Shown: positions 1-64,000 of the stretch, piece by piece
How positions within the stretch are numbered: position 1 is the stretch's first letter
How the letters are laid out: each line of letters starts with the position of its first letter
Source: an uncultured Gemmatimonadota bacterium
GTDB lineage: Bacteria > JAAXHH01
Reading direction: 5' to 3'
DNA length: 64,000 nt
Assembly (NCBI GenBank): GCA_951812955.1
Contig: OX638340.1
Span: forward strand, 576,001 to 640,000
Translations under genes and position numbers: made by a program
The notes under the pieces: model-generated
Database searches by the model: none
What the model was told of the DNA's origin: nothing
Seen by the model: the letters and a program-made list of their open reading frames with translations, nothing else

Positions 1-569
1 TCGATCCTGATATTCATCTGAACCGGGTCGGCGTAATCAACCAGACTACCATGCTCGCCAGCGAGACGCATGAAATCGCGCGGTTAATCAGAGAAGCGCT
101 GGAGGTACGGCATGGCACCGAACTTATATCCGATCATTTCGCCGATACCTCGGATACCCTGTGCTACGCCAGCAACGAAAATCAGAATGCCACATACGCC
201 ATGATTGACAAGGGGGCTGACGTCGCCCTTGTCGTCGGGGGCTACAACTCGTCCAACACTTCTCATCTCGTAGAGCTTTGCGGGGAAACGATCAGCACCT
301 TCTTCATCAACAGCAGCAAAGACATCCTCTCCGACAGGCAGATCCGCCACTTCGACCTGGAATCCAAGTCGATCCTCGCCACCATTGACTGGCTCCCGGC
401 CGCCCGGCCCGTGGACATCATCCTGACCTGCGGCGCTTCGTGTCCCGATATCATGCTGGACAACGTGCTGCTGCGCATTCTTTCATTCTTTCCCAATGCA
501 CCGCCGGTAGCGGAAGTCCTTGCCGATTACGAAAACACCGTACGGAAGCCGGTGGTTGCAGAATCGTGA
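1..569 (+). CDS. ispH: 4-hydroxy-3-methylbut-2-enyl diphosphate reductase (IspH/LytB), C-terminal part; 5' end outside window
   Basis: Frame is open from nt 3 ('DPDIHLNRVGVINQTTMLASET'). Motifs 'VINQTT' and 'VVGGYNSSNTSHLVE' are typical of IspH. Stop at 567-569. Confidence 0.85.
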   Translation, partial: DPDIHLNRVGVINQTTMLASETHEIARLIREALEVRHGTELISDHFADTSDTLCYASNENQNATYAMIDKGADVALVVGGYNSSNTSHLVELCGETISTFFINSSKDILSDRQIRHFDLESKSILATIDWLPAARPVDIILTCGASCPDIMLDNVLLRILSFFPNAPPVAEVLADYENTVRKPVVAES

Positions 570-675
570 ACTGGCCGCCGTCCCTTGAACGGCGGCGTGG
601 CGGAAGATCGCCTTGTGCCCGGTCGCCCGTACATTCGAGACACACTCGAGACACATTTCACTACAGGGGAGTTTC

Positions 676-1542
676 ATGCAGATCGGGGTGAGTTCATACA
701 GTTACAGCAGATTGATCCGAAGCGGTGCGATGACGGAATTCGACGCGGTCCGCCAGACGGCGGAACTCGGATTCGACGTGATCGAATTCTCCTCACTGAA
801 CCCGCCCGGGAACCAGTCATTCGAGGAGTATGCCCCTGAGATACGCGCGGCCTGCGACGAGGCGGGTCTGCCCATCGCCAACTACACGGTCGGAGCGGAT
901 TTCATCAACGGAAGCGAAGGAAACCGGGACGTCGAGGTTGAACGGGTGAAGGACGAGGTGCGTATCGCCCACTTGCTCGGTGCACCCGGCATGCGCCACG
1001 ACGCCACCCGGGGGTTTCCTGGAAGCCGTCCCGGCGAACGATCATTCGACGACGCCCTTGCCATCCTCGTGCCGGCGATCCGGGCGGTCACGGAGTTTGC
1101 CGAGGACCTGGGTGTCCGTACCATGGTGGAGAATCACGGGTTGTTCTGCCAGGACAGCGATCGCGTGGAGAAACTGGTCAATGCGGTAAATCACGAGAAC
1201 TTCGGTGTGCTCATCGACATGGGCAATTTCCTGTGCGTGGATGAACAGCCTGACATCGCCGTGGGACGTTTGATTCCGTACGCTTTTCACGTCCACGCCA
1301 AGGACTTCCACACCAAGCCGGGCACGGCGCCCGATCCCGGCGAGGGATGGTTCCGAACGCGGGGGGGCAACTATCTGAAGGGTGCTGTCGTCGGCCACGG
1401 CGAAGTACCCCTGACTTCGTGTCTGCAGGTGCTATCGCGGCACGGGTACGATGGCGTGCTTTCCATCGAATTCGAAGGCATGGAATATCCCGTCGACGGC
1501 GTTCGCATCGGGCTCGAAAACCTCAAGCGCTATCTGGGCTGA
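676..1542 (+). CDS. sugar phosphate isomerase/epimerase (xylose-isomerase-like TIM barrel)
   Basis: ORF 613-1542. I chose ATG 676 ('MQIGVSSYSYS') because it is preceded by AGGGGAG. 'VENH', 'LIDMGNF' and 'HVHAKD' are metal-ligand-type motifs of this fold. Confidence 0.75.
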   Translation: MQIGVSSYSYSRLIRSGAMTEFDAVRQTAELGFDVIEFSSLNPPGNQSFEEYAPEIRAACDEAGLPIANYTVGADFINGSEGNRDVEVERVKDEVRIAHLLGAPGMRHDATRGFPGSRPGERSFDDALAILVPAIRAVTEFAEDLGVRTMVENHGLFCQDSDRVEKLVNAVNHENFGVLIDMGNFLCVDEQPDIAVGRLIPYAFHVHAKDFHTKPGTAPDPGEGWFRTRGGNYLKGAVVGHGEVPLTSCLQVLSRHGYDGVLSIEFEGMEYPVDGVRIGLENLKRYLG

Positions 1543-1572
1543 GGATCAGACCGGACAGCTGCTCCGCGTTTC

Positions 1573-2538
1573 TTATCCGAGCCGGACGACCTCGCCCGTC
1601 TCCATGGATTCATTCGCTGCAAGCGTGACCGCCAGACTGTCGACCACGTCTCCGTAAGCCGACCGGATCAGAGACGGATTCTCTTCTTCGACGGCCTGCA
1701 GGAAGAGTTCGTTCTCGAGCTGGTAGGGGTTGTTCCGGCCCGGGTACCTTACCGTTTCATCTTCCCTTACGACCACGAGTTCTCCCCGCACGATCTCGAC
1801 CGTCAATCCGCGGGCGATGACCTGGAGTCCGGTGCCATACCCCTGTTCGGCGACACAGGACGAGAGAATCGTGGCCACGGCGCCGCTCGCGAAGGTAAGC
1901 GATACGGTGCTGGCATCCTCCACGTCGTAATTTTGCAGGTCTTCCATAAGGCCCTTCGTACCCGCGGCGTATACGCTGACCACGTCGCCCATGAGATACC
2001 GCGCGCAGTCGTACACGTGCGTGGTCTGTTCCACGATCTGTCCACCTGACTTGGATTTTACGCGCCACCAGGGTGAGCCGGGCGTGTTGCCGATCCAGTA
2101 TCCATAGGCCAGGGCCGGGCGAACGCCGGACAACAGCTCCCGTGCCTTCTGCGTTACGTCGAGGTACCGCCAGTTGTATCCGACGCAGGAGAGCACCCCG
2201 CTTTCCTCGACCTTCGCCGCGATAACCCGCGCGGTATCCATGTCCAGCGCCTGCGGTTTCTCGACGAACAGGTGGAGGTTGCGTTCCAGCACGGCCAACT
2301 CGGGCTCGCCATGGGCGAAGGGCGGGAGGCATACGTACACGGCATCCAGCTCTTCCCTGTCCAGCATCTCACGGTAGTCGCCGTATGCGCGACCGCCGCA
2401 CCGGTCAGCCGCCGCCTGCGCGCGATCGATAGAGATATCCGCGTACGCCACGAGTTCGGCCCGATCGATATCCGGCAAGAGCCCCAGATGCATGCCCGCT
2501 ATGCCGCCGGTTCCTATAAAACCAATACGAACGCCCAT
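1573..2538 (-). CDS. Gfo/Idh/MocA family NAD(P)-dependent oxidoreductase
   Basis: N-terminal Rossmann motif 'RIGFIGTGGIAGMH'. ATG at 2538 has GGAGGA 6 nt upstream. The longer ORF start (2637) adds an Arg-rich non-homologous extension. Confidence 0.8.
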   Translation of the reverse strand: MGVRIGFIGTGGIAGMHLGLLPDIDRAELVAYADISIDRAQAAADRCGGRAYGDYREMLDREELDAVYVCLPPFAHGEPELAVLERNLHLFVEKPQALDMDTARVIAAKVEESGVLSCVGYNWRYLDVTQKARELLSGVRPALAYGYWIGNTPGSPWWRVKSKSGGQIVEQTTHVYDCARYLMGDVVSVYAAGTKGLMEDLQNYDVEDASTVSLTFASGAVATILSSCVAEQGYGTGLQVIARGLTVEIVRGELVVVREDETVRYPGRNNPYQLENELFLQAVEEENPSLIRSAYGDVVDSLAVTLAANESMETGEVVRLG

Positions 2539-2614
2539 GTGCAGTCCTCCGCTGTTTCTGGTACGTGAAACCCTGGATGACCGGTCATACCCACCGCCGT
2601 TCATCCTTAAAAAG

Positions 2615-4369
2615 TCACTGTTCCCTCTTTGCGACAATCATCGTCGTGTCGTCGTCCTGGCTGTCGCCACCCACGAAGGCGCGCCACACTTCGATCACGT
2701 GGTCCCGGATCTCCTCGACCGTGCATGAATGGCAGTCCTTGATCGCCTGCTCCAGCCGGTCGATTCCGAAGATCTCGTCCCTGTCGTTGGATTTCTCGAT
2801 GAGACCATCGGAATACAGGACCACGACATCGCCTTCGTCCAGGTACACGCGTCCGTCCTCGAAACTCGCGTAGTCGAAGGAACCCACGATCAGGCCCCCG
2901 GTGTAAAGGTTGACCGTTTCGCCGGATTTCCTGCACAGCAAGGGCGGCGGATGGCCGGCATTGCAGTAGACGAAGGTGTTTTCCTGCAGGTTCGCGATGC
3001 CGTAGAACAGGGTGGCGAACCGGTCCGCGGACGTGACCTCGTACAGGACCTCGTTGACGTGCCCGATTACGTAACTCGGCAGGTATACGTAGTAATTGGC
3101 AAATTCGTGGAATGACGTGTAGAGCGAAGCCATGGTCAGCGCGGCGGGAATGCCCTTGCCGACCACGTCGCCCACGGCTAGGCCCAGTTGCTTGTCCGAA
3201 AAGGGAATGAAATCGTAGAAGTCGCCCCCGACCTCCCTGCTGGGCTCGCTGAATACGGCCAGGGAAAGGCCGGGCACTTCAGGCACGGCGCGCGGCAAAA
3301 GGGCGCGCTGGATCTCACCGGCGACCTCCAGCTCCCTGTCCAGCAACCGGCTTCGGCGCGCGTCCTCGAACAGGCGCGCGTTCTGTATAGCGATACTTGC
3401 CTGGGAAGCGAAGGCTTCGAGCAGGAACTGGGCTTCCTCGTTGTAAGCGTTTGCCTCGTCGTTTTCGATGTTGAAGACCCCGATCACCTGATCTCCTGAA
3501 AGTATAGGCACGGCCATCTCCGATTTGGTGCCCGGCCGGTGTTGCACGTACCGGTCGTCCCGGGACACGTCCGACACGATGATCGCCCGGCCGGTCTCGG
3601 CCGCTGATCCGCTGATGCCTTCGCCCATTTTCAGGTTGATCGCGTCCAGATCCGGCGAATATCCCCTGATGGTCCGTTCGACCACCGCGTTCCGGTCTTT
3701 GTCGAGAAGAAAGATGGCCGCTGCGTCGTAGGGCACCACGGTCTGCAGCGCATCGATGATCAGGTTCAGCACCTCGCTCAGATCCAGCGAACTGCTAATC
3801 CGCTTTCCCACCTCGTACAGGGCGGTTCGGTGAATCATCTGCTGACGGGCCAGCTTGAAATGCAAAAGGCGCGTGACCGAGTAGCCCGCGTGGCGCGCCA
3901 GAGAAATGGTGACTTCAAGGCGTTCGGAATCAAATTCGGTCTCGCCGGAATCCATGACCGCCAGCAGTACGCAGTGAAACCGGACGTCGATCTGGTGATG
4001 AAACAACACGGCATGGCCGGAGAGGGCATTCCGGTCAGTCATGGCATGCAGGGGCCAGTCCAATTGCTGCACGTCCTCGATCAACCGGGTACTCGGCTGC
4101 GGTCGCAGCCAGGACAGCAATAATTCGACTTCCCGCTCCTCAATGGGTTGGAAAAACCCGCATCCTGCAGTTTCGAAGACGATCCGATTCGAGTCACAGT
4201 CCACCATGAAGAATCGGCAGACTTCCGCGCCGGACAGCTCCAGCGTGATTTCTTCGATGGCGGCGGACAGGTCGGCTTCGTCCGTTGCGGCCGTCATCCG
4301 GGTCAGGCCCTCGACCACGCGGTGCCACAGGATGTCCGATCGCGCTTCTACGATATTTGGTTCCAGCAT
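2615..4369 (-). CDS. GAF-GAF-PP2C (SpoIIE/RsbU-type) serine phosphatase
   Basis: 584 aa. Second GAF domain: 'YDAAAIFLLD...GEGISGSAAETGRAIIVSDV...MAVPI'. C-terminal SpoIIE motifs: 'REVGGDFYDF', 'VGDVVGKGIPAAL', 'LYSDGL', 'DDDTTMIV'. Confidence 0.8.
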   Translation of the reverse strand: MLEPNIVEARSDILWHRVVEGLTRMTAATDEADLSAAIEEITLELSGAEVCRFFMVDCDSNRIVFETAGCGFFQPIEEREVELLLSWLRPQPSTRLIEDVQQLDWPLHAMTDRNALSGHAVLFHHQIDVRFHCVLLAVMDSGETEFDSERLEVTISLARHAGYSVTRLLHFKLARQQMIHRTALYEVGKRISSSLDLSEVLNLIIDALQTVVPYDAAAIFLLDKDRNAVVERTIRGYSPDLDAINLKMGEGISGSAAETGRAIIVSDVSRDDRYVQHRPGTKSEMAVPILSGDQVIGVFNIENDEANAYNEEAQFLLEAFASQASIAIQNARLFEDARRSRLLDRELEVAGEIQRALLPRAVPEVPGLSLAVFSEPSREVGGDFYDFIPFSDKQLGLAVGDVVGKGIPAALTMASLYTSFHEFANYYVYLPSYVIGHVNEVLYEVTSADRFATLFYGIANLQENTFVYCNAGHPPPLLCRKSGETVNLYTGGLIVGSFDYASFEDGRVYLDEGDVVVLYSDGLIEKSNDRDEIFGIDRLEQAIKDCHSCTVEEIRDHVIEVWRAFVGGDSQDDDTTMIVAKREQ

Positions 4370-4441
4370 GGGATGTAGGTGCTGTGTGCCCCGAGTCAGC
4401 GGGCGGTTTCCGGACCTTCTGGTTCGATCGGGGTCGATCGA

Positions 4442-5440
4442 TCAGATGCGGTCCGACAGTAAGGCGACAGCCTGTTGCATGTCGTCAGGCACAGGCGCGC
4501 TAAAGGTATGGGTCCGGCCCGAGTAGGGATGAATAAACTCCAGTTCGGATGCATGTAGCGCTTGCCGCTTCAGGATATCCAGCATCATGCGCAACCGGGG
4601 ACGGCGCCGTGGCGCAATACGGGCCAGCCGTTTGATCCTTCCCCCGTAGACAGGATCCCCGATGACGGGATGGCCCAGATGGGCAAGGTGGACCCTGATC
4701 TGGTGGGTACGGCCGGTTTCCAGCGCCAGGGCCAGCAACGTCCCGTCCTCCATGGAATCACGTACCCGGAAGTGGGTTACGGCCCGGCGGCCTCGGTCCT
4801 CTTCCACTACGGCCATCCGTTGTCTGTACCGTGGATGCCTGCCGATCGGCGCGTCTACCGTACCCGAAGACTCGGCGAACTGGCCCCACACCAGCCCGGT
4901 ATATCCGCGCTTGATGCGGCGCTCGGCCAGTTGGCGGGAAAGAAACGCATGGGCGTCTTCGCGTTTCGCTACGATCATCAGGCCGGACGTATCCTTGTCC
5001 AGACGATGCACGATTCCGGGCCGGACGGGATCGTCAAACCACTTCAGACTCTTGCAGTGGTGCAGCAACGCATTTACCAGCGTAGAACGCGAATGTCCAT
5101 ACGCGGGATGTACGACCATTCCCGCCGCCTTGTTCACAACCAGGAACGCTTCGTCTTCATAGACGATGTCCAGCGGGATGGACTCCGGTTCCACGGTAGA
5201 AGGAGGGGGATCTGGAACGGTCACGATGACGACGTCGCCTTCGCAAACACCGTGTCCACACTTCTCGACGACGATCGAGTTGACCGAAACCGCACCGGCC
5301 CGTATCCAGCGCTGAATCTTCGACCGGGTTACCGGCAGGTCCGTATCCGAAAGATACTGGTCCAGTCGCCTCTGGGACTGCGCGGCGGGCACCACGGTCT
5401 CAACGATGGATCCCTCGCTGTCATCCGGAAGGCGCTTCAT
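4442..5440 (-). CDS. rluD: RluA-family 23S rRNA pseudouridine synthase (RluD-like)
   Basis: N-terminal S4 domain ('RLDQYLSD...SKIQRWIRAGAVSVN'). Catalytic motif 'HRLDKDTSGLMIVAK'. 'RTHQIRVHLA'. Confidence 0.85.
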   Translation of the reverse strand: MKRLPDDSEGSIVETVVPAAQSQRRLDQYLSDTDLPVTRSKIQRWIRAGAVSVNSIVVEKCGHGVCEGDVVIVTVPDPPPSTVEPESIPLDIVYEDEAFLVVNKAAGMVVHPAYGHSRSTLVNALLHHCKSLKWFDDPVRPGIVHRLDKDTSGLMIVAKREDAHAFLSRQLAERRIKRGYTGLVWGQFAESSGTVDAPIGRHPRYRQRMAVVEEDRGRRAVTHFRVRDSMEDGTLLALALETGRTHQIRVHLAHLGHPVIGDPVYGGRIKRLARIAPRRRPRLRMMLDILKRQALHASELEFIHPYSGRTHTFSAPVPDDMQQAVALLSDRI

Positions 5441-5897
5441 CGTTCAAGATCCGGTTGATCGCGGGCAGCCGGGTGAACAGCAGGATGATTCCGATGGTAA
5501 TGGCAGTGTCCGCCACGTTGAATACGGGCCATCGGTACGCTCCCATCCCGATATCTATGAAATCCGTGACCTCGCCATAGAGCGCGCGATCGATCAGGTT
5601 GCCAAAGGCGCCGCCCAGGATACCCATCATGGCATAACGGCCCCACCGCTCGGCGGATGGAAGCCTTATAAGGTAATAGAGCATGACCACACAGGCAATG
5701 ACCGACAGAACCAGGTAGATCCATCGGCCGCCCAGCGTGATTCCGAACGCGGCCCCGGGATTCCGTATGTAGGTTAACTGGACCATTTCCCCAAGGAGGG
5801 GATAGGACTGGTGCAGCGCCATCCCCTGCTGAACGGCGATCTTGGTAATCTGGTCCAGGATCAGGATGACGGCGCAGACGACGGCCGGCTTTGTCAA
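5421..5897 (-). CDS. lspA: lipoprotein signal peptidase II
   Basis: 158 aa, polytopic. Motifs 'IRNPGAAFG' and 'WPVFNVADTAITIG'. TTG start. Overlaps the rluD start by 20 nt. Confidence 0.85.
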   Translation of the reverse strand: MTKPAVVCAVILILDQITKIAVQQGMALHQSYPLLGEMVQLTYIRNPGAAFGITLGGRWIYLVLSVIACVVMLYYLIRLPSAERWGRYAMMGILGGAFGNLIDRALYGEVTDFIDIGMGAYRWPVFNVADTAITIGIILLFTRLPAINRILNDEAPSG

Positions 5898-5916
5898 TGC
5901 TTGCAGTCTGGAGATG

Positions 5917-6291
5917 TTAGATCAGACCTCGTTCTTCTTTGGATTTACACTCAATGCACATCCGGGCGTGGGGTACGGCCTCGAGCCGCGCCTTGCCGAT
6001 ATCACTGTTACACACGTAGCAAAGGCCGTAGGCGCCGTTCTTGATTCGCTCCAGGGCTTCGTCGATATGAAACAGGAATCTGCCCTCCCGGGAGGCGAGA
6101 TCATAGGCCTGTTCCTGCTCCATGGACTCGGTGCCCTGGTCTGCCGGGTGTTCCGAGAAAGGATAGCTGCCCGCGACATCGCGCGCAGCGGAATTAATCG
6201 TCTTGTCACCGAAATAGCCCAGCTCATGCAACAGGGTTTCACGTTTCTCGAGCAGGAGCTTTTCGAATCGTTTCAAATCTGCACCCGTCAT
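5917..6291 (-). CDS. DksA/TraR family C4-type zinc-finger protein
   Basis: 'CYVCNSDIGKARLEAVPHARMCIECK' four-Cys finger. ATG 6291 has GGAGG 5 nt upstream. The longer ORF start (6411) lacks homology. Confidence 0.75.
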   Translation of the reverse strand: MTGADLKRFEKLLLEKRETLLHELGYFGDKTINSAARDVAGSYPFSEHPADQGTESMEQEQAYDLASREGRFLFHIDEALERIKNGAYGLCYVCNSDIGKARLEAVPHARMCIECKSKEERGLI

Positions 6292-7063
6292 CCATACCTC
6301 CACGACAAAGAAGACATTGATTGATGATTTCCGCCAGCCTTCCGTATACCTCACTTTGCGCGGGTATCGACGAAAATAAGGCATTTCCGTCGACCGGCCA
6401 ACACTTTTCAACGACCCCCACCGCGGCGACCGGCAAACCGCAATGCACGGCCGCGATCACTTCATCCAGCAATCCTTCGCCGACCACATCTATACCCGCA
6501 TCGATACCCGACTGCAACCACGTAGATGGATCGTCACCGGCCGTGGACCCGCCGATCCGGCCATACACAACGCTCCGCAAGTCAAGGCCCATCGATGCCG
6601 CACCGCGCTTCAGCCTGAACGACCAGAGCGCGTCATAAGGTTCGCTCATGTCGGGATAACGCGGACCCAGCCGTTCGTCGTTGGGGCCCCGCAGCGGGCT
6701 CTCACCTGTGCAGTTTACGTGATCGCCCACAAGCACGTAAGAACCGGCTTCGTATTCGTTATTCAGTGCGGTACAGCCTGCCGCGATTACCAGGCTCTCT
6801 GCGCGCAATATACGCAGGACCCGCACCGCATCGATTCTGCGTTCCGGTTCCACGTCGAATCCAAGGAAGGGAAGCACCACCGGTCCAGCCCGGTATACAG
6901 TCTCAAAGGGCGACCAGGATCCGGACGTCTTCATTTCCTTCCAGTTAAAGGCATGCGATGATTCACGGGGAAGCATCAGACCGACAATTCTGTTGCCCCG
7001 CAGTTGTTCTTCCATCCTGCCGGCCAGCATAGTAATTCGGTCGTAGGTCATCCTGCTGCGCAA
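6239..7063 (-). CDS. purine-nucleoside-phosphorylase-fold protein, divergent (several catalytic motifs not recognisable)
   Basis: 'GDHVNCTGESPLRGPNDERLGPRYPDMSEPYD' aligns with the PNP core 'DHINFMGTNPLIGPN..FG.RFPDMS.AYD'. Start uncertain (TTG 7063 or ATG 7051). The 3' end overlaps the dksA-like start by about 50 nt. Confidence 0.55.
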   Translation of the reverse strand: MRSRMTYDRITMLAGRMEEQLRGNRIVGLMLPRESSHAFNWKEMKTSGSWSPFETVYRAGPVVLPFLGFDVEPERRIDAVRVLRILRAESLVIAAGCTALNNEYEAGSYVLVGDHVNCTGESPLRGPNDERLGPRYPDMSEPYDALWSFRLKRGAASMGLDLRSVVYGRIGGSTAGDDPSTWLQSGIDAGIDVVGEGLLDEVIAAVHCGLPVAAVGVVEKCWPVDGNALFSSIPAQSEVYGRLAEIINQCLLCRGGMDDGCRFETIRKAPARET

Positions 7064-7087
7064 GTCAGCCCCTGGATATCGAGTGAA

Positions 7088-7606
7088 TCACGGAACTCGG
7101 CCCGATTGGGACTGCGGACCGGGTTCCAGCGTCTGGTTCTCGCCGCTTTCTTTCTTCATGCTCAGCATGGTGTCGAGCTGTTCCTGGTGAGATTCGAGCA
7201 GAATCCGGAATTTAACCTCGTAGTCTTTTCTCAAGGAAGTGAGCTCACGGAGTTCCCGTTTGATTTCGGTGACCTGGTTATTCGCGTCGGATATCCAGCG
7301 GTCCGCCTGGTTTTCCGCTTCCTTCAACACGTTCTCCGCTTCCTTCATGGCATTGGCTTTCATGTCGTGAATGACCCGCTGCGCCGACACCAGGGCGTCT
7401 TCGAGCAGTTTCCGCCGCCTGCCGACATCGGATAGCTCGTGATCCATCTTCGCCACCTGGCCGCGCAACGTTTCATTGTCCCTGACCAGTATTTCGAGCG
7501 CGGCGGCGGTAGAATTCAGAAACGCCTCCACTTCATCCATATCATATCCACTGACCCAACGTGTCTTGAATTTCTGACTCCGTATTTCATCGGGATTGAT
7601 GTCCAT
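7088..7606 (-). CDS. divIVA: DivIVA domain-containing cell-division protein
   Basis: N-terminus 'MDINPDEIRSQKFKTRWVSGYDMDEVEAFL' is the canonical DivIVA lipid-binding domain, followed by coiled coil. Confidence 0.8.
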   Translation of the reverse strand: MDINPDEIRSQKFKTRWVSGYDMDEVEAFLNSTAAALEILVRDNETLRGQVAKMDHELSDVGRRRKLLEDALVSAQRVIHDMKANAMKEAENVLKEAENQADRWISDANNQVTEIKRELRELTSLRKDYEVKFRILLESHQEQLDTMLSMKKESGENQTLEPGPQSQSGRVP

Positions 7607-7637
7607 GTATCACCTCTATTTCTAGTTCGCGCTCCGG

Positions 7638-8462
7638 TCAGATCCGAAGCAACAGGGGCAGGAGACTTACCTGGATAAACCTGAGGATCAGGATAGCGAT
7701 CAACGGCGAAAAATCGATGCCGTACGTCGTCGGAAGTAACCTGCGGATCGGTTCCAAAATGGGATCGCTGTACAGGATGAGCATTTGAAAGAGCGCGTTG
7801 CTCGTGTCCGGGTTGAAGAACGAGAGCACCGCGCGTACGAGTATCACGATAAAGAGCACGTCGAATATGAAGTCGACCAGGTAGACGATGCTTCCGAGGA
7901 TCATCCCCGCCGCCGAACCGGCCGCCTGTGCCGCCAGCACGCCGACCTGGTAAAACACCATACCGTGCAGAACACCCAGGAGCACGATGCCCAGCAGTGC
8001 GGAAACGTCCGCGCGACCGATACGGTAGCCGGTGAAGCGGCGGATTGGAGCAAGGAAGAAGTGGGCGATGTTGTGCATCATGTGCCCGGACTGGCTGAAT
8101 GCGAACGGAGACTCGATCGAGATGAAAAAGGCGCCTAGGAACAGGATGGCCAGCACCCGCACTGAAAAATCGAATACATCCAGCAATCCGGAAGTCATGG
8201 AGACGGTGAAGGGGACGCCCATGACGACTGTCGTGAGCATTCCCTGCACTACGACGAGCAAAAGAATGGCAAAGACGGGCGACCAGTCGAAACGGGGCTC
8301 GCCGCGCATGATGACCTGGCGAATCGGCCGCAGCACGGGTTCGGTCGCGGTGTACAGGCCCCTTTGGATCGGATTCTCGCTAAAGGGACTCGCAGCAGGC
8401 ATGAACAGGCGAATTCCGAAGGCCAGCATGTATATGTTGATGATTAACTCGATCAGTCCCAT
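7638..8462 (-). CDS. yggT: YggT family membrane protein with three YggT repeats
   Basis: Three repeats, each ending in a 'P(I/V)(L/R)..IRR' plus 'DFSP/DWSP/DVSA' pattern (e.g. 'DPILEPIRRLLPTTYGIDFSPLIAILIL'). ATG at 8462. The longer start (8531) would overlap yggS. Confidence 0.75.
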   Translation of the reverse strand: MGLIELIINIYMLAFGIRLFMPAASPFSENPIQRGLYTATEPVLRPIRQVIMRGEPRFDWSPVFAILLLVVVQGMLTTVVMGVPFTVSMTSGLLDVFDFSVRVLAILFLGAFFISIESPFAFSQSGHMMHNIAHFFLAPIRRFTGYRIGRADVSALLGIVLLGVLHGMVFYQVGVLAAQAAGSAAGMILGSIVYLVDFIFDVLFIVILVRAVLSFFNPDTSNALFQMLILYSDPILEPIRRLLPTTYGIDFSPLIAILILRFIQVSLLPLLLRI

Positions 8463-8496
8463 GTAGAGTCCCGTTCCATGCCAGGTCGGTGTCGCG

Positions 8497-9186
8497 TCAC
8501 GCCGGGCGTGCGCCGAAAATCGCCGTACCAACCCGGATCATATCCGCGCCTTCTTCAATGGCTACTTCAAAGTCATGGGACATGCCCATGGAGAGAACGT
8601 CCATGCCGATGCCCGTGACACCGGCGGAAGCAATGCGATCTCGCGTATCCCGGAGCATCCGGAAAGCAGGCCGGACATCTTCAGGATCGGGCGAGAAGGC
8701 GGGGATCGTCATCAGTCCCCTGACGGACAGCCCGGAGAGGACGGACAACTGCTCCGCGAGTTCCAGCGCGCGGTCAGGCTCCACACCTGCCTTCGTCTCC
8801 TCCGACGATGTGTTGACCTGGATCAGCACGGGCATGATCCTTCCCGCGGTCTGGAGACGCCGATCCAGTTCCTGTCCGAGCGAAAGGCGGTCGACTGAGT
8901 GGATCATGTCGAAAATCCGCACGGCAGACTTCGCCTTGTTACGCTGCAGCGGACCGATCATGTGCCACGTGGCGCCGTCTTCCGGACGGGCCTTCTCAAG
9001 CGCTTCCTGCACCCTGTTTTCACCGAAATCCGTGACACCGGCCCGCAAGGCTTCTTCGATCATCGCAAGGGGCTTGGTCTTCGATACCGCAATGAGGTGA
9101 ATGGACGAGGCCTCGCGGCCGGTTCGTTCGGCAGCCTTGGATATACGGTCGTACACCCGGACCAGATTGTCTTTGATCGTGGACAA
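8497..9186 (-). CDS. yggS: YggS family pyridoxal-phosphate homeostasis protein
   Basis: 'IHLIAVSKTKP', 'FGENRVQE', 'WHMIGPLQRNK', 'LSMGMSHDFEVAIEEGADMIRVGTAIFG'. I chose TTG 9186 ('LSTIKDNL') by alignment to the E. coli YggS N-terminus. The ORF extends to TTG 9246. Confidence 0.8.
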   Translation of the reverse strand: MSTIKDNLVRVYDRISKAAERTGREASSIHLIAVSKTKPLAMIEEALRAGVTDFGENRVQEALEKARPEDGATWHMIGPLQRNKAKSAVRIFDMIHSVDRLSLGQELDRRLQTAGRIMPVLIQVNTSSEETKAGVEPDRALELAEQLSVLSGLSVRGLMTIPAFSPDPEDVRPAFRMLRDTRDRIASAGVTGIGMDVLSMGMSHDFEVAIEEGADMIRVGTAIFGARPA

Positions 9187-9396
9187 AGGATCAGCCTCAT
9201 CGAAAAACAAGTCTGATAATATATGCGACCCGGGACTACGTCGCAATAGAAATCAGAAATTGTCGAGATTGCATCGGTGAACGAGATTCTGCCCGGCTTC
9301 TCCGACTGTAACAAAAGTGCAAACGGCTGCGATGCCGCGTTTCCGGACCGGCCGGCCGGCATGAGTGACGCAGCCTGAAATCGGAAAGGGAACATC

Positions 9397-10938
9397 TTGC
9401 TATCGCGAGTCTCAAGTGGCGCCGTGCAGGGCATCGACGCTATTCACGTAGCCGTGGAAACCCATATCACCAACGGCCTCCCTCATTTTTCCACCGTTGG
9501 GCTTCCGGACAGCGCCGTACGGGAGAGCAAGGATCGCGTGATGGCCGCAATCAAGCAGTCCGGTTTTAACTATCCGTACCGCCGGATCACCATCAACCTT
9601 GCGCCCGCGGACGTGCGGAAGGCGGGTACCTCCTTCGATCTCCCCATCGCCGTCGGCATTCTCGCCGCGTCGGCGCAGTTGCCGGCCCAGTCCCTTGAAG
9701 ATACGGTTCTGCTGGGCGAACTGTCATTGGACGGCGCCCTCCGGCCGGTCAGAGGCGCGCTATCCGTCGCGCTTGCGGCGCGGCGTCTGGGCGCGCGCAG
9801 GGTGATTGTTCCGCGCGAGAATGCCGATGAGGCCGCAATGGCCCGCGACATCGACGTTTACGGCGTACCGACTCTGGAATCCGCGGCCCGCTTCCTCCAG
9901 GGACGAACCGGTTTTGTCCGGTCCCGCCGCGATGCCTGTCAACTCCTCTCGTCCAACGGGGAGTATCCCTTCGATTTCGCCGAAGTAAAAGGACAGGATC
10001 ACGCGAAACGCGCCATAGAAGTAGCTGCCGCGGGATCACACAATCTGCTGCTCATCGGCCCACCGGGTTCGGGCAAAACGATGCTTGCCCGCTGCTTGCC
10101 GTCCATACTTCCCGATTTCACCCTGTCGGAGGCGTTGGAGACTACCCGGATTCATAGTGTGGCGGGCAAGATACCTGCGTTCTCTTCCCTGGTGACCTCA
10201 CGGCCCTTCCGTGCGCCTCACCACACCATTACCGAGGCGGGACTGATCGGCGGCGGGAGGAATCCTAAGCCCGGAGAGGTGTCCCTGGCTCACAACGGCG
10301 TGCTTTTTCTGGATGAACTGCCCGAATTCCGAAAGCACGTGCTGGAAATGCTCCGGCAACCCCTCGAAGACGGAAAAGTCAATCTTTCACGCGCTTCGAG
10401 GTCGCTGGCCTATCCAGCTCGATTTACCCTGGTCGCCGCCATGAATCCCTGTCCATGCGGATACTTCGGCGATCCGGCCCACGAATGCATCTGCCCGCCC
10501 AACCGGATTCATCAATACATGTCCCGGATTTCCGGACCGCTGCTCGACCGGATCGATTTGCACGTCGAGGTACCCCCGGTACCGTACGGGCTCCTCAGCG
10601 GCCGTTCCGGCGGCGAACCGTCCGATCGAATCAGAGATCGGGTCAACCGCTCCAGGGAACGCCAGTTGCCGCGTTTTTCCAACCATCCCGGCTCCTTTGG
10701 CAACGCGCACATGACGCCCCGCGATCTTCACCGCTATTGCAGTATGGACGGAAGCGCCCACGACCTGTTGCGGAGCGCCATCGCCCGTCTGGGTCTCTCC
10801 GCCAGGGCCTACGATCGTATTCTGAAAGTCGCCAGAACCATCGGCGACCTGGCCGGTGCGGAAGAGATCAACGCGGAACACGTGGGCGAAGCTATACAGT
10901 ACCGGTCACTCGACCGCGGCAAATGGATGGACTTCTGA
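9397..10938 (+). CDS. comM: YifB/ComM family Mg-chelatase-like AAA+ ATPase
   Basis: Lon-like N-domain, Walker A 'GPPGSGKTM', 'VLFLDELPEF', Cys-rich 'CPCGYFGDPAHECICPP'. TTG start with GAAAGGGA upstream. Confidence 0.9.
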   Translation: MLSRVSSGAVQGIDAIHVAVETHITNGLPHFSTVGLPDSAVRESKDRVMAAIKQSGFNYPYRRITINLAPADVRKAGTSFDLPIAVGILAASAQLPAQSLEDTVLLGELSLDGALRPVRGALSVALAARRLGARRVIVPRENADEAAMARDIDVYGVPTLESAARFLQGRTGFVRSRRDACQLLSSNGEYPFDFAEVKGQDHAKRAIEVAAAGSHNLLLIGPPGSGKTMLARCLPSILPDFTLSEALETTRIHSVAGKIPAFSSLVTSRPFRAPHHTITEAGLIGGGRNPKPGEVSLAHNGVLFLDELPEFRKHVLEMLRQPLEDGKVNLSRASRSLAYPARFTLVAAMNPCPCGYFGDPAHECICPPNRIHQYMSRISGPLLDRIDLHVEVPPVPYGLLSGRSGGEPSDRIRDRVNRSRERQLPRFSNHPGSFGNAHMTPRDLHRYCSMDGSAHDLLRSAIARLGLSARAYDRILKVARTIGDLAGAEEINAEHVGEAIQYRSLDRGKWMDF

Positions 10939-11056
10939 GCGGGGTACGCGTTCCATAAACAGCTTTGAATCCACCTTGACCCGTGCTATAGTTAACAGGA
11001 TGGAAGAGGGGGGCGCACCGAGCAGACCAATCACCGCAGGCGCGGAGTCCGAATCC

Positions 11057-12187
11057 ATGTCCAGAACTGGAACGAAGTTTATCGGTCTTTCCGTCGTGTT
11101 CCTGCTGATTGCGGGATGTGGATTTCCCGGGCAGGCGGATCCGGCCGTCTCATTTTCCCCGGAACGCTACGCGGCCCTGGTGGACAGCCTTTCCGAGCAG
11201 GGCGGCTTTTTCGACAGCGACAACCTCGTATCGAACGAGGCCGGTTATCTGCACGTTAAGCATGCGCTTAAGCGGATCGGCGTCGAAGGCGGGGTCTACA
11301 TCGGCGTGGGTCCTGATCAAAATTTCACCTACATTGCGCAGATCCGGCCCCGGTACGCTTTCATACTCGATATTCGCCGGGACAACCTCATCGAGCACCT
11401 GCTGTACAAGGCCATCTTCGCCCTGGCGGAATCGCGTACCGAATTTCTTTCCATCCTCTTCAGCAAACCCGTTTCGAACGCCCGATTCACCGGCGGTACG
11501 CCCACAATTGAAGAACTGGTTACGTATTTCGATCGTACCGAAGGGGACGCAGGTCTGTTCCGCCGCAATCAGGAACGCGTTCTGGCGCGCTTAGGTGCTT
11601 TCAAGGTCCTGTCGAGTGAAGCGGAGATGCAGCGGGTGTCCGAACTGTACCGCGCTTTTTTCGAGCGGCATCTGAACCTGAGGTGGGAGTACCGGTCGGA
11701 CGGAGACCGGGGTATCTCCTTTATTTCCTACAAATCGTTCCTGCTGGGCCAGGACCTCGATGGCGTCCACGGGAATTTCCTGGCATCGGACGAAGACTAC
11801 CAGTTCATCCGGGATATGCAGGAGCGAAACGCCATCATACCCGTAACGGGAGACTTTGCAGGCAGCCATGCCCTCAGGGCCATCGGGGATTTCGTTCGGG
11901 AAAGGGGAGATAGAGTATCTGCGTTCTATCTTTCGAATGTCGAGTACTACCTATATCCCGACGGACGTCTTGACGAATTCGCGGATAACGTCCGGTATCT
12001 GCCGACGGACGGCGGGAGCGTACTGATTCGCGCCTTCGTGAATCTGAGACAGCAGGCCCATCCGTTGCGGGTGGAACGGCACCTGATGACCACCGTACTC
12101 CAGTACACGCGATCCTTCAGCCAACTGTACGCCGACGGGGCCTACTCTTCCTACCTGGACCTGGGCGTGAAAAACTACATGCAGTAG
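11057..12187 (+). CDS. hypothetical lipoprotein (unknown function)
   Basis: ATG 11057 gives a signal peptide with lipobox 'VFLLIAGC'. Conserved-looking core 'GVYIGVGPDQNFTYIAQIRPRYAFILDIRRDN'. I do not recognise a family. Confidence 0.6.
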   Translation: MSRTGTKFIGLSVVFLLIAGCGFPGQADPAVSFSPERYAALVDSLSEQGGFFDSDNLVSNEAGYLHVKHALKRIGVEGGVYIGVGPDQNFTYIAQIRPRYAFILDIRRDNLIEHLLYKAIFALAESRTEFLSILFSKPVSNARFTGGTPTIEELVTYFDRTEGDAGLFRRNQERVLARLGAFKVLSSEAEMQRVSELYRAFFERHLNLRWEYRSDGDRGISFISYKSFLLGQDLDGVHGNFLASDEDYQFIRDMQERNAIIPVTGDFAGSHALRAIGDFVRERGDRVSAFYLSNVEYYLYPDGRLDEFADNVRYLPTDGGSVLIRAFVNLRQQAHPLRVERHLMTTVLQYTRSFSQLYADGAYSSYLDLGVKNYMQ

Positions 12188-12189
12188 GT

Positions 12190-13482
12190 TCAGAGCGTCC
12201 GCTCCACCGCTTCCACCGCTTCCCCGAGCACCGTGGCTATTCGTACAATCTCATCCTCGGTGACGGTGTAGGGCGGACTGATCGCGACGTGATCGCCGTT
12301 CACTCCATCCAGGGGACCAGGTGCGCCCGGCATGATCAACACGCCCCGTTCAAAGGCTTCCCGCACCACCCGGCCCGTCACGCCGAGCGACGGATCGAAG
12401 GTTGTGCCCCGCTCAGCGTCCGCCGCGAACTCGACTCCGCAGAGCAGGCCCTTACCACGCACTGTCCGCACCATGGACAGTCCGGTCAGCGCCTGCAGCT
12501 GGTCAAGCAGCGCTTCTCCCATTTCCGCGCACCGTGCAACGAGGTCATGGTTTTCGACATACTCCTGCACCGCCAGCGCGGTGGCGCAGGACAGGGGATT
12601 GCCGCCGTAAGTATGGCCATGCGCGAAGGCCGGCGCGGTTTCGTAGATGGTATCGTAAATCTCGTCCCTTGCGAGGGTCGCGGCGATCGGCGTGTATCCG
12701 CTGCTGAGTCCCTTCCCGGTGGCCATCAGGTCCGGGACGACCCCCCAGTGATCGATCCCGAAATTTACCCCGGTCCTTCCGTACCCGGTGACGACTTCAT
12801 CGACGATCAGGAGAATCCCGTAGTGATCGCAGATGTCCCTGACTGTGCGGAAGTAGTCGTCCGGCGGCGCCAGTCCGGCGGAGGAAGTCCCCAGGATGGG
12901 TTCGACGATAAAGGCGGATATGTATTCCGCGCCGACCTGAAGGATCTCGCGCTCCAGTTCGTCGGTGCTGTGTTGCGATATGTGGGGGAAATCCAGCAGG
13001 TACGGCGTGTAGTCCTTCCTCCAGGCCGATCGGCCCGACATGGACAGGGCGCCGATCGTGTTTCCGTGCCAGCTCTGCCAGCAGGAAATGACCTTGTATT
13101 TAGACGGGTTGCCGGATTCCACGTGGTATTTCCGCGCGATCTTCATCGCCGCTTCCGTGGCCTCCGACCCGCCGGATACGAAAAACACCCGGCTCATCCC
13201 TTCCGGCGCCAGATCGGTGATCTTCCGCGCCAGGTCGATCTGCGGCTGGCTGATGAACTGTCCATAGGCAAAGGTGATCTTCCGGGCCTGTTCGGACATG
13301 GCCTCGGCGATTTCCTCTACGCCGTGGCCGATGCTGACGACGTGCACCCCCGCGCAGGCATCCAGGTAGGCCATGCCTTCCGTATCATAAAGGTAGCACC
13401 CCCTTCCGTGTGATATCCGCGGCCAACGGTCCCTGCGCGCACGGTGGAAGATGCGCTCTCCCGGTTCGCCTCGATGTACCAT
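12190..13482 (-). CDS. class III (omega-type) pyridoxal-phosphate aminotransferase
   Basis: 'GRGCYLYDTEGMAYLDA', 'FFVSGGSEATEAAMKIARKY', 'LIVDEVVTGYGRTG', 'ATGKGLSSGYTPI' (PLP Lys). ATG 13482 has GGAG 5 nt upstream; ATG 13524 is the alternative. Confidence 0.8.
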   Translation of the reverse strand: MVHRGEPGERIFHRARRDRWPRISHGRGCYLYDTEGMAYLDACAGVHVVSIGHGVEEIAEAMSEQARKITFAYGQFISQPQIDLARKITDLAPEGMSRVFFVSGGSEATEAAMKIARKYHVESGNPSKYKVISCWQSWHGNTIGALSMSGRSAWRKDYTPYLLDFPHISQHSTDELEREILQVGAEYISAFIVEPILGTSSAGLAPPDDYFRTVRDICDHYGILLIVDEVVTGYGRTGVNFGIDHWGVVPDLMATGKGLSSGYTPIAATLARDEIYDTIYETAPAFAHGHTYGGNPLSCATALAVQEYVENHDLVARCAEMGEALLDQLQALTGLSMVRTVRGKGLLCGVEFAADAERGTTFDPSLGVTGRVVREAFERGVLIMPGAPGPLDGVNGDHVAISPPYTVTEDEIVRIATVLGEAVEAVERTL

Positions 13483-13529
13483 GTATACTCCAGGATTCGA
13501 TTGCCCACTTCGGAAGTGGTACATCCCAT

Positions 13530-14417
13530 CTACTTCAAAATGCGCTGGTCGCTCAGGTCCTTGCCCCCGACGGTTTCCACGATATTCGCGCCCCGGAAGG
13601 CGACCTGCTCCAGTTCCGAAAAAGCGTTTACTATATGATACTGCGTAGGAAGGTCCTGCCATTCCGCCCGGTGGAACCGCACGCTTCCCCGGCCTGTCTG
13701 CTGCGCCGTCACCCGGCGGTTCGGAGTATGGGAAGGGGTTAAAACGGCATAGGCAGCGTCGGCCCTGCCCCATTCCCCGGTACGTGGTATGTACTTGTAG
13801 TGAAGCGTTCCCGTCAAAGGCTCCTGGCCAGTCTCGGCCGCGACGTCTTCGTCTACGCCGTCCGGCGCAACTTCCACCGCCGCTTCACCTTCTGTCTCCG
13901 ATGCGGGGACTCCTGTCATCTCCGCCAGGCACATGTCCATGAAGACGAAACCGAGCCAGTCAGCCGTGCAGCGTGTGTGCCCGTTCAGGACAACCGGTGG
14001 CTGGATCGCGCAGTAGATCTTCGAGAACCCCAGTTGTTCCCTGCCGGTGAGAATGGGATCGGCAAGGTTTTCCCACAACACCGCAAGGAAGGATCCCCGG
14101 GCACGGTCCCGTTCCCCCGTGTATTCCGCAGGGAAACTCACTCCGAGGGTGTTGTATCCCCTGCCGGCCAGCCATTCGATTTCGGTGATGTAGGAAACCG
14201 TCACGGTAATCACGGGCTCTCCGGCCAGACTGAATCCCTGGGGAAGCAGCGCGTCCAGCTGATCCGCCCTGGTCAGGAAGCTCACGGAATACGAAGTGGT
14301 CCTCGGCGAATCCTTGCAGTCGAATCCGCGCCCGTCGGGTCCCTGCCGGGGTCCCGCCCCAGGCCCGAAATGAGTCGGCATCATATACATACGTCCGGGC
14401 TGAAGCTTATAGGGCAT
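13530..14417 (-). CDS. acetoacetate decarboxylase (ADC) family protein
   Basis: 'MYMMPTHFGP' N-terminus and 'FLTRADQLDALLPQGFSL...VSYITEIEWLAGRGYNTLGVSF' resemble the ADC-family fold signature. Family call is from memory only. Confidence 0.55.
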   Translation of the reverse strand: MPYKLQPGRMYMMPTHFGPGAGPRQGPDGRGFDCKDSPRTTSYSVSFLTRADQLDALLPQGFSLAGEPVITVTVSYITEIEWLAGRGYNTLGVSFPAEYTGERDRARGSFLAVLWENLADPILTGREQLGFSKIYCAIQPPVVLNGHTRCTADWLGFVFMDMCLAEMTGVPASETEGEAAVEVAPDGVDEDVAAETGQEPLTGTLHYKYIPRTGEWGRADAAYAVLTPSHTPNRRVTAQQTGRGSVRFHRAEWQDLPTQYHIVNAFSELEQVAFRGANIVETVGGKDLSDQRILK

Positions 14418-14442
14418 GGCGCACGCTCACACGAAAATCCGG

Positions 14443-14480
14443 CGGACCGCCTGGGTCGCACTCTGTCGGACCGCCTGGGT
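14443..14480. repeat. 14-bp perfect direct repeat CGGACCGCCTGGGT (two copies, 24-bp period) in a divergent intergenic region
   Basis: Copies at 14443-14456 and 14467-14480, between the ADC-like gene (minus) and the aldo-keto reductase (plus). Confidence 0.9.
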
Positions 14481-14618
14481 TTCCATCGGGTTCCGTTTCG
14501 TACCGAATTGCGCTAAAACAGTCCGAACATCCAGTTTTGTCTGGCATTGCATTGGTCCGACTATATACAATTCCTACAGTTCATGTCAAGTTCAGGGTAT
14601 ACCTCCGGCGGGACAATC

Positions 14619-15605
14619 ATGCGGCACAGAATCCTCGGCAGGACAGGTATTCGGGTAAGTGAAATCGGAATGGGCGGGCTGTTCGTTTCAAAGCACGGTT
14701 CGGAACGAGCCGGCGGGATTCGGGCGGTTCGGCGAGGACTGGAACTCGGCATTAACTACGTTGATACGGCCCCGTCATACATGGACTCCGAGGAAGTGAT
14801 GGGTCAGGCCCTGGACGGGGTTGCGCAGAATTACATCCTTTCTACCAAGCTGGGAGGGCGCCCAGATCCCTTCGATCCCCGGGACCGGAAACAGTTGCGG
14901 CAGTCGGTGGAAACCAGCCTGGAGCTGTTGAAGCGAGATAAAATCGATATTCTTATGATCCATGAACCGGATCGTCCCGGCCAGTACGACTGGTTTAACG
15001 ACTGGGAACGGTTTCATGGCCCGGTCTGCGATCTACTGACGGAATTGAAATCCGAAGGCGTAATCCGTTACACCGGCCTGGGAGGCACCACGGCGTATAC
15101 GCTGCCCGATATCATGGCGACCGGCGCGTACGATGTCGTGCTCACGGCTTTCAATTATAGTCTGCTCTGGCAGGAAGCGCTTCACGTGGTACTCCCTGAA
15201 GCGGTGAAACAGAACATGGGGATCGTCGTGGGATCCCCCCTGCAGCAAGGCGCGCTCTCCGCCTGTTTCACCGAGGAGGTGGAGCACGGAGCGCCGTGGC
15301 TGTCCCCACCACGGCGCGAGCAGTTCAGACAGCTTTACGACCTGGTGGCGGAACTGGATATGCCCCTTCCGGAACTGGCGATCCGCTGGGTGATCTCCAA
15401 TCCCATCGTCTCCACGGTCCTGTCGGGTTCGCGGTCGGTCGAGGAGGTAGAACAGAACGTTGGATACGTGGATTCGGGGCCCCTGCCGGACGCAGTCATG
15501 GAACGGGTGCAGGAGATCGCCGACCTGGTGCCTTTTCGGCCCTTCGAGGAGCCCTTTGGCCTGCCCTTCACGCGCGCTTACCGGGGGCCCGGAATGGCGC
15601 GTTAG
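14619..15605 (+). CDS. aldo/keto reductase
   Basis: 'MRHRILGRTGIRVSEIGMGG', 'INYVDTAPSY', 'DILMIHEPD', 'GLGGT'. The longer ORF start (14547) lacks homology. Confidence 0.85.
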   Translation: MRHRILGRTGIRVSEIGMGGLFVSKHGSERAGGIRAVRRGLELGINYVDTAPSYMDSEEVMGQALDGVAQNYILSTKLGGRPDPFDPRDRKQLRQSVETSLELLKRDKIDILMIHEPDRPGQYDWFNDWERFHGPVCDLLTELKSEGVIRYTGLGGTTAYTLPDIMATGAYDVVLTAFNYSLLWQEALHVVLPEAVKQNMGIVVGSPLQQGALSACFTEEVEHGAPWLSPPRREQFRQLYDLVAELDMPLPELAIRWVISNPIVSTVLSGSRSVEEVEQNVGYVDSGPLPDAVMERVQEIADLVPFRPFEEPFGLPFTRAYRGPGMAR

Positions 15606-15622
15606 ACCGAATCAGGAACAAT

Positions 15623-16975
15623 TTACCGATTATCGGGGCGAACATCCGTCATGCCCAGCACGTTCCTGAGCTTTGCGGCGGCCGTGGCGAGATCATATTC
15701 CGCCGTTACGTGATCGGTCTCGGCCTGTTTCAGGATGAGCTGGGCATCGATGAGTTCGAGCTGCGTGCTGACTCCGCCTTCGAACTGAACCTGGGCGATG
15801 GTCAGGCCTCGGCTGGCCAGTTCAACGGCCTCCGCGCCTGCCAAAACGCGTTCCGATGCTTCCACCAGGTTGAGCAGGGCCTCGGTGACGTCGACTTCGA
15901 TCTGCTTCCGAAGCTGGCGCTCGAAGTATCGTGACAGCTCATAGTCCGCCTGGGCCTGCATGATCCGGCCCGAATTCTCCCTACCGTCAAAGACCGGAAA
16001 CGACACGTTGATCAGCGTGTTCCAGCTCCGGGAGAAATCGTTGAATCCGAGTGACTTGAAACCCGGGTCGTTCACCTGGGCCTGCATGAGGTAGCCGGCG
16101 GAAAGCGATACGTCGGGACGGTTTTCGCCCCTGGCGAGCCGGATGGACGCATCGTTCATCGCCGCCTGCAGTTGGGCGGCTTTAAGGTCCGAACGGTTCG
16201 ACAGCGCCACGGCCACGGCCGATTCGATGTCGCCCGGCAAACCGGACACATCCACATCGAGACTGCCGGTACATCGAATCGGTACCTGCCGCGGCAACCC
16301 AATCAGGCGCTTGAGGTCCGCTTTTGCAATGGCGAGTCGGTTTTTGGCCTGGGTGACCGGCGGGTGGGCGTTGGTCACCTCCACCTTCGACCTGAGCACG
16401 TCGTATTCGGACACCGTTCCGGCCTCATAGAACCGCTGTATGCCTTCGTACTGGGCTACGGCGCGGTCATAGGCCGCCGTGGCGACCTCTACGATGGCTT
16501 CGGCCAGCAGGACGTCGTAGAACCCGTTACGTACCTGGTGCAAGGTGTTTTCGCGCATCTGGTCCGTGTTGGATTCGGAGATCTGTTGATAGAAACGCGC
16601 CATCTTCAGGCCGGCGCCAACCTGTCCCCCCCGGTAGATGGTCTGGGAAAGATCGAGCCCGAAGTTGATCACGTTGTCGGTGCCCACCTTGAAAGTCTGG
16701 CCGCCGAAATTGAACTCCGGCAGAGACCAGTTACGCGTGACCGTACTGCTGAAATCCAACTTGGGCAGCGCTTCGGAGTAGGCTTCCCGCACGCGCGCAC
16801 GCGCCCGGTCTTCTTCAAGCCTGGTGCTCAACAGGGATTCGTTATTCTTCAGCGCGAGTTCGAACGCCCGGTCGAGCGTAAGCACGATCTCATCGCCCTG
16901 CTGGGCGGAAGACGGGAATGCGATGCTTGTCGCGCATGCGACGGACACCAGTGTTTTCAGCATGGCGCGAATCAT
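15623..16975 (-). CDS. TolC-family outer-membrane efflux protein
   Basis: ATG 16975 (GGAGGA upstream) gives signal peptide 'MIRAMLKTLVSVACATSIAFPSSAQQ'. Two OEP repeats. Last gene of the RND operon. Confidence 0.8.
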   Translation of the reverse strand: MIRAMLKTLVSVACATSIAFPSSAQQGDEIVLTLDRAFELALKNNESLLSTRLEEDRARARVREAYSEALPKLDFSSTVTRNWSLPEFNFGGQTFKVGTDNVINFGLDLSQTIYRGGQVGAGLKMARFYQQISESNTDQMRENTLHQVRNGFYDVLLAEAIVEVATAAYDRAVAQYEGIQRFYEAGTVSEYDVLRSKVEVTNAHPPVTQAKNRLAIAKADLKRLIGLPRQVPIRCTGSLDVDVSGLPGDIESAVAVALSNRSDLKAAQLQAAMNDASIRLARGENRPDVSLSAGYLMQAQVNDPGFKSLGFNDFSRSWNTLINVSFPVFDGRENSGRIMQAQADYELSRYFERQLRKQIEVDVTEALLNLVEASERVLAGAEAVELASRGLTIAQVQFEGGVSTQLELIDAQLILKQAETDHVTAEYDLATAAAKLRNVLGMTDVRPDNR

Positions 16976-17007
16976 GTTATCCTCCGGATTCACTCTCTGG
17001 CTTCCGG

Positions 17008-20000
17008 TTACACCGCAGCCACGGGTTGTTCCACGGCGGTCCCGGTATCCGGGCCGCGCTCTTCCTCTGCCTCTCCGCCACCTCCACCACCCCGTTCCGC
17101 CCATCCCGATATGAAGTCATACATCACGGGAACCACGATCAGCGTCAGTACCGTGGCAATGGCCAGGCCGAAGATCACGGCCACCCCCATGGGCCCCCAC
17201 CACTGCGAGCTTTCTCCGCCGATTTCCAGGGTCAAAGTCCAGAAATTGAAACTCAACCCCGTGGTCAGGGGTATGAGCCCGAGAATCGTGGTAATTGCAG
17301 TCAACAAGACGGGGCGCAGACGGGTAACGCCTCCCTGGACGATCGCTTCCCGTTTGCGGAGTCCCCGGTTGCGCAGCTTTCGGATATAGTCGATCAGCAC
17401 GATAGCGTTGTTCACTACCACGCCCGCCAGGCTGATCACTCCGATGCCGGTCATGATGATTCCGAAAGGGGTCGCGGTAACAATCAATCCGAATAGGACG
17501 CCGATCAGCGAGAGCACCACGGACATCATGATGATGAGGGGCATGGTGACGGAATTGAACTGTGTGACGAGCACGAGCGTAATCAGGATCAGGGCGATGA
17601 GAAAGGCCTTGGATAAAAAGTCGGTGGCTTCGTCCTGCTCCACGTTTTCCCCGGTGTACCGCAGGCTGTATCCTTCTGGTAGCGACAGATCCGCGAGGGT
17701 AGTTTGCACGTCCTCGAGCACGTCGTTCGCCAGCCGGCCTTCCACGTCGCCCGCGATGGTCAGCACGCGTTCCTGGTCCTTCCGCTTGATGGATCCTACC
17801 CCGCCGGTCACGCGGGTCTGCGCCAGGGAACTGAGCGAGACCAGTTCGTCATCATGGATGATGTGGATTCTCTCCAGATCGGCGAATGTGGATCGCTCGG
17901 GTTCCGCGAACCGTACTATGATATCGTATTCTTCCTCCCCCACTCTGTATTTGGAGGCTTCCGTGCCATTGATGGCCGTACGCACCGCGCGGGCGATCTT
18001 GGCCGTGTTCAATTCAAGTAGCGCGGCCTGTTCTCTATCGATTTCCACCGTGAGTTCGGGCTTGCCCGAATCGTAATCGTCCTTGAGATCCACCAGGCCG
18101 GGTATATTCTCGATCATCAGCATGGCCTCGTCGGCAAGCCGGCCGAGCACGGAGAAATCCTCCCCGACGAATTCGATGTTTACGGGCGCCGCGGTGGGCG
18201 GTCCGGCCTGAGGCGTAATGATCTCCACGTCGGCGCCGATGAGACGTTCCATCCTTTGCCTGATCATTTCCACGGTCAGGAAAGAGGATTGCGTGCGGTC
18301 TTGCCGTTCGAAGAAGTCCACGATGATCCTGGACTTGTGCGGCGTACCGCCGCCTGCTGCGCTGAAGTCCTGTGGATTCGGCGATGCGCCTACGCTGGCG
18401 ACGTATTGTTTCATGTCCGGTACGTCCCGGATGTAATCCTCCGCCTGGCGTACGATATCATTTGATACGTCCAGCTTGGTGCCGATCGCAGAATTCACGT
18501 CGATATACGCCTGGTTGGGTTCGGTCTCGGGAAAGAACTCCACGCCCTTGCCGATCGCGGCGTAGAGTACGATCATTCCGAAGAGCGAGGCGCAGGTGAC
18601 CAGCATGACCACGGCCCTGTGCGCAAGCGCCCACATGAGAAACCGGCTGTAGCGGCGCCGCAGAACCATCAGCCAGCGTTGGTCCTCGCGTTTGCGGGTC
18701 ACACTGAGCAAAACCGAACAGACGGTAGGATTGATAATGAGACCGACGAACAGGGAAGCAGAGAGCGTGATGATCAGCGTGGCGGGCAGGTAGCTCATGA
18801 AATCACCGATTATGCCGGGCCAGAATAGCATGGGGGCGAAGGCGCACAACGTGGTCAGCGTGGAAGTGCACACCGGCACTGCCACCTCTCCCACGCCCTC
18901 TCGCGCGGCACGAACCAGGGGAGTTCCTTCCTCGCGGTGGCGATAAATGTTCTCGACTATGACGATGGCGTTATCCACGAGCATGCCCAGCGCCAGGATG
19001 AGGCTGAACAACACGACCATGTTCAGGGTGTAGCCGAGGATATCGAGTACGATGAAGGAGATCAGCATGGACAGCGGAATCGCAATAGCCACGAATAGTG
19101 CGTTGCGCACGCCCATGAACATGAACAGTACGCAGACCACCAGGATCAGCCCCGAGATGATGTTGTTCTCGAGGTCGCTGATCATGGACCTGATGTCCTT
19201 AGACTGGTCGGCCAGGACGGCCAGGTTGATGGTCTTCGGCAACCGTTCCCGTTCTTCGTCCAGCAATTCCTTCACGGCGTCGGCAATCTGTATCAGGTTC
19301 TCTCCGCTGCGTTTCTGCACATTCAGCGATACACACGGCAGTCCGTCCAGCCGCGCGTAGGTGGATACTTCCTTGAACCCGAACCGCACCTCCGCCACGT
19401 CCCCGATGGCGATAGGCTGACGATTGAAGGTCTTGATGACAAGCGCTCCGATCTCTTCCGGTGTCGTAAATTCGCCCGGCACCCTGACCGCGTATCTCAG
19501 CGTTCCGGTCTTGATCGAACCGCCGGGCATGTTGAGATTTTCCTGCCGGATCGTTTCGATGATATCCTCGAGTTCCAGCCCGTAATACACCATCCGATCC
19601 GGATCCACGTTGACCTGGACTTCCCTTTCCAACCCGCCCGCGACCGTAACGTCCAGTACGCCCGCGATCTGTTCGATCCGCTGTTCCAGGTCTTCCGCGA
19701 TATCCTTCAGCGTCACGAGGCTGTGCGTGCCGGCGACGTTGATCACCAGAATGGGGATATCGTCGAAGTTGATCTCCCGGATGGTTGATTCTTCCGCGTC
19801 GTCCGGGATCTCGGATCGCGCGAGGTCGACCTCTTCCCGCACCTTCTGGAGCGCGTTGTTGATGTCCACGTCGGTCTCGAATTCGATCACGACCGTCGAG
19901 ATGCCTTCACTGGAGGTCGAGGAGATCTCCTTCACGTTGGCAAGTTCTTCGAGGTGTTTCTCGAGCGGCTGGGTAACCAGGTTCTCTATGTCCGCTGGAG

Positions 20001-20163
20001 ACACCCCGAAATAGGGGGTGGCGACGAACACGATCGGTATGGTGATTGAAGGAGTGGATTCGCGCGGCAGCGAAAGGTAGGACATGAAACCGAGGAAGAT
20101 GACGGCCCCGGTCATGACGAAGATGCTGATTTTGTTTTTTATGGCGAGGTCAGAAACTCTCAA
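17008..20163 (-). CDS. RND (AcrB/HAE-type) efflux permease
   Basis: 1051 aa with 12-TM architecture and two large periplasmic loops; typical AcrB-family sequence throughout. TTG start. Gly/Glu-rich C-terminal tail. Confidence 0.9.
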   Translation of the reverse strand: MRVSDLAIKNKISIFVMTGAVIFLGFMSYLSLPRESTPSITIPIVFVATPYFGVSPADIENLVTQPLEKHLEELANVKEISSTSSEGISTVVIEFETDVDINNALQKVREEVDLARSEIPDDAEESTIREINFDDIPILVINVAGTHSLVTLKDIAEDLEQRIEQIAGVLDVTVAGGLEREVQVNVDPDRMVYYGLELEDIIETIRQENLNMPGGSIKTGTLRYAVRVPGEFTTPEEIGALVIKTFNRQPIAIGDVAEVRFGFKEVSTYARLDGLPCVSLNVQKRSGENLIQIADAVKELLDEERERLPKTINLAVLADQSKDIRSMISDLENNIISGLILVVCVLFMFMGVRNALFVAIAIPLSMLISFIVLDILGYTLNMVVLFSLILALGMLVDNAIVIVENIYRHREEGTPLVRAAREGVGEVAVPVCTSTLTTLCAFAPMLFWPGIIGDFMSYLPATLIITLSASLFVGLIINPTVCSVLLSVTRKREDQRWLMVLRRRYSRFLMWALAHRAVVMLVTCASLFGMIVLYAAIGKGVEFFPETEPNQAYIDVNSAIGTKLDVSNDIVRQAEDYIRDVPDMKQYVASVGASPNPQDFSAAGGGTPHKSRIIVDFFERQDRTQSSFLTVEMIRQRMERLIGADVEIITPQAGPPTAAPVNIEFVGEDFSVLGRLADEAMLMIENIPGLVDLKDDYDSGKPELTVEIDREQAALLELNTAKIARAVRTAINGTEASKYRVGEEEYDIIVRFAEPERSTFADLERIHIIHDDELVSLSSLAQTRVTGGVGSIKRKDQERVLTIAGDVEGRLANDVLEDVQTTLADLSLPEGYSLRYTGENVEQDEATDFLSKAFLIALILITLVLVTQFNSVTMPLIIMMSVVLSLIGVLFGLIVTATPFGIIMTGIGVISLAGVVVNNAIVLIDYIRKLRNRGLRKREAIVQGGVTRLRPVLLTAITTILGLIPLTTGLSFNFWTLTLEIGGESSQWWGPMGVAVIFGLAIATVLTLIVVPVMYDFISGWAERGGGGGGEAEEERGPDTGTAVEQPVAAV

Positions 20164-20208
20164 AGAATGACACTCCAGTGGATGCCGGTGGTGAATGCCG
20201 CCATCGCT

Positions 20209-21276
20209 TTACATTCTATCGTCTCTGACCTGAATGGACTCGCCGTTCACCAGGTTACGGTGGCCGACGACAATCAGGGTGTCACCGGCGGCCAGTCCAT
20301 CCGTTACAAGCACCTGGTCTCCCGAAATCGACCCCAGCGAAATCGGGACGGAACGTGCGACGCTTCCGTCCGCGACGAACACAATCCGGCCCTGATCGGT
20401 ATCGATCACCGCGTCCTGTGGAATGACGATCGCTTCCGGGATATAATCTTTGACGACGCGAATCGTTACGGCCATTTCAGGTTTCAGCAGGTGATCGGGG
20501 TTATCGAGCGTGATCTCAACCGGTACGGTGCGGCTGTCCGGATCCAGGGTCGTTCCGACGTAGGTTACGTCCGCCTCCACGCTGACGTCCGGATAGGCCG
20601 GAAACGCCAGTGCGGCGCGCGTGCCCACCGAGACGTGCTTCAGGTGGCGTTCAGGGACACCGGCCACGACTTTGACCCGGTCGATATCGACCACCTCCAC
20701 GAACTCCCGCCCTGGCGTGGCCAATTCACCCACCTCCATCATACGGCTGTCCACCACGCCGGAGATCGGCGACCGGATCACCGTTTTTCCCAGGTATGTC
20801 AGTGCCTGCTGGTGCCGCGCCCGGTCCATGTCGTTCCTGTACTGGGTGTCCAGGTACACGGATTCCGCAAGCGCCTTTTGTTCAAACAGTCTTTTCTGAT
20901 TGCGCAGGGCCAGGTCGCTGGCGTTAACCGCCGCTTCGGCTTCGTCCACCGCGGCTCTGAGCAACTCGTCGTCCAACCGCGCCAGTATGGTGTTCCGCGT
21001 AACCGATTCGCCTTTTTCAATCTCGATTTCCGTAATCAATCCGGTCGCTTCGATACTCACCACGACGCGCCGGGCCGGCTTGATCTCGCCCACGAGCCGG
21101 AGGTGATTGATGAATTCCCGAGGCTGGACGACCCGGGTCACCACATTCACGGCCCGCGTCTCCTTCACGGCGCCCGTATCGTTGGCGGCGCTGCCACTTT
21201 CACTGCAGCCCGCGGCCATCAGTACGCCTGCCAGGCATGCGGCCGAACCGAACCATTGCCAAACGCGGGTGATCAT
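20209..21276 (-). CDS. RND efflux periplasmic adaptor (membrane fusion protein)
   Basis: Lipoprotein signal 'LAGVLMAAGC'. Coiled-coil hairpin and beta-barrel regions ('VRSPISGVV', 'VPERHL'). GAGGAG SD. Confidence 0.85.
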   Translation of the reverse strand: MITRVWQWFGSAACLAGVLMAAGCSESGSAANDTGAVKETRAVNVVTRVVQPREFINHLRLVGEIKPARRVVVSIEATGLITEIEIEKGESVTRNTILARLDDELLRAAVDEAEAAVNASDLALRNQKRLFEQKALAESVYLDTQYRNDMDRARHQQALTYLGKTVIRSPISGVVDSRMMEVGELATPGREFVEVVDIDRVKVVAGVPERHLKHVSVGTRAALAFPAYPDVSVEADVTYVGTTLDPDSRTVPVEITLDNPDHLLKPEMAVTIRVVKDYIPEAIVIPQDAVIDTDQGRIVFVADGSVARSVPISLGSISGDQVLVTDGLAAGDTLIVVGHRNLVNGESIQVRDDRM

Positions 21277-21481
21277 CGATGACTGCTCCTCGTGTTCCTG
21301 CCATGTACCGTGTCAGCCCGTCAATACCGACTTGTGGGGCCGGCCCCAATAACGTAATATCAGGTAATCCTGTCAAGTACATCTATACAAGCGGGGAAGG
21401 CCCTTCATTCAATAAAACCGCGGTCCGTGCCGAAGCAGATTCTATCGGCCGGCGGCACGACGGGCCCGGCCTCGAATAGCC

Positions 21482-22699
21482 ATGTGGAAACAGTTCAACA
21501 ACCTAGCCTACCGGATCTTCTTCGCATACCGAAACCGGAAATCGCGCAGCAGGAGCCGGGGATGGGCGGTCCGGGCTCCACTCGCGGCCGAGGCGGGACC
21601 CAGGCCCGTGCTGTATGTGGCGTGGGGCCGCGTCGGGGACGTGGTTCTGAGCACGGGGCATCTGAAATGGTTGCGCCGGTGGTTTCACCCCAGTCCGGTC
21701 TGGTTCCTCGGAAGGTCGAGCGTGAAACCGATCGTCGAACCCCATGTCGACGTCTTCCTGCCGTTCCCGGTACCGTTTGAGCGGAATACCGGCTTCGGCA
21801 ACGTCCCCGCCGCGTCGCTCGGCCGCATGGCGAACCGATCGTTCCAATACCTCATTACGGACATCCACACGTTTTACGGCGGCCTGTTCACTCTGGATGG
21901 CCTGCTGGCCTCCGTGCGGGCGGAACGGAAGTTCGTCTACGAAGGATACCACCTGGGAAAAGACCTGGCTCCGGAGCGGCCTTATCCGGACGATTACGAG
22001 ATCGTGCCGAAGTACGGGGACCGGGATGACCGGGATACGGATTTCGCTGGTGGCCATATGTTGACACACAACGGCCATTACATCCGCCACGTGTTGGACC
22101 GCTGCGGTGTCGAGCCGGATGACGGGGCGCAGTGGCGTCCGGACCTTGGCCATGTCGGAGAGGGGACGGAGGAATGCCGCCGGTTGGGGATCGAACCGGG
22201 TGAATTCGTGGCCTGGCAGCCCACCAGCGCAAACAGGAGGAAAGACTACCCGTTGTCATGCTGGGCGGAGACGATCCGCGCATTTCCGGATCAGCAGTTT
22301 GTCGCGCTGGTCGAGCCGGGCGCCGCCGCCGGTCTGGACCAGGCCGCCTTGCCGGGCGTGCGCGTCGTCGAATCGGGTTTAGCCGTGGCGATGAAGCTGA
22401 TCAGGGAGGCGCGCCTGTTTGTCGGACTGGATTCCGGGCTGAGCCATATCTCGACGGTGCTGGGAACACCGACGGTGTGTGTCTGTCCGGACAGCCATCT
22501 CGGATACTTCTTTCCCTATCCCGACGGCTACGGCTTCACGAACCTGCGCACCGTCGCCCATCCGGACTACCTGTCGTGCCGGGGATGTTTCATGACTTGC
22601 GAACACGAACCCCTCATGTCGACGATCAGCCGGGGCGCGCTTTGCCTGCGCACATTGCCTCCCCGCCAGGTCATCGATGCGATAAAAGCCGCATTATAG
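21482..22699 (+). CDS. glycosyltransferase family 9 (heptosyltransferase-like) protein
   Basis: 'GRVGDVVLSTGHLKWLRRWFP' and 'FVGLDSGLSHISTVLGTPTVCV' match the GT9 pattern 'GD..l..p....Lr' / 'DSG..HlAaAlGtP.v'. Substrate unknown. Confidence 0.5.
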   Translation: MWKQFNNLAYRIFFAYRNRKSRSRSRGWAVRAPLAAEAGPRPVLYVAWGRVGDVVLSTGHLKWLRRWFHPSPVWFLGRSSVKPIVEPHVDVFLPFPVPFERNTGFGNVPAASLGRMANRSFQYLITDIHTFYGGLFTLDGLLASVRAERKFVYEGYHLGKDLAPERPYPDDYEIVPKYGDRDDRDTDFAGGHMLTHNGHYIRHVLDRCGVEPDDGAQWRPDLGHVGEGTEECRRLGIEPGEFVAWQPTSANRRKDYPLSCWAETIRAFPDQQFVALVEPGAAAGLDQAALPGVRVVESGLAVAMKLIREARLFVGLDSGLSHISTVLGTPTVCVCPDSHLGYFFPYPDGYGFTNLRTVAHPDYLSCRGCFMTCEHEPLMSTISRGALCLRTLPPRQVIDAIKAAL

Positions 22700-22706
22700 T
22701 TCGAAT

Positions 22707-22755
22707 GTCGCCTCCCGCGTCCGCCTTTCCTGTTGTTCGCCTCCCGCGTCCGCCT
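22707..22755. repeat. 20-bp perfect direct repeat TCGCCTCCCGCGTCCGCCTT (two copies, 29-bp period)
   Basis: Copies at 22707-22726 and 22736-22755 in the 68-bp convergent gap. The CGCGTCCG core recurs at 22771-22784. Confidence 0.9.
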
Positions 22756-22767
22756 TACCCGTCCGGC

Positions 22768-24711
22768 TCACGCGTCCGCGTCCGTTCTCAGATCGACCCG
22801 GACCGGGTGGGCCAGCGCGATGAGATCTTCGATATCGAACGAGGCGAGCAGGCCGAAACAGAAGAGCGGCGACAGCGTTTCATACCGTCCCGGTTCATCG
22901 ATCAGCCGTTGAAGGCTTGCAAGTCCCCGGCGCAGCTCGATTTCTTCCACCGCGTGACTGCTCAGGGACGATGCCATGAGCGCGACTACAGAAGAAGCGG
23001 GACCCACGGCCGTCAAGCCGGACAGGGCTGCTGCCTCGTGATCCAAGACCGCCGCGAGCTGCGCGACCTGCAGCCCCAGCATCCTTTCGCCGCCCGATGA
23101 GAGCATCATCGTCCACTGATGCGGCGCCTTGCCCAGTTCACACGCGCCCTGCATGACCACTTCCACCACCATGGCCGCGTTCCCTTCCCGCAGGGCTTCC
23201 GCTACCGGGGCCGACGCGCCCCGGCTTCCGGCGTCCGTCAGGATCAGTCGCTTTTTCGCGTATTCCCGCGTCGATGGAACGGTGGTACGGACAGGAAGCA
23301 CCCAGCCGTCCCGCAAATGGCAATGGCTGTAAGTCGTTTGGCGGCCGTCGCCGGATTCCGATGCCTGCTTGATCATTTCTTCAACCGGGAAGGGCCGGTA
23401 ACGTAGAATGGATCTGAGCCGGTCCCGTCCCGCCTTCTGCCATCGGCGCATCGCGGCCGGTTCCCCTGGTGGCTTTACGCGTTTCAGCCCAAGCGCCTCG
23501 GACCGGGCCAGGGTAACGAAATCGGCGTTTCCAATCGGCGTTCCTACGGTCAGTTCTTCTTCGGAACGCACCTCGTCGGCCGAGGGGATCTCCTCGTCGC
23601 GGCCGCACGCGCCCGGCAGAAAATGCCGGTTCAGGAACCGGTAGAAACTCTCCCTGTGCTCCCGTTCGTAGTTGTGGGTGCCCGGGTCGATGTTGTTGTG
23701 GAATTCAAAGGCATCCTGCCTTCCGTACGACGCGTAAAGCGGCCGGACCGGTTCGTAGACGGATGGTCTGGCCCTGGCGGTCTGGAAGCAGCAGTCGTCA
23801 TATTCGTTATACAGCAGCAGGGCCGGGCGCGGCGCAAGCATGGCCGTGAGTACAGGATAATCGGCCGTGGAGGCGAGATCCGCGGCATTCTGTTCGATGT
23901 CGCCGCGGTCGGCCGGGTGTTTGATCCGGCTGTCCAGGCCGATGTAACCGGCATTGGGCGCGGCGAGACGCACCCGCGTGTCCAGGGCGGCCAGGATAAT
24001 CGTCTGCCATCCGCCGCCGGACAGTCCGGTCACGGCTATACGCTCCGGATCGACATGTTCCTGATTCAGCAGCACGTCCAGCGCTCGGCTCATGGCGAGG
24101 TAGAAAACGGCGATACCGGCAACTCCGCACAGGTCCAGGTAAGCTGCGTTGTTGTGCTGGTAGCCCGGTCCCTGCAACTCGCCGAACCCCAGCCACTCGG
24201 GGTTCAGCGCTACCATGCCCCGCTTGGCCAGGTTGATGCATCGTTCCTGCTTGTAGTCCACCGCTTTGCCCGGGGGACCGACATGCCCGTTCAGGTTCAG
24301 CACCCCCGGCGTTGTATCTCCTAAATCATCCGGTTCATAAAGCAGCGCCGGGATGACGAGACCGGGCTGACCGGGCCAACCGGGCCGACCAGTACTGGCA
24401 GGACTACCGGGCAACGCGTGGTAGGTCAGCTTGCGGATCCGGTATCCTTTGCCGGTCTCGATCACGTCTTTCCACTCGACACGGAGCGCTCCCTCTCGCC
24501 ATTCGTCGGGAACGCCCTTGAAAATAACCTCCTCCAGCATGGTCCGACGCATCTTCGCGGCTTCTGCGTCCCAGGTATTCGCATCTGGAAGCCTGAAACC
24601 GGGAATACGGCCCAGCATATAAGTTCGGAGGGTCTCCATGGCATCGGGTTCACTGCGTGACGGCGATGGCCGCATTACCGCCCTGTCGTCATCCCGATCC
24701 GTTTCATTCAT
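22768..24711 (-). CDS. alpha/beta hydrolase (acetyl-xylan-esterase / dienelactone-hydrolase-like) with C-terminal extension
   Basis: Nucleophile elbow 'AVTGLSGGGWQT'. ATG 24711 has GAGGAG 8 nt upstream and overlaps the transglutaminase stop (ATGAATGA). Confidence 0.6.
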   Translation of the reverse strand: MNETDRDDDRAVMRPSPSRSEPDAMETLRTYMLGRIPGFRLPDANTWDAEAAKMRRTMLEEVIFKGVPDEWREGALRVEWKDVIETGKGYRIRKLTYHALPGSPASTGRPGWPGQPGLVIPALLYEPDDLGDTTPGVLNLNGHVGPPGKAVDYKQERCINLAKRGMVALNPEWLGFGELQGPGYQHNNAAYLDLCGVAGIAVFYLAMSRALDVLLNQEHVDPERIAVTGLSGGGWQTIILAALDTRVRLAAPNAGYIGLDSRIKHPADRGDIEQNAADLASTADYPVLTAMLAPRPALLLYNEYDDCCFQTARARPSVYEPVRPLYASYGRQDAFEFHNNIDPGTHNYEREHRESFYRFLNRHFLPGACGRDEEIPSADEVRSEEELTVGTPIGNADFVTLARSEALGLKRVKPPGEPAAMRRWQKAGRDRLRSILRYRPFPVEEMIKQASESGDGRQTTYSHCHLRDGWVLPVRTTVPSTREYAKKRLILTDAGSRGASAPVAEALREGNAAMVVEVVMQGACELGKAPHQWTMMLSSGGERMLGLQVAQLAAVLDHEAAALSGLTAVGPASSVVALMASSLSSHAVEEIELRRGLASLQRLIDEPGRYETLSPLFCFGLLASFDIEDLIALAHPVRVDLRTDADA

Positions 24712-25621
24712 CGGCGCGTCTCCTCTCGACCGGATTGCGCCGTATCGGGTTATTTTCCGAAAGAGGCCGCATGGTCACAGCTACTTCGATCTCGATCTCA
24801 CCACCGCCCTGCAACACGCCGTGCGTGGGAGAAACGTCCCTGTAATCTCTACCCACGGCCACGCGCACATACCGCTCATCGACCAGGGTTGCATTCGTGG
24901 GATCGAATGCGGTCCAGCCGAGTTCGGGCAACTGGCACTCCACCCAGGCGTGCGTGGTCGTCATTCCATCTCCGCTGACTTCCGCTGCAACGTCATGGAG
25001 ATAGCCGGATACGTACCGGGCGGGTATGCCCCAGGTACGCGCGATGGCGATCATGACGTGGGCGTAATCCTGGCAGACGCCGCGTCCGCTATCCAGTATA
25101 TGTTCAATTGTCGAGGAAAACGTAGTGGTTCCAGGATCATAGTGGAAGCGATCGTACAGCGTGGCCGAAAGCCGCCCCAACGCGTTCAGCGGGTCGTCCG
25201 TGGGCTTGATCCCGTTCTCTCGAACGAAGCGTTCAAGGACTGATGAAGGCCTGGCCAGGGCGCTATGGTCCAGAAAAACCCGATGATGAAACGAGTTGCG
25301 CCAACCCCTGATGGTCGCCCATGCCTCGTCTTCTATACGCTCCGAAGATGATTCGCAAGGAGTCACATCGACCGTGGATCGTGCCGTGATTACCAGTGAC
25401 CGGTGTTCGCGGTACAGGTGAAACTGGTGCCTGGTATTTCCGAAACTGTCCTCGACTTGAAAGAGCGATCCGGTCGGCTCCGTATCGATCCGGAAACCAG
25501 ATACGCGCTGTCTGCGGTCTTCCGTCGGTTTCAAAGCCAGCGACATCGCGCAGTTGCGCACGGGAATGCCGTAGCGGTATTTCGTGACGTGTTCGAGTTC
25601 GTAACGTACGTTTCCGACCAT
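24704..25621 (-). CDS. transglutaminase-like cysteine peptidase family protein
   Basis: N-terminal 'YELEHVTKYRY' (Bact_transglu_N type). Core 'GRGVCQDYAHVMIAIARTWGIPARYVSGY' with catalytic Cys; 'HAWVE' His. Confidence 0.85.
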   Translation of the reverse strand: MVGNVRYELEHVTKYRYGIPVRNCAMSLALKPTEDRRQRVSGFRIDTEPTGSLFQVEDSFGNTRHQFHLYREHRSLVITARSTVDVTPCESSSERIEDEAWATIRGWRNSFHHRVFLDHSALARPSSVLERFVRENGIKPTDDPLNALGRLSATLYDRFHYDPGTTTFSSTIEHILDSGRGVCQDYAHVMIAIARTWGIPARYVSGYLHDVAAEVSGDGMTTTHAWVECQLPELGWTAFDPTNATLVDERYVRVAVGRDYRDVSPTHGVLQGGGEIEIEVAVTMRPLSENNPIRRNPVERRRADE

Positions 25622-25625
25622 GGCG

Positions 25626-26594
25626 TCAGTGAGCCGGTAGAATCTCCAGCGGGTAGTCTATGTATGCGTCTATGACAAGGTGATGGAGTTTTTTGCTGTC
25701 GGCATGTACCCGGTCGAGTACCGGTTGCCATACCGCTACGTCGTTCCGGCGTGCCGTTACGCATTTGCACAGCGTGTCGCCCAGTCCAAGCGCTTCCCGG
25801 CTCGAATTCGGCGCCGGACCGTGGCCTATGGCGCGCAAAACTTCGGCGGCCGAATCGACGGAACGGCGGATCGAAGCAGGAAGCAGGCCATCTGTTACGA
25901 GCAGATCCAGCACCTGGCCGGGCTGGACCACCACGCTGTAGGTATGCACGTAGGCGTCGAATGCGTGAAACGCGTGCAGCAGGTTCGCCCAGTCCGCGTC
26001 GAAGGATTCGTCCTGCCGGCCGTGATCGGCGATCTGCGCGAGCATGACCGCGGCGGAGAGCTGCACCCTTTCGATATATCTACCCAGCTGAATGAAATGC
26101 CAGCCTTCGTCGCGGTACATGGTGGCGTCGGTCACGCCGGCAAACGTGTTGATTTCCACTGAAGTGCCGGCGTAAAACGACTCGGGGGTCGTCTTCCAGA
26201 TTTCCTGGATGTTCAGCTTCTGCAGGTGCAGATAGGCCGTGTTTAATGAAAGCCACATCTCCGCGCTGATGTAGTTGCGGACCTGCCTGGCGTTTTCCCT
26301 TGCGTACACGAAACAATTCCAGATGGAATCCGGATTCGTGGGCTCGAAGGTAAGATGGTCGGCAAGGGTGTACGAATCAGCGAGTGTGTAGTCATCACTG
26401 CGGAAGGCTTCAAGTGTGCCCGCGGGCGGCGCCTGGTTCATGCTGCGGTAAACCCGGTTCCAGCCGAAGTGGATTTCCCTCAGCGGACGATCCACGAGCG
26501 TTTCCACCTGCAGTTGCATCAAACGACACAGGTGCGCCGCACGTTCCAGGTATCTCCCCATCCAATAAAGACCTTGAGCGCTTCTGGACAGCAT
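25626..26594 (-). CDS. alpha-E domain protein (DUF403 type)
   Basis: 'MLSRSAQGLYWMGRYLERAAHLCRL' is the hallmark N-terminus. The start codon directly abuts the ATP-grasp stop (TAAATG). Confidence 0.8.
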   Translation of the reverse strand: MLSRSAQGLYWMGRYLERAAHLCRLMQLQVETLVDRPLREIHFGWNRVYRSMNQAPPAGTLEAFRSDDYTLADSYTLADHLTFEPTNPDSIWNCFVYARENARQVRNYISAEMWLSLNTAYLHLQKLNIQEIWKTTPESFYAGTSVEINTFAGVTDATMYRDEGWHFIQLGRYIERVQLSAAVMLAQIADHGRQDESFDADWANLLHAFHAFDAYVHTYSVVVQPGQVLDLLVTDGLLPASIRRSVDSAAEVLRAIGHGPAPNSSREALGLGDTLCKCVTARRNDVAVWQPVLDRVHADSKKLHHLVIDAYIDYPLEILPAH

Positions 26595-28028
26595 TTAATC
26601 TCCCAGGACCCAGATGTCTTTGCCTCCCCCGCCCTGGCTGGAGTTCACGACGAGACTTCCCTCACGCAGCGCCACACGGCAGAATGCCCCCGGGACGATG
26701 CGCGTCTCGCGTCCGTGCAGGACAAAAGGGCGCAGGTCCACGTGTCGCGCCGCGGCGCGGCCCTCGATCATGCAGGGAGCGCGTGAAAGGTCGAGCACGG
26801 GTTGCGCAATGAAATCGGCCGGATTTTCCAGGATCTCGCGGATGTAGGCATCCCGCACCGCAGAGGTCGATCGGGGACCGACCAGCATGCCATAGCCCCC
26901 GGACTCGCCCACCCTTTTAACGATGAGATCCTCCAGATTGTCCAGCGTGTATTCCAGGTCTTCCTCCCTCCGGCAGATGTAGGTTTTTACGTTCATAAGC
27001 AGCGGTTCTTCGCCCAGATAGTAACGTATCATGTCCGGAACGTAGGCGTACACGCTCTTGTCGTCTGCAACCCCCGTGCCCGGTGCATTCGCCAGGGTAA
27101 CGTTTCCGGCCCGATAGACTCCCATCAGCCCGGGAAGTCCCAGCAGAGAGTCCGGACGGAAAACCAAAGGGTCAAGGAAGTCGTCGTCCACCCGCCGGTA
27201 TATGACGTCCACCTTGCGCAGGCCCGACGTGGTGCGCATGTACACGTAACCCCCGTTGACAAGCAGGTCCCGGCCTTCTACCAGGGTCGCACCGATCTCT
27301 TCGGCCAGGTAAATATGTTCGTAGAACGCCGAATTGTATACGCCAGGCGTCAGCAAAACCACGCACGGATCGGGATCTTCCCGGGGTGCGAGTTCCTTCA
27401 GGATTTCACGAAGCAGGCGGCCGTAGTGCTCGACCTCCTGTACCCGGCAACTGCGATAAAGCCTTCGAAGATTGGCCTTCACCGCCTTCCGGTTGGCGAC
27501 CATGTAGGACACGCCGGAGGGCACACGGAGGTTGTCCTCGAGGACGTGGAACCCCTCGTTCGTGCGCACCAGATCCGTTCCACAGACGGCGACATACGTG
27601 CCGTGGGGGACGTTTATGCCCCGCATTTCCACGCGATACTGGGGACAACCGTGCACCATGTCGACGGGAATGACCCCGTCCTCGACGATACGGGCTGATC
27701 CGTAGATGTCGGCCAGGAAAAGGTTCAGGGCTTTCAGGCGCTGGGTAAGTCCGGCTTCGAGTTGCCGCCATTCCCCGGCTGTGATAAGACGGGGTAGACA
27801 GTCGACCGGCATAATTCGTTCATTGGCCTCATCGCCGCCGTAGACTGTAAACGTGATGCCTTCGCTGGAAAAGGAATGGGTGACCCTTTCCTGCATGCGA
27901 ACGAGTTCTTCAACAGGAAGCCTGAGCAGGGAATCGTAGAGCGTACGGCAGTGATCACGGGGGTTGCCGTCGGGCTGGAACATCTCGTCGTAGAAAGCGC
28001 TGTCGATTTCGTAATCTTCAAAGTCCAT
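26595..28028 (-). CDS. circularly permuted type-2 ATP-grasp protein
   Basis: 477 aa. 'YRRVDDDFLDP', 'NAPGTGVADDKSVYAYVP' and 'VKRVGESGGYGMLVG' are characteristic of the DUF404/DUF407 ATP-grasp family. AGGAGA SD. Confidence 0.85.
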   Translation of the reverse strand: MDFEDYEIDSAFYDEMFQPDGNPRDHCRTLYDSLLRLPVEELVRMQERVTHSFSSEGITFTVYGGDEANERIMPVDCLPRLITAGEWRQLEAGLTQRLKALNLFLADIYGSARIVEDGVIPVDMVHGCPQYRVEMRGINVPHGTYVAVCGTDLVRTNEGFHVLEDNLRVPSGVSYMVANRKAVKANLRRLYRSCRVQEVEHYGRLLREILKELAPREDPDPCVVLLTPGVYNSAFYEHIYLAEEIGATLVEGRDLLVNGGYVYMRTTSGLRKVDVIYRRVDDDFLDPLVFRPDSLLGLPGLMGVYRAGNVTLANAPGTGVADDKSVYAYVPDMIRYYLGEEPLLMNVKTYICRREEDLEYTLDNLEDLIVKRVGESGGYGMLVGPRSTSAVRDAYIREILENPADFIAQPVLDLSRAPCMIEGRAAARHVDLRPFVLHGRETRIVPGAFCRVALREGSLVVNSSQGGGGKDIWVLGD

Positions 28029-28451
28029 AACGAGGGTCTCCTATCTTTGGACCAGCGAGATCCTTGTCCTGGAACGGCAGGATATTTCGGGCTCAAAGGC
28101 GCCCTTCATACCTTGCTCATGCATTTATCACATCTTTCTCATGCTTTCTACTGCATAAGCATGTTATATGTGGTCATGCAATAGATCAAGCGAAGTTCTG
28201 AATCATCGCGATGCCGGCCAGACACGCAGAATTGATCCTGCACATTTGGAGAATTTCCAAACATTTTCAATACTGAAGTAAATTGAAACATTTTCATTGC
28301 GCTTTCCCTGTGCAGGGGTATTTTGCGTTTTAGTTCGAGTTAGCCAGCCGGTTTTCGTCACAGAATAGACAATTCAACAACCTCAAATTGCTACGCTTTA
28401 ATGTAATATGTTGATAACCGCGGGTTTATCCATCGTGCGGGAGGCGGACGA

Positions 28452-30788
28452 ATGGTAATGGAGTTTGGCAATATCCTTACCGCTTACTTCGATTTCATCT
28501 GGATGTCGTTCCTGCTTCTGGGTCCGATGTTGATGCTGGGTCTGCTGCTTTCGGGCCTGATCCACGTTTTCATCTCCCGGGAAGCGATACTCAGATGGCT
28601 TCAGGACGACAGCCTTCGCTCGGTCTCAATCAGTTCCGCCGTAGGCGTTCCGGTACCGCTCTGCAGCTGTTCCGTCGTTCCCGTAGTTGCCGAAATGCGA
28701 CGAAAGGGGGCTTCCCGCTCATCCTGCATGGCCTTCCTGATTACGGCGCCTGAAACCGGGGCCGACTCCATCCTCGTCACGAACGCTTTTTTCGGCTTCA
28801 TCGCCGCCGTTGTGCGACCTGTCATCAGTTTTATCACAGCCGTCGTGGCGGGTATTTTCTGCATCGGCCTGATCCGGGACGATAGTGGCGAGGCCAAGCC
28901 GGAGGAGGAAGACCACGGACACGCCCACCACGACCATGACCACGGTCACGACCATGGACATGACCACGATCATGACCACGATCACTCGGTCCACGATCCG
29001 CTGCTGTCGGACAAGGATGACTGCTATGTAAGCCCCTCCGCCATGAAGATCCTCATGACGAAGTGGATCAAGGGGTTGACTACCGTGGCGTCCACCTGGA
29101 GGTTCGGATCGTGGATCAAACCGGAATTCTACCGGGAGATCATCGGAGAGCAACCGGCGAAATCCGCGAATCGGACCGAACTGGATGAGGTGGAAGAAAA
29201 ATACCCCGGGCTCGATTTCAAGAAGATCGTCAAGCATATCTTCCACTACGGCTTTGTCGAGATCGCCGATGATATACTCTTCGCGCTGCTCGTCGGTATC
29301 GCGCTGGGCGGCGTGCTGTTCCTGGTCATACCGGCCGACCTGATGTCCAACGAATACGCACGCTGGCTTTCCTACCCCGTAATGATCATCGTCGGCGTGC
29401 CCCTTTACATCTGCGCCTCCGCCAGCACGCCGATTGCCGCCGCGCTGGTCGCCCGGGGCGTCAGTCCAGGGGCCGCCCTGATATTCCTGATGACAGGCCC
29501 CGCGACCAACACAAGCACCATCGCCATCATCATGAGTCAGTTCGGCGCGCGTTTCGCGGCCGTATACGTCACGTCAGTCATCGCGGTCACCGCGGTGATC
29601 GGCATAGCCATCGATTTCATACTGGTGGCCACCGGGTTTGCCATTTCCGTCAACCTGTTGCCTTCCGATTCCCCCACGCTTCAAATTCTGCAGTGGGGCG
29701 GCGCGCTCGGGCTGATCGCGCTTATCGTCTGGAGGTACCGCGCCGGCGCCATGCGCAGCGGTTACGAAGACCTCATGCTCAACATCCGACCCTTCTCCCG
29801 GCCATGGCGGAACACGTGGAAGCGGCTGACCCGTGACCGGTCGTTCCGGGGTACGATTTCACCCACCACACCCATGGGCATGATGCTGTGGGGCTTGCTG
29901 CTGGTCCTCTTTCTTGGCAGCGGGTTCACGGCCGTGCCGCCGGGTCACGTCGGATACGGCCGGTTGTTCGGCGAGGTATACTGGAAAGACCTTCAGCCCG
30001 GGCTTCATTACCTGGCGCCGCGCCCCCTCGTCCAGGTCGACAAGTGGCCAGTCAGGGAAGTAAAATCAATTATGTCCGAGACACCGTACGAGTACGTGTC
30101 GGGCGACCTGAACATGCTCACGCTCACCCTGGACGTCCAGTACCGGGTAAACGACCCGTACACGTATCACTACCGTACGGTCGATCCGGAAGAGATCATC
30201 GAAGACGCGGTGCGCGAGCACGTTCGTACTTTTGTCAACGCACGTGACCTGGATCGGCTCCTCACTGCATACCGGGCGGAACTGGAAGATGAGCTGACGA
30301 ATCTCTTCGTGACGGATGCCCGGATGCACGGCGACAAGTCGGTGCTTGGCACCGTCGACCTCGTGAAGGTCAGCCTGCTGAACGTCACCCCGGCGGCGGA
30401 AGCCCTGAGTTCCTTCCGGGAGATTTCAAGCGCCCAGGAAGACAGGGAAAGAATCATCGTCAACGCGCAACGGTTCATGGTGTCCCTGGTGCCGCGCGCT
30501 CACGGCAATGCCGAGTATGAGAAAGAACAGGCCGATGGAGAGGCATTTCGCAAGGTGGCGACCTCCGCGGCGGAAGCGGATGCCATTATGGTCATTTCTT
30601 CTGCCATGCAGACGGCGCCGGAAGTCCTGCGGAACATGCTGTGGCGGGAAAAGTTGGAATCCGCTCTCGCCGGCAATCCCAAGATTATCGTGCCCAACAG
30701 ACAGAGTTTCAACAAGGTCGCGATCTGGAAAAAGAGGCCGGCGGAAGCCGCCGCCCCATCCGCCAAGACAGGAGGTAAAGGCAAATGA
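28452..30788 (+). CDS. fusion protein: DUF318/ArsP-type (SO_0444-like Cu/Zn efflux) permease + His-rich loop + HflK-like SPFH (Band 7) domain
   Basis: One uninterrupted 778-codon ORF. N-terminal half is polytopic with 'VPVPLCSCSVVPVVAEM' and 'APETGADS'. Loop with 14 His in 29 residues. From about aa 474, a TM anchor 'MGMMLWGLLLVLFLGSGF' followed by 'VPPGHVGYGRLFGEVYWKDLQPGLHY' and a coiled-coil tail. Confidence 0.75.
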   Translation: MVMEFGNILTAYFDFIWMSFLLLGPMLMLGLLLSGLIHVFISREAILRWLQDDSLRSVSISSAVGVPVPLCSCSVVPVVAEMRRKGASRSSCMAFLITAPETGADSILVTNAFFGFIAAVVRPVISFITAVVAGIFCIGLIRDDSGEAKPEEEDHGHAHHDHDHGHDHGHDHDHDHDHSVHDPLLSDKDDCYVSPSAMKILMTKWIKGLTTVASTWRFGSWIKPEFYREIIGEQPAKSANRTELDEVEEKYPGLDFKKIVKHIFHYGFVEIADDILFALLVGIALGGVLFLVIPADLMSNEYARWLSYPVMIIVGVPLYICASASTPIAAALVARGVSPGAALIFLMTGPATNTSTIAIIMSQFGARFAAVYVTSVIAVTAVIGIAIDFILVATGFAISVNLLPSDSPTLQILQWGGALGLIALIVWRYRAGAMRSGYEDLMLNIRPFSRPWRNTWKRLTRDRSFRGTISPTTPMGMMLWGLLLVLFLGSGFTAVPPGHVGYGRLFGEVYWKDLQPGLHYLAPRPLVQVDKWPVREVKSIMSETPYEYVSGDLNMLTLTLDVQYRVNDPYTYHYRTVDPEEIIEDAVREHVRTFVNARDLDRLLTAYRAELEDELTNLFVTDARMHGDKSVLGTVDLVKVSLLNVTPAAEALSSFREISSAQEDRERIIVNAQRFMVSLVPRAHGNAEYEKEQADGEAFRKVATSAAEADAIMVISSAMQTAPEVLRNMLWREKLESALAGNPKIIVPNRQSFNKVAIWKKRPAEAAAPSAKTGGKGK

Positions 30789-31678
30789 CCGGTAAGGGAC
30801 GTGGCATCCGAACGGCCATCGTCGCGCTCGTGCTGGCGGCGATCGTTTACGACTGTTTCTATGTGATCAACGAAACCCAGCAGGGGGTCCTGACGAACTT
30901 CGGCCGGATTTCGCCTCCGGTGAAGCAGCCCGGACTACATGTCAAGTGGCCCCGACCGATTTCAAGAGTCTACAAGGTGGACCGGAGGCTGCAGACACTC
31001 ACCGACGTGTCCCATGAGTTGATTACCGAAGATCAGAAGAACATCCTGATCAGCGGCTACCTGCTCTGGCGCATCGTAGACCCAATCCTGTATGTCGAGG
31101 CGATACGCACGGGCGCCAATGCAGCCGAACGTCTGCGGGATCTCTACCTTTCGAGCAGTGGGATCGTGATCAGTAACAAGGCCCGTGATGCATTCATCAG
31201 CCTTGGGCTGGAACACGAAGACCTGCACGAAGCGGCCCGTGACATCCTGAGCAGTGTCGCCCCGATTGCCAGTACCAACTATGGTATCGAGGTGCTGAAA
31301 GCCGGTATCATCGAATACACGCTGCCCATGGAAAACCGCCCGGCCGTGATCCAGCGTATGATATCGGAGCGCGCGCGCATCGCGGCCCGGTACCGCAGCG
31401 AGGGCGAGGAGATGGCCATCCGCATCGAAGCGCTGGCAATAAACGAACATGAGAAGCTTATGGCGGAGGCGCACGCGGAAGCCACGGCCATACTCGGTGA
31501 GGCCGAAGCGGAAGCGATGGCTTTGCTGGGCAGGGCTTACCGGAGGGACCCGGCGTTCTACCGGTTCATCCGGGCCCTTGACAGTTATGATCTGATTATC
31601 GACAAAAACACGACCCTTATGTTGCCGGCCGACAACGAACTGTTCAGATACCTGGACAGCAGAACGGTTCCCAGGTAG
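30785..31678 (+). CDS. hflC: HflC-like SPFH-domain protein
   Basis: ATG overlaps the upstream stop (ATGA). 'YVINETQQGVLTNFGRI..PGLHVKWP'. The C-terminus 'DPAFYRFIRALDSY...LFRYL' parallels E. coli HflC 'DPDFYAFIRSLRAY...FFRYM'. Confidence 0.8.
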   Translation: MTGKGRGIRTAIVALVLAAIVYDCFYVINETQQGVLTNFGRISPPVKQPGLHVKWPRPISRVYKVDRRLQTLTDVSHELITEDQKNILISGYLLWRIVDPILYVEAIRTGANAAERLRDLYLSSSGIVISNKARDAFISLGLEHEDLHEAARDILSSVAPIASTNYGIEVLKAGIIEYTLPMENRPAVIQRMISERARIAARYRSEGEEMAIRIEALAINEHEKLMAEAHAEATAILGEAEAEAMALLGRAYRRDPAFYRFIRALDSYDLIIDKNTTLMLPADNELFRYLDSRTVPR

Positions 31679-31695
31679 AGCGAGATCTCAAACCC

Positions 31696-33033
31696 ATGAC
31701 GAACGAAAAGCGACCTTTACCTTACAGCACGCGCGTAATCTATGCCATGTTCGATTGGGCGCGCACCTACGGCTGGAACCGGCTGTTCTGGAGCGTGATC
31801 GCCTTTTCCATCGTGGCCGTGCTGGCCAGCGGGTTTTATATCATAAAGAAAGAAGAGCAGGGCGTCCTCGTTCGTTTCGGCAAGGTGGTGGACGAGAACC
31901 TTGGTCCGGGCATTCATTACTGCGTTCCGTTCATATACGAAACCCACATACGCAAGGTGAAGCGCATCGTCCGTGTCTCTATCGTCAGCGAAGGGACGGC
32001 TGGGGATACGCACGTCACGCTGCTGTCCGGCGACACGAACCTTGTGGAGGTGGATGTGGCCGTGCAGTACAAGATAGACAACCTGCGAAACTATCTCTTT
32101 GCGGTTTCGGACCCGACGATGTTGATGACCATGATCGTACGGGAAGAAATGGTCAATATCGTGGGGCAGAATTTCATCGACCTTATACTCACGTCTAACC
32201 GGAACATCATCGAACGTCATCTCCACGACTTCCTCGCCGGACGTCTCGAAACGATTGACATCGGTATCGAACTCGTCGACCTGAACATCCTGGACATCCG
32301 CCCCATCGAAGAGACCGTAGAGGCCTTCCGGGACGTCAACGATGCCATTTCCGAGCGCATGCAGTCCATCAGCAACGCCAACCTGCGCAGGGAGAAACTG
32401 GTCGCCCGCACGAAGGGCCAGACGGAAGCGATTGTCATGGATGCGAAAGCCACGGCGAGAGAACGCGTTCTGCAGGCCGAAAGCAGTGCCGGCGCATTCT
32501 CGAAACTGCTAGACGAATACGCCAAGCAACCGGCCCAGGTGGGCATTACCCGTTACTGGCAGCGGATGCGAACGATTTTCGCCGAAGCGAACCTGGCCGC
32601 GGTTAATCCCGGCAACGACGCGAATATCGAAGTCAACCTGGTAGACAGCGGCACGGCGTTGACGCCGGTGGAAATGGCTTTCGATTCGCCGGAAGCGTTG
32701 TCGGCCGCCGGCCCCGATTCGCTGGACAGGCCGGTTTATTCGACCTTGCCCCCGGATATTCATCGATATGAGAACATCGACAGGGACGGTTTCCTGATCG
32801 AAGGCAGATTCCATAGCAGGAACACCGAACGGGATCACCTTCCCGTCGCCAGGCCTCGATCGCTCATTTTCGACACGCCTTCCATCTTCAGCCATGGACA
32901 CGTGGCGACAAGCAGCACGGACACGGCGAATCAATCAGGCGAGAAGGCCATGGTCGATACCATGCACGACGAAGAAAGCGAAGAAGAATCTAAAGAGGGC
33001 ACGGAAGGGAGCCAAAGTGATCCGAAGCAATAA
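31696..33033 (+). CDS. hflK: HflK-like SPFH-domain protein with long acidic C-terminal tail
   Basis: 'FYIIKKEEQGVLVRFGKVVDENLGPGIHYCVPF', 'VEAFRDVNDAISE', then a coiled coil. The last 110 aa or so are non-homologous, ending 'DEESEEESKEGTEGSQSD'. Confidence 0.75.
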   Translation: MTNEKRPLPYSTRVIYAMFDWARTYGWNRLFWSVIAFSIVAVLASGFYIIKKEEQGVLVRFGKVVDENLGPGIHYCVPFIYETHIRKVKRIVRVSIVSEGTAGDTHVTLLSGDTNLVEVDVAVQYKIDNLRNYLFAVSDPTMLMTMIVREEMVNIVGQNFIDLILTSNRNIIERHLHDFLAGRLETIDIGIELVDLNILDIRPIEETVEAFRDVNDAISERMQSISNANLRREKLVARTKGQTEAIVMDAKATARERVLQAESSAGAFSKLLDEYAKQPAQVGITRYWQRMRTIFAEANLAAVNPGNDANIEVNLVDSGTALTPVEMAFDSPEALSAAGPDSLDRPVYSTLPPDIHRYENIDRDGFLIEGRFHSRNTERDHLPVARPRSLIFDTPSIFSHGHVATSSTDTANQSGEKAMVDTMHDEESEEESKEGTEGSQSDPKQ

Positions 33034-34180
33034 ATCGCCCGGTCTTGCCTCGCTGGCAGCCGCCATTTTCATCACATTGCTGGCACACCCCTTGCCGGCC
33101 AGGGCGGAAACAGGCATATCCTCGGATGCCATCGTATTCGGTCAAAGCGCATGCTTTACGGGTCCCAACCGGAATCTGGGACTGTACTACAGGGCAGGCA
33201 TTCTTTCCGCATTCGAGGAACGGAACCGAGAGGGCGGGATCAACGGAAGGACGTTAAGGCTGCTTTCGCTGGATGATGGATATGAGCCGGAACAGGCCGC
33301 AGCGAACGCGGAGCGGTTTGCGGCGGAAAATGACGTCTTCGCGGTAATCGGCGGCGTGGGGACGCCGACTGCAAAGCGCATCGCCCCCGTTCTCCGCTCA
33401 GCCGACATACCCTTCGTCGGTCCTTTCACTGGCGCGGATTTCCTGCGTAATTTCGACCGGTTCCCCAACGTCATCAACCTCCGGGCCGCGTACCTGGATG
33501 AAGTCGTGACCATGGTTGATTATATCGTAAATGATCTGGGAAAGAACCGGTTCGGCGTCATCTACCAGGACGACGCCTTTGGACGCTCTGTACTTCGAGA
33601 CTTCCAGATTGCGCTCAACGCCCATGACCTGCCAATCCTTGCAAAGACCGCCCATTCCCGGAACACCCACGCGGTACACGCGGGGTTGTTTATGATCTCC
33701 AAGGCGGACCTCGATGCCATTCTGATTGTGGGATCGTATGCCGCAAACTCTGAGATCATCAACCTGTCCCACTCCCTGGGTCATGACTACATCGTTGCGA
33801 ATCTTTCTTTTGTCCTTTCCCACGAACTGAAGAAGCTGGTCGAAAACCATTCGAACAAAATCCTGGTGACCGAGGTAATACCGGATCCGAACAGCACTTC
33901 CAGCCTGGTAGTCCAGCGTTTCCTGGACGCGTTGCGGCCGGAATACGGAGAGGCCGAGACTGTCACGGCCCTGGTGAACGAAGTGGCCCTGGAAGGCTAC
34001 ATCCTCGGACGTTTCGTAATTGATGTGCTGGAGCGCATGGAAGGCGTTTTGACACGGGAACAATTCATGAACGTCGCGCTGTCTCCCGATAAAGTCATGA
34101 TCGACGACTGGACCCTGGAGTTCGCGCCCGGTACGAATACGGGGTCAAGATACATCCGGCTTACCAATCTGGGCGAATAG
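33017..34180 (+). CDS. periplasmic substrate-binding protein (Leu/Ile/Val-binding, Peripla_BP_6 type), orphan
   Basis: GTG 33017 (GGAAGGGA upstream) gives signal peptide 'LASLAAAIFITLLAHPLPARA'. 'IVFGQSACFTGPN...LDDGYEP...VIGGVGTPT'. No ABC permease or ATPase gene nearby. Confidence 0.75.
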   Translation: MIRSNKSPGLASLAAAIFITLLAHPLPARAETGISSDAIVFGQSACFTGPNRNLGLYYRAGILSAFEERNREGGINGRTLRLLSLDDGYEPEQAAANAERFAAENDVFAVIGGVGTPTAKRIAPVLRSADIPFVGPFTGADFLRNFDRFPNVINLRAAYLDEVVTMVDYIVNDLGKNRFGVIYQDDAFGRSVLRDFQIALNAHDLPILAKTAHSRNTHAVHAGLFMISKADLDAILIVGSYAANSEIINLSHSLGHDYIVANLSFVLSHELKKLVENHSNKILVTEVIPDPNSTSSLVVQRFLDALRPEYGEAETVTALVNEVALEGYILGRFVIDVLERMEGVLTREQFMNVALSPDKVMIDDWTLEFAPGTNTGSRYIRLTNLGE

Positions 34181-34204
34181 CAACCTTTACACGAGGACTG
34201 ACCT

Positions 34205-34693
34205 GTGAAGAAGGTGGATGAGTTTACGGTCGAGGAAATCGGCGAGGAGTGGTTGCGCGAGCTTTACAAGGTCGTCGCGCTCCGGCGCGGTACCATGTTC
34301 AGGATGATTACTGAATCGACCCGTCTTCTCTTGTTCGGTAACGCGGGTGGCGCGGCGCTGATCATCGGCTTCATGAGCGCGGCAACGGGCGACCAGGCGT
34401 CCTCCTACCACTGGTTCAGCTTGTTTTCACTGCTCTCGTTCGCGCTAGGCACCCTTGCCTCCGCCCTGACGATGATCCTGGTGGCCGTAGTCTCGGTAAA
34501 AGAAGCCCACGGCGCCGAGAACGCGCTGAAACGTTTCGTCGATGGAGAAATCAACCGGTCACAGGTCATGTTCACCGTTGAAGAGCAAACCTTCCGTCTC
34601 GCCGATTCGGCCACCGTATCGGGTATTGTGAGTGCACTGGGGTTCATGGTGGGCGGGTTGGTCACGATAGCACTGCTTACGATTTTCTTCTAA
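34205..34693 (+). CDS. hypothetical small membrane protein (3-4 predicted TM segments)
   Basis: GTG start with GAGGA 7 nt upstream. Hydrophobic stretches 'LLLFGNAGGAALIIGFM', 'FSLFSLLSFALGTLASALTMILVAVV', 'GIVSALGFMVGGLVTIALLTIFF'. No family recognised. Confidence 0.5.
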   Translation: MKKVDEFTVEEIGEEWLRELYKVVALRRGTMFRMITESTRLLLFGNAGGAALIIGFMSAATGDQASSYHWFSLFSLLSFALGTLASALTMILVAVVSVKEAHGAENALKRFVDGEINRSQVMFTVEEQTFRLADSATVSGIVSALGFMVGGLVTIALLTIFF

Positions 34694-34766
34694 ATCGGCA
34701 CGCCGCAGTATAGCATACGTCCTCGCAGGAACATACACGCACATAGATGGTTAGGACGCTTCCGCT

Positions 34767-35642
34767 GTGTTGAATGATATTGTATTGCTTCTCCTGACCT
34801 ACTCGGCGGCGATCTTTGCCGTATCCCTTCTGGGCGGCAAACTTTCGGCCATCGTCACCATGACCCATTTCCGCACGCAACTGGTCATGAGTCTCGTGGC
34901 GGGGTTTCTGCTGGGCGTCGCCATGTACCACCTCCTGTTGCACAGCCTGGAGGATATCCCCGGACCGTATGCCGGTGAAATCGCCGTGGGGTGTGCGGTA
35001 CTTGGCGTCATCATGATTATCGTGCTGCTGCGAATATTCCGGTTTCATCAACACGAATTCGATCACGAAGCAGTGGAGACGCCGGACCAGCATGGCCACC
35101 ACGATCATCATGGTTCGGTAAACGTCAACCCCCGCAGCGTGTTCGGTGTCGCCACGGGTCTCGGGCTGCACACGGTAACCGAAGGTATCGCCCTCGGCGC
35201 GAGCATGCGTATCGGTTTGATTCATGAAGGGGAAACGATTCTTGTCGGCCTGGGGGTATTTCTGGCGATCATGCTGCATAAGCCGTTGGACGCGTACTCC
35301 ATTATAGGATTGATGAGAGTGTCGGGCTACGGCGACCGGGCTTGTACGTTGACTAACGTCGGTTTCGCCCTGTTGTGTCCGCTCATTACGATATTGACCT
35401 ACCTTGGCGTCGGCGTGTTGAGTGAACTCAACGAGCTGCATGTCGTGGGATACATCATGGCCTTCGCCGCCGGAGTCTTTCTGTGCATCTCCCTGAGCGA
35501 TCTGCTGCCCGAGATACAGTTTCACACTCACGACCGCGGAATACTCGCCGTCGCCTTCCTCATCGGGATCGGTCTCGCCTACGCCCTGTTCTATTTCGAA
35601 TCCGACACCATGCATGGGCTGGAGACGCTGGACACCCATTAG
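34767..35642 (+). CDS. ZIP family divalent-metal transporter
   Basis: 8-TM-like profile. 'GLHTVTEGIALGAS' and 'MLHKPLDAYSIIG' metal-site helices. His-rich cytoplasmic loop 'HQHEFDHEAVETPDQHGHHDHHG'. 'CISLSDLLPE'. Confidence 0.75.
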   Translation: MLNDIVLLLLTYSAAIFAVSLLGGKLSAIVTMTHFRTQLVMSLVAGFLLGVAMYHLLLHSLEDIPGPYAGEIAVGCAVLGVIMIIVLLRIFRFHQHEFDHEAVETPDQHGHHDHHGSVNVNPRSVFGVATGLGLHTVTEGIALGASMRIGLIHEGETILVGLGVFLAIMLHKPLDAYSIIGLMRVSGYGDRACTLTNVGFALLCPLITILTYLGVGVLSELNELHVVGYIMAFAAGVFLCISLSDLLPEIQFHTHDRGILAVAFLIGIGLAYALFYFESDTMHGLETLDTH

Positions 35643-35669
35643 CGTTCCCCCGCACTGCGAGTACTGGAG

Positions 35670-37898
35670 ATGACGACAAACTCCACGCAAGCGCAGCACT
35701 TCGACGTGGATACCGAAACCCGCGTATTCCACGTAGAGGGCATGACCTGCAGCGCGTGTTCCGCGCGGGTTGAGAAAATCCTTTCCGATGTCCCGGGTGT
35801 CGCCGCCGCCCACGTAAACCTTGCCCTTGAACGTGCGACACTTACAGTCAGGCCAACCCTGGATGTTGACACGCTGGCCGGGCCCGTGGCCGATGCCGGA
35901 TACAGGCTGACTCCCGTACAGGATGATCGATACGAACCTGAAATGGCACGCGGTCAGGCAAGCCGGGATCGTGTCGCCATGATCACCGCGATCATCGTGA
36001 CCTCCCCCTTTCTTCTGCAGATGCTGAGCAGACTGCTGCAAAGCTGGACCGGCATCGAATGGCATATGCCGGTCTACGCGGAAGCGCTGGCGGCTACTGT
36101 TCTGCAGATCGGTATCGGCGCCCGTTATTACCGGAGCGCTTTTCACGCGTTGCGCGGCGGCGGCGCGAACATGGACGTCCTGGTGGCCCTGGGCACGTCG
36201 TCCGCCTTCGCATACAGCTGGTACCTGGTGATCAGTCAGGGTTCCGGCGCGTCGGGGCAACTCTACTTCGAAGCCTCGGCGATCATCATTACTCTCGTGC
36301 TCGTCGGCAAGCACATCGAAACCCGTGCGCGGCGAAGCGCGGGCCGTGCGATACGCGAGCTGCTCGCCATCCGGCCGGTTACCGCGCAGATACGAACGGC
36401 GGACGGTACGGAGTGGGAAATGCCGGTGCACGCTTTGAAGGTGGGTGACGTCGTGATCTGCCGCCCCGGCGACCGGGTAGCCGTGGACGGCGTCGTGCTG
36501 CGGGGAGAGGCCGAAGTCGACGAGGCCCTCATCACCGGCGAGAGCGTACCCGTTCCGAAAAGCCCTGCCGACACCGCGATTGCCGGATCGTTGAATATCA
36601 ACGGCTTCATGGAAATCGAGGCCCGAGCCGTCGGAAGTGATTCGACCCTGGGCCGGGTGATCCGCCTGGTCGAAAACGCCCAGGCCGCCAAACCAGCCAT
36701 CCAGCGCCTGGTGGATCGAATCAGCGGCGTATTCGTACCTGTTGTCGTAGGCCTGGCCGTGATCACTTTTGCCGGGTGGATCCTCGCAGGGGGCGATCTT
36801 GAAACTGCTTTGATAAATGCCGTTTCCGTCCTCGTCATCGCCTGTCCCTGCGCGCTGGGACTGGCGACACCGACGGCGATCGTGGCCGGCGCCGGAGCGG
36901 CGGCCCGGGCAGGTATCCTGGTTAAGGACATCGAATCCCTGGAACAGGCTCACGGGCTGACTCACATCGTATTCGACAAGACGGGAACGCTGACCGAAGG
37001 CAGGTCAGTCCTCGCGTCCCTGGTTCCCCTGGCCGACCGAGGCGAAGAGGAGTTGCTTTCAATCGCCGCGGGGCTGCAGCAGGGCAGTGAGCATCCCTTC
37101 GCCAGGGCATTCAAGTTGGCCGCGGCCGGACGGAGCGTGTCACCCGCCGGGGTTGAACGATTCAGAAGCGTGGTGGCGCGCGGCGTCGAGGGCGAAGTCG
37201 AAGGGACGCGTTACCTGCTCGGCAACCGAAGACTCTTCCACGAGGCCTGCGGGGATACGCCACCGCCAGATTCCCCGCAATCCGGCGGCGTGTCCGCGGT
37301 CTGGCTGGCCGCCCGAGGAGATGCCGGATGCGAATACCTGGCTCGCTTCGATCTCGTCGATGCATTACGCGCCGACGCGGCTGAAGTGGTTGACAGGCTC
37401 AGGAAGCTCGGGGTAAGGATCTTGCTCGTATCGGGCGATGCGGAATCCGTAGTGGCGCAGATCGGCAGCGCGGCGGGTGTCGACGAATCGTACGGCGGCG
37501 CCACGCCGGAAGACAAGGAGCGTATCGTCGGACGATTGACGGAGAGCGGGGCGAAGGTCTGCATGGTCGGCGACGGGATCAACGACGCGCCGGCCCTCGC
37601 CCGCGCAACCGTGGGTATCGCCATGGGTTCCGGTACGGACGTGGCGATGGAAACGGCAGCGATCACGCTGATGAGACCCGAACCGGTCCTGGTGGCCGGC
37701 GCCATCGACGTGAGTCGAAGGACAATCCGGAAAATAAAGCAGAATCTGTTCTGGGCGTTTATCTACAACGTAATCGGACTTCCGCTGGCCGCAACGGGAT
37801 TCCTCTTCCCGGCGCTCGCCGCGGCCATGATGGCCTGCTCCAGCATCAGCGTCGTGCTCAACTCTATGACGCTCCGCGCATGGCGGCCCGATTCGTAA
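35670..37898 (+). CDS. copA: copper-translocating P1B-type ATPase
   Basis: HMA domain 'GMTCSACSARVEK'. TM 'CPCALGLATP'. 'DKTGTLTEG', 'SEHPFARA', 'MVGDGINDAPAL'. Confidence 0.9.
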   Translation: MTTNSTQAQHFDVDTETRVFHVEGMTCSACSARVEKILSDVPGVAAAHVNLALERATLTVRPTLDVDTLAGPVADAGYRLTPVQDDRYEPEMARGQASRDRVAMITAIIVTSPFLLQMLSRLLQSWTGIEWHMPVYAEALAATVLQIGIGARYYRSAFHALRGGGANMDVLVALGTSSAFAYSWYLVISQGSGASGQLYFEASAIIITLVLVGKHIETRARRSAGRAIRELLAIRPVTAQIRTADGTEWEMPVHALKVGDVVICRPGDRVAVDGVVLRGEAEVDEALITGESVPVPKSPADTAIAGSLNINGFMEIEARAVGSDSTLGRVIRLVENAQAAKPAIQRLVDRISGVFVPVVVGLAVITFAGWILAGGDLETALINAVSVLVIACPCALGLATPTAIVAGAGAAARAGILVKDIESLEQAHGLTHIVFDKTGTLTEGRSVLASLVPLADRGEEELLSIAAGLQQGSEHPFARAFKLAAAGRSVSPAGVERFRSVVARGVEGEVEGTRYLLGNRRLFHEACGDTPPPDSPQSGGVSAVWLAARGDAGCEYLARFDLVDALRADAAEVVDRLRKLGVRILLVSGDAESVVAQIGSAAGVDESYGGATPEDKERIVGRLTESGAKVCMVGDGINDAPALARATVGIAMGSGTDVAMETAAITLMRPEPVLVAGAIDVSRRTIRKIKQNLFWAFIYNVIGLPLAATGFLFPALAAAMMACSSISVVLNSMTLRAWRPDS

Positions 37899-37959
37899 TG
37901 GTAATACGCTGTTCCCGCGATGATCCGGTCATCCGACCGTTCGCCGTACTGATGAAACG

Positions 37960-40116
37960 CTAGGAGGATTCCTGCGGGGCTACGGCAGGTTCGAACGGAA
38001 GGCTAATGGCCATCTCGGTGTACTCCCCCGGTTCGGAATCCACCTCGATGTTACCCCCGTGCTCGCGGACGATATCGTTGGAGAGCGCCAGACCGAGGCC
38101 TGTGCCCTGGTCGGTAGGCTTGGTGGTAAAAAAGGGATTGAAGATCTTCTCCCGCACGTGGGGCGGTATCCCCTTGCCATTGTCCTTTATGCGCACGACG
38201 ATATGATCTTCCTCGCGGCGGGTGGACAGCCAGATCGCGGGTACGTATCCGCTTTCCGTATCCGGGTCTTCTCTTTTCTCGTTGGTCGCATGGCAGGCAT
38301 TGTTCACCATATTCAGAAACACACGGGCCATTTCCTGCGAAACGATCTCAATCTTTCCGAGATCGGGGTCGAAGTCCTCGTTGATTTCGAGTTGAAAATC
38401 CGGGTTGGATGCCCTGGCGGCGTGGTACGCCAGCCGGGCATGTTCTTCCAGTAACGCGTTTACGTCCGTGGACTGCTTGTCTCCCGATCCGCGCCCCATC
38501 TGCAACATGTCCCGCACGATCCGGTTGGCCCGTTCGCCGTGTTCCCTGATCCGGCGCAGATTATCCGTAAGATCACCGCCGATTTCCCGGATGAGATCGT
38601 TCTGCGCTTCGTCGAGCGAACCGCCGCCTTCAGGCAGTTCTTCATGCAGTTCCTCCAGCAGTTCTTCCGACGACTCCGCGAAGTTTTTTACGAAGTTCAG
38701 CGGGTTCTGGATTTCGTGGGCAACGCCTGCAGTTAGTTCGCCGAGGGCCGCCAGCTTTTCCCGCATGACGATCTGGTTCTGCGCCCGCTGCAGTTCGCCC
38801 AACGTTTCTTCCAGTTTGTCGTTCTTGCCCCGCAATTCCTCCGCGAGTTTTTCCACGAGGTTCAGCCGTTGCGCTTCGATCGAATGCAACCTGAACACTT
38901 CAAGCGCCGAGGCCATGTCCGCCACCTCGTCGCGGCCGTCCAGCTCCACTTTTTGTTTCAAGTCGCCCCCCGCCATGCGCCGCATGTGTTCGGACAGAAA
39001 ACCCAGGCGACGCAGCAGGACTTTTCCCACGAACAACCAGGCGATCAGCAAAGCGCCAATCAGGCTGACCGCGTTCAGAGCGAGCAGGAGCTGTCTTCCC
39101 ACCTGGATCGTCCGGGTCGACGCGACCGTCGCGGCCTGGGTGCTTGTCTGCGCCGAGTTTACGAGATTTTCCACCTCAGCAACCAGATCGACCGCGATAT
39201 TCCGATTGTTCTCTATCAGTGCTCGCTGCTGGTCAAGGAGTTCCAGATCTTCCGCACGAATCTGAAATATCTGCTCGTTTCCGCTTCCCAGTTCAAACAA
39301 TTGAGCGAATACCGGTTCGAGCCTCTGTCTCAGTGAAGACGTACCCAGGCCGGCGAGACTTCTTTCCACTCCCCCGCTGGCCGATTCGAACCGTTCCAGC
39401 AAGGGCTCTATCCTGTCGGCGTCGACGAGATTGAAGACATTCGACAGGATCCGGGTACTGACAGTCGCCTCGGTCTGCAATTCAGCGAGGTGGCGGTACC
39501 GCTGAAGTTCCAGCTCGGAAAGATACTCCGAACGGGGCGCCGCGGGCTCGTCGATGTTCCGGTAACCCGTCGTCGTGTAAAACAGCTGGTCGTCCAGGGC
39601 CGGGACAAGAATACCGGTCAGTTCGGATTGCAGCCGCCCCAGTTCCCTTCGTAACAACTGGCTTTGTTCTTCAAGGATGAAACGGCGCGCCACAGACTCC
39701 TCGATCATCCTGATGTTGGACATCAGCGTATTCCCGCTTTCGCTGATGCGTTGAAAGCGCTCGTTTTCCATGCTGTACGCGGCGATTGCCTCCAACTGAT
39801 CCGCGAAACTCTCCCGCTCGTTGGCAATACTCGCGGTCACGGCTTCGAAAGCCTCGGGGGTCTCCGCGGCCGCCAGACGAGGAGCGGCCGCCGCCAGCGT
39901 TCCGCTCCGCTGCGCCACCCCGAAGGCCGCGGCGATTTCGGGTACGGCTACCTCGTTCACTTCGCGCTGTGCTTCACCTACCTCGTTGAAGGCGAACCAC
40001 GCCACCAGACTTGCGAACATGGTGATCGCTACCGCAGTCCCGATACCCAGGTACAGCTGCCCCGAAATTCGGGACGGGCCCTTGTCGTATAACCACAGCA
40101 GCCACTTTTTGATCAT
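37960..40116 (-). CDS. sensor histidine kinase (two TM segments, large extracytoplasmic helical domain, HAMP, HisKA, HATPase_c)
   Basis: HAMP 'MRRMAGGDLKQKVELDGRDEVADMASALEVFR'. H-box 'VAHEIQNPLNFV'. N/G boxes 'NMVNNACHA' and 'DNGKGI...GTGLGLALS'. No receiver domain. Confidence 0.85.
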   Translation of the reverse strand: MIKKWLLWLYDKGPSRISGQLYLGIGTAVAITMFASLVAWFAFNEVGEAQREVNEVAVPEIAAAFGVAQRSGTLAAAAPRLAAAETPEAFEAVTASIANERESFADQLEAIAAYSMENERFQRISESGNTLMSNIRMIEESVARRFILEEQSQLLRRELGRLQSELTGILVPALDDQLFYTTTGYRNIDEPAAPRSEYLSELELQRYRHLAELQTEATVSTRILSNVFNLVDADRIEPLLERFESASGGVERSLAGLGTSSLRQRLEPVFAQLFELGSGNEQIFQIRAEDLELLDQQRALIENNRNIAVDLVAEVENLVNSAQTSTQAATVASTRTIQVGRQLLLALNAVSLIGALLIAWLFVGKVLLRRLGFLSEHMRRMAGGDLKQKVELDGRDEVADMASALEVFRLHSIEAQRLNLVEKLAEELRGKNDKLEETLGELQRAQNQIVMREKLAALGELTAGVAHEIQNPLNFVKNFAESSEELLEELHEELPEGGGSLDEAQNDLIREIGGDLTDNLRRIREHGERANRIVRDMLQMGRGSGDKQSTDVNALLEEHARLAYHAARASNPDFQLEINEDFDPDLGKIEIVSQEMARVFLNMVNNACHATNEKREDPDTESGYVPAIWLSTRREEDHIVVRIKDNGKGIPPHVREKIFNPFFTTKPTDQGTGLGLALSNDIVREHGGNIEVDSEPGEYTEMAISLPFEPAVAPQESS

Positions 40117-41327
40117 GGCATTACGTCCCGGAGGGTATTGATGGGATGGTAACGGCCATCCTTTCCGATCACCGTGAGGAAAACGGCGTCGGAACCCTGG
40201 TTGTCCCCGGCTCCGAATTCAAGACGAAGACCGCCCATATCGATGGTCCCGGCCTGGTTCAGACTTTCCACGAGACAAGTCCGCCTTACGTCGGGACCGC
40301 AGCCTTCGAGCGCGGTGATGGCCAGTCTGCCCGCCAGGTATCCTTCGAAAGAAACGAATCCGGGTGTGGAGCCGGGCGCGTGCGCGGCGAGTGCGCGGCG
40401 ATACCGCACTGCAATGGCAATATTGCCGGCTGCAGGGAAGGGTACTACCTGGGAAACCAGTACACCCTGGCCATCGGGACCCAGCTCACCGGCCAGGGCG
40501 TTGCTTCCCACGAAGGAGATCGTCGCGAACACCGGGTTGAATCCCACGTGCCGCGCCCATGAGATGAGCGTAGCGACCGGATGGTACGCGCCGATGACGA
40601 CCACGGCGTCCGGCTTGCCGGCCTGCAGATCTAGCAGCCCCGCCTTGATCGCCGTGGTGTTCCGGGGATACACGCCGATCGCCACCGGATCCAGGTTCCT
40701 TCGATCCAGCGCTCGCCGCACACCCCGGTAACCCACCCGGCCGAAGGAATCGTTCTGGTACATCACGCCTATGCGCGTGATCCCCAGATCGCGCGAAAGG
40801 CGGTCGACGATTTCCTCGGTTTCCTGGAAATAGGAGGCGCGTAGATTGATGACGCCGGTTTCCGTGTTGTCCCTTAGGAAGATCGCGCCGGTAAATGGCG
40901 CGATATAGGGCACACCGGCCTGCGACGTGATGGGAACGGCCGAACGGGAAGTCGGCGTGCCGACCGCGCCGATCAGCGCGAATACGCCTTCGTCCTCAAT
41001 CAGCTTGCGCGTGTTTGCGATGGCGGCTTCGGGTTCGTAGGCGTCGTCGAGCGTAATGAGCGCAAGCCGCCGTCCATGTACGCCGCCCCTGCGGTTTGCT
41101 TCCTGGAAGGCCGCCTCGATGCCGAGGTTCATGTTGCGGCCGAGTTCCCTGGCAGGACCGCTGAACGCCGCCGACTGTCCGAACAGAATTTGTTCGTCCG
41201 TTACGCCGGGTTCTTCGATCTGGGAGGCGTTCGCGCCGCTGTGTGCTGGAATTAAAGCGGGAGAGAACGCCGTCGCACCAAGGGCGAGTAGTATGGCGAC
41301 CGCCCAGTGGTCACGCGTTCGTCTCAT
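40113..41327 (-). CDS. periplasmic substrate-binding protein (Peripla_BP_6 type), translationally coupled to the kinase
   Basis: Signal peptide 'AVAILLALGATAFSPALIPAHS'. 'ILFGQSAAFSGPA...LDDAYEP...LIGAVGTPT'. 4-nt overlaps at both ends (41324-41327 and 40113-40116). Confidence 0.8.
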   Translation of the reverse strand: MRRTRDHWAVAILLALGATAFSPALIPAHSGANASQIEEPGVTDEQILFGQSAAFSGPARELGRNMNLGIEAAFQEANRRGGVHGRRLALITLDDAYEPEAAIANTRKLIEDEGVFALIGAVGTPTSRSAVPITSQAGVPYIAPFTGAIFLRDNTETGVINLRASYFQETEEIVDRLSRDLGITRIGVMYQNDSFGRVGYRGVRRALDRRNLDPVAIGVYPRNTTAIKAGLLDLQAGKPDAVVVIGAYHPVATLISWARHVGFNPVFATISFVGSNALAGELGPDGQGVLVSQVVPFPAAGNIAIAVRYRRALAAHAPGSTPGFVSFEGYLAGRLAITALEGCGPDVRRTCLVESLNQAGTIDMGGLRLEFGAGDNQGSDAVFLTVIGKDGRYHPINTLRDVMP

Positions 41328-41749
41328 CCATTTTCCTTCCGCTTGACGATCGTCAGGACGTTCTTGTCGTTTTCCCGGCGGTAGCTCAGTTCATCCATCA
41401 TGGTCCGAACCAGATAGATGCCGAGACCGCCGACGGGCCGGTCTTCAACCCCAGACTCGATATCCGGTTCCGGGGAGTCGGTAAGCGGGTTGAACGCCGG
41501 GCCTTCGTCCCGCAACTCGATGGTCAACGTTTCGGAATCGGAGTCCAGTACCACTTCGAATTCGTGTTCCGGGTCGTTGGCGTGGCCGTGGGTAACGATG
41601 TTGACGCCCAGTTCCTCAAGGACCAGCTTGACCTGGTACACCATGCCCGGCGGCCATTCTTCCGACTCGCCAAGTTCGTCCACGGCCTCGTAAATCCGTT
41701 CGAGTTGGTCCAGTCTGGTAGGCAGGCGAAGAGAGAGTTTTCTACGCAT
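41324..41749 (-). CDS. RsbW/SpoIIAB-like anti-sigma-factor-type serine kinase (HATPase_c_2)
   Basis: 141 aa. 'VKLVLEELGVNIVTHG' (N-box region), 'IELRDEGPAFNP', 'GGLGIYLVRTMMDELSY'. Confidence 0.75.
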   Translation of the reverse strand: MRRKLSLRLPTRLDQLERIYEAVDELGESEEWPPGMVYQVKLVLEELGVNIVTHGHANDPEHEFEVVLDSDSETLTIELRDEGPAFNPLTDSPEPDIESGVEDRPVGGLGIYLVRTMMDELSYRRENDKNVLTIVKRKENG

Positions 41750-41757
41750 GGGCGAAC

Positions 41758-42915
41758 CTAGCGTTGAAGCACGGTGACACAGGTTATATCATCCGACTGC
41801 GCCGTCTCCCCCGCGAAATCATGAACCGCTTTGAACACGGCCTTGTTCGCTTCTTCCGTGGTGGCGGGAGGGGAATCCGAGAATACCGCCTGCAGGCGAT
41901 CCATACCGAATTCCTCGCCGTCGGCGTTCATGGCTTCGGTAACTCCGTCCGTGTAGAGCACAAGCAAATCGCCGGGCGAGACCGAGATGGCAGACTGGCC
42001 AAACTCGACGCCGGGGAAGACCCCGAGGGCCATCCCGTCGGTTCCGGGGAGCAGGGTCGAAGAGCCATCGGGATGGACTACGAGCGGGGGATTGTGTCCT
42101 CCATTGGCGTAGTCGACCTGGCCGGTTTCGGGGGTGTACACCGCGTAGAACGTGGTGACGAACATAGCCGCTTCGTTTTCTTCAGTAAGGAGATCGTTGA
42201 CTTCCTTCAATACGGCGCCGGGATCCATGGCCCCGATTGCCGATCCCTTCAGCAGGGTCCGGCTCGACATCATGAACAGGGCCGCCGGCACGCCCTTGTC
42301 GGATACATCGGCGATGGCCAGGCCGATTCTACCGCCAGGCAAGGGAAAGACGTCGAAAAAATCGCCGCCGACTTCTCGGGCGGGCTCCATGTTCGCGAAG
42401 ATCGTGCAGTGATCGGAATCGGGAAACTCGGTCGGCAGAATCGACTGCTGCATCTTGCTGGCCACGTTCAGTTCGTTCTGCAGCCGAACCAGCTTATCCC
42501 GCGACTCCAGGGCTTCGCGCCATTCCTCCATGTTCTTCAGGGTGCGTTCGATGGTTACACGAAGGTCCTGGAAATCGATAGGCTTGGTAATGAAGTCGAA
42601 AGCACCCCGGTTCATGGCCGTCCGGATGTTCTTCATGTCCCCGTATGCGGATACCACGACGGCGCGGATGTCGGGGGCGATGTTCGGTATCTGCGCCAAC
42701 AGGGTCAGACCGTCCATCCTGGGCATGTTGATATCCGATAACACCATATCGATATCGGGGATCTCGCTCAGACGTTCCAGGGCTTCCACGCCGTTCTGGG
42801 CGAAAAACAGGGTGTATTGGCCGGAACGGACATCACGGCGCAATCGCTGACGCATGAGGTGTTCGAGATCCGGCTCATCGTCCACTACAAGGATTTTATA
42901 CGGTGTCTGCGTCAT
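41758..42915 (-). CDS. response regulator receiver fused to PP2C (SpoIIE) phosphatase
   Basis: REC: 'KILVVDDEPD...DMVLSDINMPRMDGL'. PP2C: 'REVGGDFFDVF', 'IADVSDKGVPAALFM', 'LYTDGVTEA', 'QSDDITCV'. Confidence 0.85.
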   Translation of the reverse strand: MTQTPYKILVVDDEPDLEHLMRQRLRRDVRSGQYTLFFAQNGVEALERLSEIPDIDMVLSDINMPRMDGLTLLAQIPNIAPDIRAVVVSAYGDMKNIRTAMNRGAFDFITKPIDFQDLRVTIERTLKNMEEWREALESRDKLVRLQNELNVASKMQQSILPTEFPDSDHCTIFANMEPAREVGGDFFDVFPLPGGRIGLAIADVSDKGVPAALFMMSSRTLLKGSAIGAMDPGAVLKEVNDLLTEENEAAMFVTTFYAVYTPETGQVDYANGGHNPPLVVHPDGSSTLLPGTDGMALGVFPGVEFGQSAISVSPGDLLVLYTDGVTEAMNADGEEFGMDRLQAVFSDSPPATTEEANKAVFKAVHDFAGETAQSDDITCVTVLQR

Positions 42916-43007
42916 CGCATCCCTGGACGCCGGCGCATCCGTTCGCTATCGACGCGCCCGGCATTTGAGCAGGTTTCTACCGTGAAGCGATCGGCCCGCA
43001 CGGCTAC

Positions 43008-43346
43008 TTACTGACCGATCTTATCCACGGCTTCCGCCTGGGTATCGTGGATGGAAATGATCTTGTCAAATCCGCTGATTTCGAAGACTTCACGGATCGG
43101 GTCCGACAGGGAGCACAGCGCGAAAGCGGCATTCCGCTTCTGAAGCAATCTAGCGATCAGCAGGATGACCCTCAGCCCGGCGCTGCTTATATAGGACAGC
43201 GCTCCGAAATCAAGCAACACCTTGCTGTCGTCTTCCGCAATGGCGCCGTTAAGCGCATCCTCGAATTCCCGGGCGTTCGCACCGTCGATTCGACCTTCAA
43301 CCTTCGCAATCAGTACCTCGTTTGCTCGGTCGACACTGATCTCCAT
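43008..43346 (-). CDS. STAS-domain anti-sigma-factor antagonist (RsbV/SpoIIAA-like)
   Basis: 112 aa. 'LLDFGALSYISSAGLRVILL' contains the conserved phosphorylatable Ser context. 'IREVFEISGFDKI'. GGGGGA SD. Confidence 0.85.
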   Translation of the reverse strand: MEISVDRANEVLIAKVEGRIDGANAREFEDALNGAIAEDDSKVLLDFGALSYISSAGLRVILLIARLLQKRNAAFALCSLSDPIREVFEISGFDKIISIHDTQAEAVDKIGQ

Positions 43347-43485
43347 GAAACCATCCCCCTTTATCAGGTTTATAAAATCACCCTATTTGGCAAAAAGGCT
43401 TTATGTACTCCAATGGTAAAACTCGGTTGCGTATCCGGCAGGTGACCCATTGCCGGCCTGATCAATTCCCTGATACGGTACCTAC

Positions 43486-44277
43486 CTATCCCGAGGCGAG
43501 AATGGGATGCAACGGTCCACCGAACGGCTCGCCCGGTTTCAGTGTCTGGTCGCCTCCTGCGTCCCATCGGCCGTTGTAGTTCACGTATTCGGGAATATAG
43601 ATGATCGCCAGGGCTCTCCTGGGCGAATCGGTACGGTTCGATGTGGCGTAATGGAACGTGCATCCGTGATGAAAGGTGACGCCGCCTGCTTCCATTTCCA
43701 TTATGACGGGTTCAACCTCGTCATCGACGTCCGTACCTTCGATTTCTTTCAGTACGCTCGCACCCTCCGTACTCAAGGGCACGGGCGCCAGCCGGCCGTA
43801 TTGGTGCGAGCCTGGTATGAACTGCATGCAGCCGTTGTCTACAGTGACATCGTCCACGGCGATCCAGGCCGACAGCGCACCCACCTGCTCCATGGGCCAG
43901 TAAGGAGCGTCCTGATGCCAGTTGGTTTCCTTGCTCCGCTCGCCACCAGGCTTGATCAGTCCATGGTCATGGTAGATGACCAGGCGTTTGCACTTCGATA
44001 TCTTACGGGCGATCTCCGCCAGGCGCGCGTCAAAGGAATACTTGCGGATTACTTCGTGGTCCACCCACAGGTTGACCATCTGGTTGAATACGCGGTTGTA
44101 ATCCTCGTCCGTTTCACGCCCGCCGCCCAGTATGCGTTCCCTCTTCTCCGCTACCGTTTTGTCCAGCGCTTCTCTCAGTTCCGTCACTTCATCCTTCGAG
44201 AAGAACCTCGGAATCCGGAGATAACCATTCTCCTGAAAAAACTCAACCTCTTCGGCGCCAATGTGATTTGGATTCAT
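43486..44277 (-). CDS. phytanoyl-CoA dioxygenase (PhyH) family Fe(II)/2-oxoglutarate oxygenase
   Basis: 'FFQENGYLRIPRFF'. Facial triad 'NWHQDAPYW' (HxD) and 'TFHHGCTFHYATSNRT'. Confidence 0.7.
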   Translation of the reverse strand: MNPNHIGAEEVEFFQENGYLRIPRFFSKDEVTELREALDKTVAEKRERILGGGRETDEDYNRVFNQMVNLWVDHEVIRKYSFDARLAEIARKISKCKRLVIYHDHGLIKPGGERSKETNWHQDAPYWPMEQVGALSAWIAVDDVTVDNGCMQFIPGSHQYGRLAPVPLSTEGASVLKEIEGTDVDDEVEPVIMEMEAGGVTFHHGCTFHYATSNRTDSPRRALAIIYIPEYVNYNGRWDAGGDQTLKPGEPFGGPLHPILASG

Positions 44278-44501
44278 GTTAACGTAGAACCCGGGATTTA
44301 ATCGAATAAATCATATATAATCCTGGTCAACACAAATCAACAATAATAAACGTTTCAATGTCACAATCCGCACAAATCAAGTAATTTAACATTCGGTCTA
44401 TATTTATCAACCCTTTTCAAGTAGAAAGGGATATTTTACTTTATTGAACCGTACCGAAAACGCTTCGAATTTCGAATTCGTACCGCCGCAAGGAGCCGAC
44501 C

Positions 44502-45479
44502 ATGCCGCAAGACCGTTATCAAATCGGTGTCCAGGACTATATCGACTACCACCGGGATGGCTACCTGGTTGCCCGGGGACTCGTACCCGACACGGAAGTG
44601 GAGGAAATCCGCCGCCATACCGAGGAACTGATGCATGGCAGGATCATCATCGACGGTGTTGAGCCACCGCCGCCTGGCCTTACTCCCGAGCAGATGGGGC
44701 AGCACTGGCTGCGTATACACATGCTCCACCGGAAGCATGAACTGCATGAACGGTACCTGCTGCAACCCCGGATTCTGGATGTGCTAGAAGCCCTGATCGG
44801 TCCCGATGTGTCGGCGCTCCAGACCATGTTGTTTCTCAAGCCGCCGGGACGTGAGGGCCAGGGTTACCACCAGGACGCCTACTATATCCCCACCTATCCC
44901 GATACGCTGATCGGTTCGTGGCTGGCCGTGGATCCGGCGGATGAAGAGAATGGCTGCATGAAGGTCATACCGGGATCACACCATGAACCAATCTATCCGG
45001 ACGAAAACAAGCTGGGCCAAAACCATACCGACGGATCCATCGAGGATCTTGCCGTGATCGCGGGCGCCAGCGCGACGGATGAATCCGTGAACGGACTGAC
45101 GCCTGTCGCGGCAAAATACGGTGGCCGCGAGGTGGCTGCCTGCATGGCCCCGGGCGACGTCCTGTTCTTCCACAGCCATCTCCTGCACCGGTCGCACGCC
45201 AACCGGACGCAGACGCGTTTCCGCAGGGCCTTTGTAAGCCACTATTGTAACGCGAGGTCATTGGTGCCGTGGAACCACGGCGCCGAATTCGAGGGGACGA
45301 CCGCGAACAATCTCCATATCCTCGCCCGGGGAAATACTCACCTTGACTACGCGTTGCCGAAGTTCGGCACCCCGTGCGACGCGCTCAATCCCAGGGAGAC
45401 GGCCCGGGGTGTCCGCCCGGCGCGCATGATGGGCGGCATGCCTGCTTCGACCGTAAAGGGTGTTATGGTAACACGCTGA
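44502..45479 (+). CDS. phytanoyl-CoA dioxygenase (PhyH) family Fe(II)/2-oxoglutarate oxygenase
   Basis: 'YHRDGYLVARGLV', 'GYHQDAYYIP' (HxD), 'LFFHSHLLHRSHANRT'. AGGAG SD 6 nt upstream. Confidence 0.75.
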   Translation: MPQDRYQIGVQDYIDYHRDGYLVARGLVPDTEVEEIRRHTEELMHGRIIIDGVEPPPPGLTPEQMGQHWLRIHMLHRKHELHERYLLQPRILDVLEALIGPDVSALQTMLFLKPPGREGQGYHQDAYYIPTYPDTLIGSWLAVDPADEENGCMKVIPGSHHEPIYPDENKLGQNHTDGSIEDLAVIAGASATDESVNGLTPVAAKYGGREVAACMAPGDVLFFHSHLLHRSHANRTQTRFRRAFVSHYCNARSLVPWNHGAEFEGTTANNLHILARGNTHLDYALPKFGTPCDALNPRETARGVRPARMMGGMPASTVKGVMVTR

Positions 45480-45564
45480 TCACTGGCAGGCCGGGCCGGT
45501 GATGGCTTTTAATGTAAACGGTGACCGGAAAGATCGTTTCAACGCGGTCGGAATGCCGCATGCC

Positions 45565-46845
45565 CTAAGCCCTGAAGAGATTCCGCGCCTTGTGAATGGC
45601 GGCGATCATGACATCGATCTCTTCGGAGGTGTTGTAGAAGTAGACACTTGCGCGCGCCGTAGCGCCATAGGGCGTGCCGAGTCGCCGCATCAGCGGTTGC
45701 GCGCAGTGATGACCCGCGCGGATGGCGACCCCCTGCCGATCCAGCACGGTGGACAGATCGCTGGGATGCATGTCTTCCAGGTTGAAAGAAACGGCGCCTC
45801 CCCTGCCCGGCGCGTGGCCGTAGACGGTCAGGCCGTCAATTTCCTCGAGCCGTCCGACCATGTAGTCCGTCAGCGCTCTTTCATGGGTATGAATCTGCTC
45901 CATGCCGACAGCTTCGAGGTAATCCACCACGTCTCCGAACACGATGGCATGGGCGATATTCGGGGTGCCTGCTTCGAATTTCTCTGGTATGTCCGCACAG
46001 GTAAACCCATCGAGGCGGACTTCGTCGATCATCGATCCCCCGCCCATGTACGGATCCATGGCTTCCAGCAGTTCCTCACGCCCGTAGAGTCCGCCGATAC
46101 CGGTCGGACCGCACATCTTGTGGCCGGAGAAGGCAAAGAAGTCGCAATCCAGACGCTGTACGTCCACCGGCATGTGAGGAACGCTTTGCGCGGCGTCTAA
46201 GAAGACCAGCGCGCTGGCCTGGCGGGCCCGCGTTACGATGTCGTCGATGGGGTTGACGGTACCGAGTACGTTCGACATGTGTGCGAGGGCGACGATGCGC
46301 GTCTTCTCCGAGATCAGCCGGTCCGCCTGTTCCATGTCGAGGGACCCGTCGTCTCGAATGTCGAAATACCGGATGACAGCGCCGGTTTCCTTCGCGAGCA
46401 TCTGCCAGGGCACGATATTGCTATGGTGCTCCATGACGGACAGCACGATTTCGTCCCCTGCCCGGACGTTCTTCCGGCCCCAGGCAGTGGCGACCAGGTT
46501 TATGCCTTCGGTGGTGTTGCGGACGAACACCAGGTTCCGGGCCGGCGCGTTGATGAATCGAGCCACTCGCTCCCGGGCGCCTTCGTAGGCATTGGTCGCT
46601 TCCTCGCTGAGCGTGTGGAGGCCGCGGTGTACATTGGCGTTGAGCCTGGTATAGTAATCGTCGAGGGCGTCGAGTACGACCCGGGGTTTCTGCGACGTCG
46701 CGCTGTTGTCCAGGTAGACCAGCGGTTTCCCGTGTATCCTGCGATCTAGAATTGGAAAATCACCGCGGTACCGCAGGGCGTGTTCGTCCGACCGGCGTAC
46801 CGCTTCATCCAGTTCTCGTGGCGTCTCAACCAGCGTTTCCGACAT
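45565..46845 (-). CDS. sufS: SufS cysteine desulfurase (class V aminotransferase)
   Basis: 'YLDNSATSQKP', 'HHSNIVPWQ', 'FSGHKMCGPTGIGGLYG' (PLP Lys), 'RAGHHCAQPL' (catalytic Cys). ATG 46845 has AAGGGA upstream. The ORF's longer start (46890) would overlap sufT. Confidence 0.9.
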   Translation of the reverse strand: MSETLVETPRELDEAVRRSDEHALRYRGDFPILDRRIHGKPLVYLDNSATSQKPRVVLDALDDYYTRLNANVHRGLHTLSEEATNAYEGARERVARFINAPARNLVFVRNTTEGINLVATAWGRKNVRAGDEIVLSVMEHHSNIVPWQMLAKETGAVIRYFDIRDDGSLDMEQADRLISEKTRIVALAHMSNVLGTVNPIDDIVTRARQASALVFLDAAQSVPHMPVDVQRLDCDFFAFSGHKMCGPTGIGGLYGREELLEAMDPYMGGGSMIDEVRLDGFTCADIPEKFEAGTPNIAHAIVFGDVVDYLEAVGMEQIHTHERALTDYMVGRLEEIDGLTVYGHAPGRGGAVSFNLEDMHPSDLSTVLDRQGVAIRAGHHCAQPLMRRLGTPYGATARASVYFYNTSEEIDVMIAAIHKARNLFRA

Positions 46846-46867
46846 AGATCCCTTACCAGCCAGGTGT

Positions 46868-47182
46868 TCAGTAGTCGATGCCAAGTTCAAGCTTGGCGTC
46901 TTCGGTCATCATGTCGATATGCCAGGTCGGTTCCCAGACGATCTCGATCAGCGCGTCCGAGACCTGTTCCAGGTCCTTCACCTTGGTCTCCACCTCGGCG
47001 GGGAGCGACTGGGCCGCCGGACAGTTCGGCGAGGTGAGCGTCATCTTGATGTTCGTCATACCGTCCTGTTGCACGTCGATCTCGTAGATCAGTCCCATTT
47101 CGTAGATGTTGACCGGGATCTCGGGATCGTAACACGACTTCAATACGTCCACGATCTGCTCTTTAACGGCATCCGTATCCAT
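46868..47182 (-). CDS. sufT: SUF-system Fe-S assembly protein, DUF59/SufT type
   Basis: 'CYDPEIPVNIYEMGLIY', 'MTLTSPNCPAA'. Sits between sufD and sufS. Confidence 0.8.
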   Translation of the reverse strand: MDTDAVKEQIVDVLKSCYDPEIPVNIYEMGLIYEIDVQQDGMTNIKMTLTSPNCPAAQSLPAEVETKVKDLEQVSDALIEIVWEPTWHIDMMTEDAKLELGIDY

Positions 47183-47213
47183 CCATAGACTCCTGTAAGC
47201 GTGAATGCGCCGG

Positions 47214-48584
47214 TTATCTTCCCGCCTTGTCCCTGGCCAACGAAAGATCCCGGATCGTGGTCTCGAAAAGCGTATCCAGCGAGGACCTGACCGCGTCGAT
47301 CCTGAGACGCCGTATCAGGTCCGCCGCAAACCCGTAGGTGAGTAGACTGCATGCGCTGTCGTGTGACAGACCGCGGGTTCGCAGGTAGAAAATCTGGTCT
47401 TCGTCGAGCTGGCCCACGGTGGCGCCATGGGTGCATTTCACCTGGTCCGCGTAGATTTCGAGCTGCGGCTTGGTGTGTATCATCGCATCGGGCGACAGCA
47501 TCAGATTCTTGTTCAGTTGCTTGGCATCCGTTTCCTGGGCGTCCTGGTGGACGAACACTTTGCCGTTGAATACTCCGCGCGACCGGCCTTCAAGGATGCC
47601 CTTGTAAACCTCGTAGCTATCGCAGTTGGGTACGGCATGATCAATCGCGGTGTGATTGTCCACATGCTGATTTCCCGTAACCAGGAACAGTCCGTTCATG
47701 CGAACCACCGCGTGCTCGCCGTCAAGTCGGGCATTGGTGTCGTTGCGGGTCAACGCGCCGCCCATGCACATGTTGAAGGTTGAGATCCGGCCGTTCCCTT
47801 CCAGGTGCAGTTGTGTGGTGGAAAGGTGCGCGGCTCCGGCGCCTTCCCGGTTGATCCGGTAGTGATCCACGTTGCCGTCCCGGCCCACGGCGATCTCAGT
47901 CACCGCGTTGGTCAGGTAAGCCTGTTCGGTGAGCCCGGTATAGCTTTCGACCACTTTGAGGCTCGCGCCGTCGCCCGCCGCGATGAGCGTACGCGGCTGC
48001 GTGGCCAATGGCGTATCATGACCGGCGGTGACGTAGTGGACGTGCACGGGCGTTTCAAGGTGCCCGCCACGGGGTACATAAACGAACAGCCCATTCTCGA
48101 AGAGTGCCGAGTTCAAGGCCGTCAGGCCGGTTCGTTCAAACTCGGCATATCGTGCAAGGTGAGGACGAACCAACTCCGGGTGTTCGACCAGCGCTTCGGC
48201 AAGGGTGCTCACCACGGCGCCACCGGGCAGGCCGTCTACACGCGACAACGCGGGCGAGAACACACCGTTCACAAAAACCAGCCGGTGCCAGTCGTCCTGA
48301 CCGAATTCGTAAGGCGCAAGCGCGGCCTCATCGAGTCGAGCTTCTACCGGCCCTGCGTGATAGGATGTTTCCGCGATGCCTCGAAGATCGGTGTATACCC
48401 AGTCTTCCCTGAGCGGGAAGGCAATCTCACGTGCGACCGGCATCCCCAGTTCCCTGAAGTGCGCCATGGCATCCGAGCGAAGCCGGTGCAGCCACAACGG
48501 CGCGTCCTGGGACAGGACACGGTCGAAAGCATCATAGAACGTGGTGTAACGAGCCGTCTCTGCCTGTTTTATTGCTTCTGTCAT
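47214..48584 (-). CDS. sufD: Fe-S cluster assembly protein SufD
   Basis: C-terminal beta-helix region 'KPQLEIYADQVKCTHGATVGQLDEDQIFYLRTRG'. ATG 48584 sits just after the sufC stop. Confidence 0.85.
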   Translation of the reverse strand: MTEAIKQAETARYTTFYDAFDRVLSQDAPLWLHRLRSDAMAHFRELGMPVAREIAFPLREDWVYTDLRGIAETSYHAGPVEARLDEAALAPYEFGQDDWHRLVFVNGVFSPALSRVDGLPGGAVVSTLAEALVEHPELVRPHLARYAEFERTGLTALNSALFENGLFVYVPRGGHLETPVHVHYVTAGHDTPLATQPRTLIAAGDGASLKVVESYTGLTEQAYLTNAVTEIAVGRDGNVDHYRINREGAGAAHLSTTQLHLEGNGRISTFNMCMGGALTRNDTNARLDGEHAVVRMNGLFLVTGNQHVDNHTAIDHAVPNCDSYEVYKGILEGRSRGVFNGKVFVHQDAQETDAKQLNKNLMLSPDAMIHTKPQLEIYADQVKCTHGATVGQLDEDQIFYLRTRGLSHDSACSLLTYGFAADLIRRLRIDAVRSSLDTLFETTIRDLSLARDKAGR

Positions 48585-48612
48585 TTCGTGTTCCCGTTCT
48601 CCCTGTGATCGC

Positions 48613-49377
48613 TTAACCGGCTGCTTCCACTTCCTCCCGAATCCACTCGTAACCTCGTTCTTCCAGCTGGAGAGCGAGGTCTTTTTCACCAGACTTGACG
48701 ATCCGGCCCTCGTACATGACGTGCACGTAGTCCGGCACCACGTAATCCAGCAGTCGCTGGTAGTGGGTGATGACGATCATCGCATTGTCGGCTGATCGCT
48801 GCTGGTTGATCCCGCGCGCCACGATCCGCATGGCATCGATGTCCAGGCCGGAATCGGTCTCGTCCAGTATGGACAGAGTCGGCTCGAGCACGGCCATGTG
48901 GAAGATCTCGTTGCGTTTCTTCTCGCCGCCGGAGAAGTCCTCGTTCACCGGCCGCCTCGCCAGATCGGGGTCCATGTCGACCTGCTTCATCTTTTCGTTC
49001 ATCAACCGGCGGAACGCACCAGCGCTCATCTCCGACTCGCCCCGGTACTTCAGGCGCTCGTTCAGCGCGGCCCGCAGGAAGTAGGCATTGCTTACGCCGG
49101 GAATCTCGACGGGATACTGAAAGGCCAGGAACATGCCCTCGTTAGCCCGCTCCTCGGGTGTCAGCTCGAAGAGGTCCTTGCCATGGAACCGTACCGTGCC
49201 ACCGGTCTCCGCGTATTCCTCGTGGCCGGCCAGGATTTTGCCCAGGGTACTTTTGCCGGATCCGTTGGGACCCATGATCGCGTGCACCTCGCCCCGGTTG
49301 ACCGTCAGGTCGATCCCGTTTATGATGTCCAGGTCCTTGATGCCGCCGCGCAGATTTCTGATTTCCAGTAATGCCAT
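48613..49377 (-). CDS. sufC: Fe-S cluster assembly ATPase SufC
   Basis: Walker A 'GPNGSGKST'. Signature 'FSGGEKKRNEI'. Walker B 'ILDETDSGLD'. Confidence 0.95.
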   Translation of the reverse strand: MALLEIRNLRGGIKDLDIINGIDLTVNRGEVHAIMGPNGSGKSTLGKILAGHEEYAETGGTVRFHGKDLFELTPEERANEGMFLAFQYPVEIPGVSNAYFLRAALNERLKYRGESEMSAGAFRRLMNEKMKQVDMDPDLARRPVNEDFSGGEKKRNEIFHMAVLEPTLSILDETDSGLDIDAMRIVARGINQQRSADNAMIVITHYQRLLDYVVPDYVHVMYEGRIVKSGEKDLALQLEERGYEWIREEVEAAG

Positions 49378-49434
49378 GTTACGTTCCGTCTCCCGTTAAT
49401 GTATTGAACAGATTCCCGACTGCCGTCCGCTCCG

Positions 49435-50868
49435 TTAGCCTACGCTGCCTTCCAAGCTGATCCCCAGCAGCTTCTTCGCCTCCACGGCGAATTCCATGGG
49501 CAGTTCCTGAAACACTTCCTTGCAGAACCCGTTGATAATCATGGAAATGGCGTCTTCCGTGGATATGCCCCGGGTCTTGCAGTAGAATAACTGGTCTTCG
49601 CTGATCCGCGCCGTAGACGCTTCGTGTTCCACGCTCGCGGTGTTATTGCCCACGTCGATATAGGGGAAGGTGTGGGCACCGCAGCGGTCGCCGATGAGCA
49701 TCGAATCGCACTGGGTATAGTTCTTGGCTCCATCGGCCTTCTTCAGTACCTGGATCCGGCCCCGGTATACGTTCTGGCCGTTTCCGGCGGATATCCCTTT
49801 CGATACCACCGTGCTGCGCGTGTCCTTTCCCACGTGGATCATCTTGGTTCCCGTATCGGCCACCTGCTTGTTGCGGGTCAGCGCCACGGAATAGAACTCG
49901 CCGATCGAATGGTCGCCCTGCAGGATCACGCTGGGGTACTTCCAGGTGATGGCGGACCCCGTTTCCACCTGCGTCCAGGAGATCTTGGCGTTGTCCCCCT
50001 TGCAGATTCCGCGCTTGGTCACGAAGTTGTATACGCCGCCCTTTCCCTCTTCATTGCCGGGATACCAGTTCTGCACCGTGGAGTACTTGATCTGGGCGTC
50101 CTTCAGCGCAACCAGTTCCACGACGGCCGCGTGCAGTTGATTCTCGTCGCGCATCGGCGCGGTACAACCCTCGAGGTAGCTGACGTAGGAGCCCTCGTCG
50201 GCAATGATCAGCGTACGCTCGAATTGTCCCGTTCCGGCCGTGTTGATCCGGAAATAGGTGGACAGTTCCATGGGACACCGTACGCCGGGAGGGATGTAGC
50301 AGAAGGAACCGTCGCTGAAGACGGCCGAGTTCAGCGATGCAAAGTAGTTGTCCCTGTAGGGCACCACGGTACCCAGGTACTTCTCCACCAGGTCGGGATG
50401 TTCCTGCGCCGCTTCCGAGAAGGAACAGAAGATGATGCCCAGTTCTGCCAGCTTGTCCTTGAAGGTCGTGTGGACCGACACGCTGTCGAAAACCGCGTCC
50501 ACGGCCACGCCCGCTAGCATCTTCTGTTCCTCCAGCGGTATACCGAGCTTGTTGTAGGTTTCCAGCAGCTCGGGATCCACCTCGTCAAGGCTGTTGAATT
50601 CCGGCGTGTTCTTCGGCGCGGCGTAATAGACGATGTTCTGGTAATCGACCGGCGGATAGGCCATGTACTGCCAGTTGGGCTCCTTCATCTTGAGCCAGTG
50701 GCGATACGCCTTCAGACGCCATTCCAGCAGGAACCCGGGCTCATTCTTCTTTGCGGATATGAACCGGACTATATCCTCGTTGAGTCCCGGCGGCGCCGTT
50801 TCCATCTCGATATCGGTAACCCAGCCTTCTTTGTATTCCTGTTGGGCCAGGGTCTCAATGGCTTCCAT
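49435..50868 (-). CDS. sufB: Fe-S cluster assembly scaffold SufB
   Basis: Highly conserved SufB sequence, e.g. '[10 protein letters not shown]', '[18 protein letters not shown]', '[21 protein letters not shown]'. Confidence 0.95.
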
Positions 50869-50901
50869 TTTCTCTCCTTGAAACGAATGTAACCCGCCGC
50901 G

Positions 50902-51420
50902 CTAGCGGCCTATCTTGATCGTACTGCCCATCGCCTGGTCCCGCGAGGTATCCTGGGAGACCTGCTCCACCACCTCGAGTACCTGGAATTCCGTCTGCAG
51001 CAGGTCCGACAGGGATATGTGATCGAGCACACCGGACAGGTACCGGGCCAGCACCGTCCAGACGGGACGGATGGCGCATGCGTTCAGGTGCGTGCACGCT
51101 TCCAGGTGACCGGAGAAATGTTCGCACATGTGGCTGTCCGGGCTGGTGAGCACAACCCCGTCTTCCGAACTCAGGGCGCGCATGACTTCGCCCAGCGAAA
51201 TGGTGTGCGGTTCCTTCTCCAGTGCGTAGCCACCCCTGATACCCCTTACGCTTCGTACAAGACCTGACCGCCTGAGGATCATCAGCAGTTTCGAGACGTA
51301 GTCCAGGGAAATGCCTTCCGATTCTGCGATTTGACGGCCCGTGACCGGGTCACGGGAATGGTGCCGTGCCAGCTGCAGAATGCAACGAAGGCCATATTCT
51401 TCCTGGGCGGTCACTTTCAT
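50902..51420 (-). CDS. Rrf2 family transcriptional regulator (IscR/SufR-like), first gene of the suf operon
   Basis: wHTH 'EEYGLRCILQLARH...ISLDYVSKLLMILRRSGLVRSVRGIRGGY'. Cys residues 'MCEHFSGHLEACTHLNAC' are candidate cluster ligands. Confidence 0.85.
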   Translation of the reverse strand: MKVTAQEEYGLRCILQLARHHSRDPVTGRQIAESEGISLDYVSKLLMILRRSGLVRSVRGIRGGYALEKEPHTISLGEVMRALSSEDGVVLTSPDSHMCEHFSGHLEACTHLNACAIRPVWTVLARYLSGVLDHISLSDLLQTEFQVLEVVEQVSQDTSRDQAMGSTIKIGR

Positions 51421-51457
51421 GCCTTTGTCTCCTCTTTCCGTTCAATTTGCCTAACTG

Positions 51458-51485
51458 AATATAGCAAACCGGACTTTTATGTCAA
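51458..51485 (-). promoter_or_regulatory. putative sigma70-type promoter of the Rrf2-suf operon
   Basis: On the minus strand: TTGACA (51485-51480), 16-nt spacer, TATATT (51463-51458). This lies 37 nt upstream of the ATG, and AGAGGAGA lies between. Motif match only. Confidence 0.45.
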
Positions 51486-51675
51486 GTATTAAATCCGCAG
51501 CAGTCGGCTGGGTATCCCGTGCGTGATTTGCCTGTAACGTGTGACGACGAAGCCGGATCTGCAACGGCATGCGGAATGACCTGTTCTATCTCCTTGACAT
51601 GGGGGACATCAGAAGTTACCGTCGATCCCAATCCACTTTAATCCCACTAAGCTACTAAAAGGACATTCTCATCAA

Positions 51676-52758
51676 ATGCCCAAGAAACTGGATGTACGCA
51701 TGATACCCGGCACCCGTTCCGTCGACGCGCTGACTGGCGAAGGCTATTTCCCTGTCATCACCTGTCTGGGTGGCAATGAACTGCTCCTGGCCTACCGGGC
51801 CGGCGCAGCGCACATGGGCCTGGGCGGCCGGCTGGACGTGAGACGGTCGGTCGACGGGGGCCTTAACTGGACTGCGCCTGTGACCGTGGCCGACAGCGAA
51901 AGGGACGACCGTAACCCCGCGCTGGGTCTGGCGCCGGACGGTACGCTTGTACTGGCCTATCACTGGCAGGGGTCCTACGATGACGAAGGCGCATGGAAAC
52001 TGGAATTGGGCAGGGCCGATACTCGGGTCGTATTCTCCGAGGATGGCGGCCATACCTGGACCGGTGACGAGCTCATCGATTTCACTCCGATCAACGGCGC
52101 CTCGCCCTTCGGCAAGATCTTCACGGTAGACGGCGTCATGCACATGCTGATCTATGGCGGTTCGCCCTGCTGCGAGGCCGGATCTGGAACGGTCAGGGTC
52201 GGGCCGGCTTCGACGCCGACGTACATCCTCAGATCCAGGGACAACGGGCGATCCTGGGGGGATCCCACGCTGGTCGCACTGGGACTCAACGAATCGGACG
52301 CAGCCATCCTACCCGACGGCCGCTGGCTCTTCGTCGCCCGTTCCGAGGACCGCGCCGAACAGGCGCTTTATGCCTGCGTTTCTGAGGACGGCGGGTACAC
52401 ATGGCGCAACGTGGGACGGGTCACGGACGCAAAGGAACATCCGCCGGACATCACCCTGATGTCCAACGGATGGCTGCTGCTGCTCTTCGGGCGACGGCAT
52501 CCTCCCTTCGGCGTGGAGGGCCTGATCAGCCGGGACGGCGGGATGACCTGGGATGATCGAAGACTGGTTCTGGACGACTCCCTGCCCGGCGGCGACATCG
52601 GTTATCCCTCCACTGCCCGCCTCGAAGACGGTCGTCTGGTTACCGCCTATTACACCGCGGGAACAGCGGAGAGAAAGTGGGAGATGTTCCGTGCCGCAGA
52701 CGTAGCATGCAAGGTCGTGTCTTACGACGAGTCCAGCCTTATTGATCACTGGAGCTAA
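51676..52758 (+). CDS. BNR/Asp-box repeat (sialidase-fold) protein, no signal peptide
   Basis: Five Asp-boxes: 'SVDGGLNW', 'SEDGGHTW', 'SRDNGRSW', 'SEDGGYTW', 'SRDGGMTW'. Confidence 0.75.
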   Translation: MPKKLDVRMIPGTRSVDALTGEGYFPVITCLGGNELLLAYRAGAAHMGLGGRLDVRRSVDGGLNWTAPVTVADSERDDRNPALGLAPDGTLVLAYHWQGSYDDEGAWKLELGRADTRVVFSEDGGHTWTGDELIDFTPINGASPFGKIFTVDGVMHMLIYGGSPCCEAGSGTVRVGPASTPTYILRSRDNGRSWGDPTLVALGLNESDAAILPDGRWLFVARSEDRAEQALYACVSEDGGYTWRNVGRVTDAKEHPPDITLMSNGWLLLLFGRRHPPFGVEGLISRDGGMTWDDRRLVLDDSLPGGDIGYPSTARLEDGRLVTAYYTAGTAERKWEMFRAADVACKVVSYDESSLIDHWS

Positions 52759-52806
52759 ATATCGTAATGCGCTGTCCAAGAGCAGGTTACGTATCAGGAA
52801 CCTTGT

Positions 52807-53937
52807 GTGAGACTCGTTGATTCCGGTGAAATCCGCGACGGCCGTGCCATCCCGGATCACCGCAGGAACTGCGCCTTCACCACCATCAACAGGCTGAACG
52901 ACGGCACGATCCTCGTTTCAGGCCGGTGGGGAACGGCGCGGGATTCGGTGGACGGGCACGCCTGCATCTGGGCCACGTCGGACACCGGCCGTACCTGGCG
53001 CCTTCGATATGACGGAAACGGGAAGGGGACTTGGGACGGAACAGCGGGTGAAGTCAAGGGACTGACGAGTACGGAGCTGTCCCCAGGCACGCTCACGGCG
53101 ACGGCCCTGTGGGTCGACCGTTCCAATCCGGATCTTCCTTTCATCCATCCGGAAACGCAGGGCCTGCTGCCCATGCGCATCATGCACGTCGACTCGGGGG
53201 ACGGTGGCCGCACATGGGGTCCGCCGCGCCGAATGGACACAACGCCCCACCTCGCCGCTTCCCCCTGTTCACACCATATCATCCGGTTGTCCGGCGGTAC
53301 CCTTGTCCAGCCCTACGAACAGTGGAAGGAATACGGGGACACGTCGCCGGGCCGGCCCGCCGCGAGGCTGCGGTTATCACGGGACGGTGGGCGTAGCTGG
53401 CCGGATTTCGTCACCGTGGCCCGGCATCCGGACAACAAGCTCGCCTACTGGGACCAGCGGCTGGCTGTCCATCCCGTTGACGGCCGCCTGGCCGCCACCT
53501 TCTGGACCCACGATTTCGATGCGGGCGTCGACATCGACATCCATATCGCCTACGGGTCGCCGGACGGCCGTGCGTGGACGATCCCCCGCGGCACCGGACT
53601 TCCCGGCCAGCACTGCCAGCCCCTCGCCCTTGGTGGGGATCGCCTGCTGGCCGCTTATCCGCGACGCGGGGATCCTCCCGGCATCGTGCTTTCCATCAGC
53701 GAGGATTTCGGCGAAAGCTGGGACCGGAGCCGGGATCTCCTAGTCTACGACAGCATCGCCGGCAATGAGTCCGGATCCCGCGGCAGCCGTACGCAGTCCG
53801 AATTGTGGGGTGACATGGAGCGCTGGCGCTTCGGACATCCCCGGATGGTGCGATTGCCGGACGACGAGGTGTTCGTCGTCTACTACGCGGGAGATGATGC
53901 CGTCAAGACCGCGCGGTGGGCGAGGGTCCGCGTTTAG
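52807..53937 (+). CDS. BNR/Asp-box repeat (sialidase-fold) protein, no signal peptide
   Basis: Asp-boxes 'SDTGRTW', 'SGDGGRTW', 'SRDGGRSW', 'SPDGRAW', 'SEDFGESW'. GTG start with AGGAA 6 nt upstream. Confidence 0.7.
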   Translation: MRLVDSGEIRDGRAIPDHRRNCAFTTINRLNDGTILVSGRWGTARDSVDGHACIWATSDTGRTWRLRYDGNGKGTWDGTAGEVKGLTSTELSPGTLTATALWVDRSNPDLPFIHPETQGLLPMRIMHVDSGDGGRTWGPPRRMDTTPHLAASPCSHHIIRLSGGTLVQPYEQWKEYGDTSPGRPAARLRLSRDGGRSWPDFVTVARHPDNKLAYWDQRLAVHPVDGRLAATFWTHDFDAGVDIDIHIAYGSPDGRAWTIPRGTGLPGQHCQPLALGGDRLLAAYPRRGDPPGIVLSISEDFGESWDRSRDLLVYDSIAGNESGSRGSRTQSELWGDMERWRFGHPRMVRLPDDEVFVVYYAGDDAVKTARWARVRV

Positions 53938-54072
53938 CCCGGCTTCGACACTGTCTGCAGGGCAGTGCCGCTGAGGATACGGTCCGACGATCAGTGCAGC
54001 GCCTGGGGTGAACGACTCTGGCTCAGCCTCGCACATCCCGCCAGAGCCGCGCTTGCGGCGTTCGATCCGGGC

Positions 54073-55263
54073 TCAGCCCCTCACATCCCGCCAGGGACGA
54101 ACCATAATCCGCTCGAAACCTGCCGGATCGATGTCCACGCCGAGTCCCGGGCCCGGTGGTACCGCCACGCAGCCGTCCTCATCCAACACAAAAGGCTCGG
54201 CGAAATAACCCTTGCCGATGAACGTCCGCCCATCCTCGCGCCAGCAATTCACTTCATTGTGTTCCTGGACCAGGAAGTTCGACGCGCAGGCGTCGATCTG
54301 AATGGATGCGGCGAGGGCCAGCGGGCTTAAGGGGCAGTGCAGGGCGAGTTTCGCATAGGCGCTTTCACCCATCACCGCGATCTTGTGACACTCGGTGATG
54401 CCGCCGGCGTGGCACAGGTCCGGCTGCATCACGGACAGGGCGTTCTTGCGCAGGGCGTCGTAGAAGATCCACTTGCCCATCCAACGTTCGCCGGCTGCGA
54501 TAGGGATTTCGCTGTTGCGCGCGATGTCCGCGAGCACGTCGACCCGTTCCACGGGCATGGGTTCCTCGATGAACAGGGGCCGGTGCGGCGTCAGGGCCGA
54601 TATCATCTGTTTGGCCATCACGGGGTGTGGATTATGGATATCCACGGCCACTTCCACATCGGGCCCGGCGCCCCTGCGCACGGCGGCGAAGGCTTCGGCG
54701 ATCCGCTCCACCTCCGAGGTGGGTTCCAGTCCGGTGCCCATGCCCACGTGCAGCTTCATGCACCGGAAGCCCCACTCCTCGACAATGACCCTGGCCGCCT
54801 CCTCATGCGCCCCGGGAAAATCCACGTCCGGGTCATACGAAGGATGATAACCCGCGTCGTAGGGCTGCCCGGGTTCCACGTACCAGGGCAGTTGTCCCCC
54901 CACAGCGCGGTACATGCGTATCCGGTCGCGGCAGGCTCCGCCAAGCATGGCATGGACCGGAAGCCCTGCGGCTTTGCCGGCAAGGTCCCAGAGCGCCATG
55001 TCGATTCCGCTGATCGCGCTCATCTTCACCGGTCCGCCGACATATCCCGAACCGCCCTCGTACATGGTATGCCAGAGCGACTCGACGCGGCAGGGGTCTT
55101 TCCCGACAAGCAACGGCTCCAGGCGCCGCACCTCGGCGATGACGCTTTCCGGGTGGTTTTCCAGGTAGGGTTCGCCCCAGCCGAACAGTTCGGTGTCCGT
55201 GTGGATCTTCAGCCATACCCAACTCGGCGGAACGCGCAGGATTTCGAAGTGAGTGATTCGCAT
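54073..55263 (-). CDS. enolase-superfamily (mandelate racemase/muconate lactonizing) sugar-acid dehydratase, galactonate-dehydratase-like
   Basis: N-terminus 'MRITHFEILRVPPSWVWLKIHTDTELFGWGEP' parallels the DgoD pattern. Metal ligands in 'VAVDIHN', 'LFIEEP', 'AAGERW'. 'QPDLCHAGG'. Confidence 0.8.
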   Translation of the reverse strand: MRITHFEILRVPPSWVWLKIHTDTELFGWGEPYLENHPESVIAEVRRLEPLLVGKDPCRVESLWHTMYEGGSGYVGGPVKMSAISGIDMALWDLAGKAAGLPVHAMLGGACRDRIRMYRAVGGQLPWYVEPGQPYDAGYHPSYDPDVDFPGAHEEAARVIVEEWGFRCMKLHVGMGTGLEPTSEVERIAEAFAAVRRGAGPDVEVAVDIHNPHPVMAKQMISALTPHRPLFIEEPMPVERVDVLADIARNSEIPIAAGERWMGKWIFYDALRKNALSVMQPDLCHAGGITECHKIAVMGESAYAKLALHCPLSPLALAASIQIDACASNFLVQEHNEVNCWREDGRTFIGKGYFAEPFVLDEDGCVAVPPGPGLGVDIDPAGFERIMVRPWRDVRG

Positions 55264-55340
55264 GCTCGGCTTTGCTCCCTGTTCTTGATGGCATCATGTT
55301 CTGACGGTATCACAAATCGTGCAATGGCCAGGACGCCTAC

Positions 55341-56318
55341 CTATCGGCCATAGACCGTCTGGATCATCGCACGGATGTAGCCGTTCGCGTAGGCCTTGCC
55401 TGCCGGACCAGCCATTGATTGGGGGAAGCCCGGTGTGTGGTCCATGCCGAAGGGGCCGCTGTACCCGTTATCGCGGTAGGTTTCCATGGCCCGGCGCATA
55501 TCCACTTCGCCCTCGTCGATGAAAACCTCCGCGAACCTCGGCAGCCGGCCTCTGACGTTCCGGAAATGGACCAGGGCGATCTTTTTCCGGGAGGCCATCT
55601 CGGCGATGATATGGTAGACGTCCTGTGGACCCGCCAGTTCGGTCATGCAACCCTGGCAGAAGAGCATCCTGTGATATGCGCTGGGTACCGCGTCGAAAAT
55701 CCGGCGGAAATGCTCCACCGTGGAGCAGATCTGCGCGACGCCGCCCAGAGGCTCCGGTATGGGCGGGTCGTCCGGGTGGAGCGCCAGGTTTACCCCGGCC
55801 TTTTCGGCCGCCGGGACCGCGGCGCGCATGAAGGCGACCATGTTGTCCCACATCACCTCGGCCGAGACGGGCGGCTCGTGGGGCTGCGGGCGGCTCCGGT
55901 CGAATTCGGCATAATCGAAGGTACTGTACACCGCGCCGCCGCGGCCGATGTCGGAAATGGTGCGGAAGTTGCCCATGGGCTTGAAATTCCAGGCCAGGGT
56001 CGGTATCCCTGCCTTGCCCAGGCATTCGATAAGCCGGACGAAAGCGCCCAGTTCTTCGTCCCGTTCCGCCGTGGCCAGCGTGATCCCCTCCAGGACCGGC
56101 ATGAAGACGGTCTGCAGTTTCAGCCCATGGGACTCGGTCTTTTCCCGGGCCTGTTCGAAAAGCTCGGTACTGTCTTTGCCCGCACGAACGTGCCGTTCCG
56201 CTTCGACCTTCCCTCCGGTCCTCAGGTCCAGCTGGATCATGTCCACGCTGATCGCGCGATAGAAACTAAGGGTCTCGTCGTTGAAATCGGACCAGTTTAC
56301 GACATCATGCAGGTACAT
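55341..56318 (-). CDS. uxuA: mannonate dehydratase (UxuA) family protein
   Basis: 'LALHPDDPPIPEPLGGV', 'LVHFRNVRG', 'GEVDMRRAMETY', 'PFGMDHTPG' parallel E. coli UxuA 'MAVHPDDPPRPILGLP', 'THLRS', 'GDVDMYEVV', 'PMRPDHGH'. GGAGG SD. Confidence 0.7.
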   Translation of the reverse strand: MYLHDVVNWSDFNDETLSFYRAISVDMIQLDLRTGGKVEAERHVRAGKDSTELFEQAREKTESHGLKLQTVFMPVLEGITLATAERDEELGAFVRLIECLGKAGIPTLAWNFKPMGNFRTISDIGRGGAVYSTFDYAEFDRSRPQPHEPPVSAEVMWDNMVAFMRAAVPAAEKAGVNLALHPDDPPIPEPLGGVAQICSTVEHFRRIFDAVPSAYHRMLFCQGCMTELAGPQDVYHIIAEMASRKKIALVHFRNVRGRLPRFAEVFIDEGEVDMRRAMETYRDNGYSGPFGMDHTPGFPQSMAGPAGKAYANGYIRAMIQTVYGR

Positions 56319-56380
56319 CGATCGCCTCCAATGCTGGCGCTACGGGTTGGACGACTTCCGCTTCGACCTGACCTACGGGA

Positions 56381-56428
56381 TGGTGATCTGGTGATCTGGT
56401 GATCTGGTGATCTGGTGATCTGGTGATA
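56381..56428. repeat. octanucleotide tandem repeat (TGGTGATC)x5 + TGGTGATA
   Basis: Read directly. Perfect 8-bp phasing from 56381. Creates five GATC sites 8 bp apart. Lies 63-110 bp upstream of the uxuA-like start codon. Confidence 0.95.
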
Positions 56429-56534
56429 AGATAACCCCCCGGGCCAGTGCAGCAATTCGAAAATCGATCAGACACCACGTATATCCATATTGGGCTAACG
56501 CAAAGCGGAATCATGTATTATAATCGGTAGTCCG

Positions 56535-56619
56535 GCGCACCCGTAGGCATAGCGCATCCATAGGCTAAGCGCATCCGTAGACTGAGCGCATCCGTAAGCC
56601 GGCGCATCCGAATATCGCG
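56535..56619. repeat. five phased 17-bp tandem repeats, core GCGCAYCCRTARR
   Basis: 'GCGCA' recurs at 56535, 56552, 56569, 56586 and 56603, exactly 17 bp apart. Units: gcgcacccgtaggcata / gcgcatccataggctaa / gcgcatccgtagactga / gcgcatccgtaagccgg / gcgcatccgaatatcgc. Confidence 0.95.
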
Positions 56620-56687
56620 TACGGAAACACGGAGTCAATCCCATCCCATTTCAATCTCGGCAGGCAAACGACACAGGAGCCCTTCCA

Positions 56688-57413
56688 ATGGCGGAACGCA
56701 ACTTGAAACAGCGCATCGGCGCGGGAGAACAGGTCATCGGCGCTAACGTCGGCATGTCCCATACAAGGGAACAGCTTAAAAAGGTAGTAGAGTCAGGTGA
56801 GTACGACTTTCTCTGGGTAGACGGACAGCACAGCGCTTTCAGCGAAGACTCCCTGGTGGAATTCTGCGACAGGGCCGATGCGCTGGATGCCGACGTCATG
56901 TTCCGCATCAAGCACACGTTTCACAGCTACCTGGTCGGTAACCTGCTCGACCTTGGGCCCGCCGGGATCGAAGTGCCCCAGGTCGAATTGGAATCAACGG
57001 TGGATGAGGCGGTCGACTTCTTCTACTATCCTCAGCAGGGCATGCGGAGCTGGGGAGGCGGAGCGCGGCGTAAAGTGGATGAACAGGGCGGCGACCGGCT
57101 GGGCTATGCCGAGTGGTGGAACAACTACGGCGTGCTGATGATGCAGCTTGAATCGATACCCGCGGTGACAGGTGCGCGGAGACTGGCCAAAGCGGGGGTA
57201 GACTGCCTGTCCTTCGGTCCAAACGATCTCATGTACAGTATCGAGGCCCATCCGCACCATCCGTTCCGCGACGTGGACGATTGCGTTCGCCACGTGGTCG
57301 AACAGCTCGCCGGTTCCGGTACGAGGGTGTGTTTCCGGAACCACCCGGCCAGCATGCGGCAGCGGTACGTTGACATGGGTGTAACGGTGTTTCTGGAGAG
57401 TCCGTCGCTGTAG
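56688..57413 (+). CDS. HpcH/HpaI family 2-keto-3-deoxy-sugar-acid aldolase
   Basis: 'LKQRIGAGEQVIG', 'YDFLWVDGQHS', 'MFRIKH', 'GIEVPQVE', 'MMQLES', 'DCLSFGPNDL'. AGGAG SD 8 nt upstream. Confidence 0.8.
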   Translation: MAERNLKQRIGAGEQVIGANVGMSHTREQLKKVVESGEYDFLWVDGQHSAFSEDSLVEFCDRADALDADVMFRIKHTFHSYLVGNLLDLGPAGIEVPQVELESTVDEAVDFFYYPQQGMRSWGGGARRKVDEQGGDRLGYAEWWNNYGVLMMQLESIPAVTGARRLAKAGVDCLSFGPNDLMYSIEAHPHHPFRDVDDCVRHVVEQLAGSGTRVCFRNHPASMRQRYVDMGVTVFLESPSL

Positions 57414-57416
57414 AGG

Positions 57417-57456
57417 CTGCCGCCAGATAGAATTTGCCGATGCCGGCGGAGTTTTT
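57417..57456 (+). terminator. possible intrinsic terminator after the aldolase gene
   Basis: Stem CTGCCGCC (57417-57424) pairs with GGCGGAG (57445-57451): 7 bp with one bulge, 20-nt loop. It is followed by TTTTT (52-56). Hand-folded only. Confidence 0.35.
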
Positions 57457-57486
57457 CCCATTGCGGACGCGGTCCCCACGAATCTG

Positions 57487-59316
57487 TTATGCGCCGGGAC
57501 GCCCTCCGGCAATGTCGGATTTCGCATCGAAATCCAAAGACTGAGCCTCGTACATCTTCGCGAATAGACCACCCTGTTCTACCAGTTCCTTCGGCGTACC
57601 CGATTCGGCCAGTCGGCCCTCACTGATAACCAGGATGCGATCCGCGTGCCGGATCGTCGAGAGTCTGTGGGCGATGACCATGATGGTTCGGCCGGTCCTT
57701 GCCCGTTCGACGGCGATTCGGATCTCTTCTTCGGCCAGTGCATCCAGGGCCGAAGTGGCCTCGTCAAGCACGAGAATACAGGTCGAGGTCCGCATGAGCG
57801 CACGGGCCATGGCGATGCGTTGCTTTTCACCACCGGATAGCAGGATACCGTCTTCTCCCGCCTCGGTAGCGTACCCTTCCGGCAGATTCTCAACGAATTC
57901 GTGCAGTGCGGAAGAACGCGCGGCTCGCTCCACCGCCTCAATTTCATAGTCCGCAACGGGGTAAGCGATGTTGTCGGCAAGCGAAGCGTTCCACATGAAA
58001 ACATCCTGGGGCACGACGGCGATTCGCGACCTGAGAGAGGCCAGCGTCATCTCGCGTACATCCGTTCCGCCAATGGAAATGCTTCCGCTTTCTGGTTCCT
58101 GCATACGGGTCAGCAGGTCGATGATCGTGGTCTTCCCGCCGCCGCTCGGCCCCACGATGCCGACGAACTCACCCCCGTTGACCGTGAAGGAGAGATCTTT
58201 CACCTCGTATCCCCGTTCATAACTGAACCAAATGTCGGAAAACTCGATAGTCGGAGGCGTGATGTCGATCCGTTCCACCGGGCGTCCACGGCCGAATCCT
58301 TCCTCAGCGGGAAGCGCGAATAATCCGTCCAGGCTCTTCACGGAGACGTCGATGAGTTTTGTGCCGGTATAGGTCGCAATTACGGACCGCAACGCGGCGG
58401 AGGCTCTCGGCGTATAGGCCATGACGGCCACGAGACTGCCGATGGTGATATCACCGGCCATGGCCTGGAAAGCGCCATATCCGAGGAGGACGCCCAGGAC
58501 CAGTCCGCTGATCACTTCGTTCGGAAAGTTGAGCACGATATCGTGGAGGGCCGCACCACGCATCTTAACCCGGGCGTGTTTTTCTAATAGCCCCCCACAT
58601 CGCTTCCTGGTATGCGTTTCCCCATTGAACAGGCGTATCGTACGAAACGCGCCGACCATCTCGTAGAGGAAGCTCTCGACGGCCTTGCTCTGTTCGTTCG
58701 AACGGCGGTCCATTTCCTTCGAGTACCTGGACAGGAACCGGGTGGCCAGGTACGTCGCCGGCATCGCGACACAGAAAATCACCGCGAGTTCGACATTTAG
58801 CAGGAACACCATGATCAGCGTCCCCGCCAGCATGATCGAGCTTGTAAAGACGGGGAGCAGTTCCTGCGCGATGTACATCTCGCCGATCCGGCCGGTATCC
58901 CGCGTAACGCGAAAGACGATGTTCCCCCTGGGGATCTTTTCCAGGGCGTCCAGCCTGACATGCAGAAGGTGGTTCAGGACCGCCTTGCGCAGGGCAAGGG
59001 TAACCGACGCACCGATGCGGACCCGCAGATGTCCCTGTACGTAGGAGAAAGCGATCGCCACCAGCGGCGTGGCGACCATGGCCACCAGCAGTCTCCACGC
59101 CAGTGTTGTATCCGACTCCGGGATCGCCGTGTCGAAGAGCATTTTGAAGAACAGGGGCTGGATCAGCATGACCGCTGATCCAGCGAGCATCATGATAACC
59201 GCGGCGCCAATAGTATACTTATGTTGATACAGCGTCTGCCGAACGACTTTGGCGGCATGTGCCACCGGTTCTTTGTTCCTGTGGACTCGATTGGCTTTCC
59301 GATCGTCTGATGGCAT
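57487..59316 (-). CDS. ABC exporter, fused permease/ATPase (MsbA-like type I exporter)
   Basis: Six-TM N-terminal domain. Walker A 'GPSGGGKTT'. Signature 'LSGGEKQRIAMARAL'. Walker B 'ILVLDEATSALD'. AGGAGA SD. Confidence 0.9.
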   Translation of the reverse strand: MPSDDRKANRVHRNKEPVAHAAKVVRQTLYQHKYTIGAAVIMMLAGSAVMLIQPLFFKMLFDTAIPESDTTLAWRLLVAMVATPLVAIAFSYVQGHLRVRIGASVTLALRKAVLNHLLHVRLDALEKIPRGNIVFRVTRDTGRIGEMYIAQELLPVFTSSIMLAGTLIMVFLLNVELAVIFCVAMPATYLATRFLSRYSKEMDRRSNEQSKAVESFLYEMVGAFRTIRLFNGETHTRKRCGGLLEKHARVKMRGAALHDIVLNFPNEVISGLVLGVLLGYGAFQAMAGDITIGSLVAVMAYTPRASAALRSVIATYTGTKLIDVSVKSLDGLFALPAEEGFGRGRPVERIDITPPTIEFSDIWFSYERGYEVKDLSFTVNGGEFVGIVGPSGGGKTTIIDLLTRMQEPESGSISIGGTDVREMTLASLRSRIAVVPQDVFMWNASLADNIAYPVADYEIEAVERAARSSALHEFVENLPEGYATEAGEDGILLSGGEKQRIAMARALMRTSTCILVLDEATSALDALAEEEIRIAVERARTGRTIMVIAHRLSTIRHADRILVISEGRLAESGTPKELVEQGGLFAKMYEAQSLDFDAKSDIAGGRPGA

Positions 59317-59470
59317 GCCCTCGCTCTCCTATGGTCGTCGATTCTCACCAGTAGAGTACGAAATCGTACACGGACAGGGATCGTTCCGGCAGATTCCACA
59401 AAAAGGCAAAGCCCCCGGCGGCATTTACCACCGGGGGCCTGGATCTGCATACCTCTGGAGCGACCTGCGT

Positions 59471-60742
59471 CTATCCCTGCCCCGATCCGCCGAGGACGTC
59501 TTCCAACTCGTTCACGAACACCTCGAGTTCGTCCGGCTTCCCGATGGTTACCCGCAGGTGATTGCTCAGGAGATTGATCTCCCTCGTCCGGTACCCGGAA
59601 CCGCCCCGTACCATCACGCCGCGTTCCATAAGCGCGGAGCCCATGCGGCGGCTGTCCCGCTTGACGTCCACGATCATGTAATTGCCGTGGCTCGGTGTGT
59701 ATGCCAGTCCCAGACGGTCGAATTCGGCGGACAGGTAGTCCTTGCCGTCGCTCACGACCTCTTTCGTACGGGCTACGAATTCGTGATCGTCCAGGGCCGC
59801 GAGGGCCGCGTGCATGCCCAGGGTGCTCAGTCCGCCGCCGAAGAACCCCATGTGCGCCATCAGCATATCCATCATGCGCTGGCTGCCGATCGCGTACCCG
59901 ATTCGCATGCCGGCCAAGCCGTAGATCTTGGAAAAAGTACGGGCGACGACCACATTGTCTCGCTCCAGGGCGAGTTTCGCGGCATCCCGGTAGTCCGGAT
60001 CCCGGACGAAGTGGATGTAGGCCTCGTCGATGAGGACGATGGCCTGCGCTGGCGCCGCGTCTACGAGGGACACCAGGTCCTCGTAGGGCACGATCGTTCC
60101 CGTGGGATTGTTGGGATTGGTGACGACGATCAGGGATGTTCTTGGAGTGATTGCCGCCTTCATGGCGTCGAGGTCGTGAACGAAGTCAGCCGTCGTGGGA
60201 ACGCGGACGGTACTGACGTCCTTGCCCATCATCTGATAGGTTTGAAAACCACGCGCGACCGATCCATAACCCGGGACCGCCTCGATGCACTCCCCGCCAT
60301 TGCTCGCGGCTATTACGGCCAGCGCCTGTAGTATCGGACCGGAACCAGGCGTGACCATTACCCGGTTCAACTCCCTGAAACGCATGAATGACCGCATGTC
60401 GCTAAAGCTCAGTTCGAAATCCTCGACACCCGGAACGCCGTGTAATTTGTTGAGACGAACGGGCAGATCGACACCGAAATCGTACCGGTTGATCTTGTGC
60501 AGGTTTTCGGCAATGGCCGCAACGGCGCGTGGCGAAGCGCCCAGGGGATTCTCGTTGGCTCCAATCTGGACCCGGCCCGGTTCCACGCCGTATCCGCGGA
60601 CGTCGCCGGCCTTCTTACCGGTCGCCATGGCCTGCGCGATCTCCCAGGCCGAACCTGAGGCGAGGGCGCCGGCACCCAGCAGGGCGCCTTTCATGAATCG
60701 ACGCCGCGTAAACCCGTTTTTTAATACACTCCCGAAACCCAT
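59471..60742 (-). CDS. class I/II (HisC-like) pyridoxal-phosphate aminotransferase with twin-arginine (Tat) signal peptide
   Basis: ATG 60742 has GGAGG 8 nt upstream. 'MGFGSVLKNGFTRRRFMKGALLGAGALASGSA' is a Tat-type signal. 'GANENPLG', 'NPNNPTG', 'ARTFSKIYGLAGMRIGY' (PLP Lys). Confidence 0.8.
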   Translation of the reverse strand: MGFGSVLKNGFTRRRFMKGALLGAGALASGSAWEIAQAMATGKKAGDVRGYGVEPGRVQIGANENPLGASPRAVAAIAENLHKINRYDFGVDLPVRLNKLHGVPGVEDFELSFSDMRSFMRFRELNRVMVTPGSGPILQALAVIAASNGGECIEAVPGYGSVARGFQTYQMMGKDVSTVRVPTTADFVHDLDAMKAAITPRTSLIVVTNPNNPTGTIVPYEDLVSLVDAAPAQAIVLIDEAYIHFVRDPDYRDAAKLALERDNVVVARTFSKIYGLAGMRIGYAIGSQRMMDMLMAHMGFFGGGLSTLGMHAALAALDDHEFVARTKEVVSDGKDYLSAEFDRLGLAYTPSHGNYMIVDVKRDSRRMGSALMERGVMVRGGSGYRTREINLLSNHLRVTIGKPDELEVFVNELEDVLGGSGQG

Positions 60743-60903
60743 GGTATGAACCTCCATTCAATGATTACTCGTAAATTGCATCGTATCTACAAAGTGTACA
60801 CCACCTAAGAGTCTGAACCTCCAACTAAAGATTGCCTGCGGATTTCCCACCATCCAAATGTGTAACGCCTGAATTCGAAACCTTATTTCGCTACCTTATT
60901 TCG

Positions 60904-62568
60904 TTACCTGATGTTGAGCCTTGCCATTTGCGTGACGATGTAGTCGGCGCAGCGGAACGCGAGCGCCTGTATGGTTAGCGTCGGGTTGCTCTTGCCGCTG
61001 GTGACGAAGGACGAACCGTCGACGATGAACAGGTTGTCCACGTCGTGGGCCTGGTTGAACTTGTTCACGACCGACGTCGCCGGATCGTTGCCCATTCGGC
61101 AAGTGCCCATGAGATGGGCGTCGCCATGGGGCACGAAATTCGGAGAGGCCACGATCCCATGGGCGCCGGCGGTGTCCAGCAGTTCGCGTGCGCGGTCCCG
61201 AAAGAAGTCGCCGAGTTTGTGCTCGTTCGGATGCACGTTGTACGTCACACGCGGTACCGGCAGGCCCCACTTGTCGTTTACGTCCGGGTCCAGGTCGATC
61301 ATGTTGGATTCCTGGGACATGGACTGCATGCTGGTAAGGGCGACCATGTACCGGGTGTAATTGTCCATGATCCATTTCTTGCGGCGGGCGCCCCACCTGC
61401 GGAGCCGGGGCATGTTCAGGTTGGCGAAGGAAATGGTTTCGCCGTCACCCCGCGGTTCCAGCACGCCTCCGCCGAAGAAACCGTACTTGTCCGGATCCGG
61501 GTCGTAGAAATCCTGGATAATGCGTGAATCCATGACGCCTTTGTACTCGTTGAGATCCTTTTCGTAGAATCCCCGGGCGGACTGGTAGTAGTTGAACATC
61601 AGGTGCCTTCCCACCTTGCCGCTGCTGTTGGCGAGGCCGTCCGGAAAGAGATTGGACTTCGACATGAGCAGCAGGCGCGGCGTATGGACGCCGTTACAGC
61701 AAACGATTACCGCGCGGGCTTCCAACCGGTGTTCACGCAGGTCTTTATCCAGATAGATCACTCCCTCGGCCCGGCCATCCTCGTCGACCACGATCTCCCG
61801 AACGCAGGCATCGGCCCGTATCTGGCAGTTGCCCGTCCTCAGCGCCTGGGGAATCATGGTAACCAGCATGCTGGACCGCGCGCCGATGGTACAGACGTAA
61901 CTTTCGCAGAAACCGCAATTCATGACCGGCGGCCGGCCTCCGTATTCCCGCGAGTTGATTGCCAGCGGCGCCGGATACGAGTGCCATCCCAGCTTCTGGG
62001 CGGCCATGTCTGCCAGGGCGCCCGAACTGGTTCGCGGCACCGGCGGCATGGGGTAGGGACGGCGTCGCGGCGGATCGAAGGGATTGGCGCCCGCCAGGCC
62101 GGATATCCCGACTTCGTATTCGGCCTTCTCGTAGTAATGTTCCAGGTCCCAGTAGTCGATGGGCCAGTCCTGCACGTCCGCGCCGTCCAGGTCGCCGAAA
62201 AGGCTTCTTTCCTTGAAATCGTTCTCGTGCAGCCGCCAGGAAATACCGGTGTAATGGAGCGTGCTGCCGCCCACCGTGCTTTGCATGTGAATCCCGTGAT
62301 CTTCAACGGCCTGATCGTCCGACGACTGCCGGTACGTATTGGGCTGATCGTGGCGATAGATGTTGGGATGGTCATGGTTATTGCTGGCGGGATGCATCGC
62401 CTGGAGTTCGTCCTGGTCGAAGTGGCGCGTCTTTTGAAATGATCCCATTTCCATGGCGACCACCTGCAGGCCCTTCGTGCTCAGTTCCTTGGCCATGACC
62501 GCGCCGGCGGCGCCTGTGCCGATGACGATGACGTCCGGTCGTCGAATCGTGGGATTGGGCAGGGACAT
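60904..62568 (-). CDS. GMC family FAD-dependent oxidoreductase (catalytic subunit; no signal peptide of its own)
   Basis: '[18 protein letters not shown]' FAD fold. C-terminal 'HLMGTCRMG...[22 protein letters not shown]'. Start lies 13 nt after the subunit-3 stop. Confidence 0.85.
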
Positions 62569-62581
62569 GGGGACTCCGAAA

Positions 62582-63262
62582 CTACGCTTCGCCGACGATT
62601 CTACTCTTCATCGGACCGTCATATGGCTTCCATTCGGGGTATTCGATCTCCGGAATGGTCATGTCGAATTCACTGAAAGGGGGATCGTAGCCAAAAGCCG
62701 CGCGACCTGGAAATCGGATCAGCTTCCATCCGGTCTCGCGATAGTTTCCGCCATAGGAGGGATCACTGAACATGCCCTCCATGGTATGCGTGACCAGCAT
62801 GCGCAGGAAATCCCTGGCGCCCATGGGGGCGTCGTCCGGCCAGTTCCGCGGGGACCTTGCACGGTCGATACCCATCAGGGCCCTGCGCTGATTTCTTGTA
62901 TCGAGATCCAGGAAGCCGGCTTCGTGCGAGAGCTGACAGTACCGGTCGAAAGCGGCCAGGCCGGAGACATAGGACTCCTTGTATTCGGCCCGGTGGCTGC
63001 CGAGGGCCCGGTCGATGTATACGATCACGCGGGCTTCCGCCGCACCGGGGTCGTTGTCGTCGGACGGCATGATCATCCGGGTCAGCGCGTCCACGGTACG
63101 GCCCTGGCGGGCGTCCAGGTTCTGCCAGGTGTATTCGAAGGGAGGTGTTTCCTGGGCGTCGATCGCACCGGTACGGGACAGCACGCCAAGTGTTATCACT
63201 CCACCGGTCGCCCGTGCGGTATTGGAAAGAAACGATCGGCGGGAAAACGGCTTTGACGTCAT
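62582..63262 (-). CDS. gluconate 2-dehydrogenase subunit 3 family protein (Tat-signal small subunit)
   Basis: ATG 63262 gives 'MTSKPFSRRSFLSNTARATGGVITLGVLS' (a Tat motif, SRRSFL). Size and position upstream of the GMC gene fit the family. Confidence 0.7.
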   Translation of the reverse strand: MTSKPFSRRSFLSNTARATGGVITLGVLSRTGAIDAQETPPFEYTWQNLDARQGRTVDALTRMIMPSDDNDPGAAEARVIVYIDRALGSHRAEYKESYVSGLAAFDRYCQLSHEAGFLDLDTRNQRRALMGIDRARSPRNWPDDAPMGARDFLRMLVTHTMEGMFSDPSYGGNYRETGWKLIRFPGRAAFGYDPPFSEFDMTIPEIEYPEWKPYDGPMKSRIVGEA

Positions 63263-63424
63263 GGATTCCAGGCTCCCGACTCTATAGTTTCCATCGTTCG
63301 AATGCACATCAGGACTGTATACACATATCGCGTTGATTTATTCAATCTATCCGCTTCGAAAATACGGTTGAAAACCGGGTTGACAATAGAATTCGGCAGG
63401 GTTCTGATCGCGCGGGCAAAGAGG

Positions 63425-63452
63425 TTGACGGCAATACCCGCGAATCTATATT
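63425..63452 (+). promoter_or_regulatory. putative sigma70-type promoter of ldcA (would give a leaderless or near-leaderless mRNA)
   Basis: TTGACG (63425-63430), 16-nt spacer, TATATT (63447-63452). The ATG is at 63461, only 8 nt after the -10, and no SD is visible. Motif match only. Confidence 0.4.
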
Positions 63453-63460
63453 CATAAAGC

Positions 63461-64000
63461 ATGAACATTCTGAAGCCGCAGGCCCTCAAACCAGGTGATA
63501 CAATCGGGATCGTCGCACCGGCCAGCCATTCCGCGCTCCCGAGCGCGCTGCTGAACGGCCGCCGTTCACTCGAAGCCCTCGGATTCCACACGGTGACCGC
63601 ACCGCACCTGGCGGACAGGCACGGTTTTCTGGCCGGCCGGGACGCCGACCGCCTGGCCGACCTGGAAGGCATGTTCACCGATCCAGATATCCATGGAATC
63701 GTTTGCCTTCGCGGCGGATACGGGTCCGTCCGCATGCTGCAGCGCATGGATTTCGATATCGTCCGCACCAACCCCAAGGTCTTCGTCGGATACAGCGACA
63801 TAACCGCCCTCCATGGGGCAATCCATCAACGTACCGGCCTGGTCACCTTTTGGGGTCCCATGGTTGCCTCGGATATGAGTCCGGGTTTCCACCCATACAA
63901 CCGGGATGCCTTCATGAAGGCGGTTACAGGAGCCGATTCCATAGGCAGCATCGTGCATCCCGAGGACATGCCTCCCGTGCAGACCATTCATGGCGGCATG
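63461..64000 (+). CDS. ldcA: LD-carboxypeptidase (peptidase S66), N-terminal part; 3' end outside window
   Basis: Absent from the ORF track because no stop lies in the window. My translation: 'MNILKPQALKPGDTIGIVAPAS...RLADLEGMFTDPDIHGIVCLRGGYGSVRML...VFVGYSDITALH' (catalytic Ser in GYSDIT). Confidence 0.8.
   Translation, partial: MNILKPQALKPGDTIGIVAPASHSALPSALLNGRRSLEALGFHTVTAPHLADRHGFLAGRDADRLADLEGMFTDPDIHGIVCLRGGYGSVRMLQRMDFDIVRTNPKVFVGYSDITALHGAIHQRTGLVTFWGPMVASDMSPGFHPYNRDAFMKAVTGADSIGSIVHPEDMPPVQTIHGGM

Follow-up and report, generated by a model that had tools for sequence, protein, structure and literature searches.

A five-gene cassette joining a TorS-like histidine kinase and its binding protein to a STAS partner switch, with a probable output in nitrogen acquisition

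Introduction

The locus analyzed here, which lies in a 64-kb window (the whole stretch of DNA that was examined), combines an extracellular sensing apparatus with a STAS/RsbW-like/PP2C partner-switching module and thereby raises the question of what such a module controls when no sigma factor is encoded with it. The reading that we adopt as a whole is that the five genes form a self-contained mobile cassette in which a ligand-driven histidine kinase (HK) sets the phosphorylation state of the STAS protein through a receiver-PP2C (REC-PP2C) response regulator; the output is probably nitrogen acquisition, with ammonium uptake and nitrogen assimilation being adjusted to an external cue.

Gene content and layout of the cassette

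The cassette and the region immediately upstream of it consist of the following features:

43347..43412, minus strand: upstream block 5' of the STAS gene, conserved in the alignment of the window with loci L002-L007
43008..43346, minus strand: STAS-only protein of the anti-sigma-antagonist type, 112 aa
41758..42915, minus strand: REC-PP2C response regulator, a receiver fused to a SpoIIE-type Ser phosphatase, 385 aa
41324..41749, minus strand: RsbW/SpoIIAB-like GHKL serine kinase, 141 aa
40113..41327, minus strand: secreted LivJ-type (Peripla_BP_6) binding protein (PBP), 404 aa
37960..40116, minus strand: membrane HAMP histidine kinase (HK), 718 aa

The ORF coordinates match, in gene order and junctions, the five-gene minus-strand operon (43346-37960) described in an earlier note on this DNA. 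The STAS and REC-PP2C genes are separated by 92 nt, the REC-PP2C and RsbW-like genes by 8 nt (41750-41757), and the RsbW-like/PBP and PBP/HK junctions are 4-nt overlaps. The upstream block contains the elements TTTG...TAaaCCTG followed, at its end, by a GGGGG ribosome-binding site, with an embedded inverted repeat, TGCC-N6-7-GGCA, that is imperfect in the window copy. A scan of 43347..43412 for the sigma-70 consensus yielded no match; the block appears promoter-like and might resemble the promoters of the FCB group.

The domain assignments of the same note are backed by Pfam matches for all five genes. The STAS protein matches Pfam STAS (3.7e-21) and scores 79.6 bits, over the cut-off, against NCBIfam ant_ant_sig, with TM1442 and SpoIIAA as its top PDB sequence matches. 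Within the motif SYISSAGLR, Ser55 is predicted to accept the phosphate; S54 and S55 are conserved in at least 97% of 72 homologues, and the motif is retained even in the distant relatives L091 and L093. The REC-PP2C protein (Response_reg, 2.8e-25; SpoIIE, 8.9e-54) retains the receiver residues D12, D13, D61, S89 and K111 as well as the PP2C motifs GGDFFD, ADVSxKG, YTDG and DD(I/V)T across 81 sequences. The RsbW-like protein (HATPase_c_2, 4.1e-29), for which RsbW (6m36) and SpoIIAB (1th8) are the top PDB sequence matches, contains an N-box Asn50, a G1 Asp81 and a G2 GGLG motif that are conserved among its homologues. Thus, all catalytic and phospho-acceptor residues of the cassette proteins are conserved (72-81 homologues).

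The binding protein and the TorS-like sensor

The PBP (Peripla_BP_6, 2.7e-53; top PDB match 4kv7, 7.7e-69) has a signal-peptide-like N-terminus, as read off the translation. It is 51% identical to a binding protein of Terrarubrum whose gene is translationally coupled, by a 4-nt overlap, to a chemoreceptor gene, and the sensor domain of this chemoreceptor is homologous to that of the HK. The same arrangement, a PBP6 gene followed by a gene for a TorS_sensor+HAMP+MCPsignal protein, is present in loci L094 and L095. No ABC permease or ATPase families were detected among the conserved neighbors of the cassette. Given this lack of transporter genes, and given that homologues with 51% identity precede a chemoreceptor with the same sensor domain, the data support a role of the PBP as a dedicated sensing partner of the HK rather than a transport component, in line with the original proposal that it assists two-component sensing.

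The HK contains TorS_sensor_domain (4.1e-9), HAMP (6.2e-9), HisKA (1.5e-9) and HATPase_c (9.1e-24) domains, with the H-box AHEIQNPL located in HisKA. A hydropathy scan places transmembrane segments at approximately residues 20-46 and 339-374, flanking the periplasmic domain, and the match to NCBIfam TMAO_torS spans residues 17-447 (2e-52, under the cut-off of that model). The AlphaFold2 model of the HK has pLDDT values of about 85-95 across most of residues 60-320, and a Foldseek search with the modeled sensor retrieved, as the top PDB matches, the TorS sensor in the TorS-TorT complexes 3o1i, 3o1j and 3o1h (target-normalised TM scores of 0.80-0.82). Judging by the Pfam match and the modeled fold, the periplasmic domain of the HK is TorS-like. 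Pfam detects no receiver domain in the HK and the REC-PP2C gene is syntenic with it in 80 of the 81 loci described below, so the REC-PP2C protein is the evident partner of this kinase, as previously suggested.

Conservation and horizontal spread

For comparison, we used 81 fetched loci with the same gene set. The PBP and HK genes are present in all of them, the REC-PP2C gene in 80, the RsbW-like gene in 79 and the STAS gene in 71; the order REC-PP2C>RsbW>PBP>HK is nearly invariant, a 4-nt overlap is the commonest spacing at its junctions, and separate gene calls concur on the content of the cassette. The recurrence of this five-gene set is far beyond chance.

The records of these loci carry the labels of about nine phyla, and most look like metagenome-assembled genomes of sponge or coral symbionts. 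The tree of the cassette is at odds with the phylum labels, which points to horizontal spread between lineages; such spread argues for a target that is either universal or travels with the cassette. A literature search found no prior work on this cassette, and the earlier note had missed both its presence across phyla and its conserved link to nitrogen genes.

Nitrogen-related genes in the neighborhood of the cassette

The conserved nitrogen neighbors of the cassette are amt, glnK, glnE and glnA along with a trio of genes for ATP-grasp, Alpha-E and transglutaminase-like proteins, an operon type reportedly induced by nitrogen limitation in P. putida (PMC6376114, PMC5666114). In raw counts, an amt gene is located within 10 kb of the cassette in 44 of the 81 loci and within 200 nt of the STAS or HK gene in 26; many of the loci are related, so that these neighborhood counts are not independent. 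The arrangements include amt>STAS, amt>glnK>STAS, HK>amt and glnE>STAS. The Amt proteins linked to the cassette come from two clades that are unrelated to each other, and the link extends to highly diverged loci: L091 (32% sensor identity) has glnE upstream, and in L093 (27%) a STAS>amt>glnA array is divergent from the cassette. The trio is found within 10 kb in 21 of the 81 loci, often directly after the HK gene, and 26 of the 81 have no nitrogen-linked neighbor within this distance.

In the window, tblastn detected no amt, glnK or glnE, and Pfam detected no amt, glnK, glnE or glnA among the ORFs scanned, to about 56 kb. The sole nitrogen-linked companion is the trio, which shares the strand of the cassette but is 10 kb away, beyond a block of metal and SPFH genes:

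28452..37898, plus strand: metal/SPFH block (by Pfam), context outside the system, with an ArsP-SPFH fusion, two SPFH genes, PBP2, a 162-aa ORF, ZIP and a P-type ATPase
26595-28028, minus strand: circularly permuted ATP-grasp (CP_ATPgrasp_2, 1.3e-154)
25626-26594, minus strand: Alpha-E (Alpha-E, 5.9e-63)
24704-25621, minus strand: transglutaminase-like (Transglut_core, 4e-23)

The proteins of the window trio (24704..28028) are 74%, 55% and 53% identical to those encoded beside the cassette in other loci (tblastn).

Proposed mechanism

We propose that the secreted LivJ-type PBP binds a small extracytoplasmic ligand and associates with the TorS-like periplasmic domain of the HK, in the manner of TorT and TorS. 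The HK would then control the phosphorylation of the receiver in REC-PP2C, and the phosphorylated receiver, by analogy with RsbK-RsbY and HptB-HsbR, would turn on the phosphatase, which would strip from Ser55 of the STAS protein the phosphate added by the RsbW-like kinase. Once unphosphorylated, the STAS protein would take part in the partner switch by binding the RsbW-like kinase, and it may also have a separate binding target. The earlier scheme, in which an extracellular ligand is converted by His-Asp phosphotransfer into a STAS phosphorylation state, is consistent with the domains, conserved residues and synteny. The analysis directly shows the gene content, the conserved residues, the TorS-like fold, the synteny and the lack of a linked sigma factor, whereas the phosphotransfer, the direction in which regulation works, the nature of the ligand and that of the molecular target are inferences. 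The nitrogen output is suggested by the lack of a sigma factor in the cassette together with the recurrence of amt, glnK, glnE, glnA and the trio as companions across deep divergence.

Possible targets of the partner switch

The claim that no sigma factor is encoded in or next to the operon held in a wider search: phmmer with five sigma queries (E<=1e-2) found no sigma-70-family segment anywhere in the 64-kb window, a sigma-70-family gene is present within 10 kb in only 7 of the 81 loci, and the sole sigma gene within 2 kb is that of the housekeeping RpoD. The precedent offered for a sigma-independent output, HsbR-HsbA, has to be qualified because this system acts on RpoS and FlgM/FliA, which are encoded elsewhere (PMC6482189), so the absence of a sigma factor from an operon does not equal sigma independence. 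One possibility is that the RsbW-like protein sequesters, as an anti-sigma factor, an alternative sigma factor whose gene lies elsewhere in the genome and which dephosphorylated STAS would release, the nitrogen genes, if involved, being the regulon of that factor. We consider this possible but doubtful. It would fit the similarity of the STAS and RsbW-like proteins to SpoIIAA/TM1442 and RsbW/SpoIIAB, the control of RpoS by HsbR/CrsR-type systems and the feeding of SigB by RsbK-RsbY in B. cereus (PMC9912610). Against it stand the near-absence of linked sigma genes and the scores of the RsbW-like protein against NCBIfam RsbW and SpoIIAB, which are far under the cut-offs. Furthermore, we know of no single alternative sigma factor common to all lineages carrying the cassette, and its portability between records with about nine phylum labels is therefore hard to reconcile with a lineage-specific partner.

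Somewhat less probable is direct control at the protein level, whereby the STAS protein or the RsbW-like kinase would bind or phosphorylate Amt, GlnK/PII, GlnE or glutamine synthetase, making the cassette an externally driven counterpart of PII. Precedents include SulP transporters, which are regulated by STAS domains, the MlaFEDB transporter, regulated by MlaB, and cyanobacterial PII, from which the PP2C enzyme PphA removes the phosphate. Of the 26 cases in which amt lies close to a cassette gene, 17 involve the STAS gene, more than any other, and this gene has the same orientation as its nitrogen neighbors, whether it follows amt, amt-glnK or glnE or precedes amt-glnA. Amt proteins of the main linked clade, which are 72-86% identical across phylum labels, travel with the cassette, and glnK accompanies the linked amt in 2 loci only although amtB-glnK pairing is described as common (PMC3831643). 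However, amt is not nearby in the lineage of the window or in 37 of the 81 loci, and co-transcription may equally mean shared regulation.

Gene neighborhood indicates association, not direction, so Amt could be an input rather than an output. As a co-sensor with the HK, it would make the cassette report ammonium flux along with the PBP ligand, the output being elsewhere. This arrangement, which we regard as improbable, is compatible with the 9 loci in which amt directly follows the HK gene (23-45 nt) and with the transporter co-sensing established for DctA-DcuS (PMC5703999), but amt adjoins STAS more often than HK, the HK already has a dedicated binding-protein input, and the adjacency of glnE and glnA would be left unexplained.

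The convergent metal/SPFH cluster, which the earlier note named as a candidate target of the STAS output, is a very improbable one: it adjoins the cassette in the window and encodes PBP2, a paralogue of the sensor PBP (37% identity), but outside the window only the closest relatives, L003-L007 (84-91% HK identity), share this arrangement, with a block of varying content, and none of the remaining 75 loci has the block. In the window, it separates the HK gene from the trio, which directly follows HK in other lineages. No flanking repeats were found. The block looks like a lineage-specific insertion, considering its restriction to the closest relatives and its disruption of the HK>ATP-grasp junction that is conserved elsewhere.

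Comparison with known systems

RsbK of B. cereus is a cytoplasm-facing hybrid kinase without a binding-protein input, unlike the cassette, where the input consists of a TorS-like periplasmic domain and a binding protein. The RsbK-RsbY-RsbV-RsbW-SigB pathway follows the order of events proposed for the cassette, from HK to REC-PP2C regulator to STAS/RsbW switch (PMC9912610); however, its genes belong to the sigB operon and it acts on SigB, whereas the cassette has no linked sigma factor.

The HptB-HsbR-HsbA system of P. aeruginosa and CrsR-CrsA of Shewanella resemble the cassette in the logic of a phosphorelay-fed REC, PP2C, GHKL kinase and STAS protein and in that their sigma factors are outside the operon (PMC6482189). 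In HsbR/CrsR, REC, PP2C and kinase are combined in one protein that receives input from an Hpt protein fed by hybrid kinases, and the outputs are RpoS and FlgM/FliA. In contrast, the cassette splits these domains over two genes and employs a simple adjacent HK, with no Hpt, and its neighborhood points to nitrogen genes.

The input parallels TorT-TorS (TMAO sensing in E. coli and Vibrio), which likewise pairs a transporter-less periplasmic binding protein with a helical TorS-type sensor domain. The differences are that the cassette PBP is of the LivJ (Peripla_BP_6) rather than the TorT type, that the HK is not a hybrid and lacks REC and HPt domains, and that its partner is REC-PP2C instead of the DNA-binding regulator TorR.

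The IcfG cluster of Synechocystis is a sigma-less STAS module with a kinase and a PP2C phosphatase. SypE-SypA of V. fischeri and BtrU/V/W of Bordetella also combine a STAS phosphoprotein, a kinase and a PP2C enzyme with no linked-sigma target (PMC8256260, PMC10120452). None of these three has a binding-protein/TorS-like HK input, and none is reported beside amt or gln genes.

Finally, GlnK (PII)-AmtB and PII-GlnE provide a purely functional analogy, in which a small signaling protein encoded beside amt or glnE reports the nitrogen status through its modification state (PMC3831643). The STAS protein is unrelated to PII in fold, and whereas PII is uridylylated in response to intracellular glutamine and 2-oxoglutarate, STAS would be phosphorylated on serine by a GHKL kinase under the control of an extracellular sensor.

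Organization and conserved residues of the cassette

The cassette consists of five genes, given here in gene order with their Pfam matches:

43346-43008, minus strand: STAS protein, 112 aa (STAS, 3.7e-21)
42915-41758, minus strand: REC-PP2C protein, 385 aa (Response_reg, 2.8e-25, and SpoIIE/PP2C, 8.9e-54)
41749-41324, minus strand: RsbW-like kinase, 141 aa (HATPase_c_2, 4.1e-29)
41327-40113, minus strand: periplasmic binding protein (PBP), 404 aa (Peripla_BP_6, 2.7e-53)
40116-37960, minus strand: histidine kinase (HK), 718 aa (TorS_sensor_domain, HAMP, HisKA and HATPase_c), without a receiver domain

The successive junctions, from STAS to HK, are 92 nt, 8 nt and two 4-nt overlaps. ORF calls and Pfam searches bear out the earlier note, which had described a five-gene minus-strand operon at 37960-43346 with this order of proteins, the 8-nt gap, the 4-nt overlaps and a histidine kinase devoid of a receiver domain. 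RNA structure in the 92-nt spacer between STAS and REC-PP2C was rejected (z-score of 0.02), and Rfam and tRNA scans of the whole window returned no match. An exact database look-up of the RsbW-like protein and HK of the window found neither on record.

When a single genome of each species was scanned, at least 408 relatives were obtained; the 81 loci compared here (L001-L081) include the best 80 of these (L002-L081), and residue conservation was read from alignments of 72-81 homologues from related loci. The cassette encodes a STAS protein with a phosphorylatable serine, a GHKL serine kinase and a PP2C phosphatase with metal-binding aspartates, as in partner switching, together with an HK with an H-box and a catalytic domain and a regulator with the D-D-D-S/T-K receiver residues, as in two-component signalling. 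The STAS motif SYISSAGLR includes S54 and S55, both conserved to at least 97%, and Ser55 is, by motif, what we take to be the counterpart of the SpoIIAA phospho-serine Ser58; the protein exceeds the Pfam and NCBIfam cut-offs, and its nearest solved structures by sequence are TM1442 and SpoIIAA. The RsbW-like kinase, with RsbW and SpoIIAB as the nearest PDB sequences, conserves the N, G1 and G2 boxes. Conserved in REC-PP2C are the receiver residues D12, D13, D61, S89 and K111 and the phosphatase motifs with the metal-binding aspartates (GGDFFD, ADVSxKG, YTDG and DD(I/V)T), and the H-box of HK reads AHEIQNPL. Synteny in 80 of the 81 loci, where the genes mostly overlap, supports HK and REC-PP2C as a candidate phosphotransfer pair.

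The periplasmic sensor and its binding protein

Hydropathy places membrane segments of HK at residues ~20-46 and ~339-374, flanking a periplasmic domain of ~295 residues that scores 36.8 bits against Pfam PF21689, above the 27-bit cut-off. An AlphaFold2 model of HK residues 1-432 (pLDDT of ~85-95 over most of residues 60-320) gave 3o1i, 3o1j, 3o1h and 3i9y as the best PDB matches (probability 1.00, target-normalised TM 0.80-0.83), the first three, with TM 0.80-0.82, being the TorS sensor domain within TorS-TorT complexes. The NCBIfam TorS model (TIGR02956) covers HK residues 17-447 at 2e-52, with a score of 178 bits that is far under its 676-bit cut-off. The sensor family is small, with 153 matches at E<=1e-30 among 1.84 billion representative proteins.

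The binding protein, the translated N-terminus of which is signal-peptide-like, is of the LivJ type, with 4kv7 as its best PDB relative (7.7e-69). We assign no ligand: the best PDB relatives, 4kv7, 3lop and 4m88, are generically named, and LivJ, UrtA and aromatic-acid binders are all equally weakly similar to the protein, so that none was picked as the ligand class. Genes for gamma-glutamyltranspeptidase are found close to the cassette, or close to the PBP-chemoreceptor pair described below, in three loci (L089, 756-2498; L054, 3691-5358; L095, 4703-6319) and may hint at a gamma-glutamyl compound or glutamate as the ligand.

This clade of binding proteins serves sensing, not transport. No ABC permease or ATPase family conserved beside the cassette was found. 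In Terrarubrum flagellatum, the gene for a homologue with 51% identity overlaps by 4 nt a chemoreceptor gene, and the periplasmic domain of this chemoreceptor is homologous to the HK sensor; two metagenomic relatives (L094 and L095) encode Peripla_BP_6 followed by a TorS_sensor+HAMP+MCPsignal protein. In Phaeobacter inhibens, Ruegeria TM1040 and Burkholderia stagnalis, PBP homologues (39-51% identity) are likewise followed by a chemoreceptor or a large hybrid regulator. For the downstream proteins of Phaeobacter and Burkholderia, BLASTP of the sensor domain matched only the HAMP region, and we therefore restrict the claim of sensor homology to Terrarubrum, Azospirillum, L094 and L095. The binding protein and the TorS-like domain make up a reusable input module that is common to kinases and chemoreceptors.

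A paralogue of the binding protein, PBP2 (33029-34180, plus strand; 37% identity, E 3e-75), is encoded in the window without an adjoining ABC permease or ATPase and, among the closest relatives, only in L003, L006 and L007; it could give the same HK an additional ligand input. In L048 and L050, an additional binding protein of ~520 aa is encoded after HK.

Distribution and probable horizontal transfer

A 3.8-Mb contig carries a match identical to the HK, and many relatives of the HK reach at least 60% identity. The labels of the best 80 loci include Latescibacterota, Acidobacteriota, Gemmatimonadota, Chloroflexota/Dehalococcoidia, Alphaproteobacteria, Opitutales, Spirochaetia, Rhodothermales and Azotimanducaceae/Pseudomonadales, and the closest of these best 80 of at least 408 relatives is labelled Latescibacterota (91% identity). 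Across the 81 loci, PBP and HK are present in all, REC-PP2C in 80, the RsbW-like kinase in 79 and STAS in 71. The core order REC-PP2C, RsbW, PBP, HK is nearly invariant, with 4-nt overlaps as the commonest junction spacing; the complete gene order of the window recurs in 46 of 81 loci, and in 21 STAS is convergent directly after HK. Across phylum labels, identity to the window proteins is 62-72% for REC-PP2C, 58-73% for PBP, 52-65% for HK, 50-68% for STAS and 40-58% for the RsbW-like kinase.

A neighbour-joining tree of REC-PP2C, PBP and HK combined disagrees with the phylum labels: Latescibacterota fall into at least four clades, one of which includes Opitutales, Spirochaetia are nested in Chloroflexota, and Rhodothermales in Dehalococcoidia. 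Transposase or IS-type genes adjoin the cassette in L001 (12663-13232) and L089 (3843-4805), as called by Pfam, and, judging from translations, in L046 (12345-13187), L051 (4753-6255) and L058 (12467-13477), which is consistent with mobility. We read the conflict between tree and labels, together with the flanking IS/transposase genes, as horizontal transfer of the whole pathway; the cassette seems to have passed among many phyla. Since many of the carrier MAGs are single-contig chromosomes, mis-binning is unlikely to account for this spread.

Isolate names such as SB06xx_bin, RHO, IRC, COS, PNGco and Plut presumably denote published sponge and coral MAG series. The same phyla appear among the MAGs of the Wellcome sponge genome notes, in which the OZ-series MAG accessions had no match. 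Isolate names and shared phyla together suggest a sponge or coral origin of the carrier MAGs. Going by MAG names, the carrier phyla share a host-associated habitat in which ammonium and organic nitrogen of the host are the main currency.

Absence of a linked sigma factor

Searches with phmmer and five sigma queries found no sigma-70-family gene in the whole 64-kb window. Among the 81 loci, seven contain a sigma-70-family ORF within 10 kb of the cassette, none of them syntenic, and the sole such ORF within 2 kb is a 613-aa RpoD. The earlier statement that no sigma factor is encoded in or next to the operon thus extends to the window and to its relatives, and no sigma factor that the kinase could sequester as its cognate partner was found in cis. 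Many genomes encode partner-switching modules that have no sigma factor linked to them; to our knowledge, few of their outputs have been established.

As a sigma-independent precedent, the earlier note had named HsbR-HsbA. The comparison holds insofar as no sigma factor is encoded in that operon, but the targets of the system, RpoS and FlgM/FliA, are encoded at other sites in the genome (PMC6482189), so that a module with no sigma factor nearby may still depend on one.

Upstream of STAS, a conserved segment (43347-43412, minus strand; alignment with L002-L007) reads TTTG ... TAaaCCTG, resembling FCB-group promoters, and embeds an inverted repeat, TGCC-N6-7-GGCA, that is imperfect in the window. 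Across 37.7-43.7 kb, sigma-70-type promoters and terminators matched no more often than in shuffled sequence, and essentially no sigma-54 promoters were found upstream of STAS, REC-PP2C, amt or the ATP-grasp gene in any of the loci. A TGG-N10-GC element further upstream of STAS is only partly conserved in the window clade and was rejected as a firm sigma-54 site.

Two other phosphatase genes deserve mention. The window encodes a second PP2C phosphatase (2615-4369, minus strand; GAF and SpoIIE, 584 aa) with no adjoining STAS or kinase gene, which could also act on the cassette STAS. On the Runella rosea plasmid NZ_CP030852.1 (L090), a REC-PP2C homologue with 44% identity belongs to another sigma-less arrangement, in which genes for an MFS transporter, a 1265-aa sensor kinase and a 298-aa 'ATP-binding protein' precede it.

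The metal/SPFH block and other neighbours in the window

The regions on either side of the cassette contain the following features:

28028-24704, minus strand: trio of circularly permuted ATP-grasp, Alpha-E and transglutaminase (TGase) genes, on the same strand as the cassette
28452-37898, plus strand: metal/SPFH block, with an ArsP-SPFH fusion, two SPFH genes, PBP2, a 162-aa ORF, ZIP and a P-type ATPase
43486-44277, minus strand, and 44502-45479, plus strand: divergent pair of PhyH-family dioxygenase genes directly upstream of STAS
45565-51420, minus strand: ordinary Suf iron-sulfur cluster (SufS, SufD, SufC, SufB and an Rrf2 regulator), upstream of the PhyH genes

The block separates the trio from HK, and the earlier note had proposed it as a candidate target of the cassette. 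Among the best 80 of at least 408 relatives, however, it is present only in the closest ones, L003-L007, with variable content, and in other lineages the ATP-grasp gene comes immediately after HK. We therefore interpret the block as a lineage-specific insertion and not as the target. No convincing flanking repeats that would mark an insertion event were found.

The first ORF of the block (28452-30788, plus strand) is an unusual fusion of an ArsP_1 permease and SPFH, 778 aa long, in which a 12-nt periodic CAC/GAC/CAT repeat (28926-28985, plus strand) encodes a His/Asp-rich stretch. PhyH genes accompany the cassette in 20 loci, almost all of them labelled Latescibacterota.

Nitrogen genes beside the cassette

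Nitrogen genes are the only widely recurrent neighbours of the cassette in the 81 loci, which include the best 80 of at least 408 relatives. At least one nitrogen-linked neighbour (amt, gln genes or the trio) is present in 55 of the 81. The ammonium transporter gene amt (Pfam, 5.5e-98) lies within 10 kb in 44 loci, in 26 of which it is no more than 200 nt away from a cassette gene (17 next to STAS and 9 next to HK); the trio is found within 10 kb in 21 loci, often directly after HK.

Arrangements of nitrogen genes and the cassette
amt>STAS, convergent on HK: ~14 Latescibacterota-type loci, and independent gene calls in L088
amt>STAS>REC-PP2C...: L024, L059, L070
amt>glnK>STAS: L046, L056
glnE>STAS: L054, L089
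HK>amt: nine loci
ATP-grasp>amt>Alpha-E>TGase>STAS>...>HK, on a single strand: Acidobacteriota loci

The linked Amt proteins form two unrelated clades (30-35% identity), the second of which is found in L046, L056, L059 and L070. The main clade (genes within L008-L072) is 72-86% identical across the labels Latescibacterota, Acidobacteriota, Chloroflexota, Verrucomicrobiota and Alphaproteobacteria, and is more conserved than the cassette proteins. The association extends to deep relatives that retain the STAS motif: in L093 (27% sensor identity), STAS>amt>glnA is divergent from RsbW>REC-PP2C>PBP>HK, and in L091 (32% sensor identity), glnE lies just upstream. For the operon type of the trio, papers on the related Anbu operon cite induction by nitrogen limitation in P. 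putida (PMC6376114, PMC5666114).

In the window, no amt, glnK or glnE was detected by tblastn, and Pfam searches identified no nitrogen-assimilation genes among the ORFs scanned, up to ~56 kb.

Two further features of these loci were observed. In L093, the glutamine synthetase gene that follows STAS-amt was split by the gene calls into two overlapping ORFs (2161-3223, minus strand; Gln-synt_N and Gln-synt_C), which may be due to a frameshift, pseudogene formation or misassembly. In one Latescibacterota/Gemmatimonadota clade (L043, L048, L050, L052, L067 and L068), and also in L080, a gene for a protein of ~556 aa is inserted between STAS and REC-PP2C; judged from its translation, this protein resembles a Na+/H+ exchanger that carries a CBS-type region at its C-terminus.

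A proposed pathway and its possible output

By analogy with characterized systems, we infer a pathway that would run from a ligand through HK and REC-PP2C to STAS. The ligand-bound binding protein would modulate HK, as TorT does TorS; HK would phosphorylate the receiver of REC-PP2C; the PP2C domain, activated as in RsbK-RsbY (PMC9912610) and HptB-HsbR, would dephosphorylate STAS-P; and STAS would then bind the RsbW-like kinase, a target of its own, or both.

Given that the cassette crosses phyla intact, its target should either travel along or be universal, which favours nitrogen-assimilation proteins or genes over a lineage-specific alternative sigma factor, a partner encoded in trans being the less probable alternative. 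We tentatively propose, as a possibility that is on balance rather unlikely, that STAS acts as the effector in a portable 'outside-in' nitrogen module: with its phosphorylation state set by the ligand via PBP, HK and REC-PP2C, it would directly gate the co-transferred Amt and/or modulate GS, GlnE or PII, as a PII-like device of unrelated fold, spread horizontally among sponge and coral symbionts that belong to many phyla. The cassette offers, along with a defined extracellular input, a concrete candidate output in ammonium transport and glutamine-synthetase control. Should the nitrogen link hold, the cassette would open a path into nitrogen control other than PII, add a new class to the outputs of STAS proteins and serve to mark the niche-specific horizontal transfer of entire signalling pathways.

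Comparison with known systems

In the literature searched, we found neither the combination of both halves of the cassette, nor the consistent absence of a sigma factor, nor its nitrogen-gene linkage or cross-phylum mobility, nor anything relevant on a STAS-Amt link, an Amt-SpoIIE fusion or 'Versatilivorator'. In HptB-HsbR-HsbA and CrsR-CrsA, REC, PP2C and kinase are fused in one protein fed by an Hpt protein, whereas the cassette consists of separate ORFs and has no Hpt gene. The REC-PP2C of the B. cereus RsbK-RsbY system is encoded with its kinase, as in the cassette, but within the sigB operon, and the cassette has no sigB-type gene. TorS is a hybrid kinase (REC and HPt) that partners with TorR and a TorT-family binding protein, unlike the cassette HK, which has no REC or HPt and is paired with a Peripla_BP_6/LivJ-type protein. 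Nevertheless, the Pfam match and the AlphaFold2 model indicate the same type of stacked helical periplasmic sensor and, as in TorT/TorS, the adjoining binding protein is outside any ABC importer. The two halves of the cassette are each of a known kind, namely a two-component system that feeds a partner switch and a binding-protein-dependent TorS-like sensor.

Follow-up and report, generated by a model that had tools for sequence, protein, structure and literature searches.

The tandem array that lies between a perfect TATAAT hexamer and the start codon of an HpcH/HpaI-family aldolase gene is probably a minisatellite of the initial transcribed region, born by slippage and restricted to a few lineages, and either neutral or a mild, fixed modifier of expression. 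It belongs to a 64,000-nt stretch of DNA, hereafter called the window, to which all positions refer unless another locus is named. The argument for this reading comes from the anatomy of the array, from its restricted distribution and single-copy progenitor, and from the way individual units can be matched between lineages.

The pentamer GCGCA recurs at 56535, 56552, 56569 and 56586 with an exact spacing of 17 bp, and the four units that it opens (56535–56601) each match GCGCAYCCRTARR with no mismatch. The first-pass annotation had described five exactly phased 17-bp repeats. Four of them are indeed in exact phase, but the fifth GCGCA sits at 56602, not 56603, after a final step of 16 bp, and its unit is degenerate, reading GCGCATCCGAATA with two mismatches to the core. 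TRF reports the tract with a period of 17, 3.6 copies, 84% matches and a score of 82, and a second, overlapping TRF row extends to 56610. Each unit is made of a 12-nt core and a 5-nt spacer, and the units are head-to-tail direct copies in non-coding DNA, with a period that is not a multiple of three. Given this 12+5-nt unit and this period, and with no cas or rep genes found, a CRISPR, an iteron origin and a coding repeat were all rejected. Perfect matches to the core are confined to the array in the whole 64-kb window; when up to two mismatches are allowed, the window holds 15 matches against 20.9 expected, and the 10 that fall outside the array are at chance level.

The tract lies between a conserved −10 box and the ATG at 56688. 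The TATAAT, correctly placed at 56519–56524 on the plus strand from the outset, is part of the block CATTATAATCG (56516–56526), which occupies the same position in each of the 20 orthologous genome loci and in all additional assemblies that were recovered (L047–L080), although L008, L011, L014 and L021 carry one-base variants of it; the flanking leader diverges freely. Because this block is conserved in every orthologous locus recovered, the TATAAT is very probably the real −10 box of the aldolase promoter. The hexamer at the −35 position, CTAACG (56495–56500, plus strand, 18-nt spacer, within the block CCATATTGGGCTAACG at 56485–56500), is poor, which is why a consensus promoter scan did not call this promoter. 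Transcription would likely start near 56531, that is, 7 nt past the −10 box, and the array would then form the first ~85 nt (about +4 to +85) of a ~157-nt aldolase 5′ UTR. The earlier proposal that the hexamer is used, and that the array stands in the 5′ UTR of the aldolase mRNA, is thus supported by the conservation of the box in orthologs. A Shine-Dalgarno sequence, AGGAG (56675–56679, plus strand), lies 8 nt 5′ of the aldolase ATG and is kept in orthologs as ACAGGAG.

The aldolase gene itself (56688–57413, plus strand, 241 aa) is monocistronic and is followed by a convergent ABC-transporter gene. The latter (57487–59316) is missing at the L003-type, L051 and L079 loci, where an aminotransferase gene comes directly after the aldolase; this is a gene-content difference between close lineages. 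On the other side, a divergent UxuA-like gene of the mannonate dehydratase family (55341–56318, minus strand) is followed by a galactonate dehydratase gene (54073–55263). The intergenic region between the UxuA-like and aldolase genes (56319–56687) spans 369 bp and, when aligned, shows a ~100-bp core with the conserved blocks AAGATAGAC, GCAA...AAAT, CCAnATTGGnCTAaCG and CATTATAATCG. The block CCAnATTGGnCTAaCG (56485–56500 in the window, aligned in L002–L021) lies 5′ of the −10 box in all orthologs and overlaps the −35 position with poor likeness to TTGACA; it may be a lineage-specific −35 element or a regulator site. A divergent promoter is predicted on the minus strand (56428–56455), with the −35 TTGCTG at 56455–56450, a 16-nt spacer and the −10 TATCTT at 56433–56428. 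The AAGATAGAC and GCAA blocks are kept in 21 sequences, and on the minus strand their AAGATA and GCAA read TATCTT and TTGC(T/A/C)G with a 16-nt spacer. These blocks would thus represent the promoter of the UxuA-like operon.

The aldolase protein of the window is also encoded on a 184-kb ENA metagenome contig. For comparison, a scan of GTDB species genomes gave 20 orthologous loci with 82–100% protein identity, all of them in MAGs labelled Gemmatimonadetes/Gemmatimonadota, Latescibacterota or simply ‘bacterium’, and several of their bin names point to sponges as hosts. The two protein clusters to which the window aldolase and its nearest relatives belong yielded ~30 more assemblies. Among the loci recovered, the 17-bp array is limited to three closely related lineages: that of the window, with five units; the L002 type (L002, L044 and L068–L076; aldolase 96.1% identical to the window at the nucleotide level), with seven; and the L003 type (L003 and L060–L065; 93.6%), with six. 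It is absent from the 18 other orthologous genome loci (L004–L021), and the near relatives L047/L048 (aldolase 92.3% nucleotide identity) and L077/L078 (86.2%) have one copy each, with promoter, leader tail and Shine-Dalgarno sequence all intact. The first-pass annotation had named the absence of the array from orthologous regions, with regulation unchanged, as an observation that would speak against a regulatory role, and, as far as can be read from sequence, this is the state of the near relatives.

The single-copy loci also identify the progenitor. In the same intergenic backbone, L047/L048 read TAATCGGGTAGTCCG-GCGCACCCGCATATTGTATACCG... and L077/L078 read ...GGATCATCCGGATATCACGTACGG..., each with one copy. 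The terminal unit of the array (GCGCATCCGAATATCGC, 56602–56618, plus strand), which is identical in the window, L002 and L003, is homologous to the single-copy GCGCACCCGCATATTGTATACCG of L047 and ATCATCCGGATATCACGTACGG of L077, and together with its flank (GCGCATCCGAATATCGCGTACGG) it aligns with the single-copy sequence of both. It is, therefore, the ancestral single-copy sequence and not a new copy. Once the four extra units are subtracted, the leader measures ~100 nt, and the leaders of array-less orthologs are mostly 95–115 nt long. All other orthologs carry a single CCGG(A)...(U)CCGG inverted repeat past the −10 box, at the site of the array. Its homologue in the window is the promoter-proximal inverted repeat CCGGCGC-N11-GCGUaCGG (56599–56624, plus strand), a weak stem-loop that is present in both the MFE and the centroid structures and is the only consistent element of the leader fold. 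At the upstream end, the D3 repeat family (56523–56543 versus 56590–56610, 81%) and the comparison with single-copy L047 and L077 point to a ‘zeroth’, diverged partial copy, CGGTAGTCCG (56525–56534, plus strand). This segment corresponds to the 3′ part of the unit and precedes unit 1, so that the array in fact begins only 1 nt past the TATAAT; it would be the original discriminator and start-site region, and the source of the unit. The ...CCG end of unit 4 is similar to the sequence that precedes unit 1.

We propose that a tandem duplication of the first ~16–17 bp past the −10 box took place in the common ancestor of the three lineages, the probable mechanism being slipped-strand mispairing of two short, imperfect repeats, ATCGG and ATCCG. 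In sequence, the unit is the same as the ancestral segment GTAGTCCGGCGCAYCC(G), which is flanked by just these imperfect direct repeats, a configuration expected for slipped-strand duplication and the basis on which we infer slippage. The duplicated segment would have included the discriminator and the start site, along with the 5′ half of the conserved CCGG...CCGG inverted repeat. Amplification to four extra copies in the window, five in the L003 type and six in the L002 type would have followed, and the copies would then have drifted apart through point mutation, with the promoter, the ancestral copy and its weak stem-loop, the leader tail and the Shine-Dalgarno sequence left intact. The sole direct consequence would be a stretch of weakly structured extra RNA (67 nt in the window) near the 5′ end of the aldolase leader. 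Such an array would most likely be neutral, or would at most modify the mRNA level in a mild and fixed way, and would have no dedicated binding factor; its persistence may be explained by leaders that tolerate insertions and by units that, being 71–82% alike, slip rarely. Taken at face value, the array is of little importance, and its interest is that it documents well how tandem amplification of its own first bases may lengthen a bacterial 5′ leader.

Bacterial intergenic minisatellites, or VNTRs, are slippage-generated tandem repeats with units of ~10–100 bp. The array shares with them a head-to-tail, non-coding unit of local origin, copy-number differences between lineages and the existence of single-copy relatives. 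It differs from them in being invariant within each sampled lineage and in having degenerate units (71–82%), and also in that it starts 1 nt past the −10 box and has the presumed initial transcribed region as its amplified unit. One of the facts that count against the minisatellite reading is the persistence of the array through species-level divergence: all three lineages keep 5–7 units, and in none of them has it collapsed.

How the array changes over time can be read from its units. Between lineages, orthologous units are identical at 16–17 of 17 positions, versus 12–14 of 17 (71–82%) for neighbouring units of one array. Thus, unit 1 (GCGCACCCGTAGGCATA, 56535–56551) is orthologous to unit 1 of L002 and to unit 1 of L003 (16/17 each), unit 2 (GCGCATCCATAGGCTAA, 56552–56568) finds its best match in unit 3 of L003 (16/17), unit 3 (GCGCATCCGTAGACTGA, 56569–56585) is identical to unit 5 of L002 and unit 4 of L003 (17/17), and unit 4 (GCGCATCCGTAAGCCG, 16 nt, 56586–56601) is best matched by unit 5 of L003 (16/17), all on the plus strand. 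Since orthologous units match better than neighbours do, the array is older than the split of the three lineages and has not been homogenised; its changes come about through rare gain or loss of whole units. Within lineages, the seven-unit array is identical in 9/9 assemblies (L068–L076) and the six-unit array in 6/6 (L060–L065), the assemblies being independent consensus sequences from different samples. These patterns suggest an old, slowly evolving minisatellite and no phase-variable tract. In practical terms, the possession of 5, 6 or 7 units provides a stable lineage marker for these uncultured sponge-associated bacteria.

The same data bear on whether the array could be a contingency locus, in which frequent slippage would change the number of units and thereby switch or grade aldolase expression. 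Precedents exist in the 7-bp repeats in the promoter/5′ leader of Haemophilus influenzae hmw1A and hmw2A (PMC2424069, PMC8262952) and in the AGAT repeats upstream of Moraxella catarrhalis uspA2 (PMC7302503), where the repeat number alters the mRNA level and the tracts consist of perfect 4–7-bp units in 9–28 copies that vary among isolates (PMC2424069, PMC8262952, PMC7302503). Like these tracts, the array consists of tandem repeats between a promoter and a start codon, and by analogy it could exert a quantitative effect of the same kind on the mRNA level. Its copy number differs between related genomes (5, 6 and 7, with a single-copy state in relatives), and a neighbouring 8-bp array is perfect and expanded to six copies versus two, both of which would fit frequent slippage. 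Unlike hmwA and uspA2, however, the array has 5–7 diverged 17-bp units, is invariant across 15 assemblies and stands 5′ of a sugar-acid aldolase gene, a metabolic gene and not a surface or restriction-modification gene. The turnover must also be slow, with units 71–82% alike and orthologous units still recognisable. Phase variation is therefore very unlikely; it was already largely refuted by the invariance within lineages, and we rejected it on this ground.

A more specific function, binding of a protein to each unit, is kept alive by a single piece of evidence. The changes between paralogous units cluster in the spacer (positions 13–17), with 3 in the core versus 7 in the spacer (7/10, binomial p=0.009), and such clustering would be expected of a constrained 12-nt binding site. 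Each 12-bp core GCGCAYCCRTAG might then bind one subunit of a transcription factor, and the whole would act as a multi-site operator or a roadblock just past the start site; in one variant, the array would be an amplified half-site of the ancestral CCGG...CCGG palindrome. The position from +4 to +85 would suit a roadblock, the ancestral inverted repeat is kept in sequence and not by covariation, as an operator would be, and two inverted CTACGGG copies are found at 56340 and 56373. However, among orthologous units the substitutions amount to 7/72 in the core versus 6/30 in the spacer (p=0.19), which is no significantly stronger constraint. The best-conserved letters of the ancestral repeat were lost on amplification, CCGG having become CTGA, CATA or CTAA before GCGCA, and L002 is without an intact CCGG...CGG pair at the distal end. 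Furthermore, a 17-bp period places successive sites on different faces of the helix, and close relatives with the same promoter do without the array.

Searches for a cognate protein and for a regulon gave no support to such binding either. Pfam analysis of the neighbouring genes found no adjacent DNA-binding regulator, and the single one among the larger ORFs scanned (~38 kb to the window end) is an Rrf2 protein (50902–51420) beside the suf genes, so that the earlier remark that no regulator gene lies nearby holds for DNA-binding regulators. A search for other copies of the motif, of the kind recommended with the original description, found none in the 64-kb window; in the 443 kb of fetched DNA, too, the only further copies were at loci that the search pattern itself had selected. 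A metagenome scan for two phased units returned the same locus only (L044, of the L002 type); the other matches, at about the chance rate, were one soil family, one duplicated contig pair and two singletons, at unrelated loci. The soil family (L036, L038, L040–L043 and L046, JGI soil/peat contigs) shares a conserved, unrelated locus with GCGCATCCGTAA-N5-GCGCATCCGTAG directly 5′ of the ribosome-binding site, and it was found because the pattern demanded this arrangement, the match count being near chance. A motif for a common trans-acting factor in the two divergent leaders was also dropped, as a local alignment of the left leader with the right one, compared with shuffles, gave no significant similarity in the window lineage (p~0.4) and low p values only sporadically in others. 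Iterons and tandem operators are 17–22-bp direct repeats bound by Rep proteins or repressors, and the array resembles them in unit length and in the combination of conserved core and variable spacer; it differs from them in having no cognate protein gene, origin context or other sites, and in units that are not phased with the helix. Altogether, we consider it unlikely that the cores are iterated DNA sites, and we would note that an operator role need not follow from an array of conserved core and spacer beside a perfect promoter.

A role at the RNA level is just as improbable in our view. Here, the two downstream ACGGA arms would be contested by the 5–7 copies of the 5′ arm AUCCGUA, or these copies would offer a single-stranded pad to an RNA-binding protein, and in either way they would tune the stability or translation of the aldolase mRNA. 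The two arms, GTACGGA (56619–56625) and ACGGAG (56629–56634, both plus strand), are complementary to UCCGU(A) of the units, and the complementarity noted from the start between GTACGGA and the TCCGTA of units 3 and 4 is real and extends over 6 nt. The MFE structure has unit 4 paired to the second ACGGA (56591–56595 with 56629–56633), with the retained hairpin enclosed between them; alternative pairings of the downstream arms with several units, as had been suggested, are thus possible on paper. The RNA of the array is unusually unstructured, which would leave it accessible: the leader is less structured than shuffled sequences (z = +2.03), and 197/200 shuffles fold at least as well. The core, as described above, is kept among paralogs. 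However, low structure is the outcome of any direct repeat. In the 21-sequence ortholog alignment, 74% of cells of the ancestral inverted repeat are pairable, yet no covariation was found in CCGG...CCGG across these sequences and RNAalifold gave no consensus structure, while neither the stem-loop at 56599–56624 nor the single-copy hairpins are more stable than shuffles. The ancestral repeat is compatible with either an RNA hairpin or a DNA palindrome. Rfam had no match in the whole window at the gathering threshold, nor in the intergenic region on either strand at E<=10. There is also no terminator or helix sequestering the Shine-Dalgarno sequence that the units could switch, and the array is absent in close relatives.

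Several other leader functions were considered and rejected: a leader peptide or uORF, as the leader has no start codon and has stops in all frames; an attenuator, as there is no terminator-like site; and sigma-dependent pause elements (TAGRCT hexamers, −10-like), as only about one unit in two, taken over the lineages, contains TANNNT. In sum, the dedicated operator, roadblock or RNA-switch role first put forward for the array lacks support, given its absence in near relatives, the z of +2.0, the empty Rfam search, the uniqueness of the motif and a core with no significantly stronger constraint between orthologs.

A published case of repeats in such leaders is the intergenic direct repeat TAACTGA of Beggiatoaceae, cyanobacteria and Bacteroidetes, a single heptamer present at 169 places genome-wide, mostly beside start codons, for which the authors propose binding of a post-transcriptional regulator (PMC4679880). 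Both cases involve an uncultured marine bacterium whose 5′ leaders contain short direct repeats. The unit described here, in contrast, is limited to one locus, measures 17 nt and is located at the 5′ end of the leader.

The opposite strand offers a further candidate. A promoter-like TTGACT-16-GATATT (minus strand, 56638–56611) points back through the array, and a transcript initiated near 56604 would contain four to five (C/U)GGAUG motifs, spaced by ~17 nt; such an antisense small RNA might act as a sponge for a CsrA/RsmA-like protein. Indeed, the antisense strand reads ...ACGGAUGCGC... repeatedly, with GGA at four positions (ACGGAUG-type), and the ~17-nt spacing resembles that of the GGA motifs in CsrB-type RNAs. 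Against this stand the lack of any Rfam CsrB/Rsm match even at E<=10, the lack of a terminator, GGA motifs that do not fall consistently in hairpin loops of the predicted fold, and the missing element in close relatives. We consider an antisense RNA of this kind highly improbable.

The intergenic region holds a second array, (TGGTGATC)x5.9 (56381–56427, TRF), whose units are 100% identical and each contain GATC. It is immediately adjacent to the predicted −10 box of the minus strand (TATCTT, 56433–56428) and, if the divergent promoter is used, would make up the initial ~40 nt of the leader that precedes the UxuA-like operon; with both promoters in use, both window arrays would lie within initial transcribed regions. 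The 8-bp unit is present in two copies in the L002- and L003-type lineages and in about one in L047, so it expanded recently, and in the window lineage alone.

Tandem duplications with unrelated units occur in other lineages, too, at these two positions of the leaders. In the aldolase leader, L018 has 25 nt x3.8 (3841–3936), L007 has 9 nt x2, and L017 has both 9 nt x2.4 and 15 nt x2.1; in the UxuA leader, the corresponding duplications are 9 nt x4 in L016 (3746–3781), 22 nt x3.9 in L019 (3693–3778), 22 nt x2 in L010 and 31 nt x2.2 in L015 (3744–3813). In the last of these, the AAGATA box itself is included in the duplication. At a TRF score of at least 50, the array density is 1.53 per kb in the focal intergenic region versus 0.31 in other intergenic DNA and 0.054 in coding DNA of the same loci, about five times more arrays per kb than in the other intergenic DNA. 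The simplest reading is that the conserved promoter core refuses insertions and the leaders accept them; the ~5-fold excess could, however, reflect selection rather than tolerance, and if selection were the true cause, the core GCGCAYCCRTAG would be a real site for a putative DNA- or RNA-binding factor of sponge symbionts.

In all, about ten independent amplification events are seen among ~25 orthologous regions, and both arrays of the window start 0–1 nt from a −10 hexamer. It is conceivable, if rather doubtful, that the stretches just past the two divergent −10 boxes are recurrent targets of tandem amplification, either through a promoter-linked mutational process, such as slippage at open or ‘scrunched’ DNA occupied by RNA polymerase, or through repeated selection of altered leaders. 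That unrelated duplications recur at two promoter-proximal positions is, in our view, the one point here worth the attention of specialists, and if it held genome-wide, it would point to a promoter-associated slippage hotspot.

Tandem repeats were also observed elsewhere in the window and its orthologs. L018 has a 16 nt x9.6 array at 8297–8450. An intergenic array 5′ of the aminotransferase gene (59471–60757, minus strand) consists of 13 nt x2.3 in the window (60880–60909) and of 13 nt x4.2 in L002 (5251–5305). Finally, a 12-nt x4.8 repeat (ACCACGATCATG) is found at 28927–28985, inside the ORF at 28452–30788; if read in the frame of that ORF, it would encode a His/Asp-rich stretch.

Follow-up and report, generated by a model that had tools for sequence, protein, structure and literature searches.

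A conserved gene cluster pairing a Tat hitch-hiker GMC dehydrogenase with a Tat-signal-bearing aminotransferase: a candidate periplasmic dehydrogenase–transaminase module

Transamination is regarded as cytoplasmic chemistry. NeoQ/NeoB-type steps in aminoglycosides use a flavin oxidase and a PLP aminotransferase to take a hydroxyl to an amine. In the kanosamine-type routes (NtdC/NtdA), which are cytoplasmic, sugar phosphates are the substrates of an NAD-dependent GFO-type dehydrogenase paired with a DegT-type aminotransferase. SapH, the aminotransferase of the SapB/SapH pair, belongs to class III. In pseudouridimycin, SapB/SapH is a cytoplasmic flavin oxidase plus PLP aminotransferase that likewise converts a hydroxyl to an amine, a conversion already established for such pairs (PMC10127198). 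The one characterised relative of the aminotransferase family considered here is PtaA, a Tat-exported periplasmic transaminase of fluorescent pseudomonads that acts in pyoverdine side-chain tailoring and is exported folded with its cofactor (PMC6206403). PtaA, the only periplasmic transaminase so far characterised, was described as surprising, and the same study gave the regeneration of its PLP as unknown (PMC6206403). Among dehydrogenases, the FAD-glucose (FAD-GDH), fructose and gluconate 2-dehydrogenases have a documented hitch-hiker architecture, with Tat export and a 3Fe–4S cluster (PMC9727119).

The locus analysed here lies in a 64-kb stretch of DNA (the window). All four genes named in an initial annotation of this DNA are present on the minus strand: a small subunit, a GMC dehydrogenase, an aminotransferase and an ABC exporter (Table 1). 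The promoter candidate lies between the small-subunit gene and a divergently oriented S66 peptidase gene on the plus strand, and is weak because such sites are no more numerous than expected from shuffled sequence. The 161-nt spacer between the GMC and aminotransferase genes has no terminator-like or promoter-like site. The terminator-like hairpin, a strong one, stands between the aminotransferase and the ABC exporter, and is likely to be the 3′ end of a three-gene operon. MsbA-like models score highest on the exporter, yet below their cut-offs, and no other locus has the gene, not even the closest, L176. The exporter therefore does follow the aminotransferase, as initially described, but outside the conserved unit.

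Table 1. Features of the dehydrogenase–aminotransferase locus, in window coordinates
Feature	Position	Strand	Details
Possible sigma-70-like promoter	63359..63386	-	TTGTCA-16-TATTTT, consensus scan only; ~97 nt 5′ of small-subunit start
Small subunit, Gluconate_2-dh3 family	62582..63262	-	226 aa; PF13618 4e-26
GMC-family FAD dehydrogenase catalytic subunit	60904..62568	-	554 aa; PF00732 + PF05199
GMC–aminotransferase spacer	60743..60903	-	161 nt
HisC/PtaA-like class I/II PLP aminotransferase	59471..60742	-	423 aa; PF00155 1.3e-47
Intrinsic-terminator-like hairpin	59409..59440	-	14 pairs, 10 G-C, then T-rich tail; 30 nt past aminotransferase stop
ABC exporter	57487..59316	-	PF00664 + PF00005

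The small subunit starts at the ATG at 63262, which has a GGGAG Shine–Dalgarno sequence and gives the N-terminus MTSKPFSRRSFLS. A mechanical ORF list places the start at a GTG (63307), whereas the gene call for this locus (L001) and the orthologues both favour 63262. The twin-arginine signal initially read as SRRSFL is present (MTSKPFSRRSFLSNTARATGGVITLGVLSRTGAIDAQE, motif S-R-R-S-F-L-S), and the six further small subunits inspected all retain the motif, with SRRxFL in those of L086, L089, L091, L092 and L176. A comparison with solved structures gave no detectable sequence match for this subunit. The GMC gene opens exactly 13 nt past the small-subunit TAG, and its product has no signal peptide, because the GxGxxG FAD fold begins at residue 17; both points agree with the initial annotation. 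A Tat-bearing PF13618 subunit is thus encoded directly beside its catalytic subunit, the arrangement of a hitch-hiker complex.

The GMC protein matches the alpha subunit of Burkholderia cepacia FAD-GDH over its full length (PDB 6a2u_B, 4e-62) and Gluconobacter fructose dehydrogenase (PDB 7w2j_A, 6e-59), which upholds its assignment to the hitch-hiker dehydrogenase family (PMC9727119). The FAD-binding fold and catalytic histidine of the catalytic subunits of FAD-GDH, fructose dehydrogenase and gluconate 2-dehydrogenase type complexes are both present. In 22 relatives, the catalytic histidine motif HLMGTCRMG is invariant, as is a cysteine triad C-G-F/Y-C-x4-C (C-G-F-C-x4-C in the window). This triad lies in the loop that holds the 3Fe–4S ligands of FAD-GDH, where two of its cysteines align with ligands while the first lies three residues out of register. 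The GMC subunit is a candidate for binding a 3Fe–4S cluster. Distant matches include paromomycin 6‴-oxidase (7dve, 1.6e-12).

The FAD-glucose, fructose, gluconate 2- and 2-ketogluconate dehydrogenases share with the window pair full-length GMC homology, a signal-less catalytic subunit and a Tat-bearing PF13618 subunit immediately upstream (PMC9727119). FAD-GDH-type complexes also have a cysteine cluster at the 3Fe–4S position in common with the window GMC, but the cysteine of the FAD-GDH inter-subunit disulfide is absent from the window protein and the first cysteine ligand is displaced. Furthermore, those complexes include a tri-haem cytochrome c subunit, whereas the window has an aminotransferase in the third position. 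No ORF of at least 100 aa with a CxxCH motif, as a multi-haem cytochrome c subunit would have, occurs anywhere in the 64-kb window, nor does any cytochrome c or other electron acceptor.

The aminotransferase starts at the ATG at 60742, with GGAGG 8 nt upstream and the GMC stop 161 nt before it (MGFGSVLKNGFTRRRFMKG). The initial annotation had placed the gene on the same strand, correctly, but 146 nt downstream, a distance that corresponds to another in-frame ATG, five codons further upstream (60757); as the RR motif is encoded from either start, the discrepancy does not matter. The leader (TRRRFMKGALLGAGALASGSA) has the near-consensus motif T-R-R-R-F-M-K and, by inspection, a moderately hydrophobic h-region (GALLGAGALASGSA) followed by the candidate small-x-small cleavage sites AQA and AMA. 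The S/T-R-R-x-F-L-K consensus is matched near the N-terminus of both the aminotransferase and the small subunit. These two are the only ones of 174 ORFs (at least 100 aa, all six frames, whole window) with [ST]RRxF[LIVM] within the first 45 residues, and their Tat motifs exceed chance.

The Tat leader of the aminotransferase is a family trait. Of 120 homologues, 118 keep an N-terminal extension of about 45 residues in which the RR pair is accompanied by a hydrophobic stretch rich in Gly and Ala and by an AxA site; this bears out the initial reading of a Tat-type signal. The initial annotation had also raised a true start downstream of the RR motif, but orthologues that have no Met after the motif conserve the leader too. 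In an AF2 model (pLDDT 87), the leader is unstructured, with nearly all of residues 1–34 below 50, and the mature domain is confident. On these sequence features, both the aminotransferase and the dehydrogenase are probably exported to the periplasm. Export of such an aminotransferase is not new in itself, because PtaA has already been characterised as a Tat-exported periplasmic PLP transaminase (PMC6206403), a precedent that escaped the initial annotation, which was aware of no characterised periplasmic example.

PtaA and the window protein are alike in being HisC-like PLP transaminases that bear a twin-arginine signal at the N-terminus. The PtaA model (NF051461, equivalog) covers the window aminotransferase along nearly the whole profile at 170.6 bits (3.9e-50) against a cut-off of 500, and we therefore regard the protein as a PtaA homologue and not an orthologue. 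No pyoverdine genes were found among those annotated in the window, and no his genes lie near the aminotransferase. The best-scoring NCBIfam model was PRK09105 (NF006580; 227.9 bits, 1.7e-67, below its cut-off of 444), the alignment of which begins at query residue 14 and so includes the leader. The PLP residues N209, D239, Y242, K272, R280 and R397, among them the Schiff-base lysine and the carboxylate-binding arginine, are invariant in 31 relatives. All of the 50 nearest folds listed by Foldseek against the PDB are HisC, CobD, AspAT or other class I aminotransferases, and the sugar-aminotransferase family PF01041 (DegT/DnrJ/EryC1) gave no match at E ≤ 1e-3. A DegT/NtdA-type sugar aminotransferase was ruled out by the HisC/PtaA/aromatic-type sequence and the predicted fold. 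As the fold is HisC-like and not that of a sugar aminotransferase, the acceptor is as likely to be a 2-keto acid (for example, a 2-keto-aldonate) as a keto-sugar, and the keto-sugar to amino-sugar conversion proposed initially has no more support than the conversion of a 2-keto acid to a 2-amino acid.

A synteny check across relatives, proposed with the initial annotation, was positive. The small subunit and GMC genes lie directly upstream of the aminotransferase in eight of the nine orthologue loci examined (the window/L001, L176, L177, L086, L089, the P0022 contig, L178 and L091), at aminotransferase identities of 51–100%. These eight loci have at least four different flanking contexts and a GC content of 40–61%, and across them aminotransferase identity (100 to 51%) tracks GMC identity (100 to 71%). 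The gap between the GMC and aminotransferase genes is 161 nt in the window and 13–149 nt in the relatives; spacers as short as 13 nt suggest co-translation. Every cluster-bearing locus to which a name could be put is from a Latescibacterota or 'candidate division' genome; common ancestry may account for some of the synteny. The ninth locus (L087) keeps the same chromosomal neighbourhood and an aminotransferase orthologue (59%) but lacks the GMC pair. The nearest sister clade of the GMC (67%; L092) has a tetrahaem cytochrome c in the third position in place of the aminotransferase, so the linkage is not obligatory. Thirteen more distant Tat-type aminotransferase loci had no GMC gene and no recurrent neighbour.

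The small subunit, GMC and aminotransferase genes form a real and conserved dehydrogenase–transaminase module, probably a periplasmic one, and a new combination of known parts. We propose that the three genes are one operon encoding a periplasmic two-enzyme module in which the two reactions are coupled, and give this reading as a whole about an even chance. The Tat signal of the small subunit would carry the folded GMC subunit, with FAD and probably the 3Fe–4S cluster, through the membrane as a heterodimer; the aminotransferase would fold around PLP in the cytoplasm and leave by its own Tat signal, as PtaA does. Outside, the dehydrogenase would oxidise a sugar-type metabolite, turning a hydroxyl into a carbonyl and passing electrons to an acceptor encoded elsewhere, and the transaminase would use that carbonyl as amino acceptor (net C-OH to C=O to C-NH2), which would also regenerate PLP from PMP outside the cell. 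Such a module would need an amino donor in the periplasm, which counts against it. That it forms a self-contained hydroxyl-to-amine module, in which the product of a respiratory-type FAD/Fe–S dehydrogenase is aminated by a Tat-exported transaminase, is a more tentative proposal, and one we hold as doubtful.

HisC, the aromatic aminotransferases and PtaA belong to one class, whose substrates are alpha-amino and alpha-keto acids. This class, and the inclusion of gluconate 2-dehydrogenase in the dehydrogenase family, lead us to prefer a 2-keto acid as the carbonyl, for example a 2-keto-aldonate yielding a 2-amino-aldonate; by analogy it is the most likely, and a ring keto-sugar is also possible. 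In this lineage the operon is flanked by sugar-acid genes (HpcH aldolase, UxuA-like, galactonate-dehydratase-like, ILVD_EDD, PfkB and 2-Hacid_dh); as these neighbours are lineage-specific, it is from family analogy that the 2-keto-aldonate proposal is drawn. If, on the other hand, the GMC enzyme oxidises aldose C1 as FAD-GDH does, the product would be a lactone, which a transaminase cannot use. Of the periplasmic oxidation–transamination pair suggested by the initial annotation, the gene identities, both Tat leaders and the synteny have stood; a keto-sugar has no advantage over a 2-keto acid, and the reverse direction, with deamination preceding the GMC step, is unlikely for a respiratory-type dehydrogenase.

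The closest alternative, which we consider rather unlikely, is that the GMC enzyme is a dehydrogenase of the glycoside/pyranose 3-dehydrogenase type, or similar, making a ring keto-sugar for periplasmic conversion to an amino sugar by the aminotransferase. The substrate that HisC aminates, imidazole-acetol phosphate, is itself a ketone and not a 2-keto acid, and the operon conservation fits a ring keto-sugar equally. Sugars and polyols are the substrates of the GMC family (PMC9727119), but the window protein is equally distant from C1- and C5-oxidising enzymes, so its regiospecificity cannot be read from sequence, and the aminotransferase has no meaningful similarity to sugar aminotransferases, as the PF01041 and fold searches indicate.

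It is also unlikely that the two enzymes are uncoupled neighbours, the aminotransferase being a general transaminase of the periplasm that acts on an unrelated substrate of its own and happens to sit downstream of a two-subunit dehydrogenase in one related group of genomes. The solitary aminotransferase of L087, the cytochrome c in L092, the 161-nt spacer of the window and the heterogeneous neighbours of the wider Tat-aminotransferase family are all consistent with this, as is a second Tat-aminotransferase of the window's lineage (45% identical) in an unrelated context. However, the gene order persists while flanks, GC content and identity diverge, spacers shrink to 13 nt, and the terminator-like site comes after the aminotransferase and not before it. 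If the genes were uncoupled, the finding would be two ordinary adjacent Tat substrates.

Parallel action, in which the dehydrogenase acting on a hydroxy form and the transaminase deaminating an amino form yield the same keto intermediate for import and catabolism, appears distinctly unlikely. The operon is conserved here too, the flanks of this lineage encode cytoplasmic sugar-acid catabolism (2-Hacid_dh, PfkB) that could take a 2-keto-aldonate, and PtaA runs in the deaminating direction (PMC6206403). Nevertheless, a periplasmic amino acceptor would still be needed, and the flanking catabolic genes are not kept with the operon in L089, L091 and the P0022 contig. Finally, an ordinary cytoplasmic histidinol-phosphate aminotransferase, with an RR motif that is incidental or upstream of the real start, would suit the public annotation of relatives under that name and a hisC (TIGR01141) match of 223 bits (4.9e-66), but is highly improbable given the hisC cut-off of 276.55, the leader kept even in homologues that have no Met after RR, and the GGAGG ahead of the upstream ATG.

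Returning to the coupled module, the pairing of an exported dehydrogenase with an exported aminotransferase is not yet described, although each part comes from a known family. PtaA is not reported paired with a dehydrogenase, whereas the window aminotransferase may have a candidate partner supplying its keto acceptor; if so, a dedicated partner would explain how PMP is turned back into PLP by a transaminase in the periplasm, and the conserved operon offers a testable explanation for PtaA-type cofactor recycling. SapB/SapH follows the same proposed two-step logic from C-OH through C=O to C-NH2. The oxidases of the SapB/SapH and NeoQ/NeoB-type pairs are cytoplasmic, single-subunit and O2-using, whereas the window pair are predicted Tat substrates with a dehydrogenase of putative respiratory Fe–S type; SapH is related to 7,8-diaminopelargonate synthase (PMC10127198), in contrast to the class I/II HisC-like enzyme here. 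The kanosamine-type routes cited in the initial annotation likewise place a dehydrogenase before a PLP aminotransferase on a sugar, but the window proteins match neither the GFO-type nor the DegT-type family. If true, the module would be the first extracytoplasmic oxidation–transamination cascade, and would suggest that uncultured Latescibacterota-like bacteria make or consume amino sugars, amino-aldonates or similar compounds extracellularly. It would also be of interest for biocatalysis, as a natural cascade for alcohol amination that draws on the respiratory chain instead of NAD(P).

The spacer between the GMC and aminotransferase genes had no match in an Rfam search. An imperfect direct repeat of 23 nt lies in it around GGAGGTTCA, and directly 3′ of the GMC stop 11 nt are duplicated in tandem.

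The locus spans 57.5 to 63.3 kb of the window and consists of four minus-strand genes arranged head to tail. The initial annotation had described a small subunit with a Tat signal followed 13 nt on by a signal-less GMC dehydrogenase, and both the gene coordinates and the N-termini agree with this description; the FAD-binding GxGxxG motif of the GMC protein already begins at residue 17, which leaves it without a signal peptide. The aminotransferase is encoded on the same strand, as proposed, but lies 161 nt rather than 146 nt beyond the GMC gene when its start is taken as the ATG preceded by GGAGG; the shorter distance results from an in-frame ATG that lies five codons upstream. Between the two genes, neither a terminator-like nor a promoter-like site was detected.

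Features of the locus and its surroundings, in window coordinates
Feature	Coordinates	Strand	Description
Small subunit	62582-63262	minus	226 aa; Pfam Gluconate_2-dh3 at 4e-26; N-terminus MTSKPFSRRSFLS
GMC oxidoreductase	60904-62568	minus	554 aa; starts 13 nt after small-subunit stop, GGAG ahead
Class I/II aminotransferase	59471-60742	minus	423 aa; GGAGG 8 nt upstream of ATG
Hairpin	59440-59409	minus	14-bp stem, G+C-rich, T-rich tail; 30 nt past aminotransferase stop
MsbA-like ABC exporter	57487-59316	minus	beyond hairpin
Sugar-acid genes	51676-57413		downstream of ABC exporter; enolase-superfamily, UxuA-like TIM-barrel, HpcH-family aldolase, two BNR_2 sialidase-like
SUF iron-sulfur assembly cluster	45565-51420	minus	complete; Rrf2 regulator, two SufB/D-family, SufC-like ATPase, SufS-like class-V aminotransferase
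S66 peptidase gene	63463-64000	plus	divergent; LD-carboxypeptidase-like; runs past window end

A regulatory RNA in the 161-nt spacer was considered and rejected, as the spacer gave no Rfam match at E <= 1. The spacer contains a 23-nt imperfect direct repeat (60744-60766 and 60811-60833; 78% identity, 67 nt apart), both copies of which are centred on GGAGGTTCA on the minus strand, the downstream one being the Shine-Dalgarno region of the aminotransferase. A mini-ORF of seven codons (MQFTSNH) ends at the start of the upstream in-frame ATG (60757). Immediately past the GMC stop, the minus strand carries CGAAATAAGGT-AG-CGAAATAAGGT (60880-60903), in which an 11-nt unit is duplicated in tandem at a period of 13.

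The N-terminus of the aminotransferase, MGFGSVLKNGFTRRRFMKGALLGAGALASGSAWEIAQAMATGKK, combines a near-perfect S/T-R-R-x-F-L-K motif with a Gly/Ala-rich hydrophobic stretch and AxA sites. The six frames of the window hold 174 ORFs of 100 aa or longer, and [ST]RRxF[LIVM] occurs within the first 45 residues of just two of them, the small subunit and the aminotransferase. The Tat-type signals that the initial annotation had assigned to these two proteins are also conserved in homologues: the RR motif occupies the same position in 118 of the 120 best aminotransferase homologues from a collection of 5.8 billion proteins, the other two being N-terminally truncated, and SRRxFL or TRRRFL is present on all six other small subunits inspected. 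Many aminotransferase homologues have Leu, Ile or Val in place of the Met that follows RR in the window protein, so the leader must be translated, and a true start downstream of the RR motif is ruled out. The GMC subunits of the inspected loci all begin straight with the FAD fold. An AlphaFold model of the aminotransferase, based on 31 relatives, has an overall mean pLDDT of 87; within residues 1-34, almost every position has a pLDDT <50, in line with a signal peptide. Among 50%-identity cluster representatives, which were searched exhaustively, approximately 37 of the best 150 have Tat-like N-termini, indicating that predicted exported HisC-like aminotransferases are a recurrent and diverse group.

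Synteny in relatives was the key test of the proposed pairing, and it was positive: the order small subunit, GMC, aminotransferase recurs across database loci with GC contents of 40 to 61%. The flanking genes are an S66 peptidase and 2-Hacid_dh in the window and L086, and Nramp and Amidohydro_2 in L089 and the P0022 contig; in L091, HTH_34 and DUF4153 precede the unit and a Tat-lipoprotein-like Amidohydro_3 follows it. The GMC-aminotransferase spacer is shortest in L178 (13 nt) and reaches 161 nt at most. Across the loci, the rank order of aminotransferase identity tracks that of the GMC protein, as expected if the unit were inherited together. The conserved three-gene operon is real, with a distribution so far limited to Latescibacterota-like uncultured bacteria.

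Database loci with relatives of the three proteins (identities relative to the window proteins)
Locus	Small subunit	GMC	Aminotransferase	Gene order
L176	74%	91%	73%	small, GMC, aminotransferase
L177	not on contig	88% (fragment, contig end)	68%	GMC, aminotransferase	
L086	63%	81%	64%	small, GMC, aminotransferase
L089	53%	79%	58%	small, GMC, aminotransferase
L178	55%	74%	58%	small, GMC, aminotransferase
L091 (Latescibacterota MAG)	43%	71%	51%	small, GMC, aminotransferase
P0022 contig			57%	small, GMC, aminotransferase
L087	absent	absent	59%	aminotransferase alone
L092	50%	67%	absent	small, GMC, cytochrome c

The L091 Amidohydro_3 gene (9383-11074, 563 aa) lies 3' of the aminotransferase on the same strand, and its product starts MAWTRRMFLKTLGTASAGATFGSLSTSLNAGC, a Tat motif with a lipobox-like Cys; it may be a third exported enzyme of the unit there.

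In L092 and L093, the 67% GMC orthologue and small subunit are followed by a Sec-signal tetrahaem cytochrome c (L092 8664-9464; 266 aa, four CxxCH), which occupies the slot of the aminotransferase in the window clade. In L087, the S66-peptidase neighbourhood is the same and includes an aminotransferase orthologue but no GMC pair. L087 and L092 both have a GC content of 0.52, with a tetranucleotide correlation of 0.71. The two proteins are each found in run ERR13319542, which includes the lone aminotransferase orthologue (L088). It may be, suggestively only, that one organism carries a cytochrome-linked GMC protein and an unlinked aminotransferase. L087 (5313-7754) and L091 (2521-5175) share a trio of genes, which encode a conserved ~200-aa membrane protein, an HTH_34 regulator and a large membrane protein (CreD or DUF4153). 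The trio precedes the aminotransferase gene in L087 and the small-subunit gene in L091; it appears as though an older arrangement had either acquired the GMC pair by insertion or lost it by deletion. A Terriglobales GMC pair (52%) has neither an aminotransferase nor a cytochrome c next to it.

The GMC protein aligned over its full length with the catalytic subunits of Burkholderia cepacia FAD-glucose dehydrogenase (FAD-GDH; 6a2u_B, 4e-62) and Gluconobacter fructose dehydrogenase (7w2j_A, 6e-59). Enzymes of this family comprise an FAD/3Fe-4S catalytic subunit, a tri-haem cytochrome c and a small hitch-hiker subunit on which Tat secretion depends (PMC9727119). The Cys triad C-G-F/Y-C-x4-C, in the loop that carries the Fe-S ligands in FAD-GDH, and the catalytic HL[ML]GTCRMG are invariant in 22 relatives. 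Compared with FAD-GDH, the window protein has its first Cys displaced and lacks the Cys that forms the inter-subunit disulfide. Across the 64-kb window, CxxCH is absent from all ORFs of 100 aa or longer, and no cytochrome c gene was found there. The GMC proteins of L176 and the window are 91% identical despite GC contents of 47% and 60% (a gap of 12-13 points), far above the 74% and 73% of the small subunit and aminotransferase, which suggests that the catalytic subunit is under unusually strong constraint.

The best NCBIfam models for the aminotransferase were PRK09105 (228 bits), hisC (223 bits) and PtaA (171 bits; 3.9e-50), all scoring under their curated cut-offs, and the PRK09105 alignment starts inside the leader. 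The PLP-binding Asn, Asp, Tyr, Ser-Lys and Arg, and the C-terminal Arg for the substrate carboxylate, are invariant in 31 relatives. By sequence and fold, the closest solved structures are HisC-type or aromatic aminotransferases (3ly1, Rv3772/4r2n and 3ffh), followed by CobD and AspAT, and no DegT-type sugar aminotransferase was among the nearest structures in either search. The characterized precedent is PtaA of pyoverdine tailoring, a 'normal' PLP transaminase that is Tat-exported folded with its cofactor and acts in the periplasm on an alpha-amino acid moiety; the route from PMP back to PLP in that compartment is unknown (PMC6206403).

The locus offers two Tat leaders, a signal-less catalytic subunit of a cofactor-bearing type, intact catalytic residues in both enzymes and a conserved three-gene order ending in a terminator-like hairpin. 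In relatives, the GMC/small-subunit heterodimer is exported by the hitch-hiker Tat route (PMC9727119) and a HisC-like transaminase is Tat-exported PLP-loaded (PMC6206403). The most likely reading is that both enzymes would act in the periplasm on one metabolite: the dehydrogenase would oxidize C-OH to C=O, passing electrons to an acceptor encoded elsewhere, and the transaminase would take the resulting carbonyl as amino acceptor. In a variant, the 'real' substrate would be the amino donor, and the dehydrogenase would only supply the keto acceptor that recycles PMP. The logic of oxidase then aminotransferase has established cytoplasmic precedents, among them SapB/SapH (PMC10127198).

The initial annotation had worded the reaction as keto-sugar to amino-sugar, or the reverse. 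HisC-like enzymes handle alpha-amino and alpha-keto acids or histidinol-phosphate-like ketones and do not belong to the sugar-aminotransferase class, and gluconate 2-dehydrogenase, a member of the dehydrogenase family, yields an alpha-keto acid. For these reasons that wording is not favoured, and conversion of a 2-keto-aldonate to a 2-amino-aldonate would be our preferred concrete guess. It is a weak one, as the sugar-acid genes around the operon, which it fits, are not conserved with the operon. Rather than acting in succession, the two enzymes could make a hydroxy and an amino substrate converge on one keto compound, or they could be mere neighbours with no coupling. A further alternative, a cytoplasmic HisC, is very unlikely.

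Taken singly, the components are all members or close relatives of known kinds. Our literature searches found no pair of a GMC protein and a periplasmic aminotransferase, and nothing relevant on glycoside or glucoside 3-dehydrogenases with a Tat small subunit. We could not find a description of a two-subunit, cytochrome-less hitch-hiker dehydrogenase combined with a PtaA-like exported transaminase, which here occupies the slot held by cytochrome c in the sister clade. The conserved operon represents a testable handle on periplasmic transamination, with putative substrate, direction and coupling.

The ABC exporter noted in the initial annotation is indeed present downstream, but it lies beyond the terminator-like hairpin and is found only in the window's own lineage; on both grounds, we rejected it as a component of the system. 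The S66 peptidase gene also adjoins the locus in L086, and likewise in L087 without the GMC pair. The S66 peptidase and 2-Hacid_dh were rejected as partners, their synteny being lineage-specific, seen with and without the GMC pair, and absent from L089 and L091. The sugar-acid genes form a catabolic neighbourhood particular to this lineage, in which a galactonate-dehydratase-like enolase-superfamily gene scores 345 bits, over the NF010624 cut-off. In L176, an HpcH aldolase gene lies directly 3' of the aminotransferase.

Scanning genome contigs with the family alignment gave mostly generic HisC patterns and no close orthologue among the matches listed (best 41%), and none of 80 loci among these matches had a GMC or small-subunit gene near the aminotransferase. 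A metagenome-contig scan with the N-terminal-region alignment was dominated by generic NENPLG matches, and added no orthologue and no GMC neighbour. Around distant Tat-type aminotransferases (13 loci), no GMC gene was found, and no Pfam family occurred more than twice among 71 neighbouring ORFs, arguing against a general theme. Finally, the L002 contig, which has a window-like tetranucleotide signature (r = 0.97) and bears an 80% orthologue, also encodes a second, paralogous Tat-type HisC-like aminotransferase (8001-9257; 45%) without a GMC gene. Located 3' of this paralogue are genes for an alpha/beta-hydrolase, a nitroreductase, a DHDPS-family protein and two more aminotransferases.
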